Shown piece by piece: positions 1 to 64,000 of a DNA stretch of 64,000 bases. A model generated the notes under the pieces. The model saw nothing but the letters and a program-made list of their open reading frames with translations, was not told where the DNA came from and did no database searches. A program made the translations under genes and the position numbers. The DNA is taken from IMG/VR virus record IMGVR_UViG_3300022660_000072. The stretch is one strand, 5' to 3'. Position 1 is the stretch's first letter; every line of letters starts with the position of its first letter. Source of the DNA: an uncultured virus (IMG/VR IMGVR_UViG_3300022660_000072) (Duplodnaviria > Heunggongvirae > Uroviricota > Caudoviricetes).

Positions 1-1
1 T

Positions 2-1192
2 ACTTATCTATGGGGTAAAGGTATTAATTTTATCAATAGTGGCGGTCATACAAGAATGTTTATTGCCGATGGCGGCAATGTCGGCATAGGAACTACAAGC
101 CCCGCTTACAAGCTGGATGTGAATGGTGTAATAAGAGCGGGCAACAATAATATTCAAACAATAATAGATGACGCGTGGGGCGTCAGCTGGAAATATAACG
201 GTACGGGAGGATGGAATAGAGGACTTCGCTTTGTTGTGAACGATGAAACATTCGCTGCTTACGGCGCACATTCGGGCACTGGCGCATATATCGGAAAAAC
301 ATATACAGATTACTGGTTTTCTATCAATGCTACAAACGCGACGTTCCGTACGCCTCTATCTGTAAGTGGCGCAGTCACCATGTCAAGCACCTTAGATGTA
401 ACTTCACACATAACTACAAGTAACAGGGTCTATGCACCATATGTGTTTTTAGGAAAAGGTGCTCAAGGTATATATCTACACACAACTGGTATTTCATGGC
501 ATAACACATCAAATAGTTATGTTTCCTCCCTTGTTGACTTTGCGTCTGATGCTATTGCCCTTCAAAAAGCAGTCACAATGTCAAGTTCATTGAATGTAAG
601 TGGTGTAACAAGTATTGGAGTAGCACAATACGCTTATGACTCATCGAGGGCGCAGTTTTCTGTGATATCATCACAGGCACAACCAGCAATGCTTTGGCTT
701 GGCTCAAACTCTGAGAAGAAATGGTCTATAGAATCTCGTGGAAGTGGAGATAATTATAGATTTTCATTGTATAGTTGGACATCATCAAAGCATATTCTCA
801 ATATAGAGCATAGTGGGGTGGCAACACTTGATGGCAACCTCGTCGTATCGGGTGACACCGCCACTGGTTCGGACATCCGCTTTAAGGATAGGATAGCCGA
901 CCATCGCATCGCACTCTCGGACATCGCAGAAGCACCGCTTTTCACATTCAAGTGGAACGACAGGGATGACAAGACCGAACACCTCGGTACATCCGCTCAG
1001 TATTGGGAGAAGGTTGCTCCATGGCTTGTGAAGGGTACGGACTTCAAGGTGCTTGACTATTCGACCCTTGGCGTTGCGATAGGCATTTCCCTTGCTAATA
1101 AGACACTCAATCACGAAGAAAAGATTAAGATATTGGAAAATAAAATCGAGGCTTTAGAAGCCGAAAATAGGAGGTTAAGATATGGCAGTTAG
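2..1192 (+). CDS. Tail fibre/spike protein, C-terminal part, with intramolecular chaperone (peptidase S74-like) domain; 5'-truncated
   Basis: Frame open from base 2; GNVGIGTTSPAYKLDVNG repeat; SDIRFKD...F.WND...LGTSAQ chaperone motif; terminal coiled coil. Confidence 0.85.
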   Translation, partial: TYLWGKGINFINSGGHTRMFIADGGNVGIGTTSPAYKLDVNGVIRAGNNNIQTIIDDAWGVSWKYNGTGGWNRGLRFVVNDETFAAYGAHSGTGAYIGKTYTDYWFSINATNATFRTPLSVSGAVTMSSTLDVTSHITTSNRVYAPYVFLGKGAQGIYLHTTGISWHNTSNSYVSSLVDFASDAIALQKAVTMSSSLNVSGVTSIGVAQYAYDSSRAQFSVISSQAQPAMLWLGSNSEKKWSIESRGSGDNYRFSLYSWTSSKHILNIEHSGVATLDGNLVVSGDTATGSDIRFKDRIADHRIALSDIAEAPLFTFKWNDRDDKTEHLGTSAQYWEKVAPWLVKGTDFKVLDYSTLGVAIGISLANKTLNHEEKIKILENKIEALEAENRRLRYGS

Positions 1193-2486
1193 TGGTAACG
1201 TATTCACAATGGCAGACAACAACACGGAGACCCACACGGCTCTGTGTCAACAGCTCGCGGGGCTGATTAACTCCGCATCAAGTGACTTTGAGGACTTGTG
1301 CCAGAGCAGCATGATTAAGAAGTTCGCTAGGTATAAGCCCGAAGACTATAATACTCCTGTGAATCTTACTGAAGCCCAAAGAAAGGAAAATCACTATGGC
1401 TTTGGTAAGGAGTCGTTATATTTCAAGGCAGGCTTTTCAACAGAACCTCATGCCGTGTATGAGTATATCAAGCCCAAAGGAGGTGCAACATCTCCTAATA
1501 GAATGCGAGATTGGGATGGTTATTACCATGGTGCTGTAAGTCCGTTGTATCTTGACTTTCCGAGAGACTTATATATTGACTATGCAAATGGAGTAAGTAT
1601 CATAGCCAATAGTACAGGAAAGAGTGGTTACGACCCAGCAAAATGTGTGACGCTTGGTGATATACTTAAAGCGCCCAATGATATGTATGTTGCATTGTAT
1701 ATTTTTTATACAGGAAGTATGCAATGGCTTCTACCTACTAATGTAAAAGTTAATGACTTATCGGTATCTACATTCCCTAACATTCTATTTGCATATAGCG
1801 AAAGCGTATTACCTTCTGATGTTTCAGGTAATATTTATCCTTATGTTATTCCAGAATTGGCTGATAGAGAAGATGAAGAATTGCTTTTGATTGCTGTGGG
1901 CGTGCAGAATTTGACCTACCAAACAGACAAGATACCTCTTTCTGTAGGAAGTGCAACAAAGCCGATTGGCGATAGATGGCTGTTTTCGATGGAGATAGAA
2001 AAAAATGCCGACAGGAAGACTATTGTTGCCATCATGGGTAAGGTTCTCACTGGGCTGAAAGGAACGCTCACAGCCAACCTCGGTTATGCAACCAAGAGAA
2101 GCACAATCAATGGTCGTCAGACCTATGTCCTAAACAATGTTTCGTCTTCGCTGAAATTGGTAACACCAAGCGAATGGCTGTTTACTCAGCAAGACCCTAT
2201 ATACATTCAGGTGAATATCACCAATGCGTATGGAGTGATGTACAAGCTTGACGGAACGCAAGTTAATGGAATAGAGCAGCAATATACGATGTATATGTAT
2301 GGCGCAAATCAGACGTTTACATTGGATTCTGTTCTGAATACACTCATGAACTATCAGTTTGATGATTGGAGTAACGGTTCTCAACTTGCATTTACTATTT
2401 CTATTTACGCTAGAAAATATCAGAACAGCACCCAAGGACAGGTAACTATTTTGTCAGCAAAAACTTATTACGTTTCAAAACCTTAA
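1182..2486 (+). CDS. Tail-associated/receptor-binding protein (putative)
   Basis: 434 aa, overlaps the fibre gene; FARYKP and PKGGATSP.R..DWDGY motifs as in Bacteroidetes phage tail-distal proteins; beta-rich C-terminus. Confidence 0.55.
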   Translation: MAVSGNVFTMADNNTETHTALCQQLAGLINSASSDFEDLCQSSMIKKFARYKPEDYNTPVNLTEAQRKENHYGFGKESLYFKAGFSTEPHAVYEYIKPKGGATSPNRMRDWDGYYHGAVSPLYLDFPRDLYIDYANGVSIIANSTGKSGYDPAKCVTLGDILKAPNDMYVALYIFYTGSMQWLLPTNVKVNDLSVSTFPNILFAYSESVLPSDVSGNIYPYVIPELADREDEELLLIAVGVQNLTYQTDKIPLSVGSATKPIGDRWLFSMEIEKNADRKTIVAIMGKVLTGLKGTLTANLGYATKRSTINGRQTYVLNNVSSSLKLVTPSEWLFTQQDPIYIQVNITNAYGVMYKLDGTQVNGIEQQYTMYMYGANQTFTLDSVLNTLMNYQFDDWSNGSQLAFTISIYARKYQNSTQGQVTILSAKTYYVSKP

Positions 2487-2498
2487 TATTATAGTATT

Positions 2499-2693
2499 AT
2501 GAAAAAAGGAATCATTACAACTTATGCGATGGCTATCTATGTGATAGTCTTCATCATCTGCTCGGCAGGAGCAATCTATCACGGCATCAACGCCCACGAG
2601 TACATCTTCACCGTTGCGGGCATCCTTAACCTTATCTTCGGAGGATGGACAGCCTACAAGGTATGGAGAAGTGATAATCCTAAAGCAGAGTAA
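2499..2693 (+). CDS. Small two-TM membrane protein
   Basis: 64 aa with two hydrophobic stretches. Confidence 0.6.
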   Translation: MKKGIITTYAMAIYVIVFIICSAGAIYHGINAHEYIFTVAGILNLIFGGWTAYKVWRSDNPKAE

Positions 2694-2696
2694 GCC

Positions 2697-3209
2697 ATGA
2701 AACGAAACACAGCAATTGCGATGTATCAGGCAGTCCTGGGCATCAAGCTCAACAAGATGAGCGACGACATGACAGAAGCGATTATCAGCAACACGCTTGC
2801 TCTCGCAGATGTTAACAACTCATTCCAGAATGCTCAGACCACAGCAAGGAAGCTTACAGTCGAGACTATTGACAAGGATAGACTCGCCGCTTATGACGAG
2901 CTCACCACAAAGATGAACGCTCTCGAAGGCACAAAGAGAATGGCTGTTCAGGCAGTTATCAACGATAACTACAAGGATGTGCAATCTCAGCTCAAGAAAC
3001 TCAACAAGGCTATTGATGCATACCTTGACAAGGATGCGGAAGTAGAACTCAAGCAGATTGACCGAAAGGAGTTCTGCAAGGCTTGCAGAGATGCAGAGCA
3101 GAACCTAATTCCGGCAACCATGCAGGTTCTCGCTCCTATCTTCAACGGATATGTCGAGCCTAAGAACGATGTGGACGACGCTGAGATCAAGGCTCTACTT
3201 GATGAATAA
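2697..3209 (+). CDS. Hypothetical protein
   Basis: 170 aa ORF in operon. Confidence 0.6.
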   Translation: MKRNTAIAMYQAVLGIKLNKMSDDMTEAIISNTLALADVNNSFQNAQTTARKLTVETIDKDRLAAYDELTTKMNALEGTKRMAVQAVINDNYKDVQSQLKKLNKAIDAYLDKDAEVELKQIDRKEFCKACRDAEQNLIPATMQVLAPIFNGYVEPKNDVDDAEIKALLDE

Positions 3210-3232
3210 TTAACCCCTTAAATTGATATATC

Positions 3233-3547
3233 ATGGGAACAGTAACAAACCTCACAACAACAGGCAACTACGAAGCAGTTTCGGGAAGCCTGAAGACTAC
3301 ATTTTCATTCGCCATAGACCACGGCACCGGAAAGCTCAAGAACATCAACGGAGGCAATGTGACAGAAGGTGATGATGAGCCTAAGTCAATCGCTGACTTC
3401 CATACCGTAGAATATGGTAGTCCGGACGGCAATGAGATGCGTGTCAATATGAACATCATCAAAGGCAGAGAGATAGAGGTAGCAACCGCTATCTCCGAAG
3501 CAATAGCAGGTCTCGAAGCAAAGATCGCTAAGGGCGAAGCTCTCTAA
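3233..3547 (+). CDS. Hypothetical protein
   Basis: 104 aa ORF followed by a hairpin. Confidence 0.6.
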   Translation: MGTVTNLTTTGNYEAVSGSLKTTFSFAIDHGTGKLKNINGGNVTEGDDEPKSIADFHTVEYGSPDGNEMRVNMNIIKGREIEVATAISEAIAGLEAKIAKGEAL

Positions 3548-3554
3548 TTCATGT

Positions 3555-3583
3555 TTGCTCCCTGCTTCGGTGGGGAGCATCTT
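3555..3583 (+). terminator. Hairpin, possible terminator
   Basis: tgctccctgc-ttcg-gtggggagca stem-loop; weak U tract. Confidence 0.45.
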
Positions 3584-3603
3584 AAAACTTGACTTGAAAA
3601 GAC

Positions 3604-4083
3604 ATGTGGAATTTACATTTGAATCTCACTCAGGACATAGGACACGGAATCACAATCATATTCATGTGTTGTGTCCTTGTTATAGCAGCTTGTCTCATTG
3701 ACTTGTGGACTGGCATAGATGCAGCAAGAAAGAATCGTGAAAAGATACGGAGCAAGGCACTCCGCAGAACGGTAGCCAAGGCTCTTGACTATCTTCGTGT
3801 GGTTATCTTCGGTGTGCTGATTGATGTACTCGGATTGTCTTTCACATGGTATATTATTCCTTATGCTGCCGTAGTCTGCACCCTTGGAATCCTCATCATT
3901 GAGGGCAAAAGTGTCTTGGAGAACTTTCAGAAAAAGAAGTCAAGTGCAGCACAAGTGGCAGACATTATAGAAGCCATTGTTGAAGCAACAGACAACGAGA
4001 CTGCCGAGAAGATCGTAAAGGCAATCAAGGCAGACGGAAAACTTAGAAAGGAGGAAAAAAAGAATGGCAAAGGCAATCTTTGA
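3604..4083 (+). CDS. Phage holin
   Basis: Hydrophobic helices; DLWTGI..A.....IRS..LRRT..K..DY and IEGKSVLEN motifs of Bacteroidetes phage holins; upstream of the amidase. Confidence 0.8.
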   Translation: MWNLHLNLTQDIGHGITIIFMCCVLVIAACLIDLWTGIDAARKNREKIRSKALRRTVAKALDYLRVVIFGVLIDVLGLSFTWYIIPYAAVVCTLGILIIEGKSVLENFQKKKSSAAQVADIIEAIVEATDNETAEKIVKAIKADGKLRKEEKKNGKGNL

Positions 4084-4273
4084 AACGAGGGATAAGCAGC
4101 TTATTCCTTTGGATGATATCCAACATATCAATGCTAGACCGAAAGAGAATCAAAAGCCTGGCTATGAGACAATGACCGTGCTTTATAAAGGAGGTCTCAA
4201 AGTGGAAGTTCCACTTGTTGAATATGATCACTTGTATAAAAGTTGGGAGGAAAGAAGAAATGGCAAAAGATAA
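4064..4273 (+). CDS. Hypothetical protein
   Basis: 69 aa, overlaps both neighbours. Confidence 0.5.
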   Translation: MAKAIFETRDKQLIPLDDIQHINARPKENQKPGYETMTVLYKGGLKVEVPLVEYDHLYKSWEERRNGKR

Positions 4274-4877
4274 TGTATTGATACTTGTCGACAATGGACA
4301 TGGCAATAACACCCCTGGAAAGAGAAGCCCGGACGGAAAGTTGATAGAAGCTACCTATACAAGAGAGATTGCTTCAAAGGTTGTTTCTGAACTAAGAAGA
4401 CTTGGCTACGATGCTGATTTCCTCACCCCGGAGCTATACGATGTTAGTCTTTTGGAGAGAGTGCATAGAGTCAATGTAAAGTGCCATTCTATGGGAAAAG
4501 AAAATGTCCTTTGTGTGTCCATTCATTGTAATGCTGCCGGCAGTGGAAGCAAATGGATGAATGCTACAGGATGGGAGGTTTGGACATCGCCTGGAAAGAC
4601 TAAGAGTGACGATCTTGCAGACCATTTCATGTCAATGGCAAAGCGCCACTTTGAAGGTCAGACCATAAGGGAATGGAAGCAAGTTGACGGAGAAAGAGAC
4701 AAGGAAGCGAAGTTTACTATCCTAACCGATACCCTCTGTCCCGCAGTGCTGACTGAGAACTTCTTTATGGATAGTAAGACGGATGTAAAGTATCTGCTGT
4801 CTACCGAAGGAAGGAATGCAGTTATACGATGTCATGTTGATGCAATAGTTTCGTATATAGCTGCTACAATGGATTAG
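4260..4877 (+). CDS. Endolysin, N-acetylmuramoyl-L-alanine amidase (Amidase_3)
   Basis: LVDNGHG, E, VSIHCNA and PAVLTENFFMD zinc-amidase motifs. Confidence 0.93.
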   Translation: MAKDNVLILVDNGHGNNTPGKRSPDGKLIEATYTREIASKVVSELRRLGYDADFLTPELYDVSLLERVHRVNVKCHSMGKENVLCVSIHCNAAGSGSKWMNATGWEVWTSPGKTKSDDLADHFMSMAKRHFEGQTIREWKQVDGERDKEAKFTILTDTLCPAVLTENFFMDSKTDVKYLLSTEGRNAVIRCHVDAIVSYIAATMD

Positions 4878-4953
4878 AGGGAATTCCCTCAAAATTCCTC
4901 ATTATTCCCCATGTTTGTATGGTGAAAGTAATAATCAAATAAAGTAAGTTATT

Positions 4954-5391
4954 ATGTATTTAGACATTGAAGCAAAATCAGTTGAACTAGCAAAAAGTAT
5001 AGTAGAGTTCACCCCGGAAATCAAAGCAGCAGAAGGAGTTATTGGTACTGCTTATGTAAAAGGAGCAACCGATATGCTTGAGGCTATCGAAAAGAATCAT
5101 TACATAGTCGAAGCCACTAGGGTTACGGAGACCAACATGAATGACATGACCCACGAAGATGAGGTTATGTTCAACAAGGATATGCGAAAGCAGATCGATG
5201 AAATTCTGCAGATGGTAAAGCTTGCTCCTTCAAGCAGGGAACGAAGTCTGTCAATCACAAAGCTCCAAGAAGCCATTATGTGGCTCGGAATGGACCTTAA
5301 GAGATTGGATGAACCAAACCCCTATCCGTCAAGCAAAGACCCGTCAACAGGCTCTAAGATTGAACCTACGGCAGACGGACTAAATATGTAA
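4954..5391 (+). CDS. Acb2/Tad1-like helical-hairpin protein (candidate nucleotide-signal sponge)
   Basis: SRERSLSITKLQEAIMWLG motif. Confidence 0.6.
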   Translation: MYLDIEAKSVELAKSIVEFTPEIKAAEGVIGTAYVKGATDMLEAIEKNHYIVEATRVTETNMNDMTHEDEVMFNKDMRKQIDEILQMVKLAPSSRERSLSITKLQEAIMWLGMDLKRLDEPNPYPSSKDPSTGSKIEPTADGLNM

Positions 5392-5402
5392 GTAAAAGGC
5401 GT

Positions 5403-5906
5403 ATGAAGGAGTTTATTTTCACGATATTGCTGTTCTTGCTAATGTCGTGCGGAACAGTAAGCAAGGCACCTTCTCCTGGTCCTTCTGTAAGAGATAGTGT
5501 AAGAATAGTTACTAATGTTGAAACGATATATGTAAAAGACACTGTCTTTGTAAGTGTTCCCTCTCAAGAAAAGGAGAATACTACACAGGATTCACATTCG
5601 CACCTTGAAACAGACTTTGCCGAAAGTGATGCTAGTATAGATAGTTCCGGTAGGCTGCATCATACATTGAATAATAAGAAAGGAAAAGTCCCGGTTCCTA
5701 CAGAGACACCTGTAGTAAAAAAAGACAGTGTAGTATTTCGTGATAGGGAAGTGGAAGTTCCGAAGCCGTACCCAGTAGAAGTAAAGGTGCCTAGAGACCT
5801 TACCTGGTGGCAGAAGACTCAGATGATAGGATTTTGGATTGCCTTATCCCTTTTGATGCTGAAATATAGAAAGTCTATTTTTGGGTTTATACGCAGATTT
5901 ATATAA
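5403..5906 (+). CDS. Unimolecular spanin-like lipoprotein
   Basis: N-terminal lipobox (LLMSC), beta-rich middle, C-terminal TM with basic tail; in lysis cassette. Confidence 0.7.
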   Translation: MKEFIFTILLFLLMSCGTVSKAPSPGPSVRDSVRIVTNVETIYVKDTVFVSVPSQEKENTTQDSHSHLETDFAESDASIDSSGRLHHTLNNKKGKVPVPTETPVVKKDSVVFRDREVEVPKPYPVEVKVPRDLTWWQKTQMIGFWIALSLLMLKYRKSIFGFIRRFI

Positions 5907-5929
5907 TAATGTACAAGAATGTACAGTGA

Positions 5930-5963
5930 AACGGATGTTATCAATGGATAATGTCCGTTTTTT
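5930..5963 (+). terminator. Intrinsic terminator
   Basis: aaacggatgttatc-aatg-gataatgtccgtttttt. Confidence 0.65.
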
Positions 5964-6123
5964 GTGTAAAAATGTACAATGAATCTTATTTTCCTATCAT
6001 AAGTTGTTGAGTTGTTTTAGTTTAGTCAATGAAAGTAAAATAAGCACTATTGACAGTGCTTATTTTGTTTGGCAAGGATGTTGGAACTCAGATGAAGCAT
6101 GTAGTTCATTAAAAACAGATTGT

Positions 6124-6498
6124 ATGTGTGATTCGAAAACAATGGAGGAATTGATGAAAGACATCAGTTCTTTGGCAAATGGCATTGAATGGAACAATGG
6201 TGAACCTAAAGGTGTGATATGTATCTCATACGACAAAGGTGATGTAATGTGCAATGCATATGGCAATAGCAGGTGTGTTATCTCAGCTATAGTAAGTATG
6301 ATGATATGCGATAAAGACGTAAGAGAGATAATGCACAGCGCATTTAAGGCATATTCGGAGTATAATGCAAAGCATATATCAGGTTCTATAGGTCCATTGA
6401 TTCAGCATGTTGAAAATATACAAAGACAAGCTTTGCATGCAGAACAGCAAGACTATGCTCCATGTGTTTTCGACTGTAAGTTTAGACCGAAAAGTTGA
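6124..6498 (+). CDS. Hypothetical protein (moron-like, between two terminators)
   Basis: AT-rich ORF; start uncertain. Confidence 0.5.
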   Translation: MCDSKTMEELMKDISSLANGIEWNNGEPKGVICISYDKGDVMCNAYGNSRCVISAIVSMMICDKDVREIMHSAFKAYSEYNAKHISGSIGPLIQHVENIQRQALHAEQQDYAPCVFDCKFRPKS

Positions 6499-6525
6499 TA
6501 TTTCTATATTGAGCAATAACTTGAT

Positions 6526-6556
6526 AGCCACTACTATATGTAGTGGCTTTTCTTTT
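6526..6556 (+). terminator. Intrinsic terminator
   Basis: agccactac-tatat-gtagtggct-tttctttt. Confidence 0.7.
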
Positions 6557-6588
6557 GTAATGACCGGAGATGTGTAATTTTTATTACG

Positions 6589-6879
6589 ATGGGAAAGAGC
6601 GAAGATTTCAGCAAGGTCATCAAGGTCGTGACTGAACTGACAGATGTGACTGAACAGGATGTTCTTGGAAAGTCAAGAGTGAAGGAGGTAGTAGATGCAA
6701 GGTGGCTGGTCATCTACTTTATGAGGATGAAAGGTTATTGTTCGAAAGAGATTTCGGAGTTGATCCGTCACCCAAGTAGAACAGTAAATCATGCTTTGCA
6801 TACACTACCTATGAGATTGAAGCTAATAAGTAGTGACATCGGCAATAACTTCGAACTAGCTAGGCAACAACTCCTTTAG
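6589..6879 (+). CDS. Stand-alone DnaA C-terminal-like HTH DNA-binding protein
   Basis: DVLGKSR..EVVDAR...IYFM.......EI...I.H..RTV.HAL pattern of DnaA domain IV. Confidence 0.7.
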   Translation: MGKSEDFSKVIKVVTELTDVTEQDVLGKSRVKEVVDARWLVIYFMRMKGYCSKEISELIRHPSRTVNHALHTLPMRLKLISSDIGNNFELARQQLL

Positions 6880-6947
6880 GAGGCAATAACTATGTCTGAC
6901 TTTTGTGGCGTGATAGCAATGGTGCTGTCACGCTAAACTTTTTAATT

Positions 6948-7820
6948 ATGTCAGACACAAAAGTGTATCAGTTCGGCACAGAGGGCAATGCTTCTCTGAA
7001 TGCCCTTCTTCCATTCCTACAGCAGAGGGGAATTGACCCTGCTATCCTGTACAACATGGGAGGAAACAATGGTGGTTTCTTCGGAAACAATGGCTTTGAG
7101 AGCATCATCGCTCTTATCATCGTAGCCGCTCTCTTTGGAAACAACAATGGAGGTGGCATCTTCGGAGGAGGTGGCAACAGCAACTCCGCAGAGAGAGAAA
7201 TGCTCATGTCCGCTATTCAGCGTAATGGCACAGACCTCTCACAGCTCGCTCAGACAATCGGTTGCTCAACTGCAAGAGTGCAGGATGCTGTAACTCAGGT
7301 GTCTACTCAGATTTGCAATCTCGCAGGTCAGAACGCAATGTCATTCCAGCAGGTAATCAACGCACTCCAGGCAGGCAACGCAAGTCTTGCTACTCAGCTC
7401 GCAACTTGTTGCTGCGATCTCAAGGGCATAATGAGTGAGGGCTTCTCCTCAATAGGTTATGCTTTCAAAGACCAGACTTGCAGCATCGAAAAGGCAATCG
7501 CATCATCAACTGCACAGATTCTAGAAGGTCAGAGAGCAGCCGAGATGCGTGAACTCCAGGACAAGCTCGATGCTCTCCGTGAGAAAAACTCACAGCAGGC
7601 AGCAATGCTTAACAACGCACAGCAGACAGCTCAGTTCCATGCAATGCTCGCCCCTATCGCAGAGGATGTAGCAAGCATCAAGTGCAAGTTGCCAAAGACA
7701 GAGGTTATCCCTGCCACTCCAGAGTATGTTCGTGTAGATCGTAGCATCAACGCACCATTCTGTGGAGGCTTCGGAGGTTTCGGATTCCCATTTGGTTTCG
7801 GATTTAACAACGCATTCTAA
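6948..7820 (+). CDS. Conserved gut-phage Gly-rich/coiled-coil protein with CCC motif, function unknown
   Basis: GGNNGGFFG-hydrophobic helix-GNNNGGG, LATCCCD, coiled coil, C-terminal CGGFGG. Confidence 0.75.
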   Translation: MSDTKVYQFGTEGNASLNALLPFLQQRGIDPAILYNMGGNNGGFFGNNGFESIIALIIVAALFGNNNGGGIFGGGGNSNSAEREMLMSAIQRNGTDLSQLAQTIGCSTARVQDAVTQVSTQICNLAGQNAMSFQQVINALQAGNASLATQLATCCCDLKGIMSEGFSSIGYAFKDQTCSIEKAIASSTAQILEGQRAAEMRELQDKLDALREKNSQQAAMLNNAQQTAQFHAMLAPIAEDVASIKCKLPKTEVIPATPEYVRVDRSINAPFCGGFGGFGFPFGFGFNNAF

Positions 7821-7831
7821 ACCTTACGAGT

Positions 7832-8197
7832 ATGTTTATCTTAGACAGAACTATAGGAATAGAAAGTAGAGGCGTTACCGCAACAGCTACAAATGTGACC
7901 TACACATTTGATGCTTTTAGGAACAATGCTTTTACTGGTCTGTTGCTCGTTGATTTGCAACAGCCTATTCCAACGGCTGCTACAGATACTCTGCCCGTCC
8001 TCTTTGGCTCAGTTCAGCTTCTCAACTCAAGTGGAGGTCAAGCAACTGTAGCTGACTTAGGTGGAGCAGATACAGCAAGCCTTGTACTTGTTTACTATAA
8101 CAGCCGAACAGGTAGATTGCAATTGGTTGGAACTTATGAAGCACCTGCGGCTGCTGCGGCTGCTGCTTCGGCACCGGAGGCTTCGGGTTCGTTTTAA
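7832..8197 (+). CDS. Hypothetical beta-rich protein
   Basis: 121 aa in operon. Confidence 0.6.
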   Translation: MFILDRTIGIESRGVTATATNVTYTFDAFRNNAFTGLLLVDLQQPIPTAATDTLPVLFGSVQLLNSSGGQATVADLGGADTASLVLVYYNSRTGRLQLVGTYEAPAAAAAAASAPEASGSF

Positions 8198-8219
8198 GTA
8201 ACAACAAAATGATTTAGAT

Positions 8220-8738
8220 ATGTTTTCAGGGCTTAGACAGAATGGATTGTTCTACATCCTAGAGAAAGGAGAAGAACTAAAGCTCAAGATTGGTCAAGTG
8301 GTAAGTATGACCAATCCACAACCAAAGTATGGTCAGTTTGGCTATAATACGCAGCCGGAGATGGTTGTAGATGTAAAGGTCAAAGTTGACGAAGAAATCC
8401 TTGAGTTCAAACAGCTCAATGCCAATGCTAGTATTGCAAACAGTGGAAGTGTCATTGTAAGTGACAGCAAGGAGGCAATGAGTGCAGAGGTTGAAGGATT
8501 ACTCCATACAAGCAAGGGAATCCTAGATAGTGTTGGTTATCACGAAAAGGTGCTTGCCTCTTGCGATGGAATCCTCAGAGATTTGAATCCAAGTTTCAAG
8601 AAAGAAAAGGAGCATGAAGAGAAGATGACAATGCTTGAGGGAGAGGTAGTCGGCATCAAAGATACCCTTAGGGATATGATGTCCATGCTGTCTAATGCCC
8701 TGGAACAGTCTAAATCTAAAAGAAGTAAGGAGGAATAA
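8220..8738 (+). CDS. Conserved hypothetical protein
   Basis: 172 aa, C-terminal coiled coil. Confidence 0.65.
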   Translation: MFSGLRQNGLFYILEKGEELKLKIGQVVSMTNPQPKYGQFGYNTQPEMVVDVKVKVDEEILEFKQLNANASIANSGSVIVSDSKEAMSAEVEGLLHTSKGILDSVGYHEKVLASCDGILRDLNPSFKKEKEHEEKMTMLEGEVVGIKDTLRDMMSMLSNALEQSKSKRSKEE

Positions 8739-8740
8739 TT

Positions 8741-9043
8741 ATGGGATACATTGTTGAAATCACAGAAGATAAGGTTGAGAAAGTTTCCGACCATATCGAA
8801 AAGGCTCTGAAGTATATGGGAAAAGCCATGCAATGCGTAGAGCAGATGATGGAAGACCCTGAGAGTATGGGCGAAAGAGGAAACTATGGCCAGATGGGTT
8901 CTGGCGGTTCCGGAGGCGGTTCATACGGAGGCAGAGGAAGCCAGGGAGGTGGCTCTTACAGCAGTCGATCAATGTACGGAAACCGATTCGACTATGACGA
9001 TGAGGATGACGACATGAACGAAAGACGCAGAAGACGCAGGTAG
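8741..9043 (+). CDS. Gly/Ser/Arg-rich low-complexity protein
   Basis: N-terminal helix, GS-rich linker, acidic then RRRRRR tail. Confidence 0.65.
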   Translation: MGYIVEITEDKVEKVSDHIEKALKYMGKAMQCVEQMMEDPESMGERGNYGQMGSGGSGGGSYGGRGSQGGGSYSSRSMYGNRFDYDDEDDDMNERRRRRR

Positions 9044-9050
9044 TTAATCA

Positions 9051-9074
9051 GAGGGGAGGAAACTCCCCTCTTTT
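9051..9074 (+). terminator. Intrinsic terminator
   Basis: gaggggag-gaaa-ctcccctc-tttt. Confidence 0.7.
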
Positions 9075-9087
9075 AAGAAAGAGTGAT

Positions 9088-9519
9088 ATGAAAAGAAGAA
9101 CACCTCTTGATATGTATGATGTGGAGATGATGCCTCCTAGGATGAAGGCTTATCTCCGTAACTATGGATACTCATTCTCGAAGAAGGCTTGCGAATGGGC
9201 TGTTTCTTTAATGGAAAGAGAAAGCAAGGCTACTGGAAACCTGGAAAAGATTGAGCCATATTCAAAGGAGAGAGTGGAAGAAATGCTTACAAAGAATGGA
9301 GTTACCCTAAAGAACAACATAGGATACAACTTCGTATATGTAGCAAACATGATCCTTGCCGATTTTTGGAAGGAGTCCATAGAAGATGAACAGCATCTTG
9401 CAAAGCACATTAAGTGCATTATAGATGATGTTGACGACAATCCCGAAAATCTTTTCAGAATGTGGATTGCCAAGATGGATGGAAACGGAGTTCCTATCCC
9501 TTGGGAAGATATATTGTAG
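9088..9519 (+). CDS. Conserved hypothetical protein
   Basis: YLRNYGYSFSKKACEWAVS, YVANMILADF, IPWEDIL. Confidence 0.65.
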   Translation: MKRRTPLDMYDVEMMPPRMKAYLRNYGYSFSKKACEWAVSLMERESKATGNLEKIEPYSKERVEEMLTKNGVTLKNNIGYNFVYVANMILADFWKESIEDEQHLAKHIKCIIDDVDDNPENLFRMWIAKMDGNGVPIPWEDIL

Positions 9520-9521
9520 CC

Positions 9522-9950
9522 ATGATAGTACATGACATATACCTACCGGACTACGATTGGCATTGCAAGGTCTTCTACTCAGTGACCACTTATTGGGTGG
9601 AAGACATACTGAATGAACTCAAAAGAATTGGATGTTCAGGAGAGAAGTATAGGAGAGCAAAGGAGAATCTTGAGTCCGGAGAACTTAATACTGGCTTTAC
9701 TTATTCCAATAGCAGAAAGGGAGAGACTGTCATGGTGATTGCCAAGACTAGTAGTCCAGATGAGTTCGCTCATTCCTACGACCATGAGAAAGGTCATCTT
9801 GCTAAACACATTGCCTTGGCTTATGATATTGATCCGTATGGAGAGGAGTTTCAGTATATGAGCGGTGACATAGCCAAGAAGATGTTCTCAGTTGCAAAGA
9901 TGTTCATGTGCGATTGCTGTAGGAAGAAACTGTACAAGGGATTAGAGTGA
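9522..9950 (+). CDS. HExxH zincin-like protein
   Basis: DHEKGH followed by GEE; C-terminal CDCC. Confidence 0.55.
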   Translation: MIVHDIYLPDYDWHCKVFYSVTTYWVEDILNELKRIGCSGEKYRRAKENLESGELNTGFTYSNSRKGETVMVIAKTSSPDEFAHSYDHEKGHLAKHIALAYDIDPYGEEFQYMSGDIAKKMFSVAKMFMCDCCRKKLYKGLE

Positions 9951-9982
9951 GCATTAGAATACTCACATATCCATAACGCATG

Positions 9983-10023
9983 AAAAAACCCTGCTTCGAT
10001 TCTCACCGGAGCAGGGTGCTTTT
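9983..10023. terminator. Bidirectional terminator
   Basis: aaaaaaccctgcttcg...cggagcagggtgctttt between convergent ORFs. Confidence 0.6.
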
Positions 10024-10025
10024 CA

Positions 10026-10163
10026 TCATTCCTCCTTTTCTTTTAGTTTGTTAAACAATCTTTCTGCCATATCCGTCCCCTCACTGACTGGGTCGGCAGC
10101 CTTGCCAATCAGTCTTGTCGCAAACACAAGTGCGGAAAGTCTAATGAAATCAATGTCTGTCAT
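10026..10163 (-). CDS. Small 45 aa protein (not in ORF track)
   Basis: MTDIDFIRLSALVFATRLIGKAADPVSEGTDMAERLFNKLKEKEE; double stop, then terminator. Confidence 0.5.
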   Translation of the reverse strand: MTDIDFIRLSALVFATRLIGKAADPVSEGTDMAERLFNKLKEKEE

Positions 10164-10284
10164 GTTAGTGAAAATGAACTTGACATAACAAAGGCACAAT
10201 GTATGCCATTATATAATATAGGTGTTCGAAGTTGTTGCCTTTGTGGTTTTCAGAGATTGCCAGGAATGAGGCTAAAAACAAAGA

Positions 10285-10529
10285 AAAAAGCCACTTTTAC
10301 CTCTGCGCATCACTCTGCGGAAAGTTTTAAGTGGCTCAAAAAAAGTAAGTTATAAAGTTGAATGGTGATTCGGTTGGAAGGGAATCGCAAGAAGTGGAAT
10401 CCTTACCAAAGCCGATATTTCGTCATTATTTTGTCTGTCTCTTTCATTATCATTACTTGTCTATGTAAAGGTCGCATGATGAGATTCTAAGTTTCGTCAT
10501 TGTTTTTTACCTCTGCGTTTCCCTCTGCA
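10285..10529. other. Putative attP: core about 10363-10377 resembling a tRNA 3' end, with arm-type repeats
   Basis: Minus strand reads ccaaccgaatcacca (CCA end); tandem ctctgc repeats at 10295-10319 and 10505-10529; adjacent to integrase 3' end. Confidence 0.6.
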
Positions 10530-11800
10530 TTTGGCTTCGTGAAGAAAGAATGCGTCATAAGCATTTCGGCATTTTCCTCCTCGGAGATTTTTATGTACTT
10601 GAGGAATGTGCTTTCTTTCTTGTGTCCGGTAATCTTCATTATTGAGACAGTCGGTATTCCTGCCTTGTATGCATTGGTTGCAAACGAACGCCTGGCAGTG
10701 TGACTGCTTATCAGTTCATACTTCGGAGAAGATAACTGCACAGCTTTTCCTCCCACGTTCTTTGTGTAGGTGACTTCTTCGGAAATGCCGGCAAGCTTCG
10801 CCACTTCCTTGATGTGCTTGTTAAGCTTCTGATCGGTCATTGTTGTTGAGAAGTCGTATCCTCTGTCGATGATTTCCTGGACCACCCAATGAATAGGAAT
10901 GACTGACTTGATGCCTGTCTTCTTTGCTTGTATCCTCACCTTGTCTGTGATGTTCTCAGGAAGAAGCCTAGAGTAGTCTGATACTCGCAGTCCGGTGAAT
11001 GCTCCGATTAGAAACATGTCCCTTGCCTTTGTGTAAGCCTTTATCTTTCGCTGTGTCTGCCAAATGTCTATTCCGTTGAAACTTTCTTGAATTGTTGTTT
11101 CATTGATTTCAAGGTTGTGAAGCTTTAAAAGCTCGTCTTCGGTAAGGTAGATGCTGTCCACCTGGGATGAAGGAGCCAAAAATCCACGGCTTTTGAAGTC
11201 AATATTTGAGTGGAGCTTATCAACTATCATTGCTTCGTTGATAACGAGCTTAAGGACCTTTATTGTCTCCCCAAGGTAGTTTGCAGAATGACCTTTCAAG
11301 TAGAACCATTCTGTGAACCGGTTATAGAAGTCCTGGTTGATGTCTTCGAAGCGTAATGTAACTTTCTTTTCAGACTGATATTCAGTGACGATGTTTTTTG
11401 CAAGCCTGTAGTGCTTCACTCGTCCTGGAGACCTTGTTTTCTCATACCTTTTTATGAATGTGTCGAAATAGTCCACCAAAGACGTAGGAGTTCTGTATCC
11501 GTCCTTGAATCTTCGCTTTTCAAGTTCTTCCTTGAATTCGTCAGAAGAAGGAGGCGACATCCTGTCCTTGAAATGTTCGATTGTCTCGGAAGCTGCCGTT
11601 CTCCACTTTTCTACCTGCGAATTGATTAGAGAGCCTTCCGGATACGATGATGTTACCCTTGATACCTGCTTCTTTGTGTTCCACATTGCTGTGTCCACGC
11701 TCTCGCCGATATACTTAGAGTAGTGCTTACCCTTGAAGTATATCTCCATTTTGATAGGCGACTTTTCTCGCCCTCTGTTAGTGAGATAGAAGCAGATCAT
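10487..11800 (-). CDS. int: Tyrosine integrase
   Basis: TGLRVSD, K, SSHTARRSFAT, ITGH, FLKY catalytic motifs; arm and SAM-like N-terminal regions. Confidence 0.95.
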   Translation of the reverse strand: MICFYLTNRGREKSPIKMEIYFKGKHYSKYIGESVDTAMWNTKKQVSRVTSSYPEGSLINSQVEKWRTAASETIEHFKDRMSPPSSDEFKEELEKRRFKDGYRTPTSLVDYFDTFIKRYEKTRSPGRVKHYRLAKNIVTEYQSEKKVTLRFEDINQDFYNRFTEWFYLKGHSANYLGETIKVLKLVINEAMIVDKLHSNIDFKSRGFLAPSSQVDSIYLTEDELLKLHNLEINETTIQESFNGIDIWQTQRKIKAYTKARDMFLIGAFTGLRVSDYSRLLPENITDKVRIQAKKTGIKSVIPIHWVVQEIIDRGYDFSTTMTDQKLNKHIKEVAKLAGISEEVTYTKNVGGKAVQLSSPKYELISSHTARRSFATNAYKAGIPTVSIMKITGHKKESTFLKYIKISEEENAEMLMTHSFFTKPNAEGNAEVKNNDET

Positions 11801-12063
11801 GGTTCAATCATTTCGCCCTTTCCGAAAAAGAGCCAGTTCAGTGATATGTTGTAGTCCCTCGCTATATAATATATGTATTCAATCTTGAGTCGCTTTTCTT
11901 CAGGATGATTCTTTGACCATGTGAGAGAGAAGCGGCTTACATCCCATAATGTAGCTATAGTTCCAAGTCCTCTGATTCTCCTTGTTTCCACAAGGTAGTC
12001 AACAGCCTGGAAGAATCTTGCATTTATATCAATGGCAGCCTTTGGTATTTGAGTAGATGGCAT
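11797..12063 (-). CDS. Small HTH-like DNA-binding protein
   Basis: Ends YNISLNWLFFGKGEM like XRE/CI N-domains. Confidence 0.6.
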   Translation of the reverse strand: MPSTQIPKAAIDINARFFQAVDYLVETRRIRGLGTIATLWDVSRFSLTWSKNHPEEKRLKIEYIYYIARDYNISLNWLFFGKGEMIEP

Positions 12064-12087
12064 CTGTTTTCTGTGGTTAGTTTGTGA

Positions 12088-13020
12088 CTAGTATCCCTTG
12101 GCTACATTGAGCAGGTGTTCCTTATATTTATTAAGGTCTGATGCTTTTGAATAGTCCATAGTGCTGCTTTCGCTTGCAGGAGGAAAGATTATCATCCCCT
12201 TGCCCTTGTATGCCCTGCATAGCCACTTGGACTGGTTGTCAAGGAACAGTGTCTCGTGTTCCTTATACTTCACAGAAAAGACCCTTGATGGCTCCGCAAA
12301 GTCGCTCAGTATGTGTCTTGCAACTTCGACCAATGACAGACCGTCTGAATTCTGTGTTGGTGATTCGAAGCCTGTCTCGGATGCAAGTATCTCCCTGCAT
12401 AGGCTTATGTTGTCTGTAGACTTGGCTACTCCTGCAGAATCAAGTATTAGTTCGATGAATCCGTCCGACATCTTAGTCACGTTCGATCTGTATGACTTGA
12501 TTATCTTGTCACGAAGCTCGGTCTCACGAATGTATCCTTGTATGGCTTCGTTGCTGAATCTGTCCTTGGAGAACATGTGCAGTTCTTCGATGACATCGTT
12601 TCCCATTTCAAGTAGGTTGAACTTAAGGAATGGTTCTTTGTCCATGATGTTCTGCTTTACTGTGTCAGAATAGAACCAATATTCGATGCCGTTTGTAATT
12701 ATGCCACACTTCGCCTCTGATGCTGCATAGTATTTCATGAGCTGTGGAGCATGTACAGCAAGGTTGCAAGTATGGTGCTTGCACTCTATGATTATTCGTA
12801 TTGATCCGTTGATAGATATTGCATAATCCACCTTGTCGCCACCTCTAGAAAGGTCGCAGTCCATTTCAGGTATCAGCTCATATGGGTTGAAAATGTCATA
12901 TCCAAGAGCAGACAGCATTGGCAGTATGAGTGCTGTTTTTGTAGCCTCCTCTGTTGTTATGGCATGGAGTGCATGAGTTGCTACATCCTTGATTTTTGCT
13001 ACCGATTCAAATAGATTCAT
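12088..13020 (-). CDS. HsdR N-terminal-like (PD-(D/E)xK) nuclease domain protein
   Basis: EEATK..LI.P.L..LGYD, KVDYAI, IIIECK, ITNG..Y.FY. Confidence 0.8.
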   Translation of the reverse strand: MNLFESVAKIKDVATHALHAITTEEATKTALILPMLSALGYDIFNPYELIPEMDCDLSRGGDKVDYAISINGSIRIIIECKHHTCNLAVHAPQLMKYYAASEAKCGIITNGIEYWFYSDTVKQNIMDKEPFLKFNLLEMGNDVIEELHMFSKDRFSNEAIQGYIRETELRDKIIKSYRSNVTKMSDGFIELILDSAGVAKSTDNISLCREILASETGFESPTQNSDGLSLVEVARHILSDFAEPSRVFSVKYKEHETLFLDNQSKWLCRAYKGKGMIIFPPASESSTMDYSKASDLNKYKEHLLNVAKGY

Positions 13021-13025
13021 GACTT

Positions 13026-13454
13026 TTAGTTTTTGGACAGGTTTTTGATAATTTCGAGGAGCTGTTTAATATACGCATCCTGTTCTGCACACTTTTGTTG
13101 TAATATGAGTAAGATGTTTTTCATAGACTCCGAGTCTTCTAAGTTAAGCCCGACCACTTTCTGGCTTCCGCTCCCATTGTTGACGAGCTCTCCGATAGAA
13201 ATGTTTATGCCGTCAGACTTGAGCATTGAACCCTCCCCGGTCTTGAGCCATTCCTTATTAAATATATCGGAGAATGTGGAGCCAATTCTCGAAACGAACA
13301 GGCTGTCGGTAAGGCATTTTTCGCTTCCGCTGAATGCACTTGTAATGCTAGAGTAATTCATTTCAAGCATTTGTGCGAATTCCTTTTTTGTATGTACGAT
13401 TCCTTTGCTTCTCAAGTAATCGTAAATGATTCCAAGCTGTTCTTTTCTGTCCAT
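13026..13454 (-). CDS. CI-like repressor (HTH plus coiled coil)
   Basis: TKKEFAQML HTH, FNKEWLKTGEGSM; divergent from cro-like gene. Confidence 0.75.
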   Translation of the reverse strand: MDRKEQLGIIYDYLRSKGIVHTKKEFAQMLEMNYSSITSAFSGSEKCLTDSLFVSRIGSTFSDIFNKEWLKTGEGSMLKSDGINISIGELVNNGSGSQKVVGLNLEDSESMKNILLILQQKCAEQDAYIKQLLEIIKNLSKN

Positions 13455-13477
13455 AATACGTATTTTTAGAACTATTA

Positions 13478-13565
13478 TTTGGAAAATCCAAACTAAATGC
13501 CTAATTTTACACCATGATATAATTATATAATGACAAACTTAGTAAAAAGAGTTGCAAAATGCAAC
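13478..13565. promoter_or_regulatory. Immunity switch: face-to-face promoters with two palindromic operators
   Basis: tttggaaaatccaaa (13478-92) with taatttta rightward; gttgcaaaatgcaac (13551-65) with TAAGTTTG leftward (13541-34). Confidence 0.6.
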
Positions 13566-13575
13566 ATGTAAAGCA

Positions 13576-13788
13576 ATGAATCTGAAAGAGTATTATGAAA
13601 ATCTTCCTCATTCGTCAGCTCCGAAGCAGGAGTTCGTGAGGGAGTTGGCAACAGCCTGCAATGTTACTGAGACTGCTGTCAGAAATTGGATTAAAGGTAG
13701 GGCGAGACCTGCGGAGCAGGATCATGTTGACTACATCAGTCAGGTGACAAAGATTCCTGCAGAGGAGCTTTTCCCAGAAAGGTGTTAG
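13576..13788 (+). CDS. Cro-like HTH regulator
   Basis: ELATACNVTETAVRNWIKGRARP HTH. Confidence 0.8.
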   Translation: MNLKEYYENLPHSSAPKQEFVRELATACNVTETAVRNWIKGRARPAEQDHVDYISQVTKIPAEELFPERC

Positions 13789-13818
13789 TGTTCAATTAAA
13801 AATGAAAGGGAGTAGCTT

Positions 13819-14157
13819 ATGAATGTTGTAGATGCGGTATCTGACCTTGTGAGTTCCAACACAGTTCTTCGTGAGCAGGTTGAGACACTTAAAAGCAGAT
13901 GCAATAGCCTTGAGAAGTTGAATGAAGAAATGCAGTCTCATTCTTGTGATTGCAGAAGATTCTACAACAGCACACTTACCACTGCGGTTGTGGCAGAGCT
14001 TCACTCTGTATCCCCGGAGCTTGTAAGAAAGTATGTAAGGATGGGAATGATTCCTACGCACCCGATGAGTTGCGATGCCAAAATACTCATTCGTGCATCA
14101 GATGCCTTGCTGCTTGACTTCGTTGAGATGAAAAGAAAACTGTTATATAGTAAGTAA
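13819..14157 (+). CDS. Excisionase-like winged-helix protein
   Basis: LTTAVVAELHSVSPELVRKYVRMGMIP. Confidence 0.55.
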   Translation: MNVVDAVSDLVSSNTVLREQVETLKSRCNSLEKLNEEMQSHSCDCRRFYNSTLTTAVVAELHSVSPELVRKYVRMGMIPTHPMSCDAKILIRASDALLLDFVEMKRKLLYSK

Positions 14158-14160
14158 GTT

Positions 14161-16119
14161 ATGAAGGAAGTATTTTTAAGAAACATGACCATTGACAACT
14201 TCAAGGGTATAAGCCACTTTGAGGTTGACATTGATTGCCTGTTGACACAGATTCGTGGAAACAACGGCACGGGTAAGACCAGTGTGTATGATGCCTATCT
14301 ATGGCTTCTCACTGGCAAGGATTCTAAAGGTAGTGAATCGTTCAAGGTTCAGCCTGTCGATCAGAACAATGAGACTATTCCGAAGCTGATGACAACAGTT
14401 TCATGCAGATTCTCTGTTGATGGAGTAGAGACAGTATTCAAGAGGTGCTTGAGTCAGAAATGGTCAAAGCCAAAGGGTACTGATAAGGAAGTTCTCAAAG
14501 GCAATAGCACTGACTATTTCATAGATGATGTTCCTGTCACTGCAATAGCCTTCAACGCAAAGATAAAGGAATCATTCTGTGATGCAGACAAGCTTCGTAT
14601 GATTTCATCGGTCTTCCAGTTCTTTTCGTTGCCGGTAAAGGATGCAAGATCGCTATTGGTTCAGATGGCAGGAGAAATGCCGGACATCTTGACTGAGGAG
14701 GCATATCCAAGATTATTCAAGGACATCAAGGAAACAAAGTCGGTTGATGGTTCCAAGCAGAGAGCTCTGTTTGCCAGGAAAAGGGATGAGGAAGCAAGAA
14801 TCGGCATTCCTTTGAGGATTGACGAAAATGAGAGAAAGAGACCTACACATGATTTCGCTGCCCTTAAGTCGGAAGCTGAAAGGATTGAAAGGAGAATATC
14901 TGAAATTGATGGAGTTCTTCAAAGACATGCAGATGCCACTTTGTTTGATGCATGTGCAGACCTTAACAAGCAGTTGAACGAAATACGTAGTCAGATAGAG
15001 GACTGTGAAAGGTCATTCCGCAAGGAAAGGGAGGATGCCGTTTATCAGCACAAGTCGCAGATAGAAGCCATTGGAAGAAAGATTGGAGCATTCAGTGCTG
15101 ACATATCCTCTTTGGAAAGAAAGTCTCAGATGCTTGATATTGAGATTAACGAGTATCAGAAGAATCTTAAGGCATGTGGAGAGGAATGGACAAAGGTTAA
15201 TGCAAGTGAGTTCAAGGATACAGTTGATGCAGCCTGCCCTACTTGTGGCCGTCCGTTCGATGAAGATGTTGTTGCTGAAAGGAGAAATGACCTTATCAGA
15301 AGATTCAATGTAGAAAAGGTTGAAAGACTGAAAGAAGTAAGGGAAAAGGGCAACAAGATTTCTGAGGCATTGACCAAGGCTAAGGAACAGAAGAATGAAA
15401 TTGATGAGAAGGTGGTGTCTTTCAAGAAAAGCAGAGGAGAGGCGGTTGAAGAAGAAAGCAGAGCTGTTTTAAAGCTTGATTCAGTACCTACTATAGAAAA
15501 TCTCAAGGAAGCAAGCAGGGAGTATATGACACTCATTTCAAAGGAGGCTTCTGTAAAGGAGAAGATTTCCATTGAAAAGGATAAGTCGCAGAAGGCTTAC
15601 GATGATTCTGAGATTGAAAATGAAAAGCTCTCTCTCAAGGCAAGGTTGAAGGATGTTCTCAGGATGTTGGGTGAGGAGTCCAGGATCAAGGAGATTGAAG
15701 AAAGAAGGTCTCAGTTGGAGCAGGAGGCTGTAGAAGTAGCTGCAAGACTGGCAGAACACGATGCTTTACTGCACGAGATTCAGAGATATGGTAAGGAAAG
15801 AATCAACGCTGTAGAGGAGAAGGTATCCGGAATGTTCAGCCTTGTAAAGTTTCAGATGTACGAAAGGAATGTTACCAATGATGGAGAAAAGGAAATATGT
15901 GAGCCGTTGGTCAATGGTGTTCCTTACTCCGGCAATCTCAACTATGCAGCAAAAGTAAATGCTGGTATTGACGTTGTGAACGCAATTTCTAAATGGCTTG
16001 GCATTTCGATGCCAATGTTCATAGACAACAAGGAATCTGTTTTCGAAATCATTGACCCGATAGGTCAGATTATCACTTTGACTGCAGATGAAACTTGTGA
16101 AAAACTTGTTGTTATGTAG
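14161..16119 (+). CDS. SMC/Rad50-like ATPase
   Basis: NFKG, Walker A GNNGTGKT, long coiled coil with CPTCG zinc hook, MFIDNKES Walker B. Confidence 0.88.
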   Translation: MKEVFLRNMTIDNFKGISHFEVDIDCLLTQIRGNNGTGKTSVYDAYLWLLTGKDSKGSESFKVQPVDQNNETIPKLMTTVSCRFSVDGVETVFKRCLSQKWSKPKGTDKEVLKGNSTDYFIDDVPVTAIAFNAKIKESFCDADKLRMISSVFQFFSLPVKDARSLLVQMAGEMPDILTEEAYPRLFKDIKETKSVDGSKQRALFARKRDEEARIGIPLRIDENERKRPTHDFAALKSEAERIERRISEIDGVLQRHADATLFDACADLNKQLNEIRSQIEDCERSFRKEREDAVYQHKSQIEAIGRKIGAFSADISSLERKSQMLDIEINEYQKNLKACGEEWTKVNASEFKDTVDAACPTCGRPFDEDVVAERRNDLIRRFNVEKVERLKEVREKGNKISEALTKAKEQKNEIDEKVVSFKKSRGEAVEEESRAVLKLDSVPTIENLKEASREYMTLISKEASVKEKISIEKDKSQKAYDDSEIENEKLSLKARLKDVLRMLGEESRIKEIEERRSQLEQEAVEVAARLAEHDALLHEIQRYGKERINAVEEKVSGMFSLVKFQMYERNVTNDGEKEICEPLVNGVPYSGNLNYAAKVNAGIDVVNAISKWLGISMPMFIDNKESVFEIIDPIGQIITLTADETCEKLVVM

Positions 16120-16173
16120 TTCGCAATCAATCACTTATGCATATATTTACAAGGCAAATCAAAAAAGTAAGTT

Positions 16174-16983
16174 ATGAATGAAGGAACAAATCAGATGACT
16201 GCCAATCAGATTGAAGTCATCAAGGCTCAGAGTGCAGCCGCATTCGCACTCACTCCAATCGGACAGCAGATAAAGCAGTTCGAGACACAGCAAAGAATGG
16301 CCAAGATGTATTCTGAGAGCACAATCGTGCCTGACACCTACAAAGGTAATCTTGGCAACTGTGTAATCGCATTGGACATGGCTATGAGAATGAATGCCAA
16401 TCCTCTTATGATTATGCAGAATCTCTACATTGTTCACGGCAATCCAGGCTGGTCTAGCAAGTTTTTGATTGCCACTATCAATGCAAGCGGTCAGTATGCA
16501 AGGCTCAGATATGAGTGGAAAGGAACGGAGGGTGCTGACGACTGGTCTTGCAGATGCTACACCTACGAAGCTGATGACAAGCTCAAGAAGGAGCCACTTT
16601 ACGGACAGTGGGTTTCTATCGGAATGGCAAAGGCAGAAGGTTGGTTCAACAAGAACGGAAGCAAATGGAAGACAATGCCAGGTCAGATGCTCATGTACAG
16701 AGCAGCAGCATTTTGGCAGAGGACAAACTGTCCGGAGATTGGCATGGGACTCATGACTGCAGAGGAGCTTCATGACACAGCAGAAGACCAGGGTTACGGA
16801 GTTCAGTCGGTAGAGGAGGAAATCAAGCAGAAAGCCAATGCCAAGACAATCAAGATTGACACAGCAGGTGCGGAGCCTGTGAATAATGCTTCTGAAATCA
16901 AGCAAGCCGAAACTGTGAAGCCGGTTCCAACCGCAGAAGCTCCTGTTGGTGCAAGTAATGACATTCCAGACTGGATGCAATAA
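16174..16983 (+). CDS. RecT-like single-strand annealing protein
   Basis: NC.IAL.MA.RM..NPLM.MQNLY.VHG.P.W; KW.TMP.QML.YRAA.FW.R. Confidence 0.75.
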   Translation: MNEGTNQMTANQIEVIKAQSAAAFALTPIGQQIKQFETQQRMAKMYSESTIVPDTYKGNLGNCVIALDMAMRMNANPLMIMQNLYIVHGNPGWSSKFLIATINASGQYARLRYEWKGTEGADDWSCRCYTYEADDKLKKEPLYGQWVSIGMAKAEGWFNKNGSKWKTMPGQMLMYRAAAFWQRTNCPEIGMGLMTAEELHDTAEDQGYGVQSVEEEIKQKANAKTIKIDTAGAEPVNNASEIKQAETVKPVPTAEAPVGASNDIPDWMQ

Positions 16984-17726
16984 TGAAGCTTACAGTGCTG
17001 GACAGCGGCTCTAGAGCCAACGGATATGTGCTACACGATGACCGAGAGGCACTGGTGTTGGAGTGCGGTTGCACTTACTCCAGATGCCTTGAGGCTGTCG
17101 GATTCGACAGGAGGAAGATTGTAGGTGCTTTGGTTACTCACGAACATGGCGATCATTGCCGTTATATTGAGCAATATCTAGAAGCAGCAATACCAACCCT
17201 CACTTCGAATGGTACAGTTGAAAATTGGCCGTTTAAAAAGCCAATCAGACCTAGGATTGTTGAATGTCTCAAGACTTATCAGCTTGGAGGCTTCAAAGTA
17301 ATGGCTTTCGATACTCAGCATGATTCGGCAGAGCCTATAGGATTCCTCATACAGCATGAAGCCATAGGTACTTTGCTATTCGCTACGGATACATACTATT
17401 TGAAGTACAAGTTCGATGACCTTACCCAGATAATGATTGAGTGCAATTACGATAACGGAATCCTTGAAAGGAATGTTGAAGCAGGAGTTATCAAGCCATT
17501 CGTAAAAGACCGCATTAAGCAGTCTCATATGTCGCTTGAAACCACAATATCCACTTTGAAGGCAAATGACATTTCAAGGGTAAACAATGTTGTCCTATTG
17601 CATCTATCGAGCAACAATTCGGATTCGGATATGTTCAAGACGAAAGTAGAGGAGTCAGTAGGTAAGATGGTGACTGTAGCAAGAAAGGGAGTTACGCTGT
17701 CCTTTAACAAGGAGATTACATTATGA
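16983..17726 (+). CDS. MBL-fold metallo-hydrolase (exonuclease partner)
   Basis: SGS..NGY, THEHGDH, HD, ATDT, ECNY, HMS, HLS. Confidence 0.9.
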   Translation: MKLTVLDSGSRANGYVLHDDREALVLECGCTYSRCLEAVGFDRRKIVGALVTHEHGDHCRYIEQYLEAAIPTLTSNGTVENWPFKKPIRPRIVECLKTYQLGGFKVMAFDTQHDSAEPIGFLIQHEAIGTLLFATDTYYLKYKFDDLTQIMIECNYDNGILERNVEAGVIKPFVKDRIKQSHMSLETTISTLKANDISRVNNVVLLHLSSNNSDSDMFKTKVEESVGKMVTVARKGVTLSFNKEITL

Positions 17727-18118
17727 TACCGCAGGAATATGAACAGAAATTCAAGCTGCTGAACGATGAGGCAGAGAGGATACAGTTGTTCGCTCAGAGT
17801 TGCCCTACAGATGATGCAAATGTGCTTGTTGACAGGCTGACTGACCTTAACCACTATATGGCAAGGACATCGGTAATGCTTGCAGAAGCAAAGATGATAC
17901 AAGACAAGTCACTGTTCGATGCATACATGGCATACGATTTCACTGGAATGCCTGCATCTGCAGTCAACAAGATGGTAGCATCAATGTGTGGAGAAGCCAA
18001 CATGCTTGTTAATTGGATTGAAAGGCTTAACAGGGCATTGGTCCACATCGGTGAGAACATGAGAACACAGATTTCGTTCAGCAAGGAACAGTTAAAGCTG
18101 ACACGTTCCGGATATTAG
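17723..18118 (+). CDS. Hypothetical helical protein
   Basis: 131 aa, coupled to upstream gene. Confidence 0.6.
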   Translation: MIPQEYEQKFKLLNDEAERIQLFAQSCPTDDANVLVDRLTDLNHYMARTSVMLAEAKMIQDKSLFDAYMAYDFTGMPASAVNKMVASMCGEANMLVNWIERLNRALVHIGENMRTQISFSKEQLKLTRSGY

Positions 18119-18130
18119 AATTGATTAAGA

Positions 18131-19060
18131 ATGGCAAGAATAAGAAGCATAAAGCCTGAGTTTTGGGATGACGAGCATATAGCATCACTGCCTATGGAGT
18201 GTAGGCTGTTCTATATCGGTTGCTGGACATTCGCAGATGACCAGGGTGTCTTCAATGCCAATCCGTCTTTTCTCAAGTCAAGGATTTTCCCATACGATGA
18301 TGATCTGAAAGTTTCAGAAGTCAAGGCATGGTTGAAGAAGCTTGAGGAACTTAAGATGATTATTCCTTTCACGCACAGCAGAGATAACTATTATGTCGTA
18401 AGAACATTCGCAGACCATCAGGTTGTTGATAAAAGATACTTCAAGAGGGTGGTTCCGGAAGAGGTTGTAGATAAGGTTTTGGGCATAAAATCGAACTCTA
18501 CAGGAGACCACGTAGAGACCACTACGAGCACCCCACGTGGTCACGCAGGGAACTCGACGCCGGATAGGATAGGAGAGGATAGTAATAGTATTGTTATTGT
18601 TAATAATACGCACGCACACGTGCGCGAGGAACAACAACAAGAAGTTTATTACGAATGTATCTTTTTTAGGAATATCAAGAATCCTAGACAAGAAGCAGAA
18701 AGGTTCTTCGGCCACAACGAATCGCACAAGTGGACAGGTAAGAGTGGAAAGGTATGGTCGACAGTAGAGGAGAGATTAGGACTTGCAATGCAGTGGAAGC
18801 CGCAGGAGGCTGGAGACAGATGTTCTGCAGATTTCCTCAAGATGTGGAAGTCGGTGTATGATGCAGTGAAAAGGTCGCAGCCGGATACAGCCATGAAGAT
18901 GCTTGATGAAAAGGCAGACGGAGGATGGAGAGGAGGAACGCCAGTTGTTTATTGCAAGTCAGATGTTGCAGCTTTCCTAAAGCAGAACATGGATATATTG
19001 GCTCCTTTCATGAACAAGTGGAGCAGAGGAGTTCAGATATCATTTCAACCCCCATATTAG
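18131..19060 (+). CDS. Phage replication initiator (replisome organiser-like)
   Basis: MARIRSIKPEFW, RLFYIG.W.FADD.G wHTH N-terminus, low-complexity linker. Confidence 0.75.
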   Translation: MARIRSIKPEFWDDEHIASLPMECRLFYIGCWTFADDQGVFNANPSFLKSRIFPYDDDLKVSEVKAWLKKLEELKMIIPFTHSRDNYYVVRTFADHQVVDKRYFKRVVPEEVVDKVLGIKSNSTGDHVETTTSTPRGHAGNSTPDRIGEDSNSIVIVNNTHAHVREEQQQEVYYECIFFRNIKNPRQEAERFFGHNESHKWTGKSGKVWSTVEERLGLAMQWKPQEAGDRCSADFLKMWKSVYDAVKRSQPDTAMKMLDEKADGGWRGGTPVVYCKSDVAAFLKQNMDILAPFMNKWSRGVQISFQPPY

Positions 19061-19062
19061 AC

Positions 19063-19305
19063 ATGAAGCCGAAAGTGATAATGTGCAAGGTGACTATATC
19101 GAAGGAAGGTATAGAGGCATTGAAAAAAGTTATTAGAATGGCAGAAGCCCATATTTCGGATTGGCAGTTTAATGACATAGACGAAAAGATGGCAGTAAGA
19201 CTGGCAAAAAGAATAGTTAGGGATTATGCCAAAGTTGAGAAAATTGAAAAAGTAAGATTGAAAGAATATGAAAGAGAACAAAAAGATTCAGACAAAAAAG
19301 AATGA
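19063..19305 (+). CDS. Hypothetical protein
   Basis: ORF right after the initiator. Confidence 0.5.
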   Translation: MKPKVIMCKVTISKEGIEALKKVIRMAEAHISDWQFNDIDEKMAVRLAKRIVRDYAKVEKIEKVRLKEYEREQKDSDKKE

Positions 19306-20110
19306 GGTCATAATGACCACATCCAATACTGATGAAATGTATGGGAAGTATCTTGTAAAGCCGCTTTTCCGTAAGTGGTATGAGAACTTCCTTGATGAAG
19401 ATTCTGGAGAAATAATCCAAGTTGAACGTAATGAAATGGTCTTGGAGAAAGGAACACACCTGCTGCATGATCAGCTAGCAGTGATAAACTTCCACCTCCA
19501 GGCAGGAGACGTTACAGAGGTGACAGTTTCCGATCAGAAAAGGTGTGGAGTCTTCGCTACAGGTTGGGGCGTTCAGCCTTGGTGTGTCACAGCAAAGCTG
19601 ACGAAGAAGCACAAGTATCTGCTGTTCGCAAGAAACATCTTCCAGGCTCTTGAGATTGCAGAGGATTACCTAGAGCTTCATTGTGACATAAACTTCTCTC
19701 TAACGTCAGCAAAGGAGTACAAGGACCACATCTTCATCTTCGATGATACAGTGAAATTAGTCGAGGATAAAGGCGTGGAAAAGCCAGAGAACGAAGTGAA
19801 CGAGGAGAAAGTGTATGTCTACATGTTCTATTCGATTGAAGCGAATGTGACTCTTGGAGAAGACAACGAAAGGTCGTACCGGTTCTTGATTTACGCAAAG
19901 GATGTGGAGGATGCCAAGTTGAAGATTGAGAAGCATGTCCGTGAGAAGATAGCACAGAAGTCGGATGAAAACGGACTTGGTGTTGTGGATTCCTACATAG
20001 CCCAGGAGAGTATGAAGATTAACGTGATTTCAGCCACAAAGGTTAACTGTGCAGGAGTTATAGGACTTGAGTTCACAGAAGCCTACAACAAGCCAAAGGA
20101 GGAGGAATAA
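19268..20110 (+). CDS. Protein with RNA polymerase beta insert-like N-terminal segment
   Basis: KWYENFLDEDSGEIIQVERNEMVLEKG resembles the Bacteroidetes RpoB segment W.EDFVDEDTGEVVSIERNE (from memory). Confidence 0.55.
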   Translation: MKENKKIQTKKNEVIMTTSNTDEMYGKYLVKPLFRKWYENFLDEDSGEIIQVERNEMVLEKGTHLLHDQLAVINFHLQAGDVTEVTVSDQKRCGVFATGWGVQPWCVTAKLTKKHKYLLFARNIFQALEIAEDYLELHCDINFSLTSAKEYKDHIFIFDDTVKLVEDKGVEKPENEVNEEKVYVYMFYSIEANVTLGEDNERSYRFLIYAKDVEDAKLKIEKHVREKIAQKSDENGLGVVDSYIAQESMKINVISATKVNCAGVIGLEFTEAYNKPKEEE

Positions 20111-20388
20111 TGGAAGTTGTAATTTTTGTTGATGAATGTTACCGCGAAAGGTATCCTATTGAAAAAAGACGTGCTATTAGCCAATTTATTGATGAAGCTG
20201 TATTTGAATTACAAAGAGTCCCTCTTAAAGGTGAAAGCATTCAAATTATTATAGGCGGTAATGGGTTTTTCGGAAAAGTAACAGATGATCCTTACGTACG
20301 CATTAGCTTTACAAATGGTTATATGAAAGAAGATTATTGCGTTTCTATAGATCTTGATACTGTGGATTTAGGCGGATATAAAAAATGA
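20110..20388 (+). CDS. Hypothetical protein
   Basis: 92 aa. Confidence 0.55.
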   Translation: MEVVIFVDECYRERYPIEKRRAISQFIDEAVFELQRVPLKGESIQIIIGGNGFFGKVTDDPYVRISFTNGYMKEDYCVSIDLDTVDLGGYKK

Positions 20389-20396
20389 AGTAAGTT

Positions 20397-20717
20397 ATGA
20401 ATTATTCAAACATAGAGCTTCACTGGGATGACAGAAAAGAGATTCTTGTATTGGCAGAAGACAAGAAGTCTGTATGCAGAATCCACATCTACAAGGATGA
20501 AGAGAAGACAGCTTATCTGACGGATTTGCACGTCCTTGAAGAAGTAAGACAGCAGGGCAGGGGAAACGAAATACTTGATTACTGCACAAGTGTGGCTAAG
20601 GAAAACGGATGTACCAATATTGAACTGAGGTGCGATTCTGTAGGATGGCTCAGTGAATGGTATATAAGAAAAGGATTCAACGTTGTTGGATTACAGCTAA
20701 ACAAATCAATAGAGTAA
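20397..20717 (+). CDS. GNAT acetyltransferase
   Basis: YLTDLHV.EE.RQQGRG..IL motif A; WYIRKGF. Confidence 0.85.
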   Translation: MNYSNIELHWDDRKEILVLAEDKKSVCRIHIYKDEEKTAYLTDLHVLEEVRQQGRGNEILDYCTSVAKENGCTNIELRCDSVGWLSEWYIRKGFNVVGLQLNKSIE

Positions 20718-20720
20718 GTT

Positions 20721-23302
20721 ATGGAAAAAGTAAATGAAATCAGCCGTAGATGGCACAAAACAAATGCTGAAATACGTAGGATAGAAGATACCATTGGAAA
20801 GTTGGAAGATATATCAACCTTCGGAGGGTACAAGATAACCTTTGAAAAGAGCACAAGAGGTACAGCCGCACCTGCAAAGGTAGAGCTTGAAGCAAAGTTC
20901 CCTGGAGACCTTTCAATAGCAGTGGAAGTGATGGCAGAAGCCATTTCTGCATACAATACTTTGCTTGCTGAATTGAAGAAGGATATTGCAGAGATTGATT
21001 CGATCATGAAAAGTCCACAAGTAAAAGGTTGTTAGATATGATGTTCTTTTCTCAGATATGTACAGATGTTGAGCAGAGCGAACGTCTGATTGCATTAGGC
21101 TTGAAAAAGGAAACAGCAGACATGGTTCATATGGCTGGAGAGTTGCGGAAATACTATCATCCTAAAGCCTTGCCTGTTTTTGCTGAAGATTATTTTAGGG
21201 TGTTTCCGGATGTTCTCCCTGCTTGGAGTCTGCACAGGCTGATTGAGCTTGCTTACGGTAATTGGAAAGAAGATATTGTACCAGTTTATCTTGGAAATGC
21301 TTACGACATGCTTATTGGAAGAATTGAATTTCAAGTTAAACAAGGAAAATTTAACAATGAGTATTTGGTATGAAACCGCACAAAATTATTACAGGACCAA
21401 TGTTTTTAATGTTGTTCTTGATTACAGCCCCTTTGCAGTGGTTGTTGATGCATATTTTCGGATTCATCTGTAACCTGCATAATTGGGTGTTGATGAATTT
21501 TATGGAAAGTTTTAAGAGAGAATAGTTATGAAATTTAGAGAAAAGAAGTCCATCTGTGATTTGATAGATGAGTATCACTGGGAAAACGACAGTTTAATCA
21601 TTTATGTGCTTCTCTGTAACATACAAGAGCTGTTGGAGTTTGTCTATCAGAACATTGACGACAGCTATGAAGCAGAACATGGCAGTATTCCTATGTATGC
21701 AGATGCAATGCATATTTGTATAGAGAACTTTGATACTGTTCTTTCGTTTATGGATTTGTCAGAAGATGAGATTAAAGATATGTTTGAGGAGTAATAGCCA
21801 TGGATAGAGAAACATTCAAAAAAGCTCAAAAAATAGACGATGACATCAAGCACTGTGAGAGAGCTAAAAAAGACCTTGAGGCACAGTGTAAAATATTCTT
21901 AGAAAGAGGAATGCTCGATATAACCAATCTGTCTTTTGATGAAGGTTTGAGAGAGGTAATGATTGACTTTTTCAAAAGTGAGATAAGTAGGCTTGAAGAA
22001 GAATTAAAAGAACTGTAGCCATGTCAAATTTTTACAAGATAAGAAAGATTCGATCTGCAAGAAAGGAGCATACATGCTACCTGTGCGGAGAGAAGATTAA
22101 GAAAGGTGCTCAGTACACGCACTATGTTGGTTCCGGCCCTGATGGATTCTTTTCGATGGACCTGGATGAAGACTGTTACGATGTTGTAGAGGAATACTGT
22201 GCTGAATTATATGACCAGGATGACGGATGGGACGATGAAATGGTGATGGACTTCGTAAGAGAAAGCATCAATGACGCAGGATGGGAAGTCCCGGAAACAA
22301 GAGCACAGCAAATCAGAATGTTTTTAGGATTATAAGAAAAGTAAGTTATGTACAAGGTAAGTAAGGATTATGGAAGATTCAGGGAGCTACTGGATCAAGG
22401 CTATCAGCTTGTATGCTTCGCTGATTATAAGCCAATATATGACCGTATGGAAAGGCTTGTAGTCAAAGCTCAAAGAATAGACTACGATAACGGACAAAGG
22501 TACTGGTATAAAGTAGCCACACATGGTATTGGTGTTGGTGCCTGGAATTCAGCATGGTTGAATGATGATAGCGGATTGTATGAGAAGAATCCGGAAGATA
22601 TTTGGAAGTTTGTAAACCTTTCGTTTATCGATCCGGACTATTCAAGGAATGATGAAGATGAAAGAGAGAATATATTGTGCTAATCTAATAAAGTAAGTTA
22701 TGAAAGTAGAAGAATTAAGTTATTCGTCAGTGGTCTACAAGGTCAATGAAGATAAGATTGAAAAGGTAGTCATTAGAAGTATCCGTAAGAAAGAAGTTGA
22801 AGGTAAAAGTAAATTTATCATCAACGAGGATAGGTATGGCGATGGATATGAATGCGAAGAAGGAGACACAAAAGCGTATTTCAAACAAAGTACAAGTGTT
22901 TGTTTGTGGTTCGATCTTGAAGAAGCAAGACTTGAGCAAGCTATAAAGAGAGAGCAGGTAATTGCCGAAGCTCACAAAAGAGCACAGAGTGCATTGTCGT
23001 TCTACAACGATGTCGTGCTTAAATATTTGAACGCACCAATAAGTAACCCGGAATAAGTTATGGGAAATTACAACATGAGTTTCGAAGAAGCACAGGAATA
23101 TGCTTCAAAGAGAGGAATAGATATTCCTTGGAATGATGGAGATATCTTCATTGACGAAAGAGAAATGATAAGAACAGTAGGTAATATAATCAGGTGGGCT
23201 GATGATACTATGCTTGAAAAAGTAGAAGAGTGGCTTAGAAAGAAAGGTAAAGGACAAATGATAGGTAGTTTAAATCGGTTTTTAGAGGAGGAACAGCTAT
23301 GA
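20721..23302 (+). CDS. Run of small hypothetical genes (20721-21035, 21029-21373, 21528-21794, 21800-22018, 22021-22335, 22348-22683, 22700-23056, 23060-23302)
   Basis: Tightly packed plus-strand ORFs, several preceded by (AG)TAAGTTATG; 22021 has ARKEHTCYLC zinc-finger-like motif. Confidence 0.6.
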
Positions 23303-23682
23303 AAATTCTAGATTTAGTGCTGATGCACAAGTGGTACGACATGATAGAAATAGGCCAAAAGCCTGTTGAATACCGAAAGGCTATCCCACATTGGATAAAA
23401 AGACTGATGCTCCAATATGACACCTCTGCCGGTAAGCATATTGAAATAGATAATCTAACTGCACAATACTTTGCTGATGTTCCTAATGCTATTACAGCAG
23501 GCTTATTAAGTGGAGAATTAAAGTTTAAAGACTACGATGCTGTTAGATTCAGACGAGGCTATACCAAGACATCTATGTTGTTTGAGATATCTGGAATGTA
23601 TTTCGGATATGGCATGTATCCACACGCAGGTGCACCACGTAATGAAACAGTATTCAATATAGTATTAGGTAAAAGATTATGA
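23299..23682 (+). CDS. ASCH/PUA-like domain protein
   Basis: L.LMHKWYDMI..GQK.VEYR; YDAVRFRRGY. Confidence 0.75.
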   Translation: MKILDLVLMHKWYDMIEIGQKPVEYRKAIPHWIKRLMLQYDTSAGKHIEIDNLTAQYFADVPNAITAGLLSGELKFKDYDAVRFRRGYTKTSMLFEISGMYFGYGMYPHAGAPRNETVFNIVLGKRL

Positions 23683-24689
23683 CAACAAAAGAACTGATGA
23701 TAGGTGACATCATAGGAGTCACACACGAAGAACTCGGCCTGGTGTATGCCAAGGTTGAATACATCAATGAGACTGGCGACCTTATGGTCAGAGCAGACAA
23801 TGATTACATGAATGGAGGTTACGAATGCACTGTTAAAGAGTGTCAGCCTATTGAAATAGAATTTGTGCATATGTTTCCGTACCTCAATCCCATAGTTATA
23901 AACAAGAGCATTGAGCTTAATGGTGTAGGATTGGGATTCACTCTCAAAAAAGAAGATGACACGCACATAGTCCTTGAGTATCCTATGTTTGGACGTATCA
24001 ATATCTATAGCCTCTATGTGCATGAGTTACAGCATGCTATAAGAATGTTAGGAGTTGATGATAAAGCAAAGATAGTGATACGATGAGAAAGCCGTGTACT
24101 GATTGTCCACACAATAGAAAAAGACAGATACCCCCTTACGATGGATCAAGAGGAAGTACATGGCATAGCTGTTATTTACTAGGATTCTATATGGGTTATC
24201 ATGAAATGATTGCAAATTGTGTGGACTATGCAGAATACCTGGTATGGCAGAGAGTAAATAGAAAGAAACGTAAAAAGAAATAGACATGGAACACGACAAA
24301 AACCCCTTCGGAGAAGCATTGGTTGCATTCTTAAATGCTGTAGAGGCAATGCGTGAAGCCCAGAAGTCTTACTTCAAGACCAGGAACAGTGACGATCTGA
24401 AAAGAAGCAAGGAGCTTGAACGTAAAGTAGATGACATGATAGCTTATGTAAGAAGACCAAAATTGTTTTGATTATGGGAAGAAGACCAAGCCAAAGATGT
24501 TCAGATTGTGAGCATTGGCAGCCAGGAGAAGAATGGCACAGCACAGCTCATCCTAGTTTCATGGTTATATCGCTTGGAGAATGCAAGTTGAGTGGAAAGT
24601 ATAGGCTGAATTGTGATTACAGATGCTTGAAGAATTTTAAGCAAAAGGAAGTAAAGGGAATCGTTATAGTAGGAAACGCTAAAAGATAA
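23679..24689 (+). CDS. Four small hypothetical genes (23679-24086, 24083-24283, 24286-24471, 24468-24689)
   Basis: Overlapping start/stop codons. Confidence 0.55.
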
Positions 24690-24702
24690 AAAAAGTAAGT
24701 TT

Positions 24703-25278
24703 ATGTCAATGCAAGAAAGTTGGAAAATAATTGAAGATACTCAAGGACGATACGAGGTTAGTACAAAAGGCCGTGTTCGCTCAACTAATAGAACTGTTGT
24801 TTATAAGGATGGTAGAGTATTTCATTACGCCCCAAAAGTTAGAAAACTTTGGAGTGATAGAGATGGCTATTTAATATGTGGTATAAGAAATAAAGGAAAG
24901 CTAATTGGTATAAGAGTTCATAGAGCAGTAGCTACAGCTTTCATAGAAAATCCACAAAACAAGAGAGAGATAAACCACAAAAATGGTATAAAGACTGATA
25001 ACCGCGTGGAGAACTTAGAATGGGTTACAAGTTCAGAGAATAAAGTTCACGCTTGTAAGTTAGGTTTGTCTGATCCGGCAAAGAATGTAAGGCCCAAGAG
25101 AGGTACTGAACATTATTTGTGCAAGGTTTTAATAGCATATAAAGATGGTGTCGAGGTAAAAAGATATTGTCCTATAAGTGAAGCTTCAAAAGATGGTATC
25201 AGTTTAGGCACGCTATTCCGTCAAATGAAAAGAGGTAGACCCTATAAAGGAATGATGTTTAAGAAAGTTAAGATATGA
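24703..25278 (+). CDS. NUMOD4-HNH homing endonuclease (free-standing)
   Basis: WK.I....GRYEVS..GRVRS; VHR.VA.AFI.NP; INHKNG.K.DN..ENLEW. Confidence 0.9.
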   Translation: MSMQESWKIIEDTQGRYEVSTKGRVRSTNRTVVYKDGRVFHYAPKVRKLWSDRDGYLICGIRNKGKLIGIRVHRAVATAFIENPQNKREINHKNGIKTDNRVENLEWVTSSENKVHACKLGLSDPAKNVRPKRGTEHYLCKVLIAYKDGVEVKRYCPISEASKDGISLGTLFRQMKRGRPYKGMMFKKVKI

Positions 25279-25667
25279 GAAATTTAGAAAGTCAATTACA
25301 GCAAGAGGTTATTCGTTGGTTCCGCTTCCAATATCCAAAGTATGCTCAGGTGTTGATTCACGTTCCGAATGAAGGAAAGAGAAACACAAAGATGGTGCAT
25401 ACCAAGTATGGTATGAAAGTAGTATGCAGTTCCGGAGCAAGGCTAAAGGCAGAAGGACTGGTTGCAGGAGTTGCAGATCTGCTTCTGCTCACTCCAAACA
25501 AGGAGTACGGAAGCCTGGCGATAGAAATGAAGACTCCTACCGGAAGACTGTCTGACTCCCAAAAGGTGTGGAGAGAGGAGTTTGAGAAGGCTGGAAACAA
25601 GTATGTGGTCTGCCGTACATTTGAGCAATTCATGTGTGAGGTTGTAGACTATATGAAAAATAAATGA
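25275..25667 (+). CDS. VRR-NUC domain nuclease (resolvase-like)
   Basis: ES.LQ, HVPNEG, GVADL, IEMK, SDSQK.W. Confidence 0.88.
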   Translation: MRNLESQLQQEVIRWFRFQYPKYAQVLIHVPNEGKRNTKMVHTKYGMKVVCSSGARLKAEGLVAGVADLLLLTPNKEYGSLAIEMKTPTGRLSDSQKVWREEFEKAGNKYVVCRTFEQFMCEVVDYMKNK

Positions 25668-25766
25668 TAAAACTTGTTAATTTGCTGAAAATAAATGAGT
25701 TATGATTTTCTCAATTCAAAATCATTGACTACCTTTATAGAAGCAAACAGCTAAAGAAAGTAAGTT

Positions 25767-26258
25767 ATGAATGAGTTTGAATTGGCAATCAAGTCGCATC
25801 TAGACAAGGTTGCATCGGAAGACCCTGCGTTCGCAGAGAAGTATCGCACCAAGTGCGAAGTTGAAAATGACAGCATAGAGAAGTGCTGCAATTACATCAT
25901 CAGTGAAGTCAAGAAGTTGAAGCGCCAGGCTATGACCGATGCCGAGGTGTTCGGTATGGCTATGCACTATTTCGATGAAGACATCAAGTTTGATGGCAAG
26001 GCACCTCAATGCAAGGTAGTAGTATCCCACGAAAGTCTGTCAGAAGAAGACCAGGAGAGGATCCGTCGCCAGGCACAGGAGGAGATTGAGAAGGATGCTG
26101 TAGAGCAAGCCAAGAAAAAGCTTCTTGAGGAGAAGAAGAAAGAGGAGGAAAAGGCTAAGAAGAAAGCTGAGGATGCAGAGAAGAAGCGAAAGGAAATGCT
26201 TGAGAAGCAGAAAGAGGAGTATGCCGGAGGTGGTCTGTTGTTTGGCTTTGATGACTAG
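25767..26258 (+). CDS. PcfK-like (AcrIIA9-related) protein
   Basis: IK..LD..A..D..FA, CCNYI..EVKK, MTD.EVFGMA.HYFDE. Confidence 0.8.
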   Translation: MNEFELAIKSHLDKVASEDPAFAEKYRTKCEVENDSIEKCCNYIISEVKKLKRQAMTDAEVFGMAMHYFDEDIKFDGKAPQCKVVVSHESLSEEDQERIRRQAQEEIEKDAVEQAKKKLLEEKKKEEEKAKKKAEDAEKKRKEMLEKQKEEYAGGGLLFGFDD

Positions 26259-26263
26259 GCGTT

Positions 26264-27532
26264 ATGAAACCAAGAACTGCACAAGAAAAGGAAGTAGTTG
26301 CCTTGAGTGCAACGCTTCCTCCTATTACTGAAAAGCAGATAGAAGAAGCTCGCAGGTCCCATAATCACATGTACCACAGCAACGCATCTTCGTGGTGTGA
26401 CCATTGTGGCTATGTGTGGAAGCAGGAGGTAAAGAGTGGTAGCAAGAAGGAATGGTATAGGTGTCCTCATTGTGGAACGAAGCTGTACATCAAGAATGTC
26501 AAAAGAAAGACCATAAGCCATGATTCATACTATTTCGCATTGGTTCAAACTTGTGGTGGTTATCAGGTCGTTCGTAGTTTCATGTGCAACAGAGCTTCCA
26601 GGAGAGAAGTAGGTATCGTTTATTGGTCTTGTGACGAGGTGTTCCAAGTATGGATGAAGCCTGGATGTAAGAATCACTATATGGCAAGGTGTGTAAACAT
26701 TGGTACTTACTATGTCGATTCATGGAAAATGAGTACGAGGCTAACATTGAAGCAGTATCATCATAGATATGAATTGCATGGCTACCTTTCGAAGAAGGTT
26801 GATCTGCTGCCGGTAGTCAAGAGGAATGGTCTCAAGAGAATTCCTTATGATGTACATTACATCCCATTGTTGGAGGGAGTTCTTAATGACCCTCAAATAG
26901 AGATTCTTTTGAAACACAAAGCCTGGAATCTAGTCAAGTATCATCTTAACCACAGAGGCATATCAAAAGACGTATTTGCTTCAATAAGAGTTGCACTGAG
27001 ACATGGGTACAAGATAAGTGATGTAGATTGTTGGGTAGATATGATTTATATGCTCAATAGATGTGGAAAGGATACCAGAAGCCCACGATGGATTTGCCCT
27101 GCAGACCTTAAGTCAGCTCACGATCTTGCAGAAAGGATGTTGAACAGAAAGACTGAGAAAGAGGAGATAGCTCAAATCCTCAAGGATGACGGAGAGGTGA
27201 TGTCAAGGTTTGTTGAAAGATGCGGAAGGTGGCTAGGAGTAGAGATAGTAAGTGGCGATCTGACGATAAAGCCTTTGCAGTCTCTAGTAGATTTTAAGAG
27301 AGAAGGTGACACACTGCATCATTGTGTGTTCAGTGGTAAGTATTATGACAGAGAATACACCCTTATCCTTGGAGCAAGAGTTAACGGAGTAAGGACAGAG
27401 ACCATAGAAGTTGATACAAGAGACTGGAGAGTTGTTCAGTGCAGAGGTAATAGTAATCAGAAGAGCAAATATCATGACAGGATCCTGTCGACAGTAAATA
27501 AGAACATGAATAAGTTTAGACAATGCGTATGA
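26264..27532 (+). CDS. PcfJ-like protein
   Basis: MKPRT start, CxxC pairs, P.DL..AHD, EG..LHHCV, ETIEV, QCRG..N. Confidence 0.85.
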   Translation: MKPRTAQEKEVVALSATLPPITEKQIEEARRSHNHMYHSNASSWCDHCGYVWKQEVKSGSKKEWYRCPHCGTKLYIKNVKRKTISHDSYYFALVQTCGGYQVVRSFMCNRASRREVGIVYWSCDEVFQVWMKPGCKNHYMARCVNIGTYYVDSWKMSTRLTLKQYHHRYELHGYLSKKVDLLPVVKRNGLKRIPYDVHYIPLLEGVLNDPQIEILLKHKAWNLVKYHLNHRGISKDVFASIRVALRHGYKISDVDCWVDMIYMLNRCGKDTRSPRWICPADLKSAHDLAERMLNRKTEKEEIAQILKDDGEVMSRFVERCGRWLGVEIVSGDLTIKPLQSLVDFKREGDTLHHCVFSGKYYDREYTLILGARVNGVRTETIEVDTRDWRVVQCRGNSNQKSKYHDRILSTVNKNMNKFRQCV

Positions 27533-27777
27533 CAACAGTAGAGATTATAACCTCGCTTGTAGGTTTTTTGATTTGTGCCATAGTAGTAGCTCTTGTAGGA
27601 GTTGTAATAGCAGGAATCCTGTGGCATTTGTTTGTAAAGAACATGAATGAAGATATAGAAAGAGTAAGTAATGATGAAGTTGACCATGACCAACCAATGT
27701 CTTAGATATTTCCACTACCTCAATGGTAAGTGCGTTGCAAGTACAGGAAGTTATTGTTTAATAATGAGGACTAGGAT

Positions 27778-28133
27778 ATGAAAGCAGGAAATGAAACACC
27801 AAAAGCAATGTATTTGTATAATCCGTACATAGAGACATGTTTTCCGATTTATAAGCCGATGCCACGGTTCAAGAGGTGGTTTTGGAGGTTATTGTTAGGA
27901 TTTGAATATAGGGAGGAAAGGAAATGAACTTGAGTTTATGGGATACTCCATCAGAGTATTTTCAGTTAGAGCATCCTCGCAGACCATTCCCAGTTATGCC
28001 ATTATTGGTGGTCAAGAAGAAAGGCGAAGCACCGAAATGCAAGACTTGCAAGAGGTTCTATGACTGCACAAAAAGTCACGGCACGATGACTATGGCTTGT
28101 GATAGATATGAACGAAAAAAGAAAAGGAAATGA
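27778..28133 (+). CDS. Two small hypothetical genes (27778-27927, 27924-28133)
   Basis: ATGA-coupled ORFs. Confidence 0.5.
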
Positions 28134-28495
28134 GAAAATCAATACCACACAAAGTAAGACAAGAGGTCTATGAGAAATACAACGGGCATTGTGCTTACTG
28201 CGGATGCGAACTTGACATCAAGCATATGCAGGTTGACCATCTTGATAGTGTGTACCGAGCAGAAGCCGAAGGAAGGAACGCAAGCAATGATATAGAGAAT
28301 CTTATGCCTGCCTGCCGTACGTGCAATTTCTATAAGGGAACAGCAACTATCGAAGAGCTGAGAAGAAAGTTACGCACATTTGAAGCGGTGTACCTTGCGG
28401 AGCATTTCAACACAAGACTTGCGGTTAAATATGGTATGGTTGCCTTAAATCATTGGGATGGTAAGTTTTACTTTGAAAAGGAGGAAAGGAAATGA
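28130..28495 (+). CDS. HNH endonuclease
   Basis: GHCAYCG, MQVDH, NLMPACRTCNFYK. Confidence 0.9.
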   Translation: MRKSIPHKVRQEVYEKYNGHCAYCGCELDIKHMQVDHLDSVYRAEAEGRNASNDIENLMPACRTCNFYKGTATIEELRRKLRTFEAVYLAEHFNTRLAVKYGMVALNHWDGKFYFEKEERK

Positions 28496-28719
28496 CATTC
28501 GGACAATTTATCAAGGTCTTTATGACCGATGCGGGAATGAATCAGAGAGAACTTGCAGAGAAGATTGGTATCAGCACCCCTGTAATGTGCGATATCCTTA
28601 CGAATAAGCGAGGATTCACAACCAAGCAAGCAAAGAGATGCGAGGAGATATTCGGTGTTCCTGCCGTTATTCTAATGATGATGTATGACCTTAAAAAGTT
28701 GGAGGAGGAAAGGAAATGA
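28492..28719 (+). CDS. XRE HTH protein (HigA-like)
   Basis: MNQRELAEKIGIS. Confidence 0.8.
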   Translation: MTFGQFIKVFMTDAGMNQRELAEKIGISTPVMCDILTNKRGFTTKQAKRCEEIFGVPAVILMMMYDLKKLEEERK

Positions 28720-28827
28720 TTGGTGTAAACATAATAATAGCTCTTGTAGCTGCTCTTGTAGGTTTTTGGCTCGGAATTTTAGCGGCAGACAAATAGATTC
28801 AACGGTTGTTTATAAAGTAAGATAGGT

Positions 28828-29601
28828 ATGGAAAAACTTATACTTGGAGATTGTCTCGATAAGATGAAAGATATTGCCGACAAGAGCATAGATATGATTC
28901 TATGTGATTTACCTTACGAAGTGCTGAACAAAGGTAACGAACACGCCCAATGGGATAGGCTTATTCCTTTCGATAAGTTATGGGAACAATACAATCGCAT
29001 AATCAAAGATAATGGTGCGATTGTATTATTTGCACAGGGTATGTTTACAGCTCAACTTATGATGTCAAACCCTAAGATGTGGCGATACAACTTGATTTGG
29101 GATAAAGTTTTAACGAGTGGTTTTTTGAACGCTAAAAAAATGCCACTTAGGTCACACGAGGATATTTGTGTGTTTTACAAAGAGTTGCCTACCTACAATC
29201 CACAAATGACAAAAGGACAGCCACTACACGGCAGAGGAACATCCTACAAGAACAAGGAATTGACCAACAACTGCTACGGTACTCTTAATGTGACGGAAGA
29301 ACATAGGAAAGGAAGTACGGATAAATACCCCAAGTCCATAATAAGGTTTCAAAAGACACATCCAAGCAAATCCGTTCATCCTACGGAAAAGTCTGTTGAG
29401 TTATGTGAGTGGCTCATTAAGACCTATACGACTAAAGGCGATACCATTCTTGACAATACTATGGGTTCAGGCTCTACGGGCGTTGCCTGCGTGAATACAG
29501 AAAGAAATTTCATCGGCATTGAACTAAATGAGGAATACTTCAAGATTGCCGAAAGAAGAATAGAAGAAACCAAGAATGAAATAACAAATAGATTTTTTTA
29601 G
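28828..29601 (+). CDS. Orphan DNA N6/N4-methyltransferase (beta class)
   Basis: GDCL, DLPY, HPTEK, LDNTMGSGSTG, IGIE. Confidence 0.92.
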   Translation: MEKLILGDCLDKMKDIADKSIDMILCDLPYEVLNKGNEHAQWDRLIPFDKLWEQYNRIIKDNGAIVLFAQGMFTAQLMMSNPKMWRYNLIWDKVLTSGFLNAKKMPLRSHEDICVFYKELPTYNPQMTKGQPLHGRGTSYKNKELTNNCYGTLNVTEEHRKGSTDKYPKSIIRFQKTHPSKSVHPTEKSVELCEWLIKTYTTKGDTILDNTMGSGSTGVACVNTERNFIGIELNEEYFKIAERRIEETKNEITNRFF

Positions 29602-29603
29602 TT

Positions 29604-30396
29604 ATGAGCAAATTCAATTTCAAATCAGCCATCTGTACTTCACGCGAACAAAGTGAGAGGTTGTTGGCATTAGGTCTCAAGAAGGAGACTGCGGATGCTA
29701 TTATTCCCATCAAGTTTAACCCAGACAAAGCACCTATATTGGTTCCACAGGATTTTTGGATTTCGGATGACCCATTTTATCGCAATATTCGTGAAGGTTC
29801 TATCCCCGCTTGGTCGCTTGGAAGATTGCTTGAAATTATGAGAATGAAAGCATCTTCTCAAATTGTTCCGTTAGACGATACTTTTGATAGACTTATAGAA
29901 GGTATTGAAACAAGAATCAAGGAAGGGTATTTTAACAAGGAGTATTTGGTATGACACGAAGAGAAGAAATAGAAATCAAAGCATTAAGCGAATACCGAAT
30001 TAAAGAGAAAGAAAACAAAAAGGCTACAGGCACTTATGATGCCAACCTCCCAAGAAGAAAGGCATTTATCGAAGGTGCGAGGTGGGCTGACAAAACTATG
30101 ATTGAAAAGGCTACACAATGGCTCTTTGAGAATGTCTATGACTACCTCAATCCCGAAGACCAAGAAAGAGTTGAATCATTTAGAAAAGAAATGGAGGAAT
30201 AGTCATGAAGATGTGGATAGCAAGAAACTCCGATAACACATTAGAGTTATTCAAGATAAAGCCTAAATCTTTCTACGAAGAAGGAATCGGTCAATATTGG
30301 GTAGGTGGGAATGGCTTGTTTTTAAGAGCGGATTCATTCCCCGAAGTGACCTTCGAGAACAGCCCGATGGAAGTGGAACTTGTAATAAAGAAGTAA
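29604..30396 (+). CDS. Three small hypothetical genes (29604-29954, paralogue of 21029-21373; 29951-30202; 30205-30396)
   Basis: Shared ICT..EQSERL.ALGLKKETAD...PAWSL.RL...FN.EYLV with 21029 gene. Confidence 0.6.
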
Positions 30397-30397
30397 G

Positions 30398-30589
30398 ATG
30401 ATGCTTGGAGAACAGATCAAATCATTACGCAAGAAGAAAGGCTTGTCACAAAAGCAACTTGCAGAGCAGTTAGGTATCTCAACCAATGCTATGTGTAGCA
30501 TAGAGAAAGGGTATGCTTGGCCATCTGGTATCACAATGGAAAAGATGTGCCGACTACTGAATGTCGAACTAAAACTGATTGAGAAATGA
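30398..30589 (+). CDS. XRE HTH regulator
   Basis: IKSLRKKKGLSQKQLAEQLGIS...IEKG. Confidence 0.88.
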   Translation: MMLGEQIKSLRKKKGLSQKQLAEQLGISTNAMCSIEKGYAWPSGITMEKMCRLLNVELKLIEK

Positions 30590-30979
30590 AACAGCATTTT
30601 ATAGAAGTGTCGGAACTCAAAACCGATAAATGCTTTCTTGATTGGAGAATGACCGACAACTGTCTTGATTGTGCGCACTTTGTTGCTCTTGTTAAATCGA
30701 AAGACGGAAAGTGGAAAGTATTATGTGAGACACGAAAACCGACAATAGCATAACTATGGCAACACTAACAAAGAAAGACCGATGGCTTGGATAGCTAAAG
30801 ATAACGATGGACAGGAGCTGCTATTCGCTTCCTGTCCAAGATTCAACGAAGAAGAAGGAGCATGGATAGCCGATGATGGAAAGGTGGTGGAAGTGAGCAG
30901 GGCGTTTGAGATGCTACAACTAGAGTGGAATGGTAAACCGATAAGAATATGACAAATTAATAATTTATAAACTTATTAG

Positions 30980-31234
30980 ATGCCTATGAAAGAAGAAGTT
31001 TTAAGTTACATCCAGGACTATCTGGAAAGAAATGGATTTAATCCTAAAGAAGTAGAACCGGCAGATTCATTAAAGATGTATTTCGATTCGATAGACGAGA
31101 TTATCTTCTTTGCCGATCTTGAAGAAAGATTCGATGTAAGACCAAGCCTTGAAGAGGAGCTTGAGTGTGAGTATCTGTCGGAAGTATGTGAGTTGATTGT
31201 ATTAAAAATCAAAGAGAATGAAAAGGAAGTTTGA
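30980..31234 (+). CDS. Acyl-carrier-protein-like protein
   Basis: Acidic 84 aa; FDSID.......LEERFDV matches the ACP phosphopantetheine site and helix II pattern. Confidence 0.6.
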   Translation: MPMKEEVLSYIQDYLERNGFNPKEVEPADSLKMYFDSIDEIIFFADLEERFDVRPSLEEELECEYLSEVCELIVLKIKENEKEV

Positions 31235-31360
31235 AGTAAGATGGTACGAATGTAATCTCACAGAGTACATGAAGCGTAAGTTCTTCACGAAGATTGGAGC
31301 TGTTATATATGCTTCTTGCCTTAAAGTTTACGATGATGTTGAACCTAAGATTTATGACAT

Positions 31361-33151
31361 ATGACAACTACTCCAATCATTATGACGAAGGAGTATTGGC
31401 AAAATAGTCAGCTCTCGATTGCCACATATTATGGTGGTCTTAAATTCAACGGAAAAGAGTATAAAATTGTGAATAAGCATGGCATTACTCTAGAAGAACT
31501 ATCTAATCCAATGTCGAAGTATTGGTCCGGAAATGGAGAATATGCCATTCCTCCAGGAGAGCCTGCCGACTTGGTTCAAGAAGACTGGCTCCCGGTGTAT
31601 AGAAGCTTAGGTAGAGAGAAGACATTTAAGTTGATAAAGAAGAATGTTCCTCTTTCTATTGCAAAGAAGCAAATCAAAACCAAAAAGTAATAGAATTATG
31701 AAAAGTAAGTTATTGAAGTTAAAGCAGATGATCTGCAATTCCTGGCCGTTCATTACAATGTATGCGGTTGGAGGTGTTTCTCTTTTTATTGGAGGTTATA
31801 GACACAGCCTTATTGAATCGTTGCTAGCATTAGCATATGTCCTTACTGCACTAGGATGGCACAAAGAGAAGAATAAGTCAATGACTATTGCTTCTATTGT
31901 GGACGGAGTGATGAAGAACAATGATGAACTCATAACTATCAACAAGGAGCTGTCCACAAAGAACCAGGAGCAGAGTAACCTTATAGGTGGTATTATTTCA
32001 GAGAACAAAGACCTAAAGCTAAAGTTGAAGAATGCTAAGATGGAAGCCTCTAGGTTGAGAAACAAGGGAGGAAAGAAAAATGAGTAAGATTCGTAAAAAT
32101 GTAGAGGTGGCAAGAAGTAACGCCAAACTGACAGACAGGTTCCCTTCTCTAAAGCAGCAGGCTCCCACAAAGATTACCATTAAGACTGAAAAGGATTTGC
32201 CTGTGACAAAATCTGGAATGTTGCAGAAATGTGAAGATTGTGCCCACTCCAATCCTACTTGTACATATTGTGAGTTTTATAAAAAGGCAATATTCCCATA
32301 TCAGTATGGCTGTTTCAACTTCATTACAGATGAGGATGAGCAAAAGAGACGTGCAGAATCAGCTGCAAAGCAAGCTGCAGAAATATCGCTTCAATGGCAG
32401 AAGCAGCAGAATGTTGAAGAACAGAAATGTAACTGGTTGTTAACCCTCATGATTGACATGATTGTAGGTTCGCAGATTCTTCTTGAAGACTTTGAAAGAA
32501 GGACGGATGCTATGTTCAAGAACAATCCATTTCCGGATGCCGAAGATGTAGCCAATCACAAGTCAGACAAGGACTGGATATTCAAACACAAGTATGCTTT
32601 CGCAAGTATCAAGAAGATATACGAAGGAATGAAGTCAAAGTTTGAAAAAGGATGCAGTACCATACGCACTACGTTTGAATCCACCATTCAGAAGCATATC
32701 GTAGCCATGTGTACTGATAAGGAAACGAAGCAGCTTGACGAAAAGATGTACACATCCATAGATGTCAATGCAGCTGAGTTTACTCGCCTCATGATGCTTG
32801 TGATGAATAAGGTTGTAGGAAGTGAAGGTAACTTTGAAAAAATAGTGGATTTCGTTGCACAGCTTGACGGACAGGATGTTTTCAGTCCACAGGATATATC
32901 CAAATTCAAGATAAAGTAATATGAGCAGATGTCATTACATATATACCGAGGACGGACTTAAGGTCTTTGTCCCAGGCTGTATGGGATGTGCTGTACATGG
33001 TCCTGGTAAGGCTTACTGCACTTGTGGAAGCAGACAATACAAGTCAGAAGAATCCAGGAGAAACAAGGAGTTGAAGAAGCAGCTCAATGAGACTGAGAAA
33101 GAGCTGGATCAAGCCTACAGGACCATAAGAAAACTAGTAAAGAAGAAATGA
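31361..33151 (+). CDS. Hypothetical genes (31361-31690, about 31698-32087 two-TM plus coiled coil, 32080-32919, 32921-33151)
   Basis: Contiguous ORFs; Cys clusters in the last two. Confidence 0.55.
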
Positions 33152-33636
33152 GAGATATTAAGTTCAGGGGATACGCCAAAATATGTGGATGGCTATATGG
33201 AGACTTGCTGCACGATAACATTGGTGGAGTTTACATATATCCGATTGACTGTTCAAACCTTTATAAAGAAAATGAAGTGTTTCCTAGCACAGTAGGTCAG
33301 TACACCGGAATCAAGGATGTCAATGGAAAAGAAGTTTACGAAGGTGATATTCTCCATGTGACTGAACATGAAAACGAACTGATAAAGACGTTTGGTTGCC
33401 AAGCAGAGTTTGATGCTTTTACTTTGGCAGAATGTGCCGGCAAAAGGAAAAAAGATTATGTGACAAGCATAAGATTTTGTGAAGGAGGTTTTGTTTTCAA
33501 AGATGAGAAAGGATGTGACACAGACTTGTGTGTACTTGCAGGTGATCAAAGAACCTCGTCCCCGGTGTATATTTTCGATGTGATTGGCAATGTTTATGAA
33601 CATCCCGAAAGAGCCAATGCATCCTCTAAATGTTAA
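33148..33636 (+). CDS. YopX family protein
   Basis: MRDIKFRG, W.YGDL, TVGQYTG.KD.NGKEVYEGDI, VIGNVYEHPE. Confidence 0.9.
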   Translation: MRDIKFRGYAKICGWLYGDLLHDNIGGVYIYPIDCSNLYKENEVFPSTVGQYTGIKDVNGKEVYEGDILHVTEHENELIKTFGCQAEFDAFTLAECAGKRKKDYVTSIRFCEGGFVFKDEKGCDTDLCVLAGDQRTSSPVYIFDVIGNVYEHPERANASSKC

Positions 33637-33668
33637 AATACTTGAAGAAACTTTAAAGATTTACAAGA

Positions 33669-34142
33669 ATGGAAGTGAAAGTAAAACTAAACGGTGGCAT
33701 GATGCCAAAGAAGCAGCACGTTGGAGATGCAGCATTTGACCTGTATGTTCCAGAAAATGTAGAAGTGATGTCCGGCAGACAGATTATTAATATGAAGTTT
33801 GCCATAGAGTTGCCTAAAGGTAAGGCTGCTATCATTCAGCCTAGAAGCGGATGTTCTTCGAAAGGCATAGAGGTGTTCAATGACAAAGGGGAATCTCGCT
33901 ACATCGATGCTGATGTCAGGATTGGCTTAGTAGACAGCAACTATAGGGGTAATGTTGGGACAATATTGCGGGTGAGAAATTACGGTCATCTCCTCTATGG
34001 GTGTAAGTGGTATTTCAAGAAAGGCTCAAGGATCTCGCAGATGAGGATTGTTGATGTTCCGGAGATTGAGCTTATAGAAGCAGAATCCCTTTCGGAGACT
34101 GAACGTGATGGAGGCTTCGGAACAACAGGTCAGAGGTCTTAA
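33669..34142 (+). CDS. dut: Trimeric dUTPase
   Basis: AAFDL, PRSG, GLVDSNYRG, RISQ, TER.GGFGTTG. Confidence 0.92.
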   Translation: MEVKVKLNGGMMPKKQHVGDAAFDLYVPENVEVMSGRQIINMKFAIELPKGKAAIIQPRSGCSSKGIEVFNDKGESRYIDADVRIGLVDSNYRGNVGTILRVRNYGHLLYGCKWYFKKGSRISQMRIVDVPEIELIEAESLSETERDGGFGTTGQRS

Positions 34143-34237
34143 TTTTATGTGATTGCAAGTCTTTACAGAGTATGTTGTGTGTCATTTGCGACATTCTGTA
34201 AAAACTTGCAATTTTTATGTAAAATATTGATTATCAA

Positions 34238-34271
34238 TGGCTCGGCATATTATTTTCTTGACTACCTTTAC
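34238..34271 (+). promoter_or_regulatory. Repeated promoter-like element, copy 1 (TGGCTCG-N18-TA[C/A]CTTTA)
   Basis: Same motif and spacing at 41132, 47512, 48729, 51602 and 56668. Confidence 0.7.
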
Positions 34272-34320
34272 AAATGTAATCAATTAGTAATCATTAAGTT
34301 AAATCAAAATAGAGTAAGTT

Positions 34321-36804
34321 ATGAGAACAGAGTATGCAAATAAGATTGTTGCTTTCATTGAAAGCGAGTGTAAGTCGAAGCTTGAGAAGGCTATCAAGAA
34401 GACGCTTGGAGTAAAGGTGAATCTGGAGTTTAATGTAGAACGTCTCTATAATGGAGATAACTATATTAAAGTTGTTGATACTTTGTCTGATGTAGATGAG
34501 AAGATGAGAGCAAACGCAATCTTGAAGCAGTTGTTCGATTCTGCAGAGTTGAGAATGGATGTGTGGCCGAATGATGAGGATGAGGAACTTGGAGTTTGTT
34601 TCAATATAGGAGTTTCGTATAAGCACAATTTCCATGGAGGCAACAATGGTCACGACCTCATGGTCTACAGTTATAACGGAGTTACAGGAGAAGAAAGAAT
34701 AATTGCATAGAGCCATGATGTACATTACATTTACCCACAATGAGAAGCGTTACGCAGTCGAGTGTGAGACTGAAATGGATGCTAGCCTTATCCACATGCA
34801 GGCAGTAGGAGTGTACGACAAGGTCAGAGTTAACTTCTCCGGAAGAGTTGGTAAGGATGTTGTAAAACTGTCAGAAGATGAGTTTTCTCACATGACAGAT
34901 GAGATAATCTATAATGAATAAAAGTAAGTTATGAAGACAAATTTTCAGATGATCATGGACATTCGGGATTATCGCCCGGAGACCAAAGGAATCACCTCAA
35001 TCAGTGAAATCAAGATGTTGATGAATCATTTCGGTCTTGATAAGATGTCGTTGCTAGAGCTGCAGAACTTGAGAGATATGGTAGTTCTGATGTTCAGAGA
35101 ATGGATGCAGGATGACCGTTCAAAAGGTGAGATTGATGAAATGATGAGCAAGACAGATGCAATGCAGAGCATCACCGGTGTTATTGACCATTTCAAGATG
35201 AGAGCAGGAGGAGAAGTTTAATGATAAATGGTCATAAGATGTCACAAGAAGTTCAAAATGGAGCCGTGTTATACAGGCTACAATGGTCCAATGGCAAAGT
35301 TCGTAAGGAGAGATACTTTGCCGACAAAGAGACAGCACGTCAGGTGTATGCTATTGTTGTTGATGCTTTGCCAAGTGATGATTGGTGCAGATTGAGTGAG
35401 ATGGAGGATCAAGGTATCAACGGATATGTTGAGAGTAAGGTTTTAGAGTATTCGGAGGAGTAAGTTATGAGAGATAGGGTTATATCGGAACTTACCGATG
35501 TGATATTGTCTGGAATCTTCCTGGATGATGATATGAGGAAGAATGTTTTAGAGTCAATCATAGATGATGTAAAGGTAAAGATGGAAGGCATAGATGCTTA
35601 TGTCAGCAATGTCCAGGACGCTGTTTCAAAGGTGTTAAGTGAAATGATATGTAAAAAATAGAGTAAGTTATGAGACAAGAACACAAGATAGCCTATTTCA
35701 AAGAAGCCATAGAAAAGGTAAAGTCCCTCGGTTACAAGGTGTATGGCTACAATGATATGGATTGGAATTATGCTTTCATTACTGATGGAAAGAATATAGG
35801 TTATATGCAAGTTGGTTTATCCGGCATTGAGCTAGGAACAGTTCATATAGGAGACAGTGGATGGGGTAGTGGTTTCGGTTCAGACAAGTGTCTTGACCCA
35901 CATGAAATCACAGAAGAAGTTATCAGAAGAAGTTTCTCATTCAATGGAGGTAAAGATTGGGGATGTATCCCTCCAATTAGAAAGTACAAAGATTGGGAGC
36001 ATTTCGTTGAAAAGAGATGTAAGCCTTTCGGAAAAGTTTATCAAGAGTTATAGTTATGAAAAGAAGTCCACACGCAATAGAAGATTGGGCTAGAGAAGTA
36101 GCCTCGATCAAGAAAGAAGAAATGACCACCGATGAGATGAGAATGTTCATTACTTGTCATACTCGTGAAGAGGATATGAATAAGGATCCGGAGCTGATGA
36201 AGCTACTTGAAAGCAATGATAATTATGCTTCGATTCTCTGGAATAGAATAAAAGCATGTCATACTTTTGAGATTTCTCCTGCATTGTGTCTGTATTTGGG
36301 TAATATCATAGAGAACTTCGGAATAAGTACAATGATAGCCAATTATCTTCAGTTTGTTGCTTATAAGAATGGATTAAAGAAGATTGGAATGAATGACTTT
36401 GGAATGAAGGCATTTCCTCACGGATATCCATCTAAAGAAAATTGGCACAAGCTGTGGGATATGCAGAAGGCAGATGACGGAGGTAATATCCTTGATGACG
36501 TTGCCTGTGGAGAATCTATAAGAATTATTGAGTAGTTATGAAAGAAGTGAAGAATGAAAAAGGCTTTCTTGTCATGGAGATTACAAGAGCCGAGATGGTA
36601 AGTAAGTTAGCTCAGTATGGGTGCATTGGAGTATGCGATAGCTGCATGAGTTCCCCGGAAGTTGGTTACTACATAGCAGTCCTAAATCAGTGGTTCTGCA
36701 AGGAGTGTTACGATGAATGGTTGCAGAGGTCTACAAGATACCAGGAGGACATCCCATACGAGGAGAGGAATTTCGAAACCTATAAGAGATTATTCAGTAA
36801 ATAA
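34321..36804 (+). CDS. Cluster of small hypothetical genes (34321-34710, to 34921, 34931-35221, to 35463, 35467-35661, 35670-36053, 36056-36535, 36538-36804)
   Basis: Contiguous ORFs downstream of the repeated promoter, mostly with AGTTATG starts. Confidence 0.6.
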
Positions 36805-36812
36805 AGTAAGTT

Positions 36813-37133
36813 ATGGAATATTTGAATAGAATTCAGATTAGAGGAACAGTGGGAGCTGTAAGGCTCAGTGAAATTCACGGAACTAAGGTGGTTAACCTGT
36901 CGGTTGCTACAGAGTATCTTAAGCAGATGCCAGGAAGCTCTCCTGCATGTGAAGTCACATGGCACAATGTGGTTTGCTGGCAGAGCGAGAGCGAAGACAG
37001 CCTGGAAAGCATAGATAGGGGCACATCCGTGTATGTTGAAGGACGAATGAGATCGACTCAGTACACATCGGCTTCCGGTGAGAAGAAGAATTTTTACGAA
37101 ATAATAGCATCAAGGCTAAAGGTCGTAAAATAG
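36813..37133 (+). CDS. ssb: Single-stranded DNA-binding protein (no acidic tail)
   Basis: LNRI.IRG.VG, SVAT, TWHNVVCW, G..VYVEGR. Confidence 0.88.
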   Translation: MEYLNRIQIRGTVGAVRLSEIHGTKVVNLSVATEYLKQMPGSSPACEVTWHNVVCWQSESEDSLESIDRGTSVYVEGRMRSTQYTSASGEKKNFYEIIASRLKVVK

Positions 37134-37167
37134 AGATAACTGCTTGTTTTGAGCACAATTTGTTGCC

Positions 37168-37203
37168 AAAGTGTTGTAAATTGCAACACTTTGGCTATTT
37201 TTG
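37168..37203 (+). promoter_or_regulatory. Bacteroidetes promoter with palindromic operator
   Basis: aaagtgttgtaaattgcaacacttt followed by TATTTTTG. Confidence 0.65.
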
Positions 37204-37218
37204 TGCAAAAGTTAAGTT

Positions 37219-37860
37219 ATGAAGAAGATATTGGTGATAGCACCCCATGCAGATGACGAGGTGCTTGGAGTAGGAGGTTATCTTTTGCATGAAAGTCAAA
37301 AAGGTAACAGCATCTACATAATCTATGGTGCCATAGGTGGAGAAGACATCCGTCAGAATTCTAACACAAGGGAGTTGGAGGTGATGTCTGTCGTCCAAAA
37401 TCTCAAAGCAACCTACAAAGTTCTGTTCTACGGAAAAGATGCAGAGTTAGACACTGTCCCTAGTCGTTCGATTATAAGTGCGATAGACAAGGAAGTGGAT
37501 GAATATAGACCAGATGAGGTTTTCATTAACTGCACATCACACCACCAAGACCACAAGAAGTTGTACGAATGTGCAATGGCTTCAATGAGACAGAGGGAAG
37601 GTTATGTCCCTAAGATGGTCGCATTGTATGAGTATCCATGTCTTGAGCCAGGAGAAATAATTGACGGAGGTAGGTGGTATCACGATATAGGTGATGTCAT
37701 TGATGCTAAATGTGATTTGATGGAGAAGTACGAGAGTCAGATCAGAAAGGCTCCGTCTCCAATCAATGAAGAAGGCATCCGTTCCCTTGCTGCCATTAGA
37801 GGTAGAGAGTGTGGAGCTGATTACGCAGAATTGTTTTACATACAGAAGATGAAGTCATGA
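37219..37860 (+). CDS. PIG-L/LmbE family deacetylase
   Basis: IAPHADDEVLGVGG, RELE, HQDH, K...M..Y.SQ, YAE.F. Confidence 0.92.
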   Translation: MKKILVIAPHADDEVLGVGGYLLHESQKGNSIYIIYGAIGGEDIRQNSNTRELEVMSVVQNLKATYKVLFYGKDAELDTVPSRSIISAIDKEVDEYRPDEVFINCTSHHQDHKKLYECAMASMRQREGYVPKMVALYEYPCLEPGEIIDGGRWYHDIGDVIDAKCDLMEKYESQIRKAPSPINEEGIRSLAAIRGRECGADYAELFYIQKMKS

Positions 37861-38711
37861 AAAACTGGGTTGTATTTGAAGCTGGAAGCAGGGCAGGTCT
37901 TTCTGCACTGATGTTTTTTAGGCAATATAAGAAGCTTGCTAAATGTGACGATAATCTTTTTATGGTGGATGATGACAAGGTTTTCCATGCTACCAATAAT
38001 GAAAGATATGATTCTGTAAAGACATTGTGTGCTAGTGTTCTGATTCGTGAGTATCTAGGAGAATTTGTCGTCTTCCCTGCTGATGAACTTACAAGGCAGA
38101 GAGGATGTAAATATGGAGCAGGTGAGTGGTTTAATTGTGTCGGCCAGGAAATGTATGACAAGAGATTCGTTACAGCCATGCTTGAAAGTAGAGGAGTCTC
38201 TGTTCCTAAGACATTGATGGCAGATGAAGTTATTGTAAAGCCCAATACGATGTCTGCAGGAAGTAAGGGCATAATGAACCTTGATGACTATTGTGTACAG
38301 CAAAGGATTGACATCGCTCACGAATATGTTGTTGATATGTTTGTCGATCAAGACGGAGAAGTTGTGCAGTTATACCCAAGAGAGGTGAAACTGAGAGCAG
38401 GATACGATAGGTACATAAGGTTTTTGTTCGATGGTCATAAAGTGGCTAGGTTCGCACGTGATGTTGTGAATGCCGATGTGCTTGGAATGTTCAGAGGCCC
38501 ATGTCACATTCAGGTCGTTGAAGACCATAGCGGAAAGTTGTACTACATTGAGGGAAGCAAGAGGATTTCCGGAACATCGCTTGTAAACATACTTAGAGGC
38601 TACAATCCGTTCTGTCTGTTAAATGATGTTGAAATGTCAGTTAATGACTATGACGAAGGCTGGCATACATTCGAAGAATTACTCATAAAAGTAGAGGAGG
38701 TTGTGAAATGA
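37857..38711 (+). CDS. ATP-grasp fold ligase
   Basis: FPADE, DK, IVKP...SAGSKG, VQQ.I...EYVVD, IE...RISGT. Confidence 0.8.
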   Translation: MKNWVVFEAGSRAGLSALMFFRQYKKLAKCDDNLFMVDDDKVFHATNNERYDSVKTLCASVLIREYLGEFVVFPADELTRQRGCKYGAGEWFNCVGQEMYDKRFVTAMLESRGVSVPKTLMADEVIVKPNTMSAGSKGIMNLDDYCVQQRIDIAHEYVVDMFVDQDGEVVQLYPREVKLRAGYDRYIRFLFDGHKVARFARDVVNADVLGMFRGPCHIQVVEDHSGKLYYIEGSKRISGTSLVNILRGYNPFCLLNDVEMSVNDYDEGWHTFEELLIKVEEVVK

Positions 38712-39757
38712 CAAAGTTTGCAAACATACTAAGATACATAGTAGCTATAGTTCTTCCGGTGTCTTTGCTGATGCATCCGTTTGCAGGAATTTTGACCTGT
38801 TTAGGTGTTTTATGGATGAACAACTACTTGGATGATATCCTATTCTATCTGTCAAGCCTGGAAGTCCGTAATGAAAGCTTTACGCTTCCTAGGATAGTGT
38901 CTCCTGTAAATGGAATAGTCACACTTGTTGAGAGAGGGGTTTCTACCATGAATCTCAAGAAGCGTGATGCTATTGACTTCTCACGTGATAGCTTCGAATA
39001 TGATATTGTTGGACAGTTTGAGAGGCGTTGGAAAGCTTACGATCATGTTGCTGTGTACCTCAATAAGTTCAGCAAGCATATAGTGCTTAATCCAAGTAAG
39101 ATTGTACATATTTGGAAGCACTATTCCGATGGTAATCTTGAAATGGTATCCGGAGACAACCTTGTGTCAGATAATGTTGGAGAGTATATGAACAATGATG
39201 CTCTTGTGATTGAGTATCCGAACTTTCTGATGGTGCTGACTATGGATAAGTACATATCTGAGTACGTCACATTGGATGCAGACAAAGGAGTATGCTGTCA
39301 GATTAGGAGAGGTTCGCAGTGTGACTTCTATTTCAAGGAAGGTTCTTTCATATATCCCAAAGTTGGAGACTGTATAGATATTTATGACCCGCTGGTTCAC
39401 ATCAATACTGAAAGAATGTCATTTGATGTAAAGGATGAAGCAAGACGAGCTGTTAATATGTGTGTGGCGTATTCCGGAGGATACAATGGAATGGCTCTGG
39501 AGGCTCTTAAAAAGACATTGAGCACATTCAGATGCCTATGGCTTATGTGTCTTGTCTTAATCTGTCCGTTATTGTCATATCCAACACTATACCACACCCT
39601 CTTTTCGTATGTTGGATTCTTAAGCATTTATCTGTTCCTGTTTGTAAGGTCGTACCGTCATTTGATGTATTCGATGATGAATGTGTTCGGTCTGAAAGAA
39701 TGGATGGTCAACTCATACAAGTTCATCGCTAAAGCTAATAAGTTATGGAAGAAATGA
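38708..39757 (+). CDS. Phosphatidylserine decarboxylase-like membrane protein
   Basis: IVSPVNG (cf. SPADG), VAVYLNKFSKH (cf. IF.S..NVH), IRRGSQCD (cf. I.FGS.VD pyruvoyl site); TM segments at both ends. Confidence 0.65.
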   Translation: MTKFANILRYIVAIVLPVSLLMHPFAGILTCLGVLWMNNYLDDILFYLSSLEVRNESFTLPRIVSPVNGIVTLVERGVSTMNLKKRDAIDFSRDSFEYDIVGQFERRWKAYDHVAVYLNKFSKHIVLNPSKIVHIWKHYSDGNLEMVSGDNLVSDNVGEYMNNDALVIEYPNFLMVLTMDKYISEYVTLDADKGVCCQIRRGSQCDFYFKEGSFIYPKVGDCIDIYDPLVHINTERMSFDVKDEARRAVNMCVAYSGGYNGMALEALKKTLSTFRCLWLMCLVLICPLLSYPTLYHTLFSYVGFLSIYLFLFVRSYRHLMYSMMNVFGLKEWMVNSYKFIAKANKLWKK

Positions 39758-40371
39758 AGATAGTCTATAAGGACATAGACACCCTAAAGCCGGCAGAGTA
39801 CAATCCAAAGAAGTGTACTCCAAAAGAGGAGAAGGGCATAGAGGACAGTATCAAGAAGTTCGGATTCGTTGATCCGATAATCGTCAATATGCAAGAAGGT
39901 AGAGAGAATGTCATTGTCGGTGGTCATCAGAGATTGAGAGTAGCAAAGAAGCTTGGATACACCAAGCTGCCTTGTGTTGAAGTGTATTGCTCATATCCGG
40001 ATGAAGAAATGGAACTCAATGCCAGGTTGTCGAAGAATACAGCAAGCATAGACCATGACCTCCTTGCAAAGTACTTCAAAAAAGATATGCTGTTAGGCAT
40101 AGGCTTCAAAGAGGAGGAGCTTAAGGCATTCATGACTGAGTTTGAGGAGAAGTTCCACAAGGAGAGTAATGCCACTTGTGTGTATCCTCTAGTTCCTAAG
40201 TTCTCTGAGAAGTACGATGCAGTTATAATCGTATCGAAGAATAGTATTGATACAGCTTTCCTTGAGACAGTGCTAGGCATAGAGAAGTGTCAGTCTTACA
40301 AGAATTCAAGAACAGGAAAGGCTATGGTCATAGATGTAGACAAGTTCCGCAAACAATGGGAGGAGAAGTAG
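39745..40371 (+). CDS. ParB/Srx N-terminal domain protein
   Basis: LKPAEYNP, SIKKFGFVDPIIVN, IVGGHQRL. Confidence 0.88.
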   Translation: MEEMKIVYKDIDTLKPAEYNPKKCTPKEEKGIEDSIKKFGFVDPIIVNMQEGRENVIVGGHQRLRVAKKLGYTKLPCVEVYCSYPDEEMELNARLSKNTASIDHDLLAKYFKKDMLLGIGFKEEELKAFMTEFEEKFHKESNATCVYPLVPKFSEKYDAVIIVSKNSIDTAFLETVLGIEKCQSYKNSRTGKAMVIDVDKFRKQWEEK

Positions 40372-40372
40372 T

Positions 40373-41116
40373 ATGTCTGCTGTAGATATAAAGATTGTCA
40401 TTCCGTCAATGGGAAGGGCAGATAGAGTTCTCACAAAGAACGCCATTAGTAACGCAGTGCTGTGTGTACCTGAATCTGAGGAGTCTGCATATCGTGAGCA
40501 TAATCAAGGAATGGAGATATTGACACATCCCGATAGTCTTAAGGGTCTCACTCTCAAGAGGCAGTTCATATATGAGCATTTTAAAAATTCGTTCCAAATC
40601 GACGATGACATCAAACATCTTGGAAGATTGTATGTGGAGAAAGGAGAAGATGCAGTGCTTGATAAGGATGAAGCATACGACATCATTCAGTATATAGGCA
40701 ACTGTGCAAAGATGGCAGGATGCTTCCTGTTTGGAATCAGTAAGGAGTGCAATCCTCTTGCATATGATGAGAATCACCCAATCCACCTTACCGGAATACT
40801 TAATGGAGATATAGGTCTACTTGAAGGTTCTAAGCTGTTCTTCCATGAAATGGCAAAGGTGAGTGAAGACTACTGGATTTCTGCCTACAACGCCTATGTT
40901 CATAGATACTGTTGGATTGACAAGAGATTCAGTGCAGTTGGTCAGAAGACCTTTGGAAACACTGGAGGATGTGCCAACACAAGAACCAACAAGCAGGAGA
41001 TGGAGGATACTCTTTTTCTTCGCAGAATGTTTGGTGATGCCATAAGGCTGAAAGAGGATACGATGCTTGCAAAGAGAAAGTCTGAGTTCCAGAGAACCCT
41101 TGTCATTCCATACTAA
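40373..41116 (+). CDS. GT-A glycosyltransferase, TET-associated/GREB1-like
   Basis: IVIPSMGRA, E..AY, RQFI, QIDDDI, SED, TGG. Confidence 0.75.
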   Translation: MSAVDIKIVIPSMGRADRVLTKNAISNAVLCVPESEESAYREHNQGMEILTHPDSLKGLTLKRQFIYEHFKNSFQIDDDIKHLGRLYVEKGEDAVLDKDEAYDIIQYIGNCAKMAGCFLFGISKECNPLAYDENHPIHLTGILNGDIGLLEGSKLFFHEMAKVSEDYWISAYNAYVHRYCWIDKRFSAVGQKTFGNTGGCANTRTNKQEMEDTLFLRRMFGDAIRLKEDTMLAKRKSEFQRTLVIPY

Positions 41117-41131
41117 TTTTAAAGAGTGTCA

Positions 41132-41164
41132 TGGCTCGTTGAAACAATATATTTCGTAACTTTA
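41132..41164 (+). promoter_or_regulatory. Repeated promoter-like element, copy 2
   Basis: tggctcg-ttgaaacaatatatttcg-taacttta. Confidence 0.7.
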
Positions 41165-41195
41165 TAGAAGCTAATCAATTAAAGTTTAATGAGTT

Positions 41196-41828
41196 ATGGG
41201 AGATAGTTATCAGAGACTTACGAAGAAAGGTTATGACTTTTACGAAGTCGCTTCGGCTTTTCAGAAGTCCATAAGAAGGGGGCTTCTTGAAGATGCGATG
41301 TATTGGGGAATCGAGCTGTATGAAAGCAACTATGAGGAGTATGCTTGGAAGCGAATGATTATCATGGCCAGTGAGGATGTAGGTCTAGGCGAGCCAAGTT
41401 GTGTGGTTCAGATTATGGCATTGAAGCAGTCGTTTGACTACTTGACAATGCGAAAAGATATTGGAGCCAAGAAGCTGCCTTTTACTCACGCAATAGCAGT
41501 TCTTGTCAATAGTAGGAAGTCAAGATTCATTGATCATGCAATCACTGTTTATTGGCAACAGAACAGAGAGGAAATGAAGGAGATTCCAAATTGGGCTTTC
41601 GACATGCATACCAGGAGAGGAAAGGCTATGGGTAGAGGGCTTGATTATTTCTACAAGGAAAGTTGCAAGATAACCAATGCCAACAAGGTAAAAGGTGAGG
41701 AGGAGCTTGAAAGAATTGCCTGGAAGATTGACAATGTCTACGGAATTGAGAGGGAGGATCTGCCGGCAACAGACAAAGCTTACAGAAATGACGAGAGGAA
41801 GAATGATGGTTCTCCAACACTATTTTGA
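41196..41828 (+). CDS. Stand-alone RarA/MgsA C-terminal-like domain protein
   Basis: YEVASAFQKSIR, AMYW, RMIIMASEDVGL; no Walker A. Confidence 0.75.
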   Translation: MGDSYQRLTKKGYDFYEVASAFQKSIRRGLLEDAMYWGIELYESNYEEYAWKRMIIMASEDVGLGEPSCVVQIMALKQSFDYLTMRKDIGAKKLPFTHAIAVLVNSRKSRFIDHAITVYWQQNREEMKEIPNWAFDMHTRRGKAMGRGLDYFYKESCKITNANKVKGEEELERIAWKIDNVYGIEREDLPATDKAYRNDERKNDGSPTLF

Positions 41829-41916
41829 TGAAAGAAGCCGACAAATATAGACCAAGTTAGGAAAAATGCCATTGTTTATAAGTGTTCAAAATCATCGGGG
41901 AAGTCGGCTCCCCAAA

Positions 41917-42003
41917 GGAAGGATGGGTGAGTGGCTTAAACCACCTCTCTGCTAAGGAGGCGAACATGTGAATGTTCCGAGAGTTCGAATCTCTCTCCTT
42001 CCG
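41917..42003 (+). tRNA. tRNA-Ser(GCT)
   Basis: Acceptor ggaagga/tccttcc, anticodon arm cctct-ctGCTaa-ggagg, long variable arm, T arm gagag-ttcgaat-ctctc, G discriminator. Confidence 0.93.
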
Positions 42004-42195
42004 CAATAGGACACCTGCTGGATAGCGGTGAAAGCTCAGAGAGCCTTCCTGTTGGGAGTATTGCATTGGGTTGCACTACTCTCTCAAAAACCCTCCTGTG
42101 AAGGACGGATAGTTATTAGTTTTGGGTTAGATTCAACATTGGGTTATATGCGGTTGGCGCCGCTTATAACCCCAAAGTAATACGAGAGCATTTTT

Positions 42196-42567
42196 ATGAA
42201 AGAGGTAGTTGAAAAATCTGCTGTCAAACTTACAAAGAAGCAGAAAAAGTTTATTGAACTCTACGGAGGTCCTGGATTGTGCAACATATCGCACACTTGT
42301 GAGAAGGTCGGTATGTCAAGAAGAAACTTCTATTACTGGATGGAAAGAAATCCCAAGTTCAGAGAGGCGATAGAAGATGCTGAGGAGAGCAACATAGACA
42401 TGGTTGAGACAAAGTTGAAGCAGGCAATCCTCAATAACGACATGACGGCAATCATTTTCTTCTTGAAGACCAAGGGCAAGAAGAGAGGATATGTTGAGCA
42501 GATCGAACAGAAGGTTGAAGTCAATCCATTCCAGCAGTTGATGATGTCTCTGCCGGATGATGTCTAA
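42196..42567 (+). CDS. Terminase small subunit (putative)
   Basis: HTH (NIS.TC.KVG.SR..FY.W), TAIIFFLKTKGKKRGYVE. Confidence 0.75.
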   Translation: MKEVVEKSAVKLTKKQKKFIELYGGPGLCNISHTCEKVGMSRRNFYYWMERNPKFREAIEDAEESNIDMVETKLKQAILNNDMTAIIFFLKTKGKKRGYVEQIEQKVEVNPFQQLMMSLPDDV

Positions 42568-42579
42568 ATAAATTTGGTT

Positions 42580-42726
42580 ATGGAAAATGTTATTAGTGTA
42601 GTAGGTGCTATCATTGTAGCATCAGTAATCGGTGCTTTTATGCCATTTGAGTCACCGATAGAGATTAGCTTGCCAAAGGCTGATGTCCTTCAAAGGGTGT
42701 CCACTCCAAAATTTACCAGAATATAG
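42580..42726 (+). CDS. Small 48 aa hydrophobic protein (not in ORF track)
   Basis: MENVISVVGAIIVASVIGAFMPFESPIE...; fills the TerS-TerL gap. Confidence 0.45.
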   Translation: MENVISVVGAIIVASVIGAFMPFESPIEISLPKADVLQRVSTPKFTRI

Positions 42727-42733
42727 AATATTT

Positions 42734-44281
42734 GTGAACGAAAGAGAACTAGAGAAAGCCGCCAAGTACATGTTGGCATGGAGAGAAGACTGGAACCGCT
42801 TTGTTCGTGATGTCCTTAAGGCTCGTCTTGATTCTGAACAGCAGGCTATCATCAATAGTGTGCAAGAGAATAAGATGACAGCAGTGGCATCTGGAACAGC
42901 AAGGGGAAAGGACTTCGTTTCAGCTTGTGCTTGTCTCTCGTTCTTTTATCTCACTCCACGTTGGGATGCCAATGGTAGGTTAGTTGCCAACACGAAGGTT
43001 GCCATGACGGCACCTACAGGAAGACAGGTGCACAACATCATGACCCCGGAAGTAAGAAGACTGTTCAGAAACGCAGGATTCCTTCCCGGAAGATTGGTGG
43101 CAGATGATATTCGTACAGACTATGAGGAGTGGTTCTTGACTGGCTTCAAGGCTGGAGACGATGCAACAGAGGCTTGGTCTGGATTCCATGCAGTAAACAC
43201 TATGTTCTCCATTACGGAGGCTTCCGGTATTTCGGAGATAGTGTACAATGCCATAGAGGGTAACTTGCAGGGTAATTCAAGAATACTGCTTGTGTTCAAC
43301 CCCAATGTTACTACAGGATATGCTGCAAGAGCTATGAAGTCTGAACGATTCAGAAAGTTCAGACTTTCTTCGCTGAATGCAGAGAATGTTGTTTCAAAGA
43401 AGATAGTCATTCCTGGCCAGGTTGACTACGATTGGGTAAAGGATAAGGTTGAGAACTGGACCATTCCTATACAAGAGAGGGATTTCAATGAAGGAGAAGG
43501 AGACTTTTTGTGGGAAGGTGCTTTCTACAGACCGAACGACTTGTTTAGGATCAAGGTGCTTGGTATGTTTCCTAGAGTGTCTTCTGACATCCTCATTCCA
43601 TACGAATGGGTGGAGCTTGCAAACAGAAGATGGCTTGAATTCGTAGAGGAGCACGGATATGACTACATTCCTCCAAAAGAACCTTTGAGACTTGGTGTCG
43701 ATGTGGCAGGTATGGGACGAGACAGCTCTAACCTTGCTCACAGATACGGAAATTTCGTAAGGAAGATAGATTCTTATCAGTCTGCAGGAAAGGCAGACCA
43801 CATGCATGTTGCAGGTATGATAATCCAAGGAATCCATGAATCTGTTGCAAAAGGGGCATTTGCAATGATAGATACCATTGGTGAAGGTGCTGGAGTATTC
43901 TCTAGACTTGAGGAACTTGACCACAAGTGGGCTATCTCATGCAAGAATAGTGAAGGTGCAAAAGAACTGACTGATGTTACCGGACAGTACACGTTTGCCA
44001 ACATGAGGGCTTACCTGCATTGGTGCACAAGAGACTGGCTGGACCCAAGAAACGGACATAATGCAATGCTTCCTCCAGATGATATGTTGGCACAAGAGTT
44101 GACAGAACCTAAGTGGAAGTTTCAGAGTAATGGTTCTATCATCATAGAGCCGAAAGAGGACATACAGGCAAGATTGGGAAGGTCTCCCGATAGGATGGAT
44201 GCCTTGAACAACACGTTCTATCCTCACATCCCGGATAATAATGTTCTTAGTCAGAGCGACTTGGTAAGGATGTTTGGTTAG
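42734..44281 (+). CDS. terL: Terminase large subunit
   Basis: SGTARGKD Walker A, TAPT..Q, ITEASG Walker B, LGVDVAG nuclease, SPDRMDAL; start GTG 42734 or ATG 42683. Confidence 0.92.
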   Translation: MNERELEKAAKYMLAWREDWNRFVRDVLKARLDSEQQAIINSVQENKMTAVASGTARGKDFVSACACLSFFYLTPRWDANGRLVANTKVAMTAPTGRQVHNIMTPEVRRLFRNAGFLPGRLVADDIRTDYEEWFLTGFKAGDDATEAWSGFHAVNTMFSITEASGISEIVYNAIEGNLQGNSRILLVFNPNVTTGYAARAMKSERFRKFRLSSLNAENVVSKKIVIPGQVDYDWVKDKVENWTIPIQERDFNEGEGDFLWEGAFYRPNDLFRIKVLGMFPRVSSDILIPYEWVELANRRWLEFVEEHGYDYIPPKEPLRLGVDVAGMGRDSSNLAHRYGNFVRKIDSYQSAGKADHMHVAGMIIQGIHESVAKGAFAMIDTIGEGAGVFSRLEELDHKWAISCKNSEGAKELTDVTGQYTFANMRAYLHWCTRDWLDPRNGHNAMLPPDDMLAQELTEPKWKFQSNGSIIIEPKEDIQARLGRSPDRMDALNNTFYPHIPDNNVLSQSDLVRMFG

Positions 44282-44283
44282 TA

Positions 44284-44319
44284 AAAGTGTTGCATAATGA
44301 AACAGTTTTGCTAATTTTG
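44284..44319 (+). promoter_or_regulatory. Promoter with degenerate palindromic operator
   Basis: aaagtgttgcataatgaaaca...TAATTTTG. Confidence 0.55.
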
Positions 44320-44335
44320 CCGATGATAAAACAGC

Positions 44336-45769
44336 GTGAATATGAATACATTGGAAGAAATCTTTGAAGCGGGAAGAAAGCCCGAAGATATCATTGCAGA
44401 CCTTTGCTCTTGTACAAAGGATGTTCCTACCTGGATTGAATTGGAGAAGTTGTATGATGAAAGCAAGCATCCGATCAAGAATGACCCTACGCTAAGACCT
44501 GTTGAAAAGTCAAATGCAGATGGTCAGAGAGATGTTCCGGCAAAGATTTCTTACCCTGCTGAAAAGATAGCTGTAAGAAGAATGGCTCAGATGGCTTTCT
44601 CCATTCCTGTTAAGAGAGTTTATTCTGCAGCGAATGAAGCAGAAAAGGCATTCGCAGATGCTATAGAAAAAGTGTATGATGCTGTCAGAATAGATGGTGT
44701 CAACATGAAGCGAATGAAGGCTTACTTTGCTTCATGCGAAATGGCTACAGTCTGGTATGTCACAGATGATGGTGGAGAGAAGCATGAGAAGTATGGCTTC
44801 CCTACTAGTGCAAAGATAAGATGCAGGAGCTATTCTCCAATGGCTTCAAAGATGTCGCAGATTTACCAGGCAGATATCTATCCATTGTTCGATGATTCCG
44901 GAGACCTCATAGCATTGAGCTTCAAGTACGTTGTCAATGTCAATGGTAAGGATGTAGAGAAGTTCGACTGCTTTACTGCACAGAATGCTTACTATTGGAC
45001 AAACGGAGAGGATGGATGGACTGTAGAGGAAAAGAAGGTTGTCATTGGAAAGATTCAGGCAGCTTACATAAGCAGACCAGGAGCATTGTATGACGGAATA
45101 CAGGATTTCAGAAACGAGATAGAGTTTTCAAACAGCAGAAACTCTGACGTAATCAAGAAGAACAGCAGTCCTATCATAGTAGTCTCAGGAGATGTTGTAG
45201 GTGCTCCACCTGCTAATGGTAGAGGACGAGAGGCATATCAGCTCAAGAATGGAGGAAAGGTTGAACTTCTCAATCCTGCTATGTCTTCAGATCAGGTGAA
45301 GTTGCATATAGGAACACAGAAGGAGTTTATCTCAGAGGTAACTCAGATGCCTGACCTTTCGATGGAAAATATCAAAGGTCTTGGACAGATGAGTGGAGAA
45401 GCAAGAAAGACACTCCTTACCGATGCTCACTTGAAAGTAGGAGAGGAGTCCCACGATATAGTTTGGTTCCTTGATAGAGAGTTCTCTGTAATCAAGTCTA
45501 TATTGGCAACAGTGAATCCTTCTTGGAAGCCTCTTGTCAATAGGTTGACTTGTAAACATATCATCACTCCGTTCATTCAGAATGACCAGACATCGCAGAC
45601 AGATAGACTTGCAAAGAGAGTTGACAGCAGGCTTCTTTCGAGAAGGTCAGCTATTGAGCAGTTTGATGATGTTGCAGATGTTGATGAGGAAATCAAGAGA
45701 ATAGAAGACGAGACAATGTCCGACCTTGCTGCTCAGAGGTCAGTAGATGTGTTTGAAGGAGCACAGTAG
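44336..45769 (+). CDS. Portal protein (SPP1-like)
   Basis: Follows TerL; PDLS.EN.KG...SGEA, EEIKRI..E. Confidence 0.85.
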   Translation: MNMNTLEEIFEAGRKPEDIIADLCSCTKDVPTWIELEKLYDESKHPIKNDPTLRPVEKSNADGQRDVPAKISYPAEKIAVRRMAQMAFSIPVKRVYSAANEAEKAFADAIEKVYDAVRIDGVNMKRMKAYFASCEMATVWYVTDDGGEKHEKYGFPTSAKIRCRSYSPMASKMSQIYQADIYPLFDDSGDLIALSFKYVVNVNGKDVEKFDCFTAQNAYYWTNGEDGWTVEEKKVVIGKIQAAYISRPGALYDGIQDFRNEIEFSNSRNSDVIKKNSSPIIVVSGDVVGAPPANGRGREAYQLKNGGKVELLNPAMSSDQVKLHIGTQKEFISEVTQMPDLSMENIKGLGQMSGEARKTLLTDAHLKVGEESHDIVWFLDREFSVIKSILATVNPSWKPLVNRLTCKHIITPFIQNDQTSQTDRLAKRVDSRLLSRRSAIEQFDDVADVDEEIKRIEDETMSDLAAQRSVDVFEGAQ

Positions 45770-45779
45770 AATATGACCT

Positions 45780-47501
45780 ATGGCAAAGGTCGATTACACA
45801 TATCAGAGCAATGCTCATATTCAGAGGGTCGCCAAGTATCTGCAGATGCTTGAGCGATTCTTTGATGATGCCACTTCTGAATTCTGTAAGTTGTTCGGCA
45901 AGGCAAAATACGACGATTCTAGCCAGTTTTTCTTCGAAGACTATCCAACCCTCAAGAAGAAGGCAGATAGTGTCGTAAACAGCCTATCTTCGTCCATATA
46001 CGATGTGATTCTCACTGGAACCTCTGCCGAGTGGAAGAAATCCAACGAAATTACAGACCAAATGGTCAGAGACTTGTTCAAAAGCAGGGGTGTTAATATA
46101 GATGCCATAAAGAATTCGGATGTTGTTGATCTGTTCAATAATCACGATAAGGCTCTTGAAGCTTTTCAGAAAAGAAAAATCAAAGGATTGAGCCTGTCAG
46201 ACAAGGTGTGGAATATGGCAGAGTACCACCGCCTTGAAACTCAGTTGGCTTTGTCAATCGAAAGAGGAGAATCTGCGGCAGAACTTGCTAGGAAAGTTAA
46301 GAAGTGTCTCAAGGAGCCGGATAAGTTATTTCGTAGAGTTCGTGACAAGTACGGAGAATTGAAGCTGTCAAAGAATGCAAAGTCTTATCATCCCGGAGCA
46401 GGAGCATATCGAAGCAGTGTGAGAAATGCTCAAAGACTTGCAAGGACTGAAATCAATATGGCATATCATAGTGCTGAAATGCAGAGATACCAAGACCTTG
46501 ATTTCATAGTAGGTTTTGAGGTGAAGAGAAGTACACATCCTTATCATTGCGACATATGTGAGTCACACAAGGGAAAGTACCCAAAGGATTTCTTTTTTAC
46601 ACCTTGGCACCCGAATTGTCGCTGTTACGTAGTTCCTATCCTCAATACCCAGGAGGAGTTCGACAAGCAGAGTGATTCCATATTACGTGGTAAGCAATAT
46701 GCAAGAAAGAGCGTAAACACTGTTACTGCACCGCCCGAAGGCTTCAATCAATGGATATTCGACAACAAGGCAAGAATCCTCAGAGCAAAGAAGATAGGTA
46801 CGTTGCCATACTACATGAAAGACAATAGTGTCTACATCAATAGAGCTTTGTATCCACCTAAGCCAAAGGTTGTCAAGTCTATTGAGGAGAGAATGAAGGA
46901 GACTGACTGGAGGACAGTGCAGGAGATGAATGATATTATGTTCCCAGTAGCTAGTAAGGCTTGGCTTGATTCAGATGCTGATATGAGAAAGGCAGCTTAT
47001 GAATATACTTGGGATGAGGCTCCATATAACAGGCCAATGAGAAAGGGAGAGCCTGATACAAAGCAAATCGAGTTGCTTACGGAATACATTGACAAAAATA
47101 CCATTCCGGAGGATGTTTGGGTTAGGCGAGGTGTTGATGCATGGGCAAACATGACCGGCATTGATTTGACAGGAGCAAGTGACAAGTTGCTAGATAGTCT
47201 TGTTGGAAAAGAGCTTACAGATAAGGCATTCGTAAGCTGTGGAGTTACTAAGGGTAGAGGATTCAGCAGATCAGTAGATTTTCAGATATTTGTTCCAAAG
47301 GGTACAAAAGGTGCATATTGTGACCCTTTTTCTGCATTTGGATGTAATGATAGATTGTCTTGGGATGGCAAGACTGCACAACGACAGATAAGCAAAGAAG
47401 CAGAATTGTTATTGCAGAGAGACCTAAAGTATAAGGTTACGTCAGCAAAAATGAATGATAGCGGAGTTATTGAGATAATTTGTTATATAATTGAAAATTA
47501 A
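45780..47501 (+). CDS. MuF/SPP1 gp7-like minor head protein fused to a VIP2-like ADP-ribosyltransferase
   Basis: RLARTEINMAY, CDIC, WHPNCRC (MuF); YT...YN..MR, VRRG, FVSC, VPKGTKGAY, EAELLL (R-S-ExE ART). Confidence 0.85.
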   Translation: MAKVDYTYQSNAHIQRVAKYLQMLERFFDDATSEFCKLFGKAKYDDSSQFFFEDYPTLKKKADSVVNSLSSSIYDVILTGTSAEWKKSNEITDQMVRDLFKSRGVNIDAIKNSDVVDLFNNHDKALEAFQKRKIKGLSLSDKVWNMAEYHRLETQLALSIERGESAAELARKVKKCLKEPDKLFRRVRDKYGELKLSKNAKSYHPGAGAYRSSVRNAQRLARTEINMAYHSAEMQRYQDLDFIVGFEVKRSTHPYHCDICESHKGKYPKDFFFTPWHPNCRCYVVPILNTQEEFDKQSDSILRGKQYARKSVNTVTAPPEGFNQWIFDNKARILRAKKIGTLPYYMKDNSVYINRALYPPKPKVVKSIEERMKETDWRTVQEMNDIMFPVASKAWLDSDADMRKAAYEYTWDEAPYNRPMRKGEPDTKQIELLTEYIDKNTIPEDVWVRRGVDAWANMTGIDLTGASDKLLDSLVGKELTDKAFVSCGVTKGRGFSRSVDFQIFVPKGTKGAYCDPFSAFGCNDRLSWDGKTAQRQISKEAELLLQRDLKYKVTSAKMNDSGVIEIICYIIEN

Positions 47502-47511
47502 TGTATTATCT

Positions 47512-47544
47512 TGGCTCGTTGAAACAATATTCTTCGTAACTTTA
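47512..47544 (+). promoter_or_regulatory. Repeated promoter-like element, copy 3
   Basis: tggctcg-ttgaaacaatattcttcg-taacttta. Confidence 0.7.
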
Positions 47545-47571
47545 CACAAAGAAAAATTTAGACTAGTAAGT

Positions 47572-47856
47572 ATGAAAGGACATGAGAATGCTATTAGAGC
47601 CATGATGCAGATTCGTGGCATGGAAGAAGGGAATCGGTACTATGACCCAAGAAGCCCCATACCGTTGGTGTATGTACGTCCGGAGCTTGTTGATAAAGAG
47701 GCAGATGAGTATAAGTTTTCTGCAATGATTAGGCATGCCAAAGACGAAATGAGAGAAAAGTATCATCCGATTCTTAGGAATAAGTTGTTCGACACAGCCC
47801 AGGAGGCTGCAGACTACATCCTTGCCATAGCAGAAAAGGAGAATGGAGGGAAATAG
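47572..47856 (+). CDS. Hypothetical protein between ART and ARH
   Basis: 94 aa from ATG 47572. Confidence 0.6.
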   Translation: MKGHENAIRAMMQIRGMEEGNRYYDPRSPIPLVYVRPELVDKEADEYKFSAMIRHAKDEMREKYHPILRNKLFDTAQEAADYILAIAEKENGGK

Positions 47857-47858
47857 CT

Positions 47859-48626
47859 ATGTTGGGTGCAATTATAGGTGATGTTGTCGGCTCAAGGTTT
47901 GAGTTCGACAATATTTTTACACAGCAGTTCGAGATATTTCACTCGGAGTGCGATTTCACAGATGATACCATTTGTACGATAGCTGTGGCAGATGCCATTC
48001 TTTGTGGTAAAGATTACGGCCAGTCCATAGCTAAGTGGTGCAGTAAGTACCCTCACCCTATGGGAGGCTATGGTGCAAGGTTCGCAGGATGGGTAAGGTC
48101 GAAGGATCACAATCCATACAACAGCTTCGGCAATGGCTCTGCCATGAGAGTTTCTGCCATAGGATTCTATTACGATGACTATGAAGAAGTCAAGAGACAG
48201 GCAAAGATGTCTGCAGAATGTTCTCATAACCATGAAGAAGGCATCAAAGGTGCTGTTGCAGTGGCAAGTGCAATATGGTTTGCAAGACATATCTCCGGTG
48301 CAAAGCGCAGTGCAGTTAATAGCATAGCTGAAAAGTATTATCCAGGCTGTTTGACAGCAGACTATAAGAAAGGTGTGTTCGATGAGACTTGTCAAGGTAC
48401 TGTTCCGTTGTGCTTCAAGATAATTTCTGAGTCAGATAGCTTTGAAGAAGCCATAAGAAAAGCTGTAGCTCATGGTGGTGACACGGATACCATAGCAGCT
48501 ATTGTTGGTGGAATAGCAGAAGCAGTGTGGGGGATTCCTCTATGGATGAGGTTAGAAGTAAAAAAATACCTTCCACCAGAAATGCTTGTGATTATAGATC
48601 AGTTCTACTTTGCTATAGACGATTAG
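47859..48626 (+). CDS. ADP-ribosylglycohydrolase (DraG/ARH family)
   Basis: GAIIGD..GS, TDDT, SFGNGSAMR, SHNH, GGDTDT. Confidence 0.95.
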   Translation: MLGAIIGDVVGSRFEFDNIFTQQFEIFHSECDFTDDTICTIAVADAILCGKDYGQSIAKWCSKYPHPMGGYGARFAGWVRSKDHNPYNSFGNGSAMRVSAIGFYYDDYEEVKRQAKMSAECSHNHEEGIKGAVAVASAIWFARHISGAKRSAVNSIAEKYYPGCLTADYKKGVFDETCQGTVPLCFKIISESDSFEEAIRKAVAHGGDTDTIAAIVGGIAEAVWGIPLWMRLEVKKYLPPEMLVIIDQFYFAIDD

Positions 48627-48631
48627 ATTAT

Positions 48632-48668
48632 AAAAAAGGTCGCAGATGAGAGTCTTGCGACCTTTTTT
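48632..48668. terminator. Bidirectional terminator
   Basis: aaaaaaggtcgca...tgcgacctttttt. Confidence 0.75.
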
Positions 48669-48728
48669 GTTGCCCTGGAACGAACTATGTAAAAACTTGC
48701 ATTTTTTTTGAAAAATAATGAAATCACT

Positions 48729-48762
48729 TGGCTCGTTGATACATTATCTTGCTTACCTTTAC
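48729..48762 (+). promoter_or_regulatory. Repeated promoter-like element, copy 4
   Basis: tggctcg-N18-tacctttac. Confidence 0.7.
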
Positions 48763-48791
48763 AACTGTAAACCATTAGAAATCAATAAGTT

Positions 48792-51205
48792 ATGAAAAAG
48801 ATAGAGAAAGAATTTGCTACAATAGAGCAGGTGGAGAACTTCTTATGGAATATGTGTAACGCATACTCGATGGTCCTCAATCAGCACCTTATCATTAACG
48901 ATGCACAGGCTGAGATAGAGCACCTTAGAAGAATCGATAAGGAATGTAGGGATTATGAAGTTGAAAGCAACAGTAGTTGTCCTTTTGTTTTTTGGCTTGG
49001 CTTAAGAACTCGTGGAGCAGAAGGCGGTGAGAACAAAGAGTATGTTAAGAATAAGATTGAATCTCACGGAGATGTAGCCATCTGTGTTTTCAAGGTAGAG
49101 TACAACGGACAGTACATAGTGTCATACAAGCAGAAAGAAGTAAAGTTTTAGGAGATATAGTTATGCAGATCATTGAAAAATGCAATTATTGGGATTTTGA
49201 CGGAATGTGCATGGGTCACGTATTCCAGGTCGGAAGCAGCAAGAAGTCTTATCAGTTCATAGACTTTGCAAAGAAGTGGAATGGTGGTAGCTACACTAAG
49301 CTGATGCTCACTATTGACGAGAAGGGAAAGTACAAGGTTTTTGAGTTCAAGGAGCTTGAAGGAAAGAAGTTGTATCTTTATACAGTAGCTTGTTAGGTTA
49401 TGACAATAGTTTACAAAAGAGAAGTGTTTGAGGCCGGTTCAGGAACCATGCTATACATTGAGCAGTATGCAGAGAAGCCTCACTTTGTGAAGTTTTGGAG
49501 ATATGGACCTGTAGGAGGTGTGTGGTCGGACATGCTTATGACCAAGCCTAGTAAGAAGAGATTGATTGAAACCTATTAGAATAAGTAAGTTATGAGTAAG
49601 TTAACCAAGAAGCAGATGATTGAAGAGCTTGTAGGAGCAAGTAGAATCGTCAATAAGCCTAAAGTAGTTTGCTATTGCATGGAAAAGACCAAGGAGTATG
49701 TTGAAATGGCATACAGATATTGGAAGGAAGGCATGGATGTCGACTATTGTGTTGCATGTCTGTCAGGTGGAGTTGTTAATCTTAGCAGAAAGTAAGTCAT
49801 GAAAGATAAAGTTATAGAACAGTTGAAAAGATGGAGTAGTTCTGCTACTTACATGACCAAGGTTGGCTCCAAAGAGGTGAGGGAGTACACTCGTGGTTAT
49901 GAAAGAGGAATAAATGATGCAAAGGAAGCCGTTGCATTGATTCTAAGTCAAATAAAGTAAGTTATGGAAATGGTAAGAATGCCTTACAGCCAGGCGATGG
50001 CTGAAATCAAGAAGCTTCGTGAACAGATCAAGGATGAGTACGACAGCAAAGAGGAAGAAAGGCTTGAAGCAAAGTGGCTGTCTGTAGTCAGAGGCATAAT
50101 CCCGGAGGTTGGCATCCCTTGCACGATAGTGTACTTCTCGGATTACAGAGCAGCTACAGTAGTAGAAGTTAATGAGAAGATGAATAGAGTTGGAGTAATG
50201 TTCAACGACACGGAATGTAAGGATTGGTATGGAGGTAATTATGAGATTTTACCAGGCCTTCACGGAGAGGTGCAATACTTTACTCATAGGAAGAATGGAA
50301 GATGGATTATGGAGGGTCAACCAGTTCGGGATGGAGTAGCATTGGCTCTCCACTATCAGAGACACTATATTGATCCGCATTTTTAGAGTTATGGGAAAGA
50401 ATGTCAAAGAATTAGCAGAATATGTGGCAGAAGCTTATGGGTTTCTAGCCCCAATAGGAGAAGTTATCACTGGAGAGCAGTTTTCAGAGTTGATAAAAAG
50501 TTATTACGATTCTTCAGATAGACGTCATCAAGAATGTGCAAATGCAGCGAAAGTGCATATCAGATACATTAAGAATTTGCCGAATTGTATAAATGTTTGC
50601 TTTAATGAATAGATGTTATGGAAACCAAAGATTTTCTGTGTGCTTGTCTAGGAGTTTGTTCCTGGAAAGTTGATGAGATCACTGATAATTTCGATGTTGA
50701 TATAATCGATAGTGATGTCTACGCATTGTTGAATAGTGGCATTGATTATAAACGTTTTGGAAACGTTTTAATATGGGACTTGTATAAGCAAGTAATATAC
50801 AGGGCTGTTGAAGAGCTTGGTCTAGACGAACACAAGTTTGATTATTACGCAGATGGTGGGTGTTCTAGCTTATATTATGACGGAGAAAACGTCAATGCCT
50901 GGAAAGATTTAGAAGAAATTGCAGAAAAACAAAAAGAGCAAGTTATGGAACAGAGCTATTGGAGAGGTGTCGAAGGAGTCACAGTGATTTTGCACGGAGA
51001 ATGGTCAGACCCGGAGTTGGAACACGATGGCAAAGTAGCCAATTACTGGGATGTTGAGAACACGATGTTGGAGAGGTACAAGGAGGAATGCAGAAGTGCA
51101 GACTTCTACCACTTCAGTGAAGATAATGATGATGAGTTCAATAGATTCTGCATAGATTACGCAGAAGATGTGTATGAACTGATAGAGATGTGCAGCCAGG
51201 AGTAG
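48792..51205 (+). CDS. Small hypothetical genes (48792-49151, 49163-49396, 49592-49795, 49964-50386, to 50612, 50618-51205 and shorter ORFs)
   Basis: Contiguous ORFs with GTTATG starts. Confidence 0.6.
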
Positions 51206-51225
51206 AATAAAGTAAAAAGTAAGTT

Positions 51226-51552
51226 ATGAAGTTGTTGACAAAAGCTATAGAGAAGAAGCTTGAGAAGTTTCCTCTTAGGTCTCAGGATGAAAAAGGTGTA
51301 GAAGCCAAGGTTGTGTGCAAGTTCTTTGCTCCTGTTGGTTCATGGACATGGTATGTGTTGGAGGGTGACATACTGGAAGACGGAGACTGGATGTTCTTTG
51401 GAATAGTCGTTAATGACTATGGAGCAGAGTATGGTTATTTCGGTCTAAGAGAGCTTGAAAACCTCAGTCTTCCATTCGGTCTAAAGGTTGAGAGAGACCT
51501 GTATTTCGATGGATGCTTAGTGAAGGACCTAGGCGACATTATGGACTTTTGA
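51226..51552 (+). CDS. DUF2958-like protein
   Basis: KFF.P.GSWTWY..E, FFG.V, EYGYF.L.EL, VERDLYF. Confidence 0.8.
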   Translation: MKLLTKAIEKKLEKFPLRSQDEKGVEAKVVCKFFAPVGSWTWYVLEGDILEDGDWMFFGIVVNDYGAEYGYFGLRELENLSLPFGLKVERDLYFDGCLVKDLGDIMDF

Positions 51553-51601
51553 TAGTCACTTGAAAAAACTTGAGAAAAACATGTAAAATATTGGTAGTCA
51601 A

Positions 51602-51635
51602 TGGCTCGTTGAAACAAATCATTGGCTACCTTTAC
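51602..51635 (+). promoter_or_regulatory. Repeated promoter-like element, copy 5
   Basis: tggctcg-N18-tacctttac; flanks also resemble copy 1. Confidence 0.7.
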
Positions 51636-51674
51636 ATGTGTAATCAATTAGTAATCACTAAGATAGAGTAAGAT

Positions 51675-54600
51675 ATGGAAGTCAATGTTGGAGATATTCT
51701 CTTGTGTGTTAATCCAAGAATAAGTAGGAAGCATTGGTATGTTATTGAGATTGAAGATTGGCATGTTGTTCTTCTTGATGCCAATAAGACGTATTCTGAG
51801 AGAAAAGGTCTTGGAGATTACTGGAGAGTAAGCAATACATTCCTTGAAGACAATTTCATTCAGTTTTAATATCAATAGAGTAAGTTATGAAAGAGATTTT
51901 GAATCAGTTGAAGCAGATGATAGTAGATGAGCAGTCTTATCTTGTTTGTGTCGAAAAAAGATTGGCTTCTGCCAAGAAGATGGAGTTCACAGAAGAAAGG
52001 TGCAACGAAGTTGACAGGCTTTTCAATAAGACTATGGAGCTGTCTGCCCACTTGACATACTTGAGGTCAGCTCTCGTGTCGTTGAGAAGAGCAGAAGGTC
52101 ATAAAGATGTAGATGTGTTTTACCCGGAAAGATTCTAGATCATGAGCAAGAAAGTTTACGTTGTAGGTTGCGAGTGCAATGATAATGGTTGGGATTTTGG
52201 TTGCCACTCTTTTACCCTCCCAGAACATGCTATCCAGTTGATGAGAGACTACGTGGCAAAGTTTATCAGAAACAGGAGGTCGGAAGGTAAAGAAGTAAAA
52301 GACTTATATGTTTGGAGAGACACAGTAATGAACGATGCATCAGAGAAGTCGCAGACAATCACTTTCAATGTTGAAGGAGACTTCTACGATTTCAGAGTAT
52401 GGGCTGTTAATCTCCACTCGGAGAGAATCCCGGCAAAGAATGTTATCAATTATTAACCGCATCGAATTCGATGCCTTAAAGAAAGTAAGTTATGGAAAAG
52501 TATTTTGAGACCACAAAGCTTAAAGACACCACTCATATTAAGGTGTCCGTAAGCTATCAACCAGGAGGTTGGAACTCCTTTACCCACCAGGAGGAGAAAA
52601 GAGGAATCTATGTGTTTATTTACCCTGTTACGCTGATACCAAAAGATGGATATACCATTGAAAAGGTTGAAGCTTTTTCCGGATTGAAGGTTTGTGTGAG
52701 AGAGCTAAAAAGGAATGCCCCAAAGTCCGTTGAATCCATATGGGAAAGACTGCAGGAAAGTATAGATATGCTTGTCACCATGTTCGAAGATGGCAGAGTT
52801 GATCTAGTAGATAGCCACTTGAGAGCTACAGAGTGGACACCAATGGAAAAGTTTTATGTAGTATGCTCAGACAGGATTTGGAAAGACAAGCTTGTCTGTG
52901 AATGCAAGACCCTGCTTGAGACGGAGATTGTAGAAAACAAGTGGAATTCTCACTCAGATAAGATGAGAGTAAGGACAGTAACGAAAAAGCCTAGTTATCC
53001 TGCTACATGGTACAAGGTTTCAGAAGATGGTTCAGTAGTAAAAACAAGGTAGATATGGCAATGTACACGATGCAAGACTGGAGGAGAGACAAGGTTCTCA
53101 AGCTCACAGTAGGACAGGAAGTCGATGAACCGGTTGTATGGCAGTTAAGGGATTGTGTTCCTCCTGTCAACTGCACAAGAAGTTATCTGCAGGTTGGAGA
53201 AGCCAAGACCATAGATGAGGAGTTTGTCGATCTGTACGACACGTTCGAAAGAGACAGTGACAACAATGGACCTTGGGTTTATCTAGGAGCCTGCAGGATA
53301 GATGAAAGAAAGCCTAGAGAATGTTATTTTGAGAAGTATTACAAAATGAATAGTTAAAGATATGTTGACATTGAACATGCAGAACATGAAAGCCCGCAAC
53401 ATGGAGGAGCTTTCGAAGAATTTGAAGGAAGTGGCAGATTCCATTAAGGAAGGCTACAACACAGGAATAATGAGACCAGGCTGTATCTGGAAGATTGAAG
53501 GAGAAGAAGAGCCTGATGAGGAGGAAAAGGTCTTCTGTTTCAAATTCCGGTCTGAGGTTTTCATCAAGGCTAAAAGCAAGGATGAGGCAGAGCTTTATTT
53601 CGAAGGTCTAGAGCTGCTTAGTCCAGAAGCTATTGAACATGGTGGAGAGGTGTCTCCATATTACGAAGTTGAAAAATGTAAGGAGTAATGGACATGGATC
53701 ACATTGAAGTACAACAGGAGTATGAAACCCTCAAGGAGCAGCTAGGAGCAGAAGTCTTCCTTGAAGAATTGTATCAGGCTATGAATACAGATGAAGCCCA
53801 TGTTTATTTCGAGCATGTTGCAAGAATGAATGACATAGAATTGTAAATTATGGCAAAGTTTGTTTTTTACACCACCATGACAGAGTATGGAACGATTGAG
53901 GTGGAGGCTAAGACCTTGAAAGAGGCAGAGAAGTTAGCCTGGGAGATGGAAGGAAAGTATTGTCCACATCAGAACATAGTAGAAGATATTGAACAGAAGT
54001 TAACATTTTAAGTTATGATAAGATTAGTTGACACATGTTTCGGCGTATTCAAGGTAGAGAACGGAACAGCCACATCATTGAAAGATGACCAGTTTTACTA
54101 CAATATCCCCAATGGTATGAGGGATGAAGACATACAGGCTTACTTTGAGCTCCTAATGGAGTATGAAGCCTAGGTTTTATAGATTTATATTTTTATAGAA
54201 AAAAGTAGAGTTATGAAATTGATTTATTTGGTAGATGGAGTTGATAAAGGCATGTTTTCCGGAGAAGAAAAGGAAGGTATCTTCTTACAGAGGCTTGTCT
54301 TTGAATTCCAGTCTGGAAGAAATGATGGATACTTCATATCCAAAGTCCATGAAAAAGAGTACCAAGAATGGTATAAGAACCTTCCCGAAGAAAACGTATG
54401 CTATTGCACCTTCGATAGGTTGTACAATAAGACTATCAAGTATGACAAGCAGAAGACCTTGTTTCTCCTGGCTTACAGCTTTGAGAACAGCTTCCAAGGA
54501 AGTTCGGGTTATGTAAAGTTCAGCAGTAAGAGAATGCAGAGGCTTTACCTGGCATGGGTTGATGAAAGAAATCGAAAGATGGAGGTTTTGTACAGGTCCA

Positions 54601-55507
54601 AAAAGTAATGAAAAGTTCATTTTGAATAAAAATGTCATAACTTGCATAAAATCAGCATGTTATGTGTCGGTAATTCAAAATTCATGCTTACCTTTACATA
54701 AGAAATCAAAATAGTAAGTTATGATAGAGTCCAATTTGAAGCATGTCGCAGTTTACGACAAATATTTCAAGAAGGTGCTTTTGGCAGATTACGTGACAGA
54801 CTACAGAGGTGTATCATATTATACGCTTAAGTACGCTGATATTGTCAGAAGGAATGACGGAAAGAGAGTTCCTGGTCCTATAAGTTATAGTAAGTCTGAA
54901 AACGGCACAGTAATTCCTAGGAGAGTAAAAAGGATACAAGATATTGAAGTTTTGGCGAAGGAGATTGGTCTTGTGCATTTTGAATTTTAGATTGATAAAG
55001 ATATGAGCAAGTTGTATTTGTTGGAGTGGTATCTCACTCTTGAAGGTAAGAAGAAAAGAAGATTGTTTTCAGACAAGGATGTAGCAGATGAGAAGTATCA
55101 GGAGTTGAAAGGTTCGATCCGTCACGGATGGCTATCTCTCAAGGAGCTTTTTGAAAGCAACATCGAAGAAGGTTTTGAAGAAGGAGAAGTTCTCCATTAT
55201 AACGATATAAACAGACTGTAGAACAGAAGTAGAGAAAGAAATGAAGAAGATTGGAAACATCAGCATGGATCCTGCTGTGATTGTAGACACCGAGGTGTAT
55301 GCGCAGGACCTTGACAACGCAAAGAAGATAGCCAAGGTATTCATAGAAGAATCGGCAAGATTTGAGTTTGTGAGCCAGGGCGAATGTGGAAAGAACTGTT
55401 TTCGTATCAAGACGGAGTGTTTCGGCACGGTTGCTGATATGCTTGACATCGCAAAGTATAGAAGATGCAAGTTCAAGGCAGTTGTCACTCCGGTAATAGC
55501 AGTTTAA
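51675..55507 (+). CDS. Small hypothetical genes (51675-51869, 51887-52138, 52142-52456, 52492-53052, to 53357, 53362-53688, several under 60 aa, 54213-54608, 54721-54990, 55003-55221, 55241-55507)
   Basis: Contiguous plus-strand ORFs, many acidic. Confidence 0.6.
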
Positions 55508-55534
55508 GTGTAACGGCTCAAAGAAAAGTAAGTT

Positions 55535-56131
55535 ATGGAAAAGAAGTCGAAGTTGTTTGACGACATGATGTCAGAGTACAGAAAAAAGGAGACTCACGAA
55601 CTAGCCGGCATCCTAGGAGTGGAGATGAAGAAGTACCAAACGCTTCCATTGGAGGCAATCATAGGCAATGTATCTCCAACCCAACAGCCAGTTGTAAAGG
55701 CCGCTATTGGTCTTTATGAAAGATTAAGAGTCTACAATCAACCTGCTCCAATAAGGGGAGTAGAAGATGTTGTCCCTATACTCAGATCAGTTCTGGCAGG
55801 GCGCGAGGAGTACAGAGACGAGGTGTGGTGTATCACTTTAGACAGAATGCATTGTATCAAGAGCATTGATGCATGCTTCTTCGGAAAGTTCGAATTTTCA
55901 AGATTTGCCCCAATGTACATCTGCAAGAATGTGATTGAAAACAAAGGAGAAGCTGCCATATTAGCACAAAGTTGTAAGGATGAAGACCTGCTTCCAAGTA
56001 GGGATGTGATAGATAAGGTCAGAAGTGTGAAGAATGCATTGAGTTCAGTTGGCATTGCTCTTACAGACCATGTGATGGTTACGAATGAAGGCGTGTGCTA
56101 CTCGTTCGCAGAAGAAAAGTGTTTCAAGTAA
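55535..56131 (+). CDS. RadC/JAB-like protein, degenerate
   Basis: E.W.I.LD, LPSR.....V.NAL..VGI.LTDHV.V.....YSFAEE; HNH replaced by AQS. Confidence 0.7.
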   Translation: MEKKSKLFDDMMSEYRKKETHELAGILGVEMKKYQTLPLEAIIGNVSPTQQPVVKAAIGLYERLRVYNQPAPIRGVEDVVPILRSVLAGREEYRDEVWCITLDRMHCIKSIDACFFGKFEFSRFAPMYICKNVIENKGEAAILAQSCKDEDLLPSRDVIDKVRSVKNALSSVGIALTDHVMVTNEGVCYSFAEEKCFK

Positions 56132-56142
56132 GTCAATAAGAT

Positions 56143-56388
56143 ATGGTAGACATTGCAATTTTGGATTACAGCGTAAGTGAAGTGATACTTCTGAAAGCTG
56201 ACGAAAAGATTGTTGAACGTGACTTCAACAACGATGTTGCAGCATTTATTCAGGCACCTATAAGTCAAGGAGGGCTTGGTTTTGATCTTGATAGCTGCTA
56301 TTACATGTGCAGTGAGAAGATAAGAGTTATCTGTCCGTTCGGAAGCCCAGAAGGTGGAATGGAGATTGGCTGTGATTCAACTCACTAG
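56143..56388 (+). CDS. Hypothetical protein
   Basis: 81 aa. Confidence 0.5.
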   Translation: MVDIAILDYSVSEVILLKADEKIVERDFNNDVAAFIQAPISQGGLGFDLDSCYYMCSEKIRVICPFGSPEGGMEIGCDSTH

Positions 56389-56565
56389 TAGTCAGGTGGT
56401 TATGACGGCTGTGAAGGTCCCCAGGCTTTCTCAGTTTGCTCATATAAAAAGGGATTCAAGTGCAAGAGTAGCAATAAGTTGTGTGATGTATGGCACGTGT
56501 TTTGTCTTTTGCGATGTTGAGTTCGTTAATCTATATGAAGGCGTTGGTAGAGGAGTTTTCTTGTC

Positions 56566-56600
56566 AGGGTAGGGACGGATAGTCCCCACCCTTTTTGTTT
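56566..56600 (+). terminator. Intrinsic terminator
   Basis: agggtagggac-ggata-gtccccaccct-ttttgttt. Confidence 0.65.
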
Positions 56601-56667
56601 GTCATTCAGAACGTAGCTGAGACCAATGTAAAAACTTGTTAAATCATTGAAAAATAATGTTTTACAA

Positions 56668-56701
56668 TGGCTCGTTGAAAAACATTTATGCGTACCTTTA
56701 C
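56668..56701 (+). promoter_or_regulatory. Repeated promoter-like element, copy 6
   Basis: tggctcg-N18-tacctttac. Confidence 0.7.
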
Positions 56702-56728
56702 ATTAGCTAAAAGAAAGTTCTTTGAAAA

Positions 56729-56945
56729 GCTGGAAAAAAGAAAGCCTCTCCCAAGGGAAGAGGCGAGGTAGTGGAGGAACGCCTTAAGAATTTGTCCTCC
56801 GGAACTTAATCTTCGCTGTTATGAGAATAAGAATCTCTATCAGACTTGGCAGATGGACATTTGTAGTTACTAACTACTAGTGCCAAGGGCGAGGGGTCAG
56901 TTTCCGGCTCTCCCCTCGCTGAAGATTAAGATTTCATTCTCCAGC
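56729..56945 (-). ncRNA. Candidate structured ncRNA, about 215 nt
   Basis: Several nested helices; minus-strand TATCTTTG promoter at 56957-56950; terminator hairpin plus U tract at 56764-56734. Confidence 0.55.
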
Positions 56946-56974
56946 CCTGCAAAGATAGTAAAAAAGTAAGTTGT

Positions 56975-57154
56975 ATGAAGAAAGTTAGAAGAATCCCACG
57001 TGAAAGAATCCCTGCGTTTATTGCATATGCCCTTGTTGCCGTTTGTGTGATTGGTGGCTTCACAGCAGGAAAGCACTGTTTGTTTACCGGAGGAGCGATG
57101 TACATCATTGGAATGATTCTCGATCCGAAGTCAGACCTTTATAGAAAGGACTAA
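56975..57154 (+). CDS. Small two-TM membrane protein, 59 aa (not in ORF track)
   Basis: MKKVRRIPRERIPAFIAYALVAVCVIGGFTAGKHCLFTGGAMYIIGMILDPKSDLYRKD. Confidence 0.55.
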   Translation: MKKVRRIPRERIPAFIAYALVAVCVIGGFTAGKHCLFTGGAMYIIGMILDPKSDLYRKD

Positions 57155-57157
57155 GCC

Positions 57158-58326
57158 ATGAATGAGAAGCTGTTGAGTAAGATTCTTACCCCAAGAATCA
57201 ACAGGTGGAAGATGTTGAATGAAAAGGGCAGGAGAATCGAAGCCAAGATAGAGATAGCAAGGTACTTCGCCCTTAACATAGATGGCAAGCCTTTCGAAGA
57301 AGTCTATAAGGAGCTACAAGGTGCTCAAAAGCAAGGTGCATACATTATCTCCACCGAACTGTTCCTAGACAATATTATGCTTTCTAAGTTGAGCTATGAA
57401 TGGGGAGACGAAGTTTACCACATGATGAAAGAATGTATTTAGTATAAACCCAAAACAAAGTAAGTTATGAAGAAGTTGACATTTGAACAGGTGTACAAAA
57501 GGTTCGTTAAGCACAACGAGGAGAAAAAGGTGACAAGCCAGTATTCTGCCTCAAAGTCTAACAGACTAGTAGGAGTTGTTGTTTTCAAGGAAGATAACTG
57601 GCCAGGCAAAGATTACAGCCTAGAGTCAAGGTCCTATCAGTTCGTTAGTGACAACAAGTATTTCATCCCAGGTCTTGGTGGTAATTCGATTTTCGCTGAT
57701 TGCATGGATGGTTCAGAGGAAGGAATAAGGCTTGACTTTTACCTCAGTTCTTGGGAGATTGACTACTGTTACATAGAAGGAGAGTAAGGCATGGATAGAG
57801 TAAACACGAATCAGCGATTGGTCTCAAGAGAGAGGGCAATCGAAATAACCATGAATGTGAATGGAGTCACACGTGGAATGGCAGAAAGGTACACAGACAG
57901 TGAGCTGAAAGAAGTATTGAGATTGGTAAGGATGAAGCCGGCATTTTAGTTATGGGAAACAGAGTATATGATATGGCGATGGAACTCCTCCAGGAGGAGG
58001 CATACGCAATGCATGAGTCATACAACAACGAACAGATAGCAGAGTGTGTTCAGAAGATTGTAGGCAGGTTGAACAGGCATGGTCACAAGTATTCGCAGAC
58101 TATCACTGCAGACCTGGGATTGCTCCAGATCAAGGTCAAGAATGCAAGTTCAAGGAACGGAGGCTCGTTCGTTTCTGTGTCTGATGAGACTGCTACCTAT
58201 GTGGCGAGGTCACTATCGGAAATCATAGATGTGAGTGTTGTTTGCACCGAAGATGAGGTCAAGGGTCTCATAGAAATGATGGATGAAGCTTTCTTTGCAT
58301 TGAAAGACAGAGACCGGAGTTTTTAG
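57158..58326 (+). CDS. Hypothetical genes (57158-57442, 57467-57787, about 57791-57948, 57952-58326)
   Basis: Contiguous ORFs. Confidence 0.6.
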
Positions 58327-58403
58327 GCAAAGTTACCCCATGAAAGTGGCTGTTTTAGCCTAAATAGGTCAGTAAAAACAAGTTGAGCAATAAAATCTTT
58401 TAG

Positions 58404-58441
58404 AAAGTGTTGCATTTTGCAACACTTTTTTTATACCTTTG
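58404..58441 (+). promoter_or_regulatory. Head operon promoter with palindromic operator
   Basis: aaagtgttgcattttgcaacacttt followed by TACCTTTG. Confidence 0.7.
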
Positions 58442-58550
58442 TCGCAAGCTATTCCAGAAAAGTAGGCTACTACCTTTCATAACTTACTGGCTAGGGGTCT
58501 GCTGTTCTCAAGATAGCAGACCCTATAATAAAAAAAGTAAGTTAAAAGAA

Positions 58551-59234
58551 ATGAAGAACAAGGTATTTACCAGACTGGAGCCGAAGGCTAAGTCCTACGG
58601 ATTCAGTAAAGATGAGCTGATGACTGTGTGCGAGTCTATAGCAAATGGTTTCAGTTCCGAAGAGGAAGCCACAGATGAAGCAATCGATGCTAGAATCGAA
58701 GCTTCTCTGCCATTCTTGAAAATCTCTCAGAGTGCCGCCAATCGGTCTTACGAACGAATGAAGGCGAAATTCGAAGATGAGAACAAGCCAAAACCAACAC
58801 CAACACCGCAGCCTGAGCCACCGAAGCCAGCTGACCCACCTGTAGATGAAGCCCCTGCATGGTTCAAAGCTTTCCAGGAGAAGTACGAATCAGACAAGAA
58901 GGCTACCAATGACAGGTTCAATCAGATGAGCCAGGAGAAAGCCAATGAAGGCTTTATGGCTAGTGCTCTCTCAAGTCTTAAGGATGTCGATCCAAGATTC
59001 TACAGAGACCTTAAGGGAAAGACCTTCGAGAAGCAGGAAGATGTCGACACCTATGTCTCAGAAGTAATGAATGACTGGACAGAGTTCTGTACAGACAAGA
59101 ACATCAAGGCTATGGCAGATGTTATCCCTCCAGGAGGTGGTCCAAAGCCAACAAAGCCAAACGAAGGTGTTGTAGCAAGGGCAGAAGCAAGAAAGGCAGT
59201 TGAAACCAAGTCTGCAATAAAGGGTCTAGAGTAA
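58551..59234 (+). CDS. Capsid scaffolding protein (putative)
   Basis: Helical, Pro-rich linker, PAWFK; precedes the capsid genes. Confidence 0.65.
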   Translation: MKNKVFTRLEPKAKSYGFSKDELMTVCESIANGFSSEEEATDEAIDARIEASLPFLKISQSAANRSYERMKAKFEDENKPKPTPTPQPEPPKPADPPVDEAPAWFKAFQEKYESDKKATNDRFNQMSQEKANEGFMASALSSLKDVDPRFYRDLKGKTFEKQEDVDTYVSEVMNDWTEFCTDKNIKAMADVIPPGGGPKPTKPNEGVVARAEARKAVETKSAIKGLE

Positions 59235-59278
59235 TTCTGGAGTAAGGCCCGTAATCAATCAAATAAAAGTAAGTCCAA

Positions 59279-59842
59279 ATGGAAGTAAAATTCGCTCACA
59301 CAGAAGCTCCTGCTCCGAAGCCAATCGTCTTCGAGCAGATTTTTGCTGAGAAGCCAGGCGGTGGACTGCTTGCCAACCACGACTTCGATGTGAAGGAGGG
59401 TATGGCTGCCGGTCTTAACGCAGCTGGAAAGTATCAGGTCATCAAGGCACCGATGCTCTATGAGGACGCTACAGCAGAAGCCACAACCATCAAGGTTAAG
59501 AAGGGTTCAGCAGTAGTATCCGGTGATTTCCTTGCCACAGGCAAGAAGGCCGTAAAGGTCACTAAGGTGGTTACAACTGATCCAAACTATGATGTGCTTA
59601 CAATTTCACTCGGAGTTGAAGTAAAGGCCGGACAGGTGCTCTATCAGGCAACCGCAGCAGCCGATGGTTCAACAGCAACAGCAGCTCTCTCTGTTGTTCC
59701 AGTTTATCTGGTCGGTGATGATGTCCCTGCAAACTCAGGTGACTTCATGGTTAAGCTCGTCAACGGAGCAAACATTCGCAAGGAGACAGCACCTGTCGCT
59801 GACGAGGTGGTGGCTCAGATGAAAGGAATCTCAAAAGTGTAG
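59279..59842 (+). CDS. Head decoration protein (putative)
   Basis: Beta-rich, immediately upstream of the major capsid gene. Confidence 0.6.
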   Translation: MEVKFAHTEAPAPKPIVFEQIFAEKPGGGLLANHDFDVKEGMAAGLNAAGKYQVIKAPMLYEDATAEATTIKVKKGSAVVSGDFLATGKKAVKVTKVVTTDPNYDVLTISLGVEVKAGQVLYQATAAADGSTATAALSVVPVYLVGDDVPANSGDFMVKLVNGANIRKETAPVADEVVAQMKGISKV

Positions 59843-59848
59843 TGTAGT

Positions 59849-60973
59849 ATGGGTACAATGAACAAACCACTGATGGACATCGACCAGCCTAGTCTTCAGG
59901 CTGAGGTCGATTCGTATGTTCCAGGTAACGGATTTGCCTGGAGAGACCTTTTCCCACTCCGATACACCCCTAAGTTTGACCTTAAGGGAATCGAAGGTAA
60001 GGAGGGTATTCCTATCTCTGCCGACAGAGTTGCATTCAACACTAAGGCACCTCTCAAGAGCAGAAAGACAATCGGCTCATGGAGTGGTACTCTTGAGAAG
60101 ATTGCAATCTCTAGGGAGAAAGACGAAATCGAAATCAATGAGTACAACGACCTTAAGCGTATCGCTGCTGCAGCTGATACAGACAAGGCTGCAAAGCAGT
60201 ATCTCGTTGACATGATTTACGATGACGTAGAGTTCTGTAACAATGGTATGGATGCAAGAGTTGAGCTTGATGCCATGCGTATCGCTTCTCACGGAGTAAA
60301 GACCTACACTAAGGAGGTTGACGGTGAGAACGCAACAGAGGACATCATCAACTTCAACGTACCGAAGGAGAATTTCCACGGAACAGCAGTGAAGTGGTCT
60401 GACCCTACAGCCGATGGTCTCGGTGACATCATGAAGATGGTAAGAGCTCTCAAGAAGGCTGGCAAGAAGGCTCCTGCTTACGCATTCATGGAGCAGCAGG
60501 CTTTCGACTACCTCTGCGCACAGGAGAAGACTGCAAAGAGACTGTTCACAGCAGCAGCTCTCAAGAACGACATGATCTTCACAGCAGAGCGTGTTACCCT
60601 TGAGAACATCAACAACTACCTCTCAAGCAAGGGCATGCCTAGAATCGCTATCCTTGACACTTGGGTTACTATCCAGGCGAAGGACGGAAGCGAGACTACA
60701 GTTAAGCCTTGGGCTGAGAACGTTGTTGTACTCTCTCTTACTGCACAGCTCGGTTGGACATGGTACAAGACTGTTCCGCAGGTTCCTAACACAGAAGCCC
60801 TCCAGGCTTACGGTGGATTCTATAAGACCACAAGGTACTCAGAGGTTAACCCTATGCTTGAGGTGACAATGGCAGAGGCATACGTGCAGCCTGCCCTTAT
60901 CAATCGCTCAAGCTTGATGTTCCTCAATACTGAGAACTCTGAGTGGGCTAACGGAGAAGTAGCAAAAGCCTAA
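59849..60973 (+). CDS. Major capsid protein (lambda gpE-like)
   Basis: 374 aa; LFP, ADRVAF, INFNVP, KWSD...D...DI; position. Confidence 0.85.
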   Translation: MGTMNKPLMDIDQPSLQAEVDSYVPGNGFAWRDLFPLRYTPKFDLKGIEGKEGIPISADRVAFNTKAPLKSRKTIGSWSGTLEKIAISREKDEIEINEYNDLKRIAAAADTDKAAKQYLVDMIYDDVEFCNNGMDARVELDAMRIASHGVKTYTKEVDGENATEDIINFNVPKENFHGTAVKWSDPTADGLGDIMKMVRALKKAGKKAPAYAFMEQQAFDYLCAQEKTAKRLFTAAALKNDMIFTAERVTLENINNYLSSKGMPRIAILDTWVTIQAKDGSETTVKPWAENVVVLSLTAQLGWTWYKTVPQVPNTEALQAYGGFYKTTRYSEVNPMLEVTMAEAYVQPALINRSSLMFLNTENSEWANGEVAKA

Positions 60974-60989
60974 GTAGTAGTGTAGCTTT

Positions 60990-61307
60990 ATGACTGTAAG
61001 AGAAGCCCTCCGTAAATCGTTTCCATTCTATGTCAATGATGGTGAGCTTGAGGTAATAGCAATCTCAAGAGGACTAGTTCTTGACAATGAATTCGATGCA
61101 TTCAGTGCATCTAGTAAGCCATTCGAACTTGCCAAGGCTGACATTATCAAGACTGTTGTCATGACACCTAATGTTTCAGAAGGTGGTGTCAGCATATCTT
61201 TCAACGACAAGTCGTCGATGATTTCCATAGCGAATGGTATCTACGGAAAATACGGAGAGCCGCTCTTTGGTCTAGAGACTCCCACTGTAAAACCCCTTGA
61301 CTGGTAA
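60990..61307 (+). CDS. Head-tail adaptor (putative)
   Basis: PNVSEGGVSIS, AN.IY.KYG; follows the capsid gene. Confidence 0.6.
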   Translation: MTVREALRKSFPFYVNDGELEVIAISRGLVLDNEFDAFSASSKPFELAKADIIKTVVMTPNVSEGGVSISFNDKSSMISIANGIYGKYGEPLFGLETPTVKPLDW

Positions 61308-61630
61308 TGGTTAATTTCAGACCTCACAATCTCACACTAAAGGTGTCGCTTCCCGGTGCCTACGATGGCACCGGAAAGTACATCAAGGGAGGTGAGAAGA
61401 CTATAGAAGGAATCCCTTGTAGATACGAGCCAAACGGCAGAGCCAATACCATAGCTCTAGAAGATGGCAGTGTCTATATGTATTCCTACATGGTCTATCT
61501 AGATTCAGATTGCCCGGAGATTTCCTACGGTGATGAAGTCGAATTGTTCGATCAGTCAGGAGTGAGCAGAGGAAAGTTTACCTCACACGGATTCCACAGA
61601 GGACAGTTAAACGCAAAGCTATGGCTATAA
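61307..61630 (+). CDS. Head closure protein (putative)
   Basis: Position; IPCRYEP. Confidence 0.55.
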   Translation: MVNFRPHNLTLKVSLPGAYDGTGKYIKGGEKTIEGIPCRYEPNGRANTIALEDGSVYMYSYMVYLDSDCPEISYGDEVELFDQSGVSRGKFTSHGFHRGQLNAKLWL

Positions 61631-62091
61631 AATGCAAGACCGAAATGTCTGAAATCCAGGAGTACATCAAGAGCTCAATCGAAAGGATGGACAAGGTTGT
61701 GATTCGCAACCTTCAAAGGCTCGGAGAGGAGGCAGTGATTTACGCAAGGAACAGGACAGGTGCAGAAAGCTGGTATGACCAGACTGGAAACCTAAGGTCT
61801 TCAATAGGTTATGTCATAGCAAAGGATGGAGGTATCGTAAGAAGGGGAGGCTTCTCCCAGATTCTAGATGGTACAGAAGGTCCTAGCGAAGGAAAGGAAT
61901 TCGCTGCAGAAGTGGCGAAAGACTACCCAGGAAAGTATGTCCTCATAGTCGTAGCAGGTATGAACTACGCTTCCTACGTGGAGGAGATGGAGAATAAGGA
62001 TGTGCTTGCTTCTTCATCCCTTTTCGTAGAAAGAGAACTCCCGAAGATGATAAAGAGAATAGACGAGCAGATAGGTAAGTTCAAGAAATGA
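61621..62091 (+). CDS. HK97 gp10-like neck protein
   Basis: DQTGNLRSSIG, AGMNYA.YVE. Confidence 0.75.
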   Translation: MAIKCKTEMSEIQEYIKSSIERMDKVVIRNLQRLGEEAVIYARNRTGAESWYDQTGNLRSSIGYVIAKDGGIVRRGGFSQILDGTEGPSEGKEFAAEVAKDYPGKYVLIVVAGMNYASYVEEMENKDVLASSSLFVERELPKMIKRIDEQIGKFKK

Positions 62092-62519
62092 TACTGTCAG
62101 AAATCGAAATAAAGGAGGCGTTCTTTACGCTCATTAAAGCATCCGAACTGTCAAGGATGATCAGTGGTTCTGTCTACAGAGACAGACGCCCTCTCAATTC
62201 CAAGGTAGAGGATGTAGTCATTTCGGTTCTTGCTACAGGAGCAGGTCAGATTCAGCCTTTCATACTCAATATCAATGTCTATGTTCCGGACATCAAGAGA
62301 GGAAAAGAGTTCATATACAACGATGACAGAGTCAAGCCGCTTATGAGAAAGTGTCTTGACATCCTTGAAGAAGGAGTAGTTGTCTATGCTTCAGACGAAA
62401 CCGGAAGACAGGAATTCGGATTAAGGTACAAGCTTGAGTCTCAAAAGCTGTACGAAGTCAACGGAGAAGATTTCCACGCAATCAATCATAAGATTCGTGT
62501 GAATGTATGCACGGAGTAA
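62088..62519 (+). CDS. Tail terminator protein (putative)
   Basis: Position; NINVYVPD. Confidence 0.6.
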   Translation: MILSEIEIKEAFFTLIKASELSRMISGSVYRDRRPLNSKVEDVVISVLATGAGQIQPFILNINVYVPDIKRGKEFIYNDDRVKPLMRKCLDILEEGVVVYASDETGRQEFGLRYKLESQKLYEVNGEDFHAINHKIRVNVCTE

Positions 62520-62544
62520 GTAATCAAAAAAAGTAAGTTTTACT

Positions 62545-63045
62545 ATGGCAGTTATCGGTTGGGGAAGACCCACTATCGTAATCTCGAAGCTTGATGCAAG
62601 CGGAGAGCCTACCACATGGTCAGAGGTTCCTACACCTGCTGAGGATACTACAAGCCTCACTACCACCAAAGGCGACAAGACAGAAGCAAAGCTTGAGGGT
62701 GGTGCCAACGAGGATGTAAAGTACGGAAGAAACACATACGCACTCGCATATCAGATTCGTGTTGCAAAGGGCAAGACAATGCCTTTCGCTGCACTTGATG
62801 GTGTTGTTGAAGGTGAGTATGCTGTAGCTGTTCAGCCGGAGGACCCTACTGTTCCTGGTATCATGATCAAGAAGTCTGTTGTTTCAGCAGAGGATACCTA
62901 TTCAACAGCAGAGGGTGGAGCAATTGTCTACACTCACGATGCTCTGCAGCCTAACGAAGGCTCTCAGGTTGAGTGGGGTGTTGTCACTATCGAAAGAGGT
63001 GCAGACGGAAAGTCTATCACGTCTGTTTCACAGGCTAAGGCATAA
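62545..63045 (+). CDS. Major tail tube protein
   Basis: WGRP, P.EDTT.LTT.KGDK.EA..EGG; position. Confidence 0.75.
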   Translation: MAVIGWGRPTIVISKLDASGEPTTWSEVPTPAEDTTSLTTTKGDKTEAKLEGGANEDVKYGRNTYALAYQIRVAKGKTMPFAALDGVVEGEYAVAVQPEDPTVPGIMIKKSVVSAEDTYSTAEGGAIVYTHDALQPNEGSQVEWGVVTIERGADGKSITSVSQAKA

Positions 63046-63123
63046 GGCTATGCGACAGGCTTAATTGTCGCACATGTGGAGAGAGGACTGACCCCCTCTC
63101 TCTACGCCAATAGTAAAAAGGCA

Positions 63124-63828
63124 ATGGAATCAAGAGAGATATACAACGAATTAACAGATGCCATTATAGAGCGCCCTATCGCTTTTTCAGTTGGCAAAGA
63201 AAGGATGAATCTATTCCATGCAAGCCTTGGCAAGATGTATCTTGTTGCCAGGCTTCTTGATTCCATGAAAGTAAGTCAGCAGAGACTTTCGGAAGACCCC
63301 TTTTCAGAAGCAGCACGTCTGTGTCGTTTCAGTAGGGAGAATGTAGTAAGGCTTATCTCATTCTATACAGTCAAAGACAAAGAAGACCATTTCGACAATG
63401 AGCTGATTGAGCATAGATGCTCGATCTTGTCAACCCTTGATGACAAGGAGTTGGCGACTTTGCTTATGATGGTACTCACTCAAGACAGCTCTGACAGATT
63501 CATCAAGGAGTACGGCATTGACAAGGAAAGACAGTTGGTTCAGAAGATTGTCAGATACAAGAGAGACAAGGGCAATCTGTCTTTCGGTGGCAAGACTGTT
63601 TACGGCACCTTGATTGACTCCGCATGTGAGCGATATGGCTGGTCCTTTGACTACGTTGTATGGGGAATATCTTACACCAACCTCAGAATGATTACCGCCG
63701 ATTCAGTGGTTTCTATGTATCTAAGCAAGGATGACATGAAGAAACTCCATGTGTCGGCTGACAGGGAAGTTATTAATGCTTCCGATCCGAAGAATTTCGA
63801 GAAAATCAAAGCAATGTTGGAGGAGTAG
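63124..63828 (+). CDS. Tail assembly chaperone (putative)
   Basis: Between tail tube and tape measure; FGG.T.YG.LID.AC.RYGW..DYVVW.ISY.NL. Confidence 0.6.
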   Translation: MESREIYNELTDAIIERPIAFSVGKERMNLFHASLGKMYLVARLLDSMKVSQQRLSEDPFSEAARLCRFSRENVVRLISFYTVKDKEDHFDNELIEHRCSILSTLDDKELATLLMMVLTQDSSDRFIKEYGIDKERQLVQKIVRYKRDKGNLSFGGKTVYGTLIDSACERYGWSFDYVVWGISYTNLRMITADSVVSMYLSKDDMKKLHVSADREVINASDPKNFEKIKAMLEE

Positions 63829-63831
63829 TCT

Positions 63832-64000
63832 ATGGCAGGTTTGGAGTTTCATATCACAGCAGACAATAGAGACTTTCTCAACAAGGTTCGTCAGGTGCAG
63901 GATAAGGTTTCTGAGACCACGAAGAAAGTAGAGAAAGAAGGCAATGAAATGGAGGCTATCTTCAAGAAGCTTGGAAGTGGGATAGCTTCACTTGGAGCAG
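63832..64000 (+). CDS. Tape measure protein, N-terminus (3'-truncated)
   Basis: MAGLEFHITADNRDFLNKV... typical start; frame open to window end. Confidence 0.7.
   Translation, partial: MAGLEFHITADNRDFLNKVRQVQDKVSETTKKVEKEGNEMEAIFKKLGSGIASLGA

Follow-up and report, generated by a model that had tools for sequence, protein, structure and literature searches.

A probable modular phage glycan-tailoring cassette built on a ParB-like protein and a glycosyltransferase, with phage DNA as its likeliest target

Which molecule is modified by a compact set of sugar-processing genes lying next to the packaging genes of a gut phage? We addressed this question in a 64,000-nt stretch of DNA (here called the window) from an uncultured Caudoviricetes virus (IMG/VR record IMGVR_UViG_3300022660_000072). 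The source is a gut Bacteroidales phage, and an integrase gene indicates that it is temperate. We read the genes as a modular glycan-tailoring cassette whose glycosyltransferase (GT) is held by a ParB-like adaptor. The phage's own DNA is the likeliest target, a reading to which we give an even chance.

RESULTS

Six co-directional genes precede the terminase

The initial annotation described five coupled genes shortly upstream of the terminase, and the coordinates, the overlaps, and the position of terS and terL downstream bear this out (Table 1). Successive junctions among these five genes overlap by 4, 4, and 13 nt, followed by a 1-nt gap, so that the genes are translationally coupled. However, the unit contains six genes rather than five, since the gene for an MgsA_C-like protein had been overlooked. 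The cassette runs in the same direction as its flanking genes, with replication genes on one side and packaging genes on the other; in genomes G003 and G005, it lies away from the terminase. An operator-bearing promoter had also been proposed. A hairpin with a 14-bp stem is indeed present, but a role as terminator of the upstream SSB gene is just as plausible as one in the operator or promoter of the cassette; a comparable palindrome lies 5′ of PIG-L in only one of nine related loci (L035). The tRNA-Ser gene, likewise missed earlier, is a doubtful member of the system: in L001, the MgsA_C gene runs to 10977 and terS begins at 10981, leaving no space for it.

Table 1. Features of the cassette and its surroundings in the window
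Feature	Position	Strand	Remarks
Hairpin/palindrome, 14-bp stem, 3-nt loop, then TATTTTTG	37165-37195	.	Single copy in window
PIG-L/LmbE-family de-N-acetylase	37219-37860	+	213 aa; Pfam PF02585
ATP-grasp carboxylate-amine ligase	37857-38711	+	284 aa; AF2 model and Foldseek
Divergent phosphatidylserine-decarboxylase-family (PSD-like) protein	38708-39757	+	349 aa; profile and fold comparison
ParB-like adaptor	39745-40371	+	208 aa; Pfam PF02195
TAGT-family GT-A glycosyltransferase	40373-41116	+	247 aa; Pfam PF20691
MgsA/RarA C-terminal-domain protein (sixth core member)	41196-41828	+	210 aa; Pfam PF12002
tRNA-Ser (GCT), between cassette and terS	41917-42004	+	ARAGORN
terS, small terminase subunit	42196-42567	+	Context, outside pathway
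terL, large terminase subunit	42683-44281	+	Context, outside pathway

The first two genes encode a deacetylase and a ligase that also pair in host chromosomes

Both proposed family assignments held. The PIG-L protein matched PF02585 above the cutoff (9.6e-14; 52.4 versus 28.2 bits) as well as phrog_11796, and residues H10, D12, D13, and H112 are invariant among 16 homologues. Its identity is 50 to 63% to phage copies and to chromosomal Bacteroidales copies alike. The ATP-grasp protein scored below the Pfam threshold (16.3 versus 27); its AF2 model (pLDDT 88.7) matched RizA, PylC, and PurK in Foldseek (E of 4e-11 to 1e-9), and it has at least 257 homologues. PIG-L stands immediately 5′ of an ATP-grasp homologue in 23 of 26 genome loci. 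In Bacteroidales chromosomes, the pair, sometimes joined by a PLP decarboxylase, occurs without ParB, TAGT, or MgsA_C; it adjoins GT2/GT4 glycosyltransferase genes and a MatE-like flippase, with GlsA/GlsB-like lipid acyltransferases beside one group and thioredoxin-like genes beside another. In cultured Vibrio phages, PIG-L is annotated as a BshB-type deacetylase, and tblastn found no relatives of the ATP-grasp or PSD-like genes in cultured phages.

The third protein is a membrane-anchored relative of PSD

Although the 38708-39757 product has no direct Pfam match, its homology to the PSD family was shown indirectly. An alignment by hhalign against five Bacteroidales PSDs placed all three motifs in register (E of 0.0044; 161 columns). 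A profile search of 1.84 billion proteins found 49, and Pfam PS_Dcarbxylase was present in 16 of the 18 distant matches scanned, 15 of them over the cutoff. In the AF2 model (pLDDT 76.5), residues 45 to 201 aligned with residues 66 to 252 of the E. coli PSD chain (VIA alignment; Z of 6.2), the match stopping right at the GS site. The PSD-like assignment with its GS site, the hardest of the five and made initially from the letters alone, is sustained by these profile results and by the motifs. The protein has an N-terminal helical hairpin and a beta domain in which SPVNG, H124, and RGSQCD (G202-S203) lie; an additional membrane domain occupies the C terminus (about 242 to 349; ∼110 aa). Hydropathy and the AF2 model place hydrophobic helices at about 4 to 38 and 270 to 316, confirming the membrane helices anticipated at both ends. 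The motif I199-x-R201-G-S-Q-C-D206 is invariant across 23 sequences. At the Asp position of the PSD "xPxDG" motif, 22 of these 23 family members carry Asn and the other Glu; self-cleavage is therefore not assured.

Compared with short Bacteroidales and archaeal PSDs (PF02666), the phage protein shares the N-terminal membrane helices and the hybrid-motif beta domain, and its His motif (FNVH versus FSKH) and G-S-x-x-D cleavage motif align in register. It differs in lacking a direct Pfam match, in the replaced "DG" Asp, in the additional C-terminal membrane domain, and in its surroundings, which are phage glyco-genes rather than phospholipid synthesis genes. Its substrate surely differs from that of PSD. 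An N-terminal hydrophobic helix is likewise found in short PSD-like proteins from other phages. An ATP-grasp gene lies directly 3′ of the short PSD-like gene in all four distant viral loci; PIG-L accompanies the pair in two of them, a ParB-like gene in one, and an MgsA_C-like gene in one, and replicative helicases flank two. In L063 and L064, the module sits among DnaB/SNF2 helicase genes. The PSD-like/ATP-grasp pair is the novel element of the cassette, and a membrane-anchored PSD relative is an enzyme type previously unreported in such pathways.

The ParB-like protein is predicted to bind the glycosyltransferase

Above-cutoff Pfam scores support the ParB-like and TAGT families named at the outset. 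The ParB-like protein matched PF02195 (ParB_N; 1e-8; 35.5 versus 26.3), phrog_620, and phrog_498 and combines a ParB_N domain containing a GGHQR motif with a conserved C-terminal domain. The GT matched PF20691 (8.6e-16; 58.9 versus 27.5) and phrog_842, "beta-glucosyl-HMC-alpha-glucosyltransferase," and its D77-D78-D79 is invariant in alignments. Models of the ParB-TAGT complex scored a median of 0.79 (runs of 0.79, 0.84, and 0.75) against 0.11 for the best control; at that mark, the tool's calibration gave 116 of 157 solved complexes and 2 of 215 mismatched pairs, a guide that is rough here, since our own alignments were supplied. The modeled interface involves residues 131 to 197 of the ParB-like protein, with at least 95% of contacts common to the runs and partner pLDDT values of at least 82, which places the predicted docking surface for the GT in the conserved C-terminal domain. 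The sixth protein matched PF12002 (7.8e-13) and is without the ATPase core; L002, L004, and L016 to L020 encode a 330-aa form.

The cluster is conserved around a variable slot

A synteny search revealed that the cluster recurs in other viral contigs, with all six genes in order at 37 to 80% identity in L001 and L032 and at 31 to 74% in L042. This co-conservation is far beyond chance. ParB lies immediately 5′ of TAGT in 20 of 25 TAGT loci, and PIG-L, ParB, TAGT, and MgsA_C occur together in 14 of the 25, forming the core in related phages. The slot between PIG-L and ParB holds ATP-grasp and PSD-like genes in two complete loci and a truncated one, and a gene of 229 to 247 aa in 10 loci (WbqC in all five scanned); it is empty in six. 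In sister cassettes (L002, L016, L017, L018, and L020), which have no PSD-like gene, a PLP decarboxylase of the Orn/DAP type takes its place and matches Pfam families of soluble decarboxylases. ParB and TAGT occur without PIG-L in L054 and L055. Neighbors in related loci include UDP-galactopyranose mutase and DegT aminotransferase, both nucleotide-sugar enzymes.

No base-preparing enzyme was detected in the window

Pfam scans of the 89 window ORFs found no TET/JBP or hydroxymethylase gene, as claimed initially, and no thymidylate-synthase-like gene. Tet_JBP was absent from five related virus records, three of them at least 90% complete, and control genomes gave no match either; Thymidylat_synt appeared in one of the five, below threshold (12.9 bits). 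A C5-methyltransferase was missing alongside 5mYOX and hydroxymethylase from the window and related records, and Pfam scans detected neither a DNA kinase nor an amino acid:DNA transferase (AADT). For hosts that are gut anaerobes, a dioxygenase dependent on O2 would offer little.

DISCUSSION

A putative route from sugar to terminal amine

We propose that the TAGT GT-A enzyme, bound via the ParB-like C-terminal domain, would transfer an N-acetyl-hexosamine to the acceptor; PIG-L would strip the acetyl group, exposing the sugar amine, and the ATP-grasp enzyme would acylate it with an amino acid whose alpha-amino-acid head stays free. The membrane-anchored PSD-family enzyme, presumably activated when cleavage of its own chain at G202-S203 generates a pyruvoyl group, could then remove the alpha-carboxylate to leave a terminal primary amine. 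The MgsA_C-like protein may be an additional DNA- or replisome-associated partner. Such a route would yield a cationic sugar adduct able to block restriction, as known aminated thymidine hypermodifications do. This order of transferase, deacetylase, ligase, and decarboxylase was suggested in the initial annotation and fits the modular variation, including the PLP swap, but the serine that it offers as a possibility is unlikely, since Schiff-base decarboxylases need a free alpha-amine, as described for phage PLP enzymes in the available part of PMC8989533. Serine would spend its carboxylate in the amide with the freed amine, leaving none to decarboxylate. Better candidates are side-chain-joined Glu or Asp and a diamino-dicarboxylate such as DAP.

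The chemical logic has parallels in known systems. Bacillithiol and mycothiol synthesis (BshA/B/C and MshA/B/C) proceeds from a GlcNAc glycoside through PIG-L deacetylation to the ATP-dependent attachment of an amino acid to the sugar amine. The butirosin side chain is built by BtrJ ATP-grasp ligation followed by BtrK PLP decarboxylation of gamma-linked glutamate. The likeness is one of working, not membership: those systems use other GT and ligase families, make soluble small-molecule products, and have no ParB or MgsA_C partners. Thymidine hypermodification in ViI and M6 is also alike, in that an amino acid added to the polymer is decarboxylated in place, giving a primary amine, by PLP enzymes requiring a free alpha-amine and from combinatorially variable gene sets (PMC8989533, in the portion available). 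According to the same portion, those phages start from 5-hmdU via a DNA kinase and AADT, neither of which our Pfam scans found; in the cassette, the amino acid would instead be joined to a sugar amine by an amide that the ATP-grasp enzyme forms, and the decarboxylase is of the PSD (pyruvoyl) family, a term ("pyruvoyl") absent from PMC8989533.

Phage DNA-modification clusters with a backbone of ParB, GT, and terminase have been described (PMC13229309; 10.1101/2023.12.21.572611), so that the original suggestion of a combination without a characterized precedent holds for the tailoring enzymes only. In the accessible text of PMC13229309, phage ParB proteins serve as activators of a DNA-modifying enzyme, and the commonest neighbors of phage 5mYOX genes are GTs (31%), ParBs (27%), and terminases (19%). 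The 5mYOX (TET/JBP) clusters of PMC13229309, PMC8256090, and 10.1101/2023.12.21.572611 likewise place a short ParB-like protein without a recognizable DNA-binding domain beside a DNA-type GT just 5′ of the terminase; there, ParB is a protein partner of the modifying enzyme, and sugar-tailoring genes are often close by. Our cassette differs in having no 5mYOX, C5-methyltransferase, or hydroxymethylase, in that the predicted ParB partner is the GT itself, and in adding PIG-L, ATP-grasp, and PSD-family enzymes. The words "deacetylase," "PIG-L," and "ATP-grasp" do not occur in the Pyle preprint (10.1101/2023.12.21.572611), nor "deacetylase" or "ATP-grasp" in PMC13229309. A TAGT of T6-like phages is thought to put a second glucose on glucosyl-hmC DNA (PMC13390438, available part). 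The T2/T6 enzyme (phrog_842) shares the Pfam family and DxD motif with ours and acts on phage DNA; it extends glucose already on 5-hmC made before replication, whereas no hmC pathway was found here.

Competing targets

Several observations count against the DNA reading: searches turned up no enzyme to prepare the base, the PSD-like protein is integral to the membrane and belongs to a family with the "DG" Asp replaced, chromosomal PIG-L/ATP-grasp pairs lack ParB, TAGT, and MgsA_C, GREB1 acts on protein, and the G003 and G005 cassettes are remote from the terminase. PSD-family enzymes classically act on a phospholipid head group. A membrane or lipid target, recognized from the start as a real alternative, stays the main rival, with perhaps half the credence of DNA: the GT would attach HexNAc to a lipid or to a glycan linked to one (glycolipid, LPS, or capsule precursor), and PIG-L, ATP-grasp, and PSD-like enzymes would remodel the head group at the cytoplasmic face, altering the cell surface, for instance to bring about superinfection exclusion or receptor masking by a prophage. 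The helices at both ends of the PSD-like protein and its homology to a lipid-acting enzyme favor this, as do the N-terminal helix in other phages' versions, the flippase, GT2/GT4, and acyltransferase neighbors of the chromosomal pairs, the temperate lifestyle, and the founding PIG-L enzyme, which deacetylates GlcNAc-phosphatidylinositol (Pfam description). Against it, the constant phage-specific partners, ParB-like and MgsA_C-like, come from DNA-metabolism families, and the complex model predicts binding between the GT and ParB; the cassette sits co-directionally where replication genes give way to packaging genes and does not stand apart as a moron carrying its own terminator; the sister-cassette decarboxylase belongs to soluble families; and L063 and L064 carry the module amid helicase genes.

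A soluble product of the bacillithiol/mycothiol type, in which a GlcNAc glycoside is deacetylated, aminoacylated, and decarboxylated to yield a phage metabolite or a donor for later transfer, is improbable. The order of GT, deacetylase, and ligase, the BshB-type annotation in Vibrio phages, the thioredoxin-like neighbors, and the nucleotide-sugar enzymes nearby speak for it; yet the GT is a DNA-type GT-A paired with ParB rather than a GT4, the ligase is of neither the BshC nor the MshC type, and the ParB-like and MgsA_C-like partners would be left without explanation. Animal GREB1 is presumably a TAGT member. It is described with a glycosyltransferase domain and O-GlcNAcylates a protein, ER-alpha (PMC7968844, from the part available). 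O-glycosylation of a phage or host protein, with later tailoring of the sugar, would also suit a cassette adjoining packaging and head genes; no candidate acceptor was identified, the characterized phage TAGT member works on DNA, and ParB and MgsA_C point the same way, making this the least probable reading. Scarcely more credible is a chance juxtaposition of a DNA-linked module (ParB, TAGT, and MgsA_C) and a captured host glycan/lipid module (PIG-L, ATP-grasp, and PSD-like). PIG-L and ATP-grasp do stand alone in chromosomes, and L054 and L055 have ParB and TAGT but no PIG-L; however, PIG-L joins the other three core genes in 14 of 25 loci over a range of TAGT identities from 51 to 80%, ParB separates the PSD-like gene from TAGT in a run of overlapping reading frames, and the association recurs in phages as distant as L064.

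A six-gene cassette precedes the terminase genes of a temperate phage

The phage in the window is temperate and of the Bacteroidales type. Besides a tyrosine integrase it encodes PcfJ/PcfK, RecT, a replication initiator, SSB, terS/terL, and an SPP1-type portal; the nearest related record is a virus contig of 62.3 kb with a completeness rating of 100%. Six co-directional genes lie between the SSB gene and terS (see the table), confirming the coupled-gene cassette described in the initial annotation. The first five are joined by overlaps of 4, 4, and 13 nt and then a 1-nt gap. Upstream of the cassette is a hairpin with a 14-bp stem followed by TATTTTTG. Considered as a shared operator or parS site, it occurs once in the window, and of nine related loci only one had a similar palindrome upstream; it may be either a terminator of the SSB transcript or an operator/promoter element. 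In 3 gut metatranscriptome libraries from one study, short contigs matched stretches of the cassette and terL/portal at 90 to 99% identity; these contigs were picked with the cassette as query, may reflect DNA carry-over, and are silent on lysogenic versus lytic expression. The tRNA-Ser gene between the MgsA_C-like gene and terS is not present at the corresponding place in the related viral contig L001.

Table. Features of the window discussed in the text
Feature	Coordinates	Strand
Acb2/Tad1-domain protein, 145 aa	4954-5391	
Tyrosine integrase, Arm-DNA-bind_5 and SAM_5 domains	10487-11800	
HSDR_N-domain protein	12088-13020	-
AAA_15/SMC_N ATPase, 652 aa	14161-16119	+
Thymidylate-synthase-like ORF (rejected)	18925-19305	
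Unassigned 279-aa ORF	32080-32919	
SSB gene	36813-37133	
Hairpin	37165-37195	
PIG-L deacetylase	37219-37860	+
ATP-grasp	37857-38711	+
g3, 349-aa membrane protein	38708-39757	+
ParB_N protein	39745-40371	+
TAGT glycosyltransferase	40373-41116	+
MgsA_C-domain protein (after 80-nt gap)	41196-41828	+
tRNA-Ser (GCT)	41917-42004	
terS start	42196	
Mu-F-like minor head protein	45780-47501	
ADP-ribosylglycohydrolase	47859-48626	

g3 is predicted to be a divergent member of the PSD family

Compared directly, g3 matched no Pfam family at E values up to 0.1; a sequence search of the PDB gave nothing relevant, and a profile search gave chance matches only (E of 0.8 or more). The decisive result was obtained when A1, a 23-sequence alignment of the g3 family, was searched exhaustively as a profile against 1.84 billion proteins. 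Beneath the family itself, this search reached proteins of ~220 aa with E values down to 1.3e-13, and among the 18 distant matches scanned, 16 carried Pfam PS_Dcarbxylase (PF02666), 15 of them above cut-off. The short proteins have RGSQxD and MDKYV motifs in common with g3. This argues that g3 is a divergent PSD-family member that carries an additional membrane domain at its C terminus and has Asn in place of the "DG" Asp, and the PSD-like call of the initial annotation holds.

Within A1, SPxxG, H113, H124, and I-x-RGSQCD are invariant. G202, S203, and H124, identical in all 23 sequences, align with the GS and His motifs of PSD; the putative Gly-Ser self-cleavage site and catalytic His are thus kept. 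The Asp of the PSD xPxDG motif is the triad Asp; at its position, g3 has N68 (Asn in 22/23 sequences, Glu in 1/23), and the short RGSQ-type relatives mostly retain Asp. Alignment of g3 with five Bacteroidales PSDs by hhalign covered 161 columns (E = 0.0044, at a probability of merely 7.9%), with three motif pairs in register (SPVNG/SSVDG, FSKH/FNVH, and RRGSQCD/KFGSRVD).

The AF2 model of g3 (pLDDT 76.5) has a helical hairpin at the N terminus, then a beta domain, and a helical bundle at the C terminus. Its best Foldseek match, a weak one, was the PSD-family decarboxylase PsiD (E = 0.044), while VIA returned EIIA-Glc (Z 7.1), E. coli PSD (Z 6.2), and PsiD (Z 5.4), all within the noise range of the tool. 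The VIA alignment with E. coli PSD, likewise within that range (133 aligned, rmsd 3.4), ends at model residue 201/chain residue 252, just ahead of the GS pair. Together, the modeled fold searches point weakly in one direction, the PSD family.

Sister cassettes carry a PLP decarboxylase in place of g3

The five genes grouped in the initial annotation are co-conserved: the full six-gene order was found again on one viral contig (L001 = L003 = L032; 37 to 80% identity) and on a second, L042 (31 to 74% identity), and a third contig, L043, begins within g3. A TAGT alignment used to scan viral contigs identified 25 loci. PIG-L, ParB, TAGT, and MgsA_C occurred together in 14 of them, ParB stood directly ahead of TAGT in 20, and terS usually came next after the cassette. 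The slot between PIG-L and ParB held ATP-grasp plus g3, a gene for a 229- to 247-aa protein (10 loci; WbqC in 5/5 scanned), or nothing (6 loci, 5 of which had a PylC-like ATP-grasp after MgsA_C). A literature search on the function of WbqC gave nothing useful.

A scan with an ATP-grasp alignment recovered cassettes combining PIG-L, ATP-grasp, ParB, TAGT, and a 330-aa form of MgsA_C with a PLP-dependent decarboxylase of the Orn/DAP type; the larger of these also contain UDP-galactopyranose mutase and two further ATP-grasps. Decarboxylase function would therefore come from either g3 or an unrelated PLP enzyme, and this exchange is the strongest argument for the predicted role of g3 as the decarboxylase of the cassette pathway. 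A separate search, with a profile built from the short RGSQ-type PSD-like proteins, led to four distant viral loci, and in 4/4 the PSD-like gene was directly followed by an ATP-grasp gene. Near these pairs were PIG-L (2 loci), ParB-like (1), MgsA_C-like (1), and replicative helicase (2) genes. On contig L064 (1371-4325), a SNF2-type helicase split by a LAGLIDADG-endonuclease intein adjoins a PSD-like/ATP-grasp/ParB/PIG-L module. L004 and L005 share a phage-encoded type IV restriction gene of the GmrSD family (PF03235, 2.7e-34); on L004, it lies at 1626-3434 (minus strand), a few kilobases upstream of the glyco-cassette.

In a tblastn search for cultured relatives, the PSD-like and ATP-grasp proteins had no match in 50,697 phage records, and TAGT had one partial match. 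In the cultured Vibrio phage V-YDF132 (L076, 56790-62785), the replication module contains PIG-L and a weakly WbqC-like gene, three genes for hypothetical proteins, one for a 513-aa glycosyltransferase, and a member of the ParB family labeled "nucleoid occlusion protein." This phage offers a testable cultured stand-in for the core system; the Vibrio phages vB_VpS_PG28 and VH2_2019 likewise have PIG-L, WbqC-like, glycosyltransferase, and ParB-like genes, and all three phages lack the PSD-like gene.

The ParB-like protein is predicted to contact the TAGT glycosyltransferase

Three cassette proteins scored above their Pfam cut-offs: PIG-L against PF02585 (52.4 bits; cut-off 28.2), the ParB-like protein against PF02195 (35.5 bits; cut-off 26.3), and TAGT against PF20691 (58.9 bits; cut-off 27.5). 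The metal-binding motifs of PIG-L/LmbE proteins are AHxDD and HxxH-type; in 16 homologues of the phage protein, H10, D12, D13, and H112 were invariant and D111 nearly so. The DxD motif of TAGT (D77, D78, D79) was invariant in 20 sequences, and its PHROG annotation is T-even beta-glucosyl-HMC-alpha-glucosyltransferase. The ATP-grasp product matched Pfam ATP-grasp_4 below threshold (16.3 bits; cut-off 27) and by sequence gave chance matches only in the PDB; it has at least 257 homologues. Its AF2 model (pLDDT 88.7) has a three-domain ATP-grasp fold and matched RizA, PylC, and PurK in Foldseek (probability 1.00; E of 4e-11 to 1e-9), that is, amino-acid ligases and carboxylases of this fold. The 330-aa form of the MgsA_C-like protein had no Pfam match, and a protein atlas gave unnamed clusters plus an 11% MgsA_C label.

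ParB_N is the sole Pfam domain of the 208-aa ParB-like protein. Chromosome-segregation ParB has a central helix-turn-helix (HTH) parS-binding domain and a GERRxR CTP motif; in contrast, the phage protein lacks both, carrying GGHQR instead and a conserved, different C-terminal domain. Prediction of its complex with TAGT gave a median score of 0.79 (best control, 0.11), with at least 95% of contacts common between runs and a partner pLDDT of at least 82. The predicted interface joins the ParB C-terminal domain (residues 131 to 197) to TAGT residues 99 to 116, 171 to 179, and 210 to 226. In the tool's calibration, the complex-score mark was reached by 116/157 solved complexes and 2/215 mismatches, counts that hold only roughly here because our own alignments were used. 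The prediction supports binding of TAGT by the ParB C-terminal domain, the figure being one of model confidence.

Chemistry of the tailoring steps and chromosomal counterparts

The initial annotation proposed that the glycosyltransferase adds a HexNAc, PIG-L frees the amine, the ATP-grasp ligates an amino acid (possibly Ser), and the PSD-like enzyme decarboxylates it. The enzyme family of g3 stands, but the serine chemistry is unlikely. Schiff-base decarboxylases depend on a free alpha-amine adjacent to the carboxylate, as stated for ViI gp226 and M6 gp52 (PMC8989533), and this need is common to pyruvoyl and PLP enzymes. Serine joined to the sugar amine through its own carboxylate, already used in the amide, cannot be decarboxylated. 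Glu or Asp attached through the side chain would fit better, giving a GABA or beta-alanine amide, as would a diamino-dicarboxylate such as DAP. For side-chain-linked Glu, the butirosin BtrJ/BtrK logic provides a model. Alternatively, the decarboxylase might act first, converting a free amino acid to an amine that the ligase would then attach; PsiD decarboxylates free tryptophan.

The tailoring pair also occurs on chromosomes. The 26 genome loci all come from Bacteroidales MAGs; PIG-L stood directly ahead of ATP-grasp in 23 of them, and only 4 of the 26 were phage-type cassettes; the others were chromosomal pairs without ParB, TAGT, or MgsA_C (MAG contigs L006-L015 and L021-L031). In one group, the pair lies beside thioredoxin-like and GT2 genes, and a PLP decarboxylase follows ATP-grasp in L015 and L030 (with a called PIG-L ORF in L015 only). 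In a second group, GlsA/GlsB-like glycine-lipid acyltransferases, a DXD glycosyltransferase, GT4 genes, and a MatE-like flippase adjoin. Phage and chromosomal PIG-L copies are 50 to 58% identical. The tailoring pair is thus common to cellular glycan/lipid loci, and the chromosomal PIG-L + ATP-grasp combination looks like an uncharacterized cellular pathway.

DNA or a membrane glycoconjugate as the target

We give DNA about an even chance of being the target of the cassette. A characterized phage TAGT is described as acting on DNA (PMC13390438). In the account of PMC13229309, glycosyltransferases, ParBs, and terminases are the commonest neighbors of phage thymine and 5mC dioxygenases, and activation of the partner DNA-modifying enzyme by a ParB of this kind has been demonstrated. 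The window cassette resembles these 5mYOX-ParB-GT clusters in having a ParB-like gene beside a DNA-type glycosyltransferase, near the terminase; unlike them, it was found with no TET/JBP dioxygenase or hydroxymethylase. A membrane or envelope glycoconjugate is the rival target. The membrane-embedded g3 and the chromosomal homologues of the tailoring pair favor it, and no enzyme that would make a hydroxyl acceptor on DNA was found in the window or five related records. However, the constant phage-specific partners, the ParB-like protein and the RarA/MgsA C-terminal domain, belong to DNA-metabolism families, and the predicted binding of TAGT by the ParB C-terminal domain also speaks against a membrane target, which we consider less likely than DNA.

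The search for an entry enzyme bears on the DNA reading. As the initial annotation had it, no TET/JBP or hydroxymethylase was found by Pfam among the 89 window ORFs, nor were P-loop DNA kinase or aGPT-Pplase/AADT families; the window thus differs from 5-hmdU amino-acid hypermodification (5-HMUDK + AADT) in having neither the kinase nor the AADT gene. Tet/JBP (PF12851) was found in 0/5 related records, with control genomes equally silent, and thymidylate synthase (PF00303) gave nothing above cut-off in the five. One thymidylate-synthase-like ORF (window, 15.6 bits; related record G001, 12.9 bits; cut-off, 24.3) was rejected as spurious, since it is subthreshold, has no counterpart in G002-G005, and overlaps with further ORFs. 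A comparison of the window with G003 and G005, both complete records, yielded no co-conserved candidate: only holin, VRR-NUC nuclease, dUTPase, and terS are common to all three outside the cassette. We infer that a missing O2-dependent dioxygenase is unsurprising because the hosts are gut anaerobes. A tentative, rather doubtful extension is that phages of strictly anaerobic gut Bacteroidales glycosylate DNA without dioxygenase/hydroxymethylase entry, using a ParB-tethered TAGT and a membrane-anchored pyruvoyl decarboxylase that would act on a DNA-borne sugar-amino-acid conjugate.

New elements and implications

The earlier statement that no characterized pathway has this combination stands for the tailoring pairing but not for ParB with a DNA-type glycosyltransferase ahead of the terminase, which is of a described kind. 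New here are the fixed pairing of a PSD-family decarboxylase with an ATP-grasp ligase, the PLP decarboxylase replacing the PSD-like gene in sister cassettes, the predicted ParB-glycosyltransferase contact, and the link to the chromosomal PIG-L + ATP-grasp pair. No published description of these elements was found in the literature covered, outside of which the supplements of PMC13229309 (Dataset S10) and of the Pyle paper may list such domains.

If DNA is the target, the cassettes would represent a gut-phage family of sugar-plus-amino-acid hypermodifications assembled from interchangeable modules (a deacetylase, ligases of the ATP-grasp or WbqC type, PLP or pyruvoyl decarboxylases) with no need for the known base-preparing enzymes. 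They would enlarge the enzyme set for DNA chemistry, add determinants of restriction/CRISPR evasion in the gut virome, and open a directly testable question, DNA glycosylation in anaerobes. Were the anaerobe proposal true, DNA glycosylation would have a new entry chemistry, and a pyruvoyl enzyme would for the first time be seen to act on a nucleic-acid adduct. A lipid or envelope glycan target would instead mean new phage-driven surface remodeling in Bacteroidales and a hint to the function of the chromosomal pair. With either target, phage glyco-cassettes would have recruited a relative of phosphatidylserine decarboxylase, always as the neighbor of an ATP-grasp ligase; we found no description of this recruitment in the literature covered.

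Other genes of the window

The 279-aa ORF and other unassigned ORFs had no Pfam match up to an E value of 10. An HSDR_N-domain protein is encoded beside the integrase, and the early region opens with the gene for an AAA_15/SMC_N ATPase; both could be prophage-borne defense genes. The 145-aa protein encoded after the holin and amidase genes contains an Acb2/Tad1 hairpin domain (PF24729, 3.4e-7); this domain would point to a cyclic-nucleotide sponge that counters CBASS or Thoeris. The Mu-F-like minor head protein has a C-terminal ADP-ribosyltransferase domain (PF03496, 3.4e-15), and its gene is followed by an ADP-ribosylglycohydrolase gene (PF03747, 1.9e-33); the two could constitute an injected ADP-ribosyltransferase and its own antidote.
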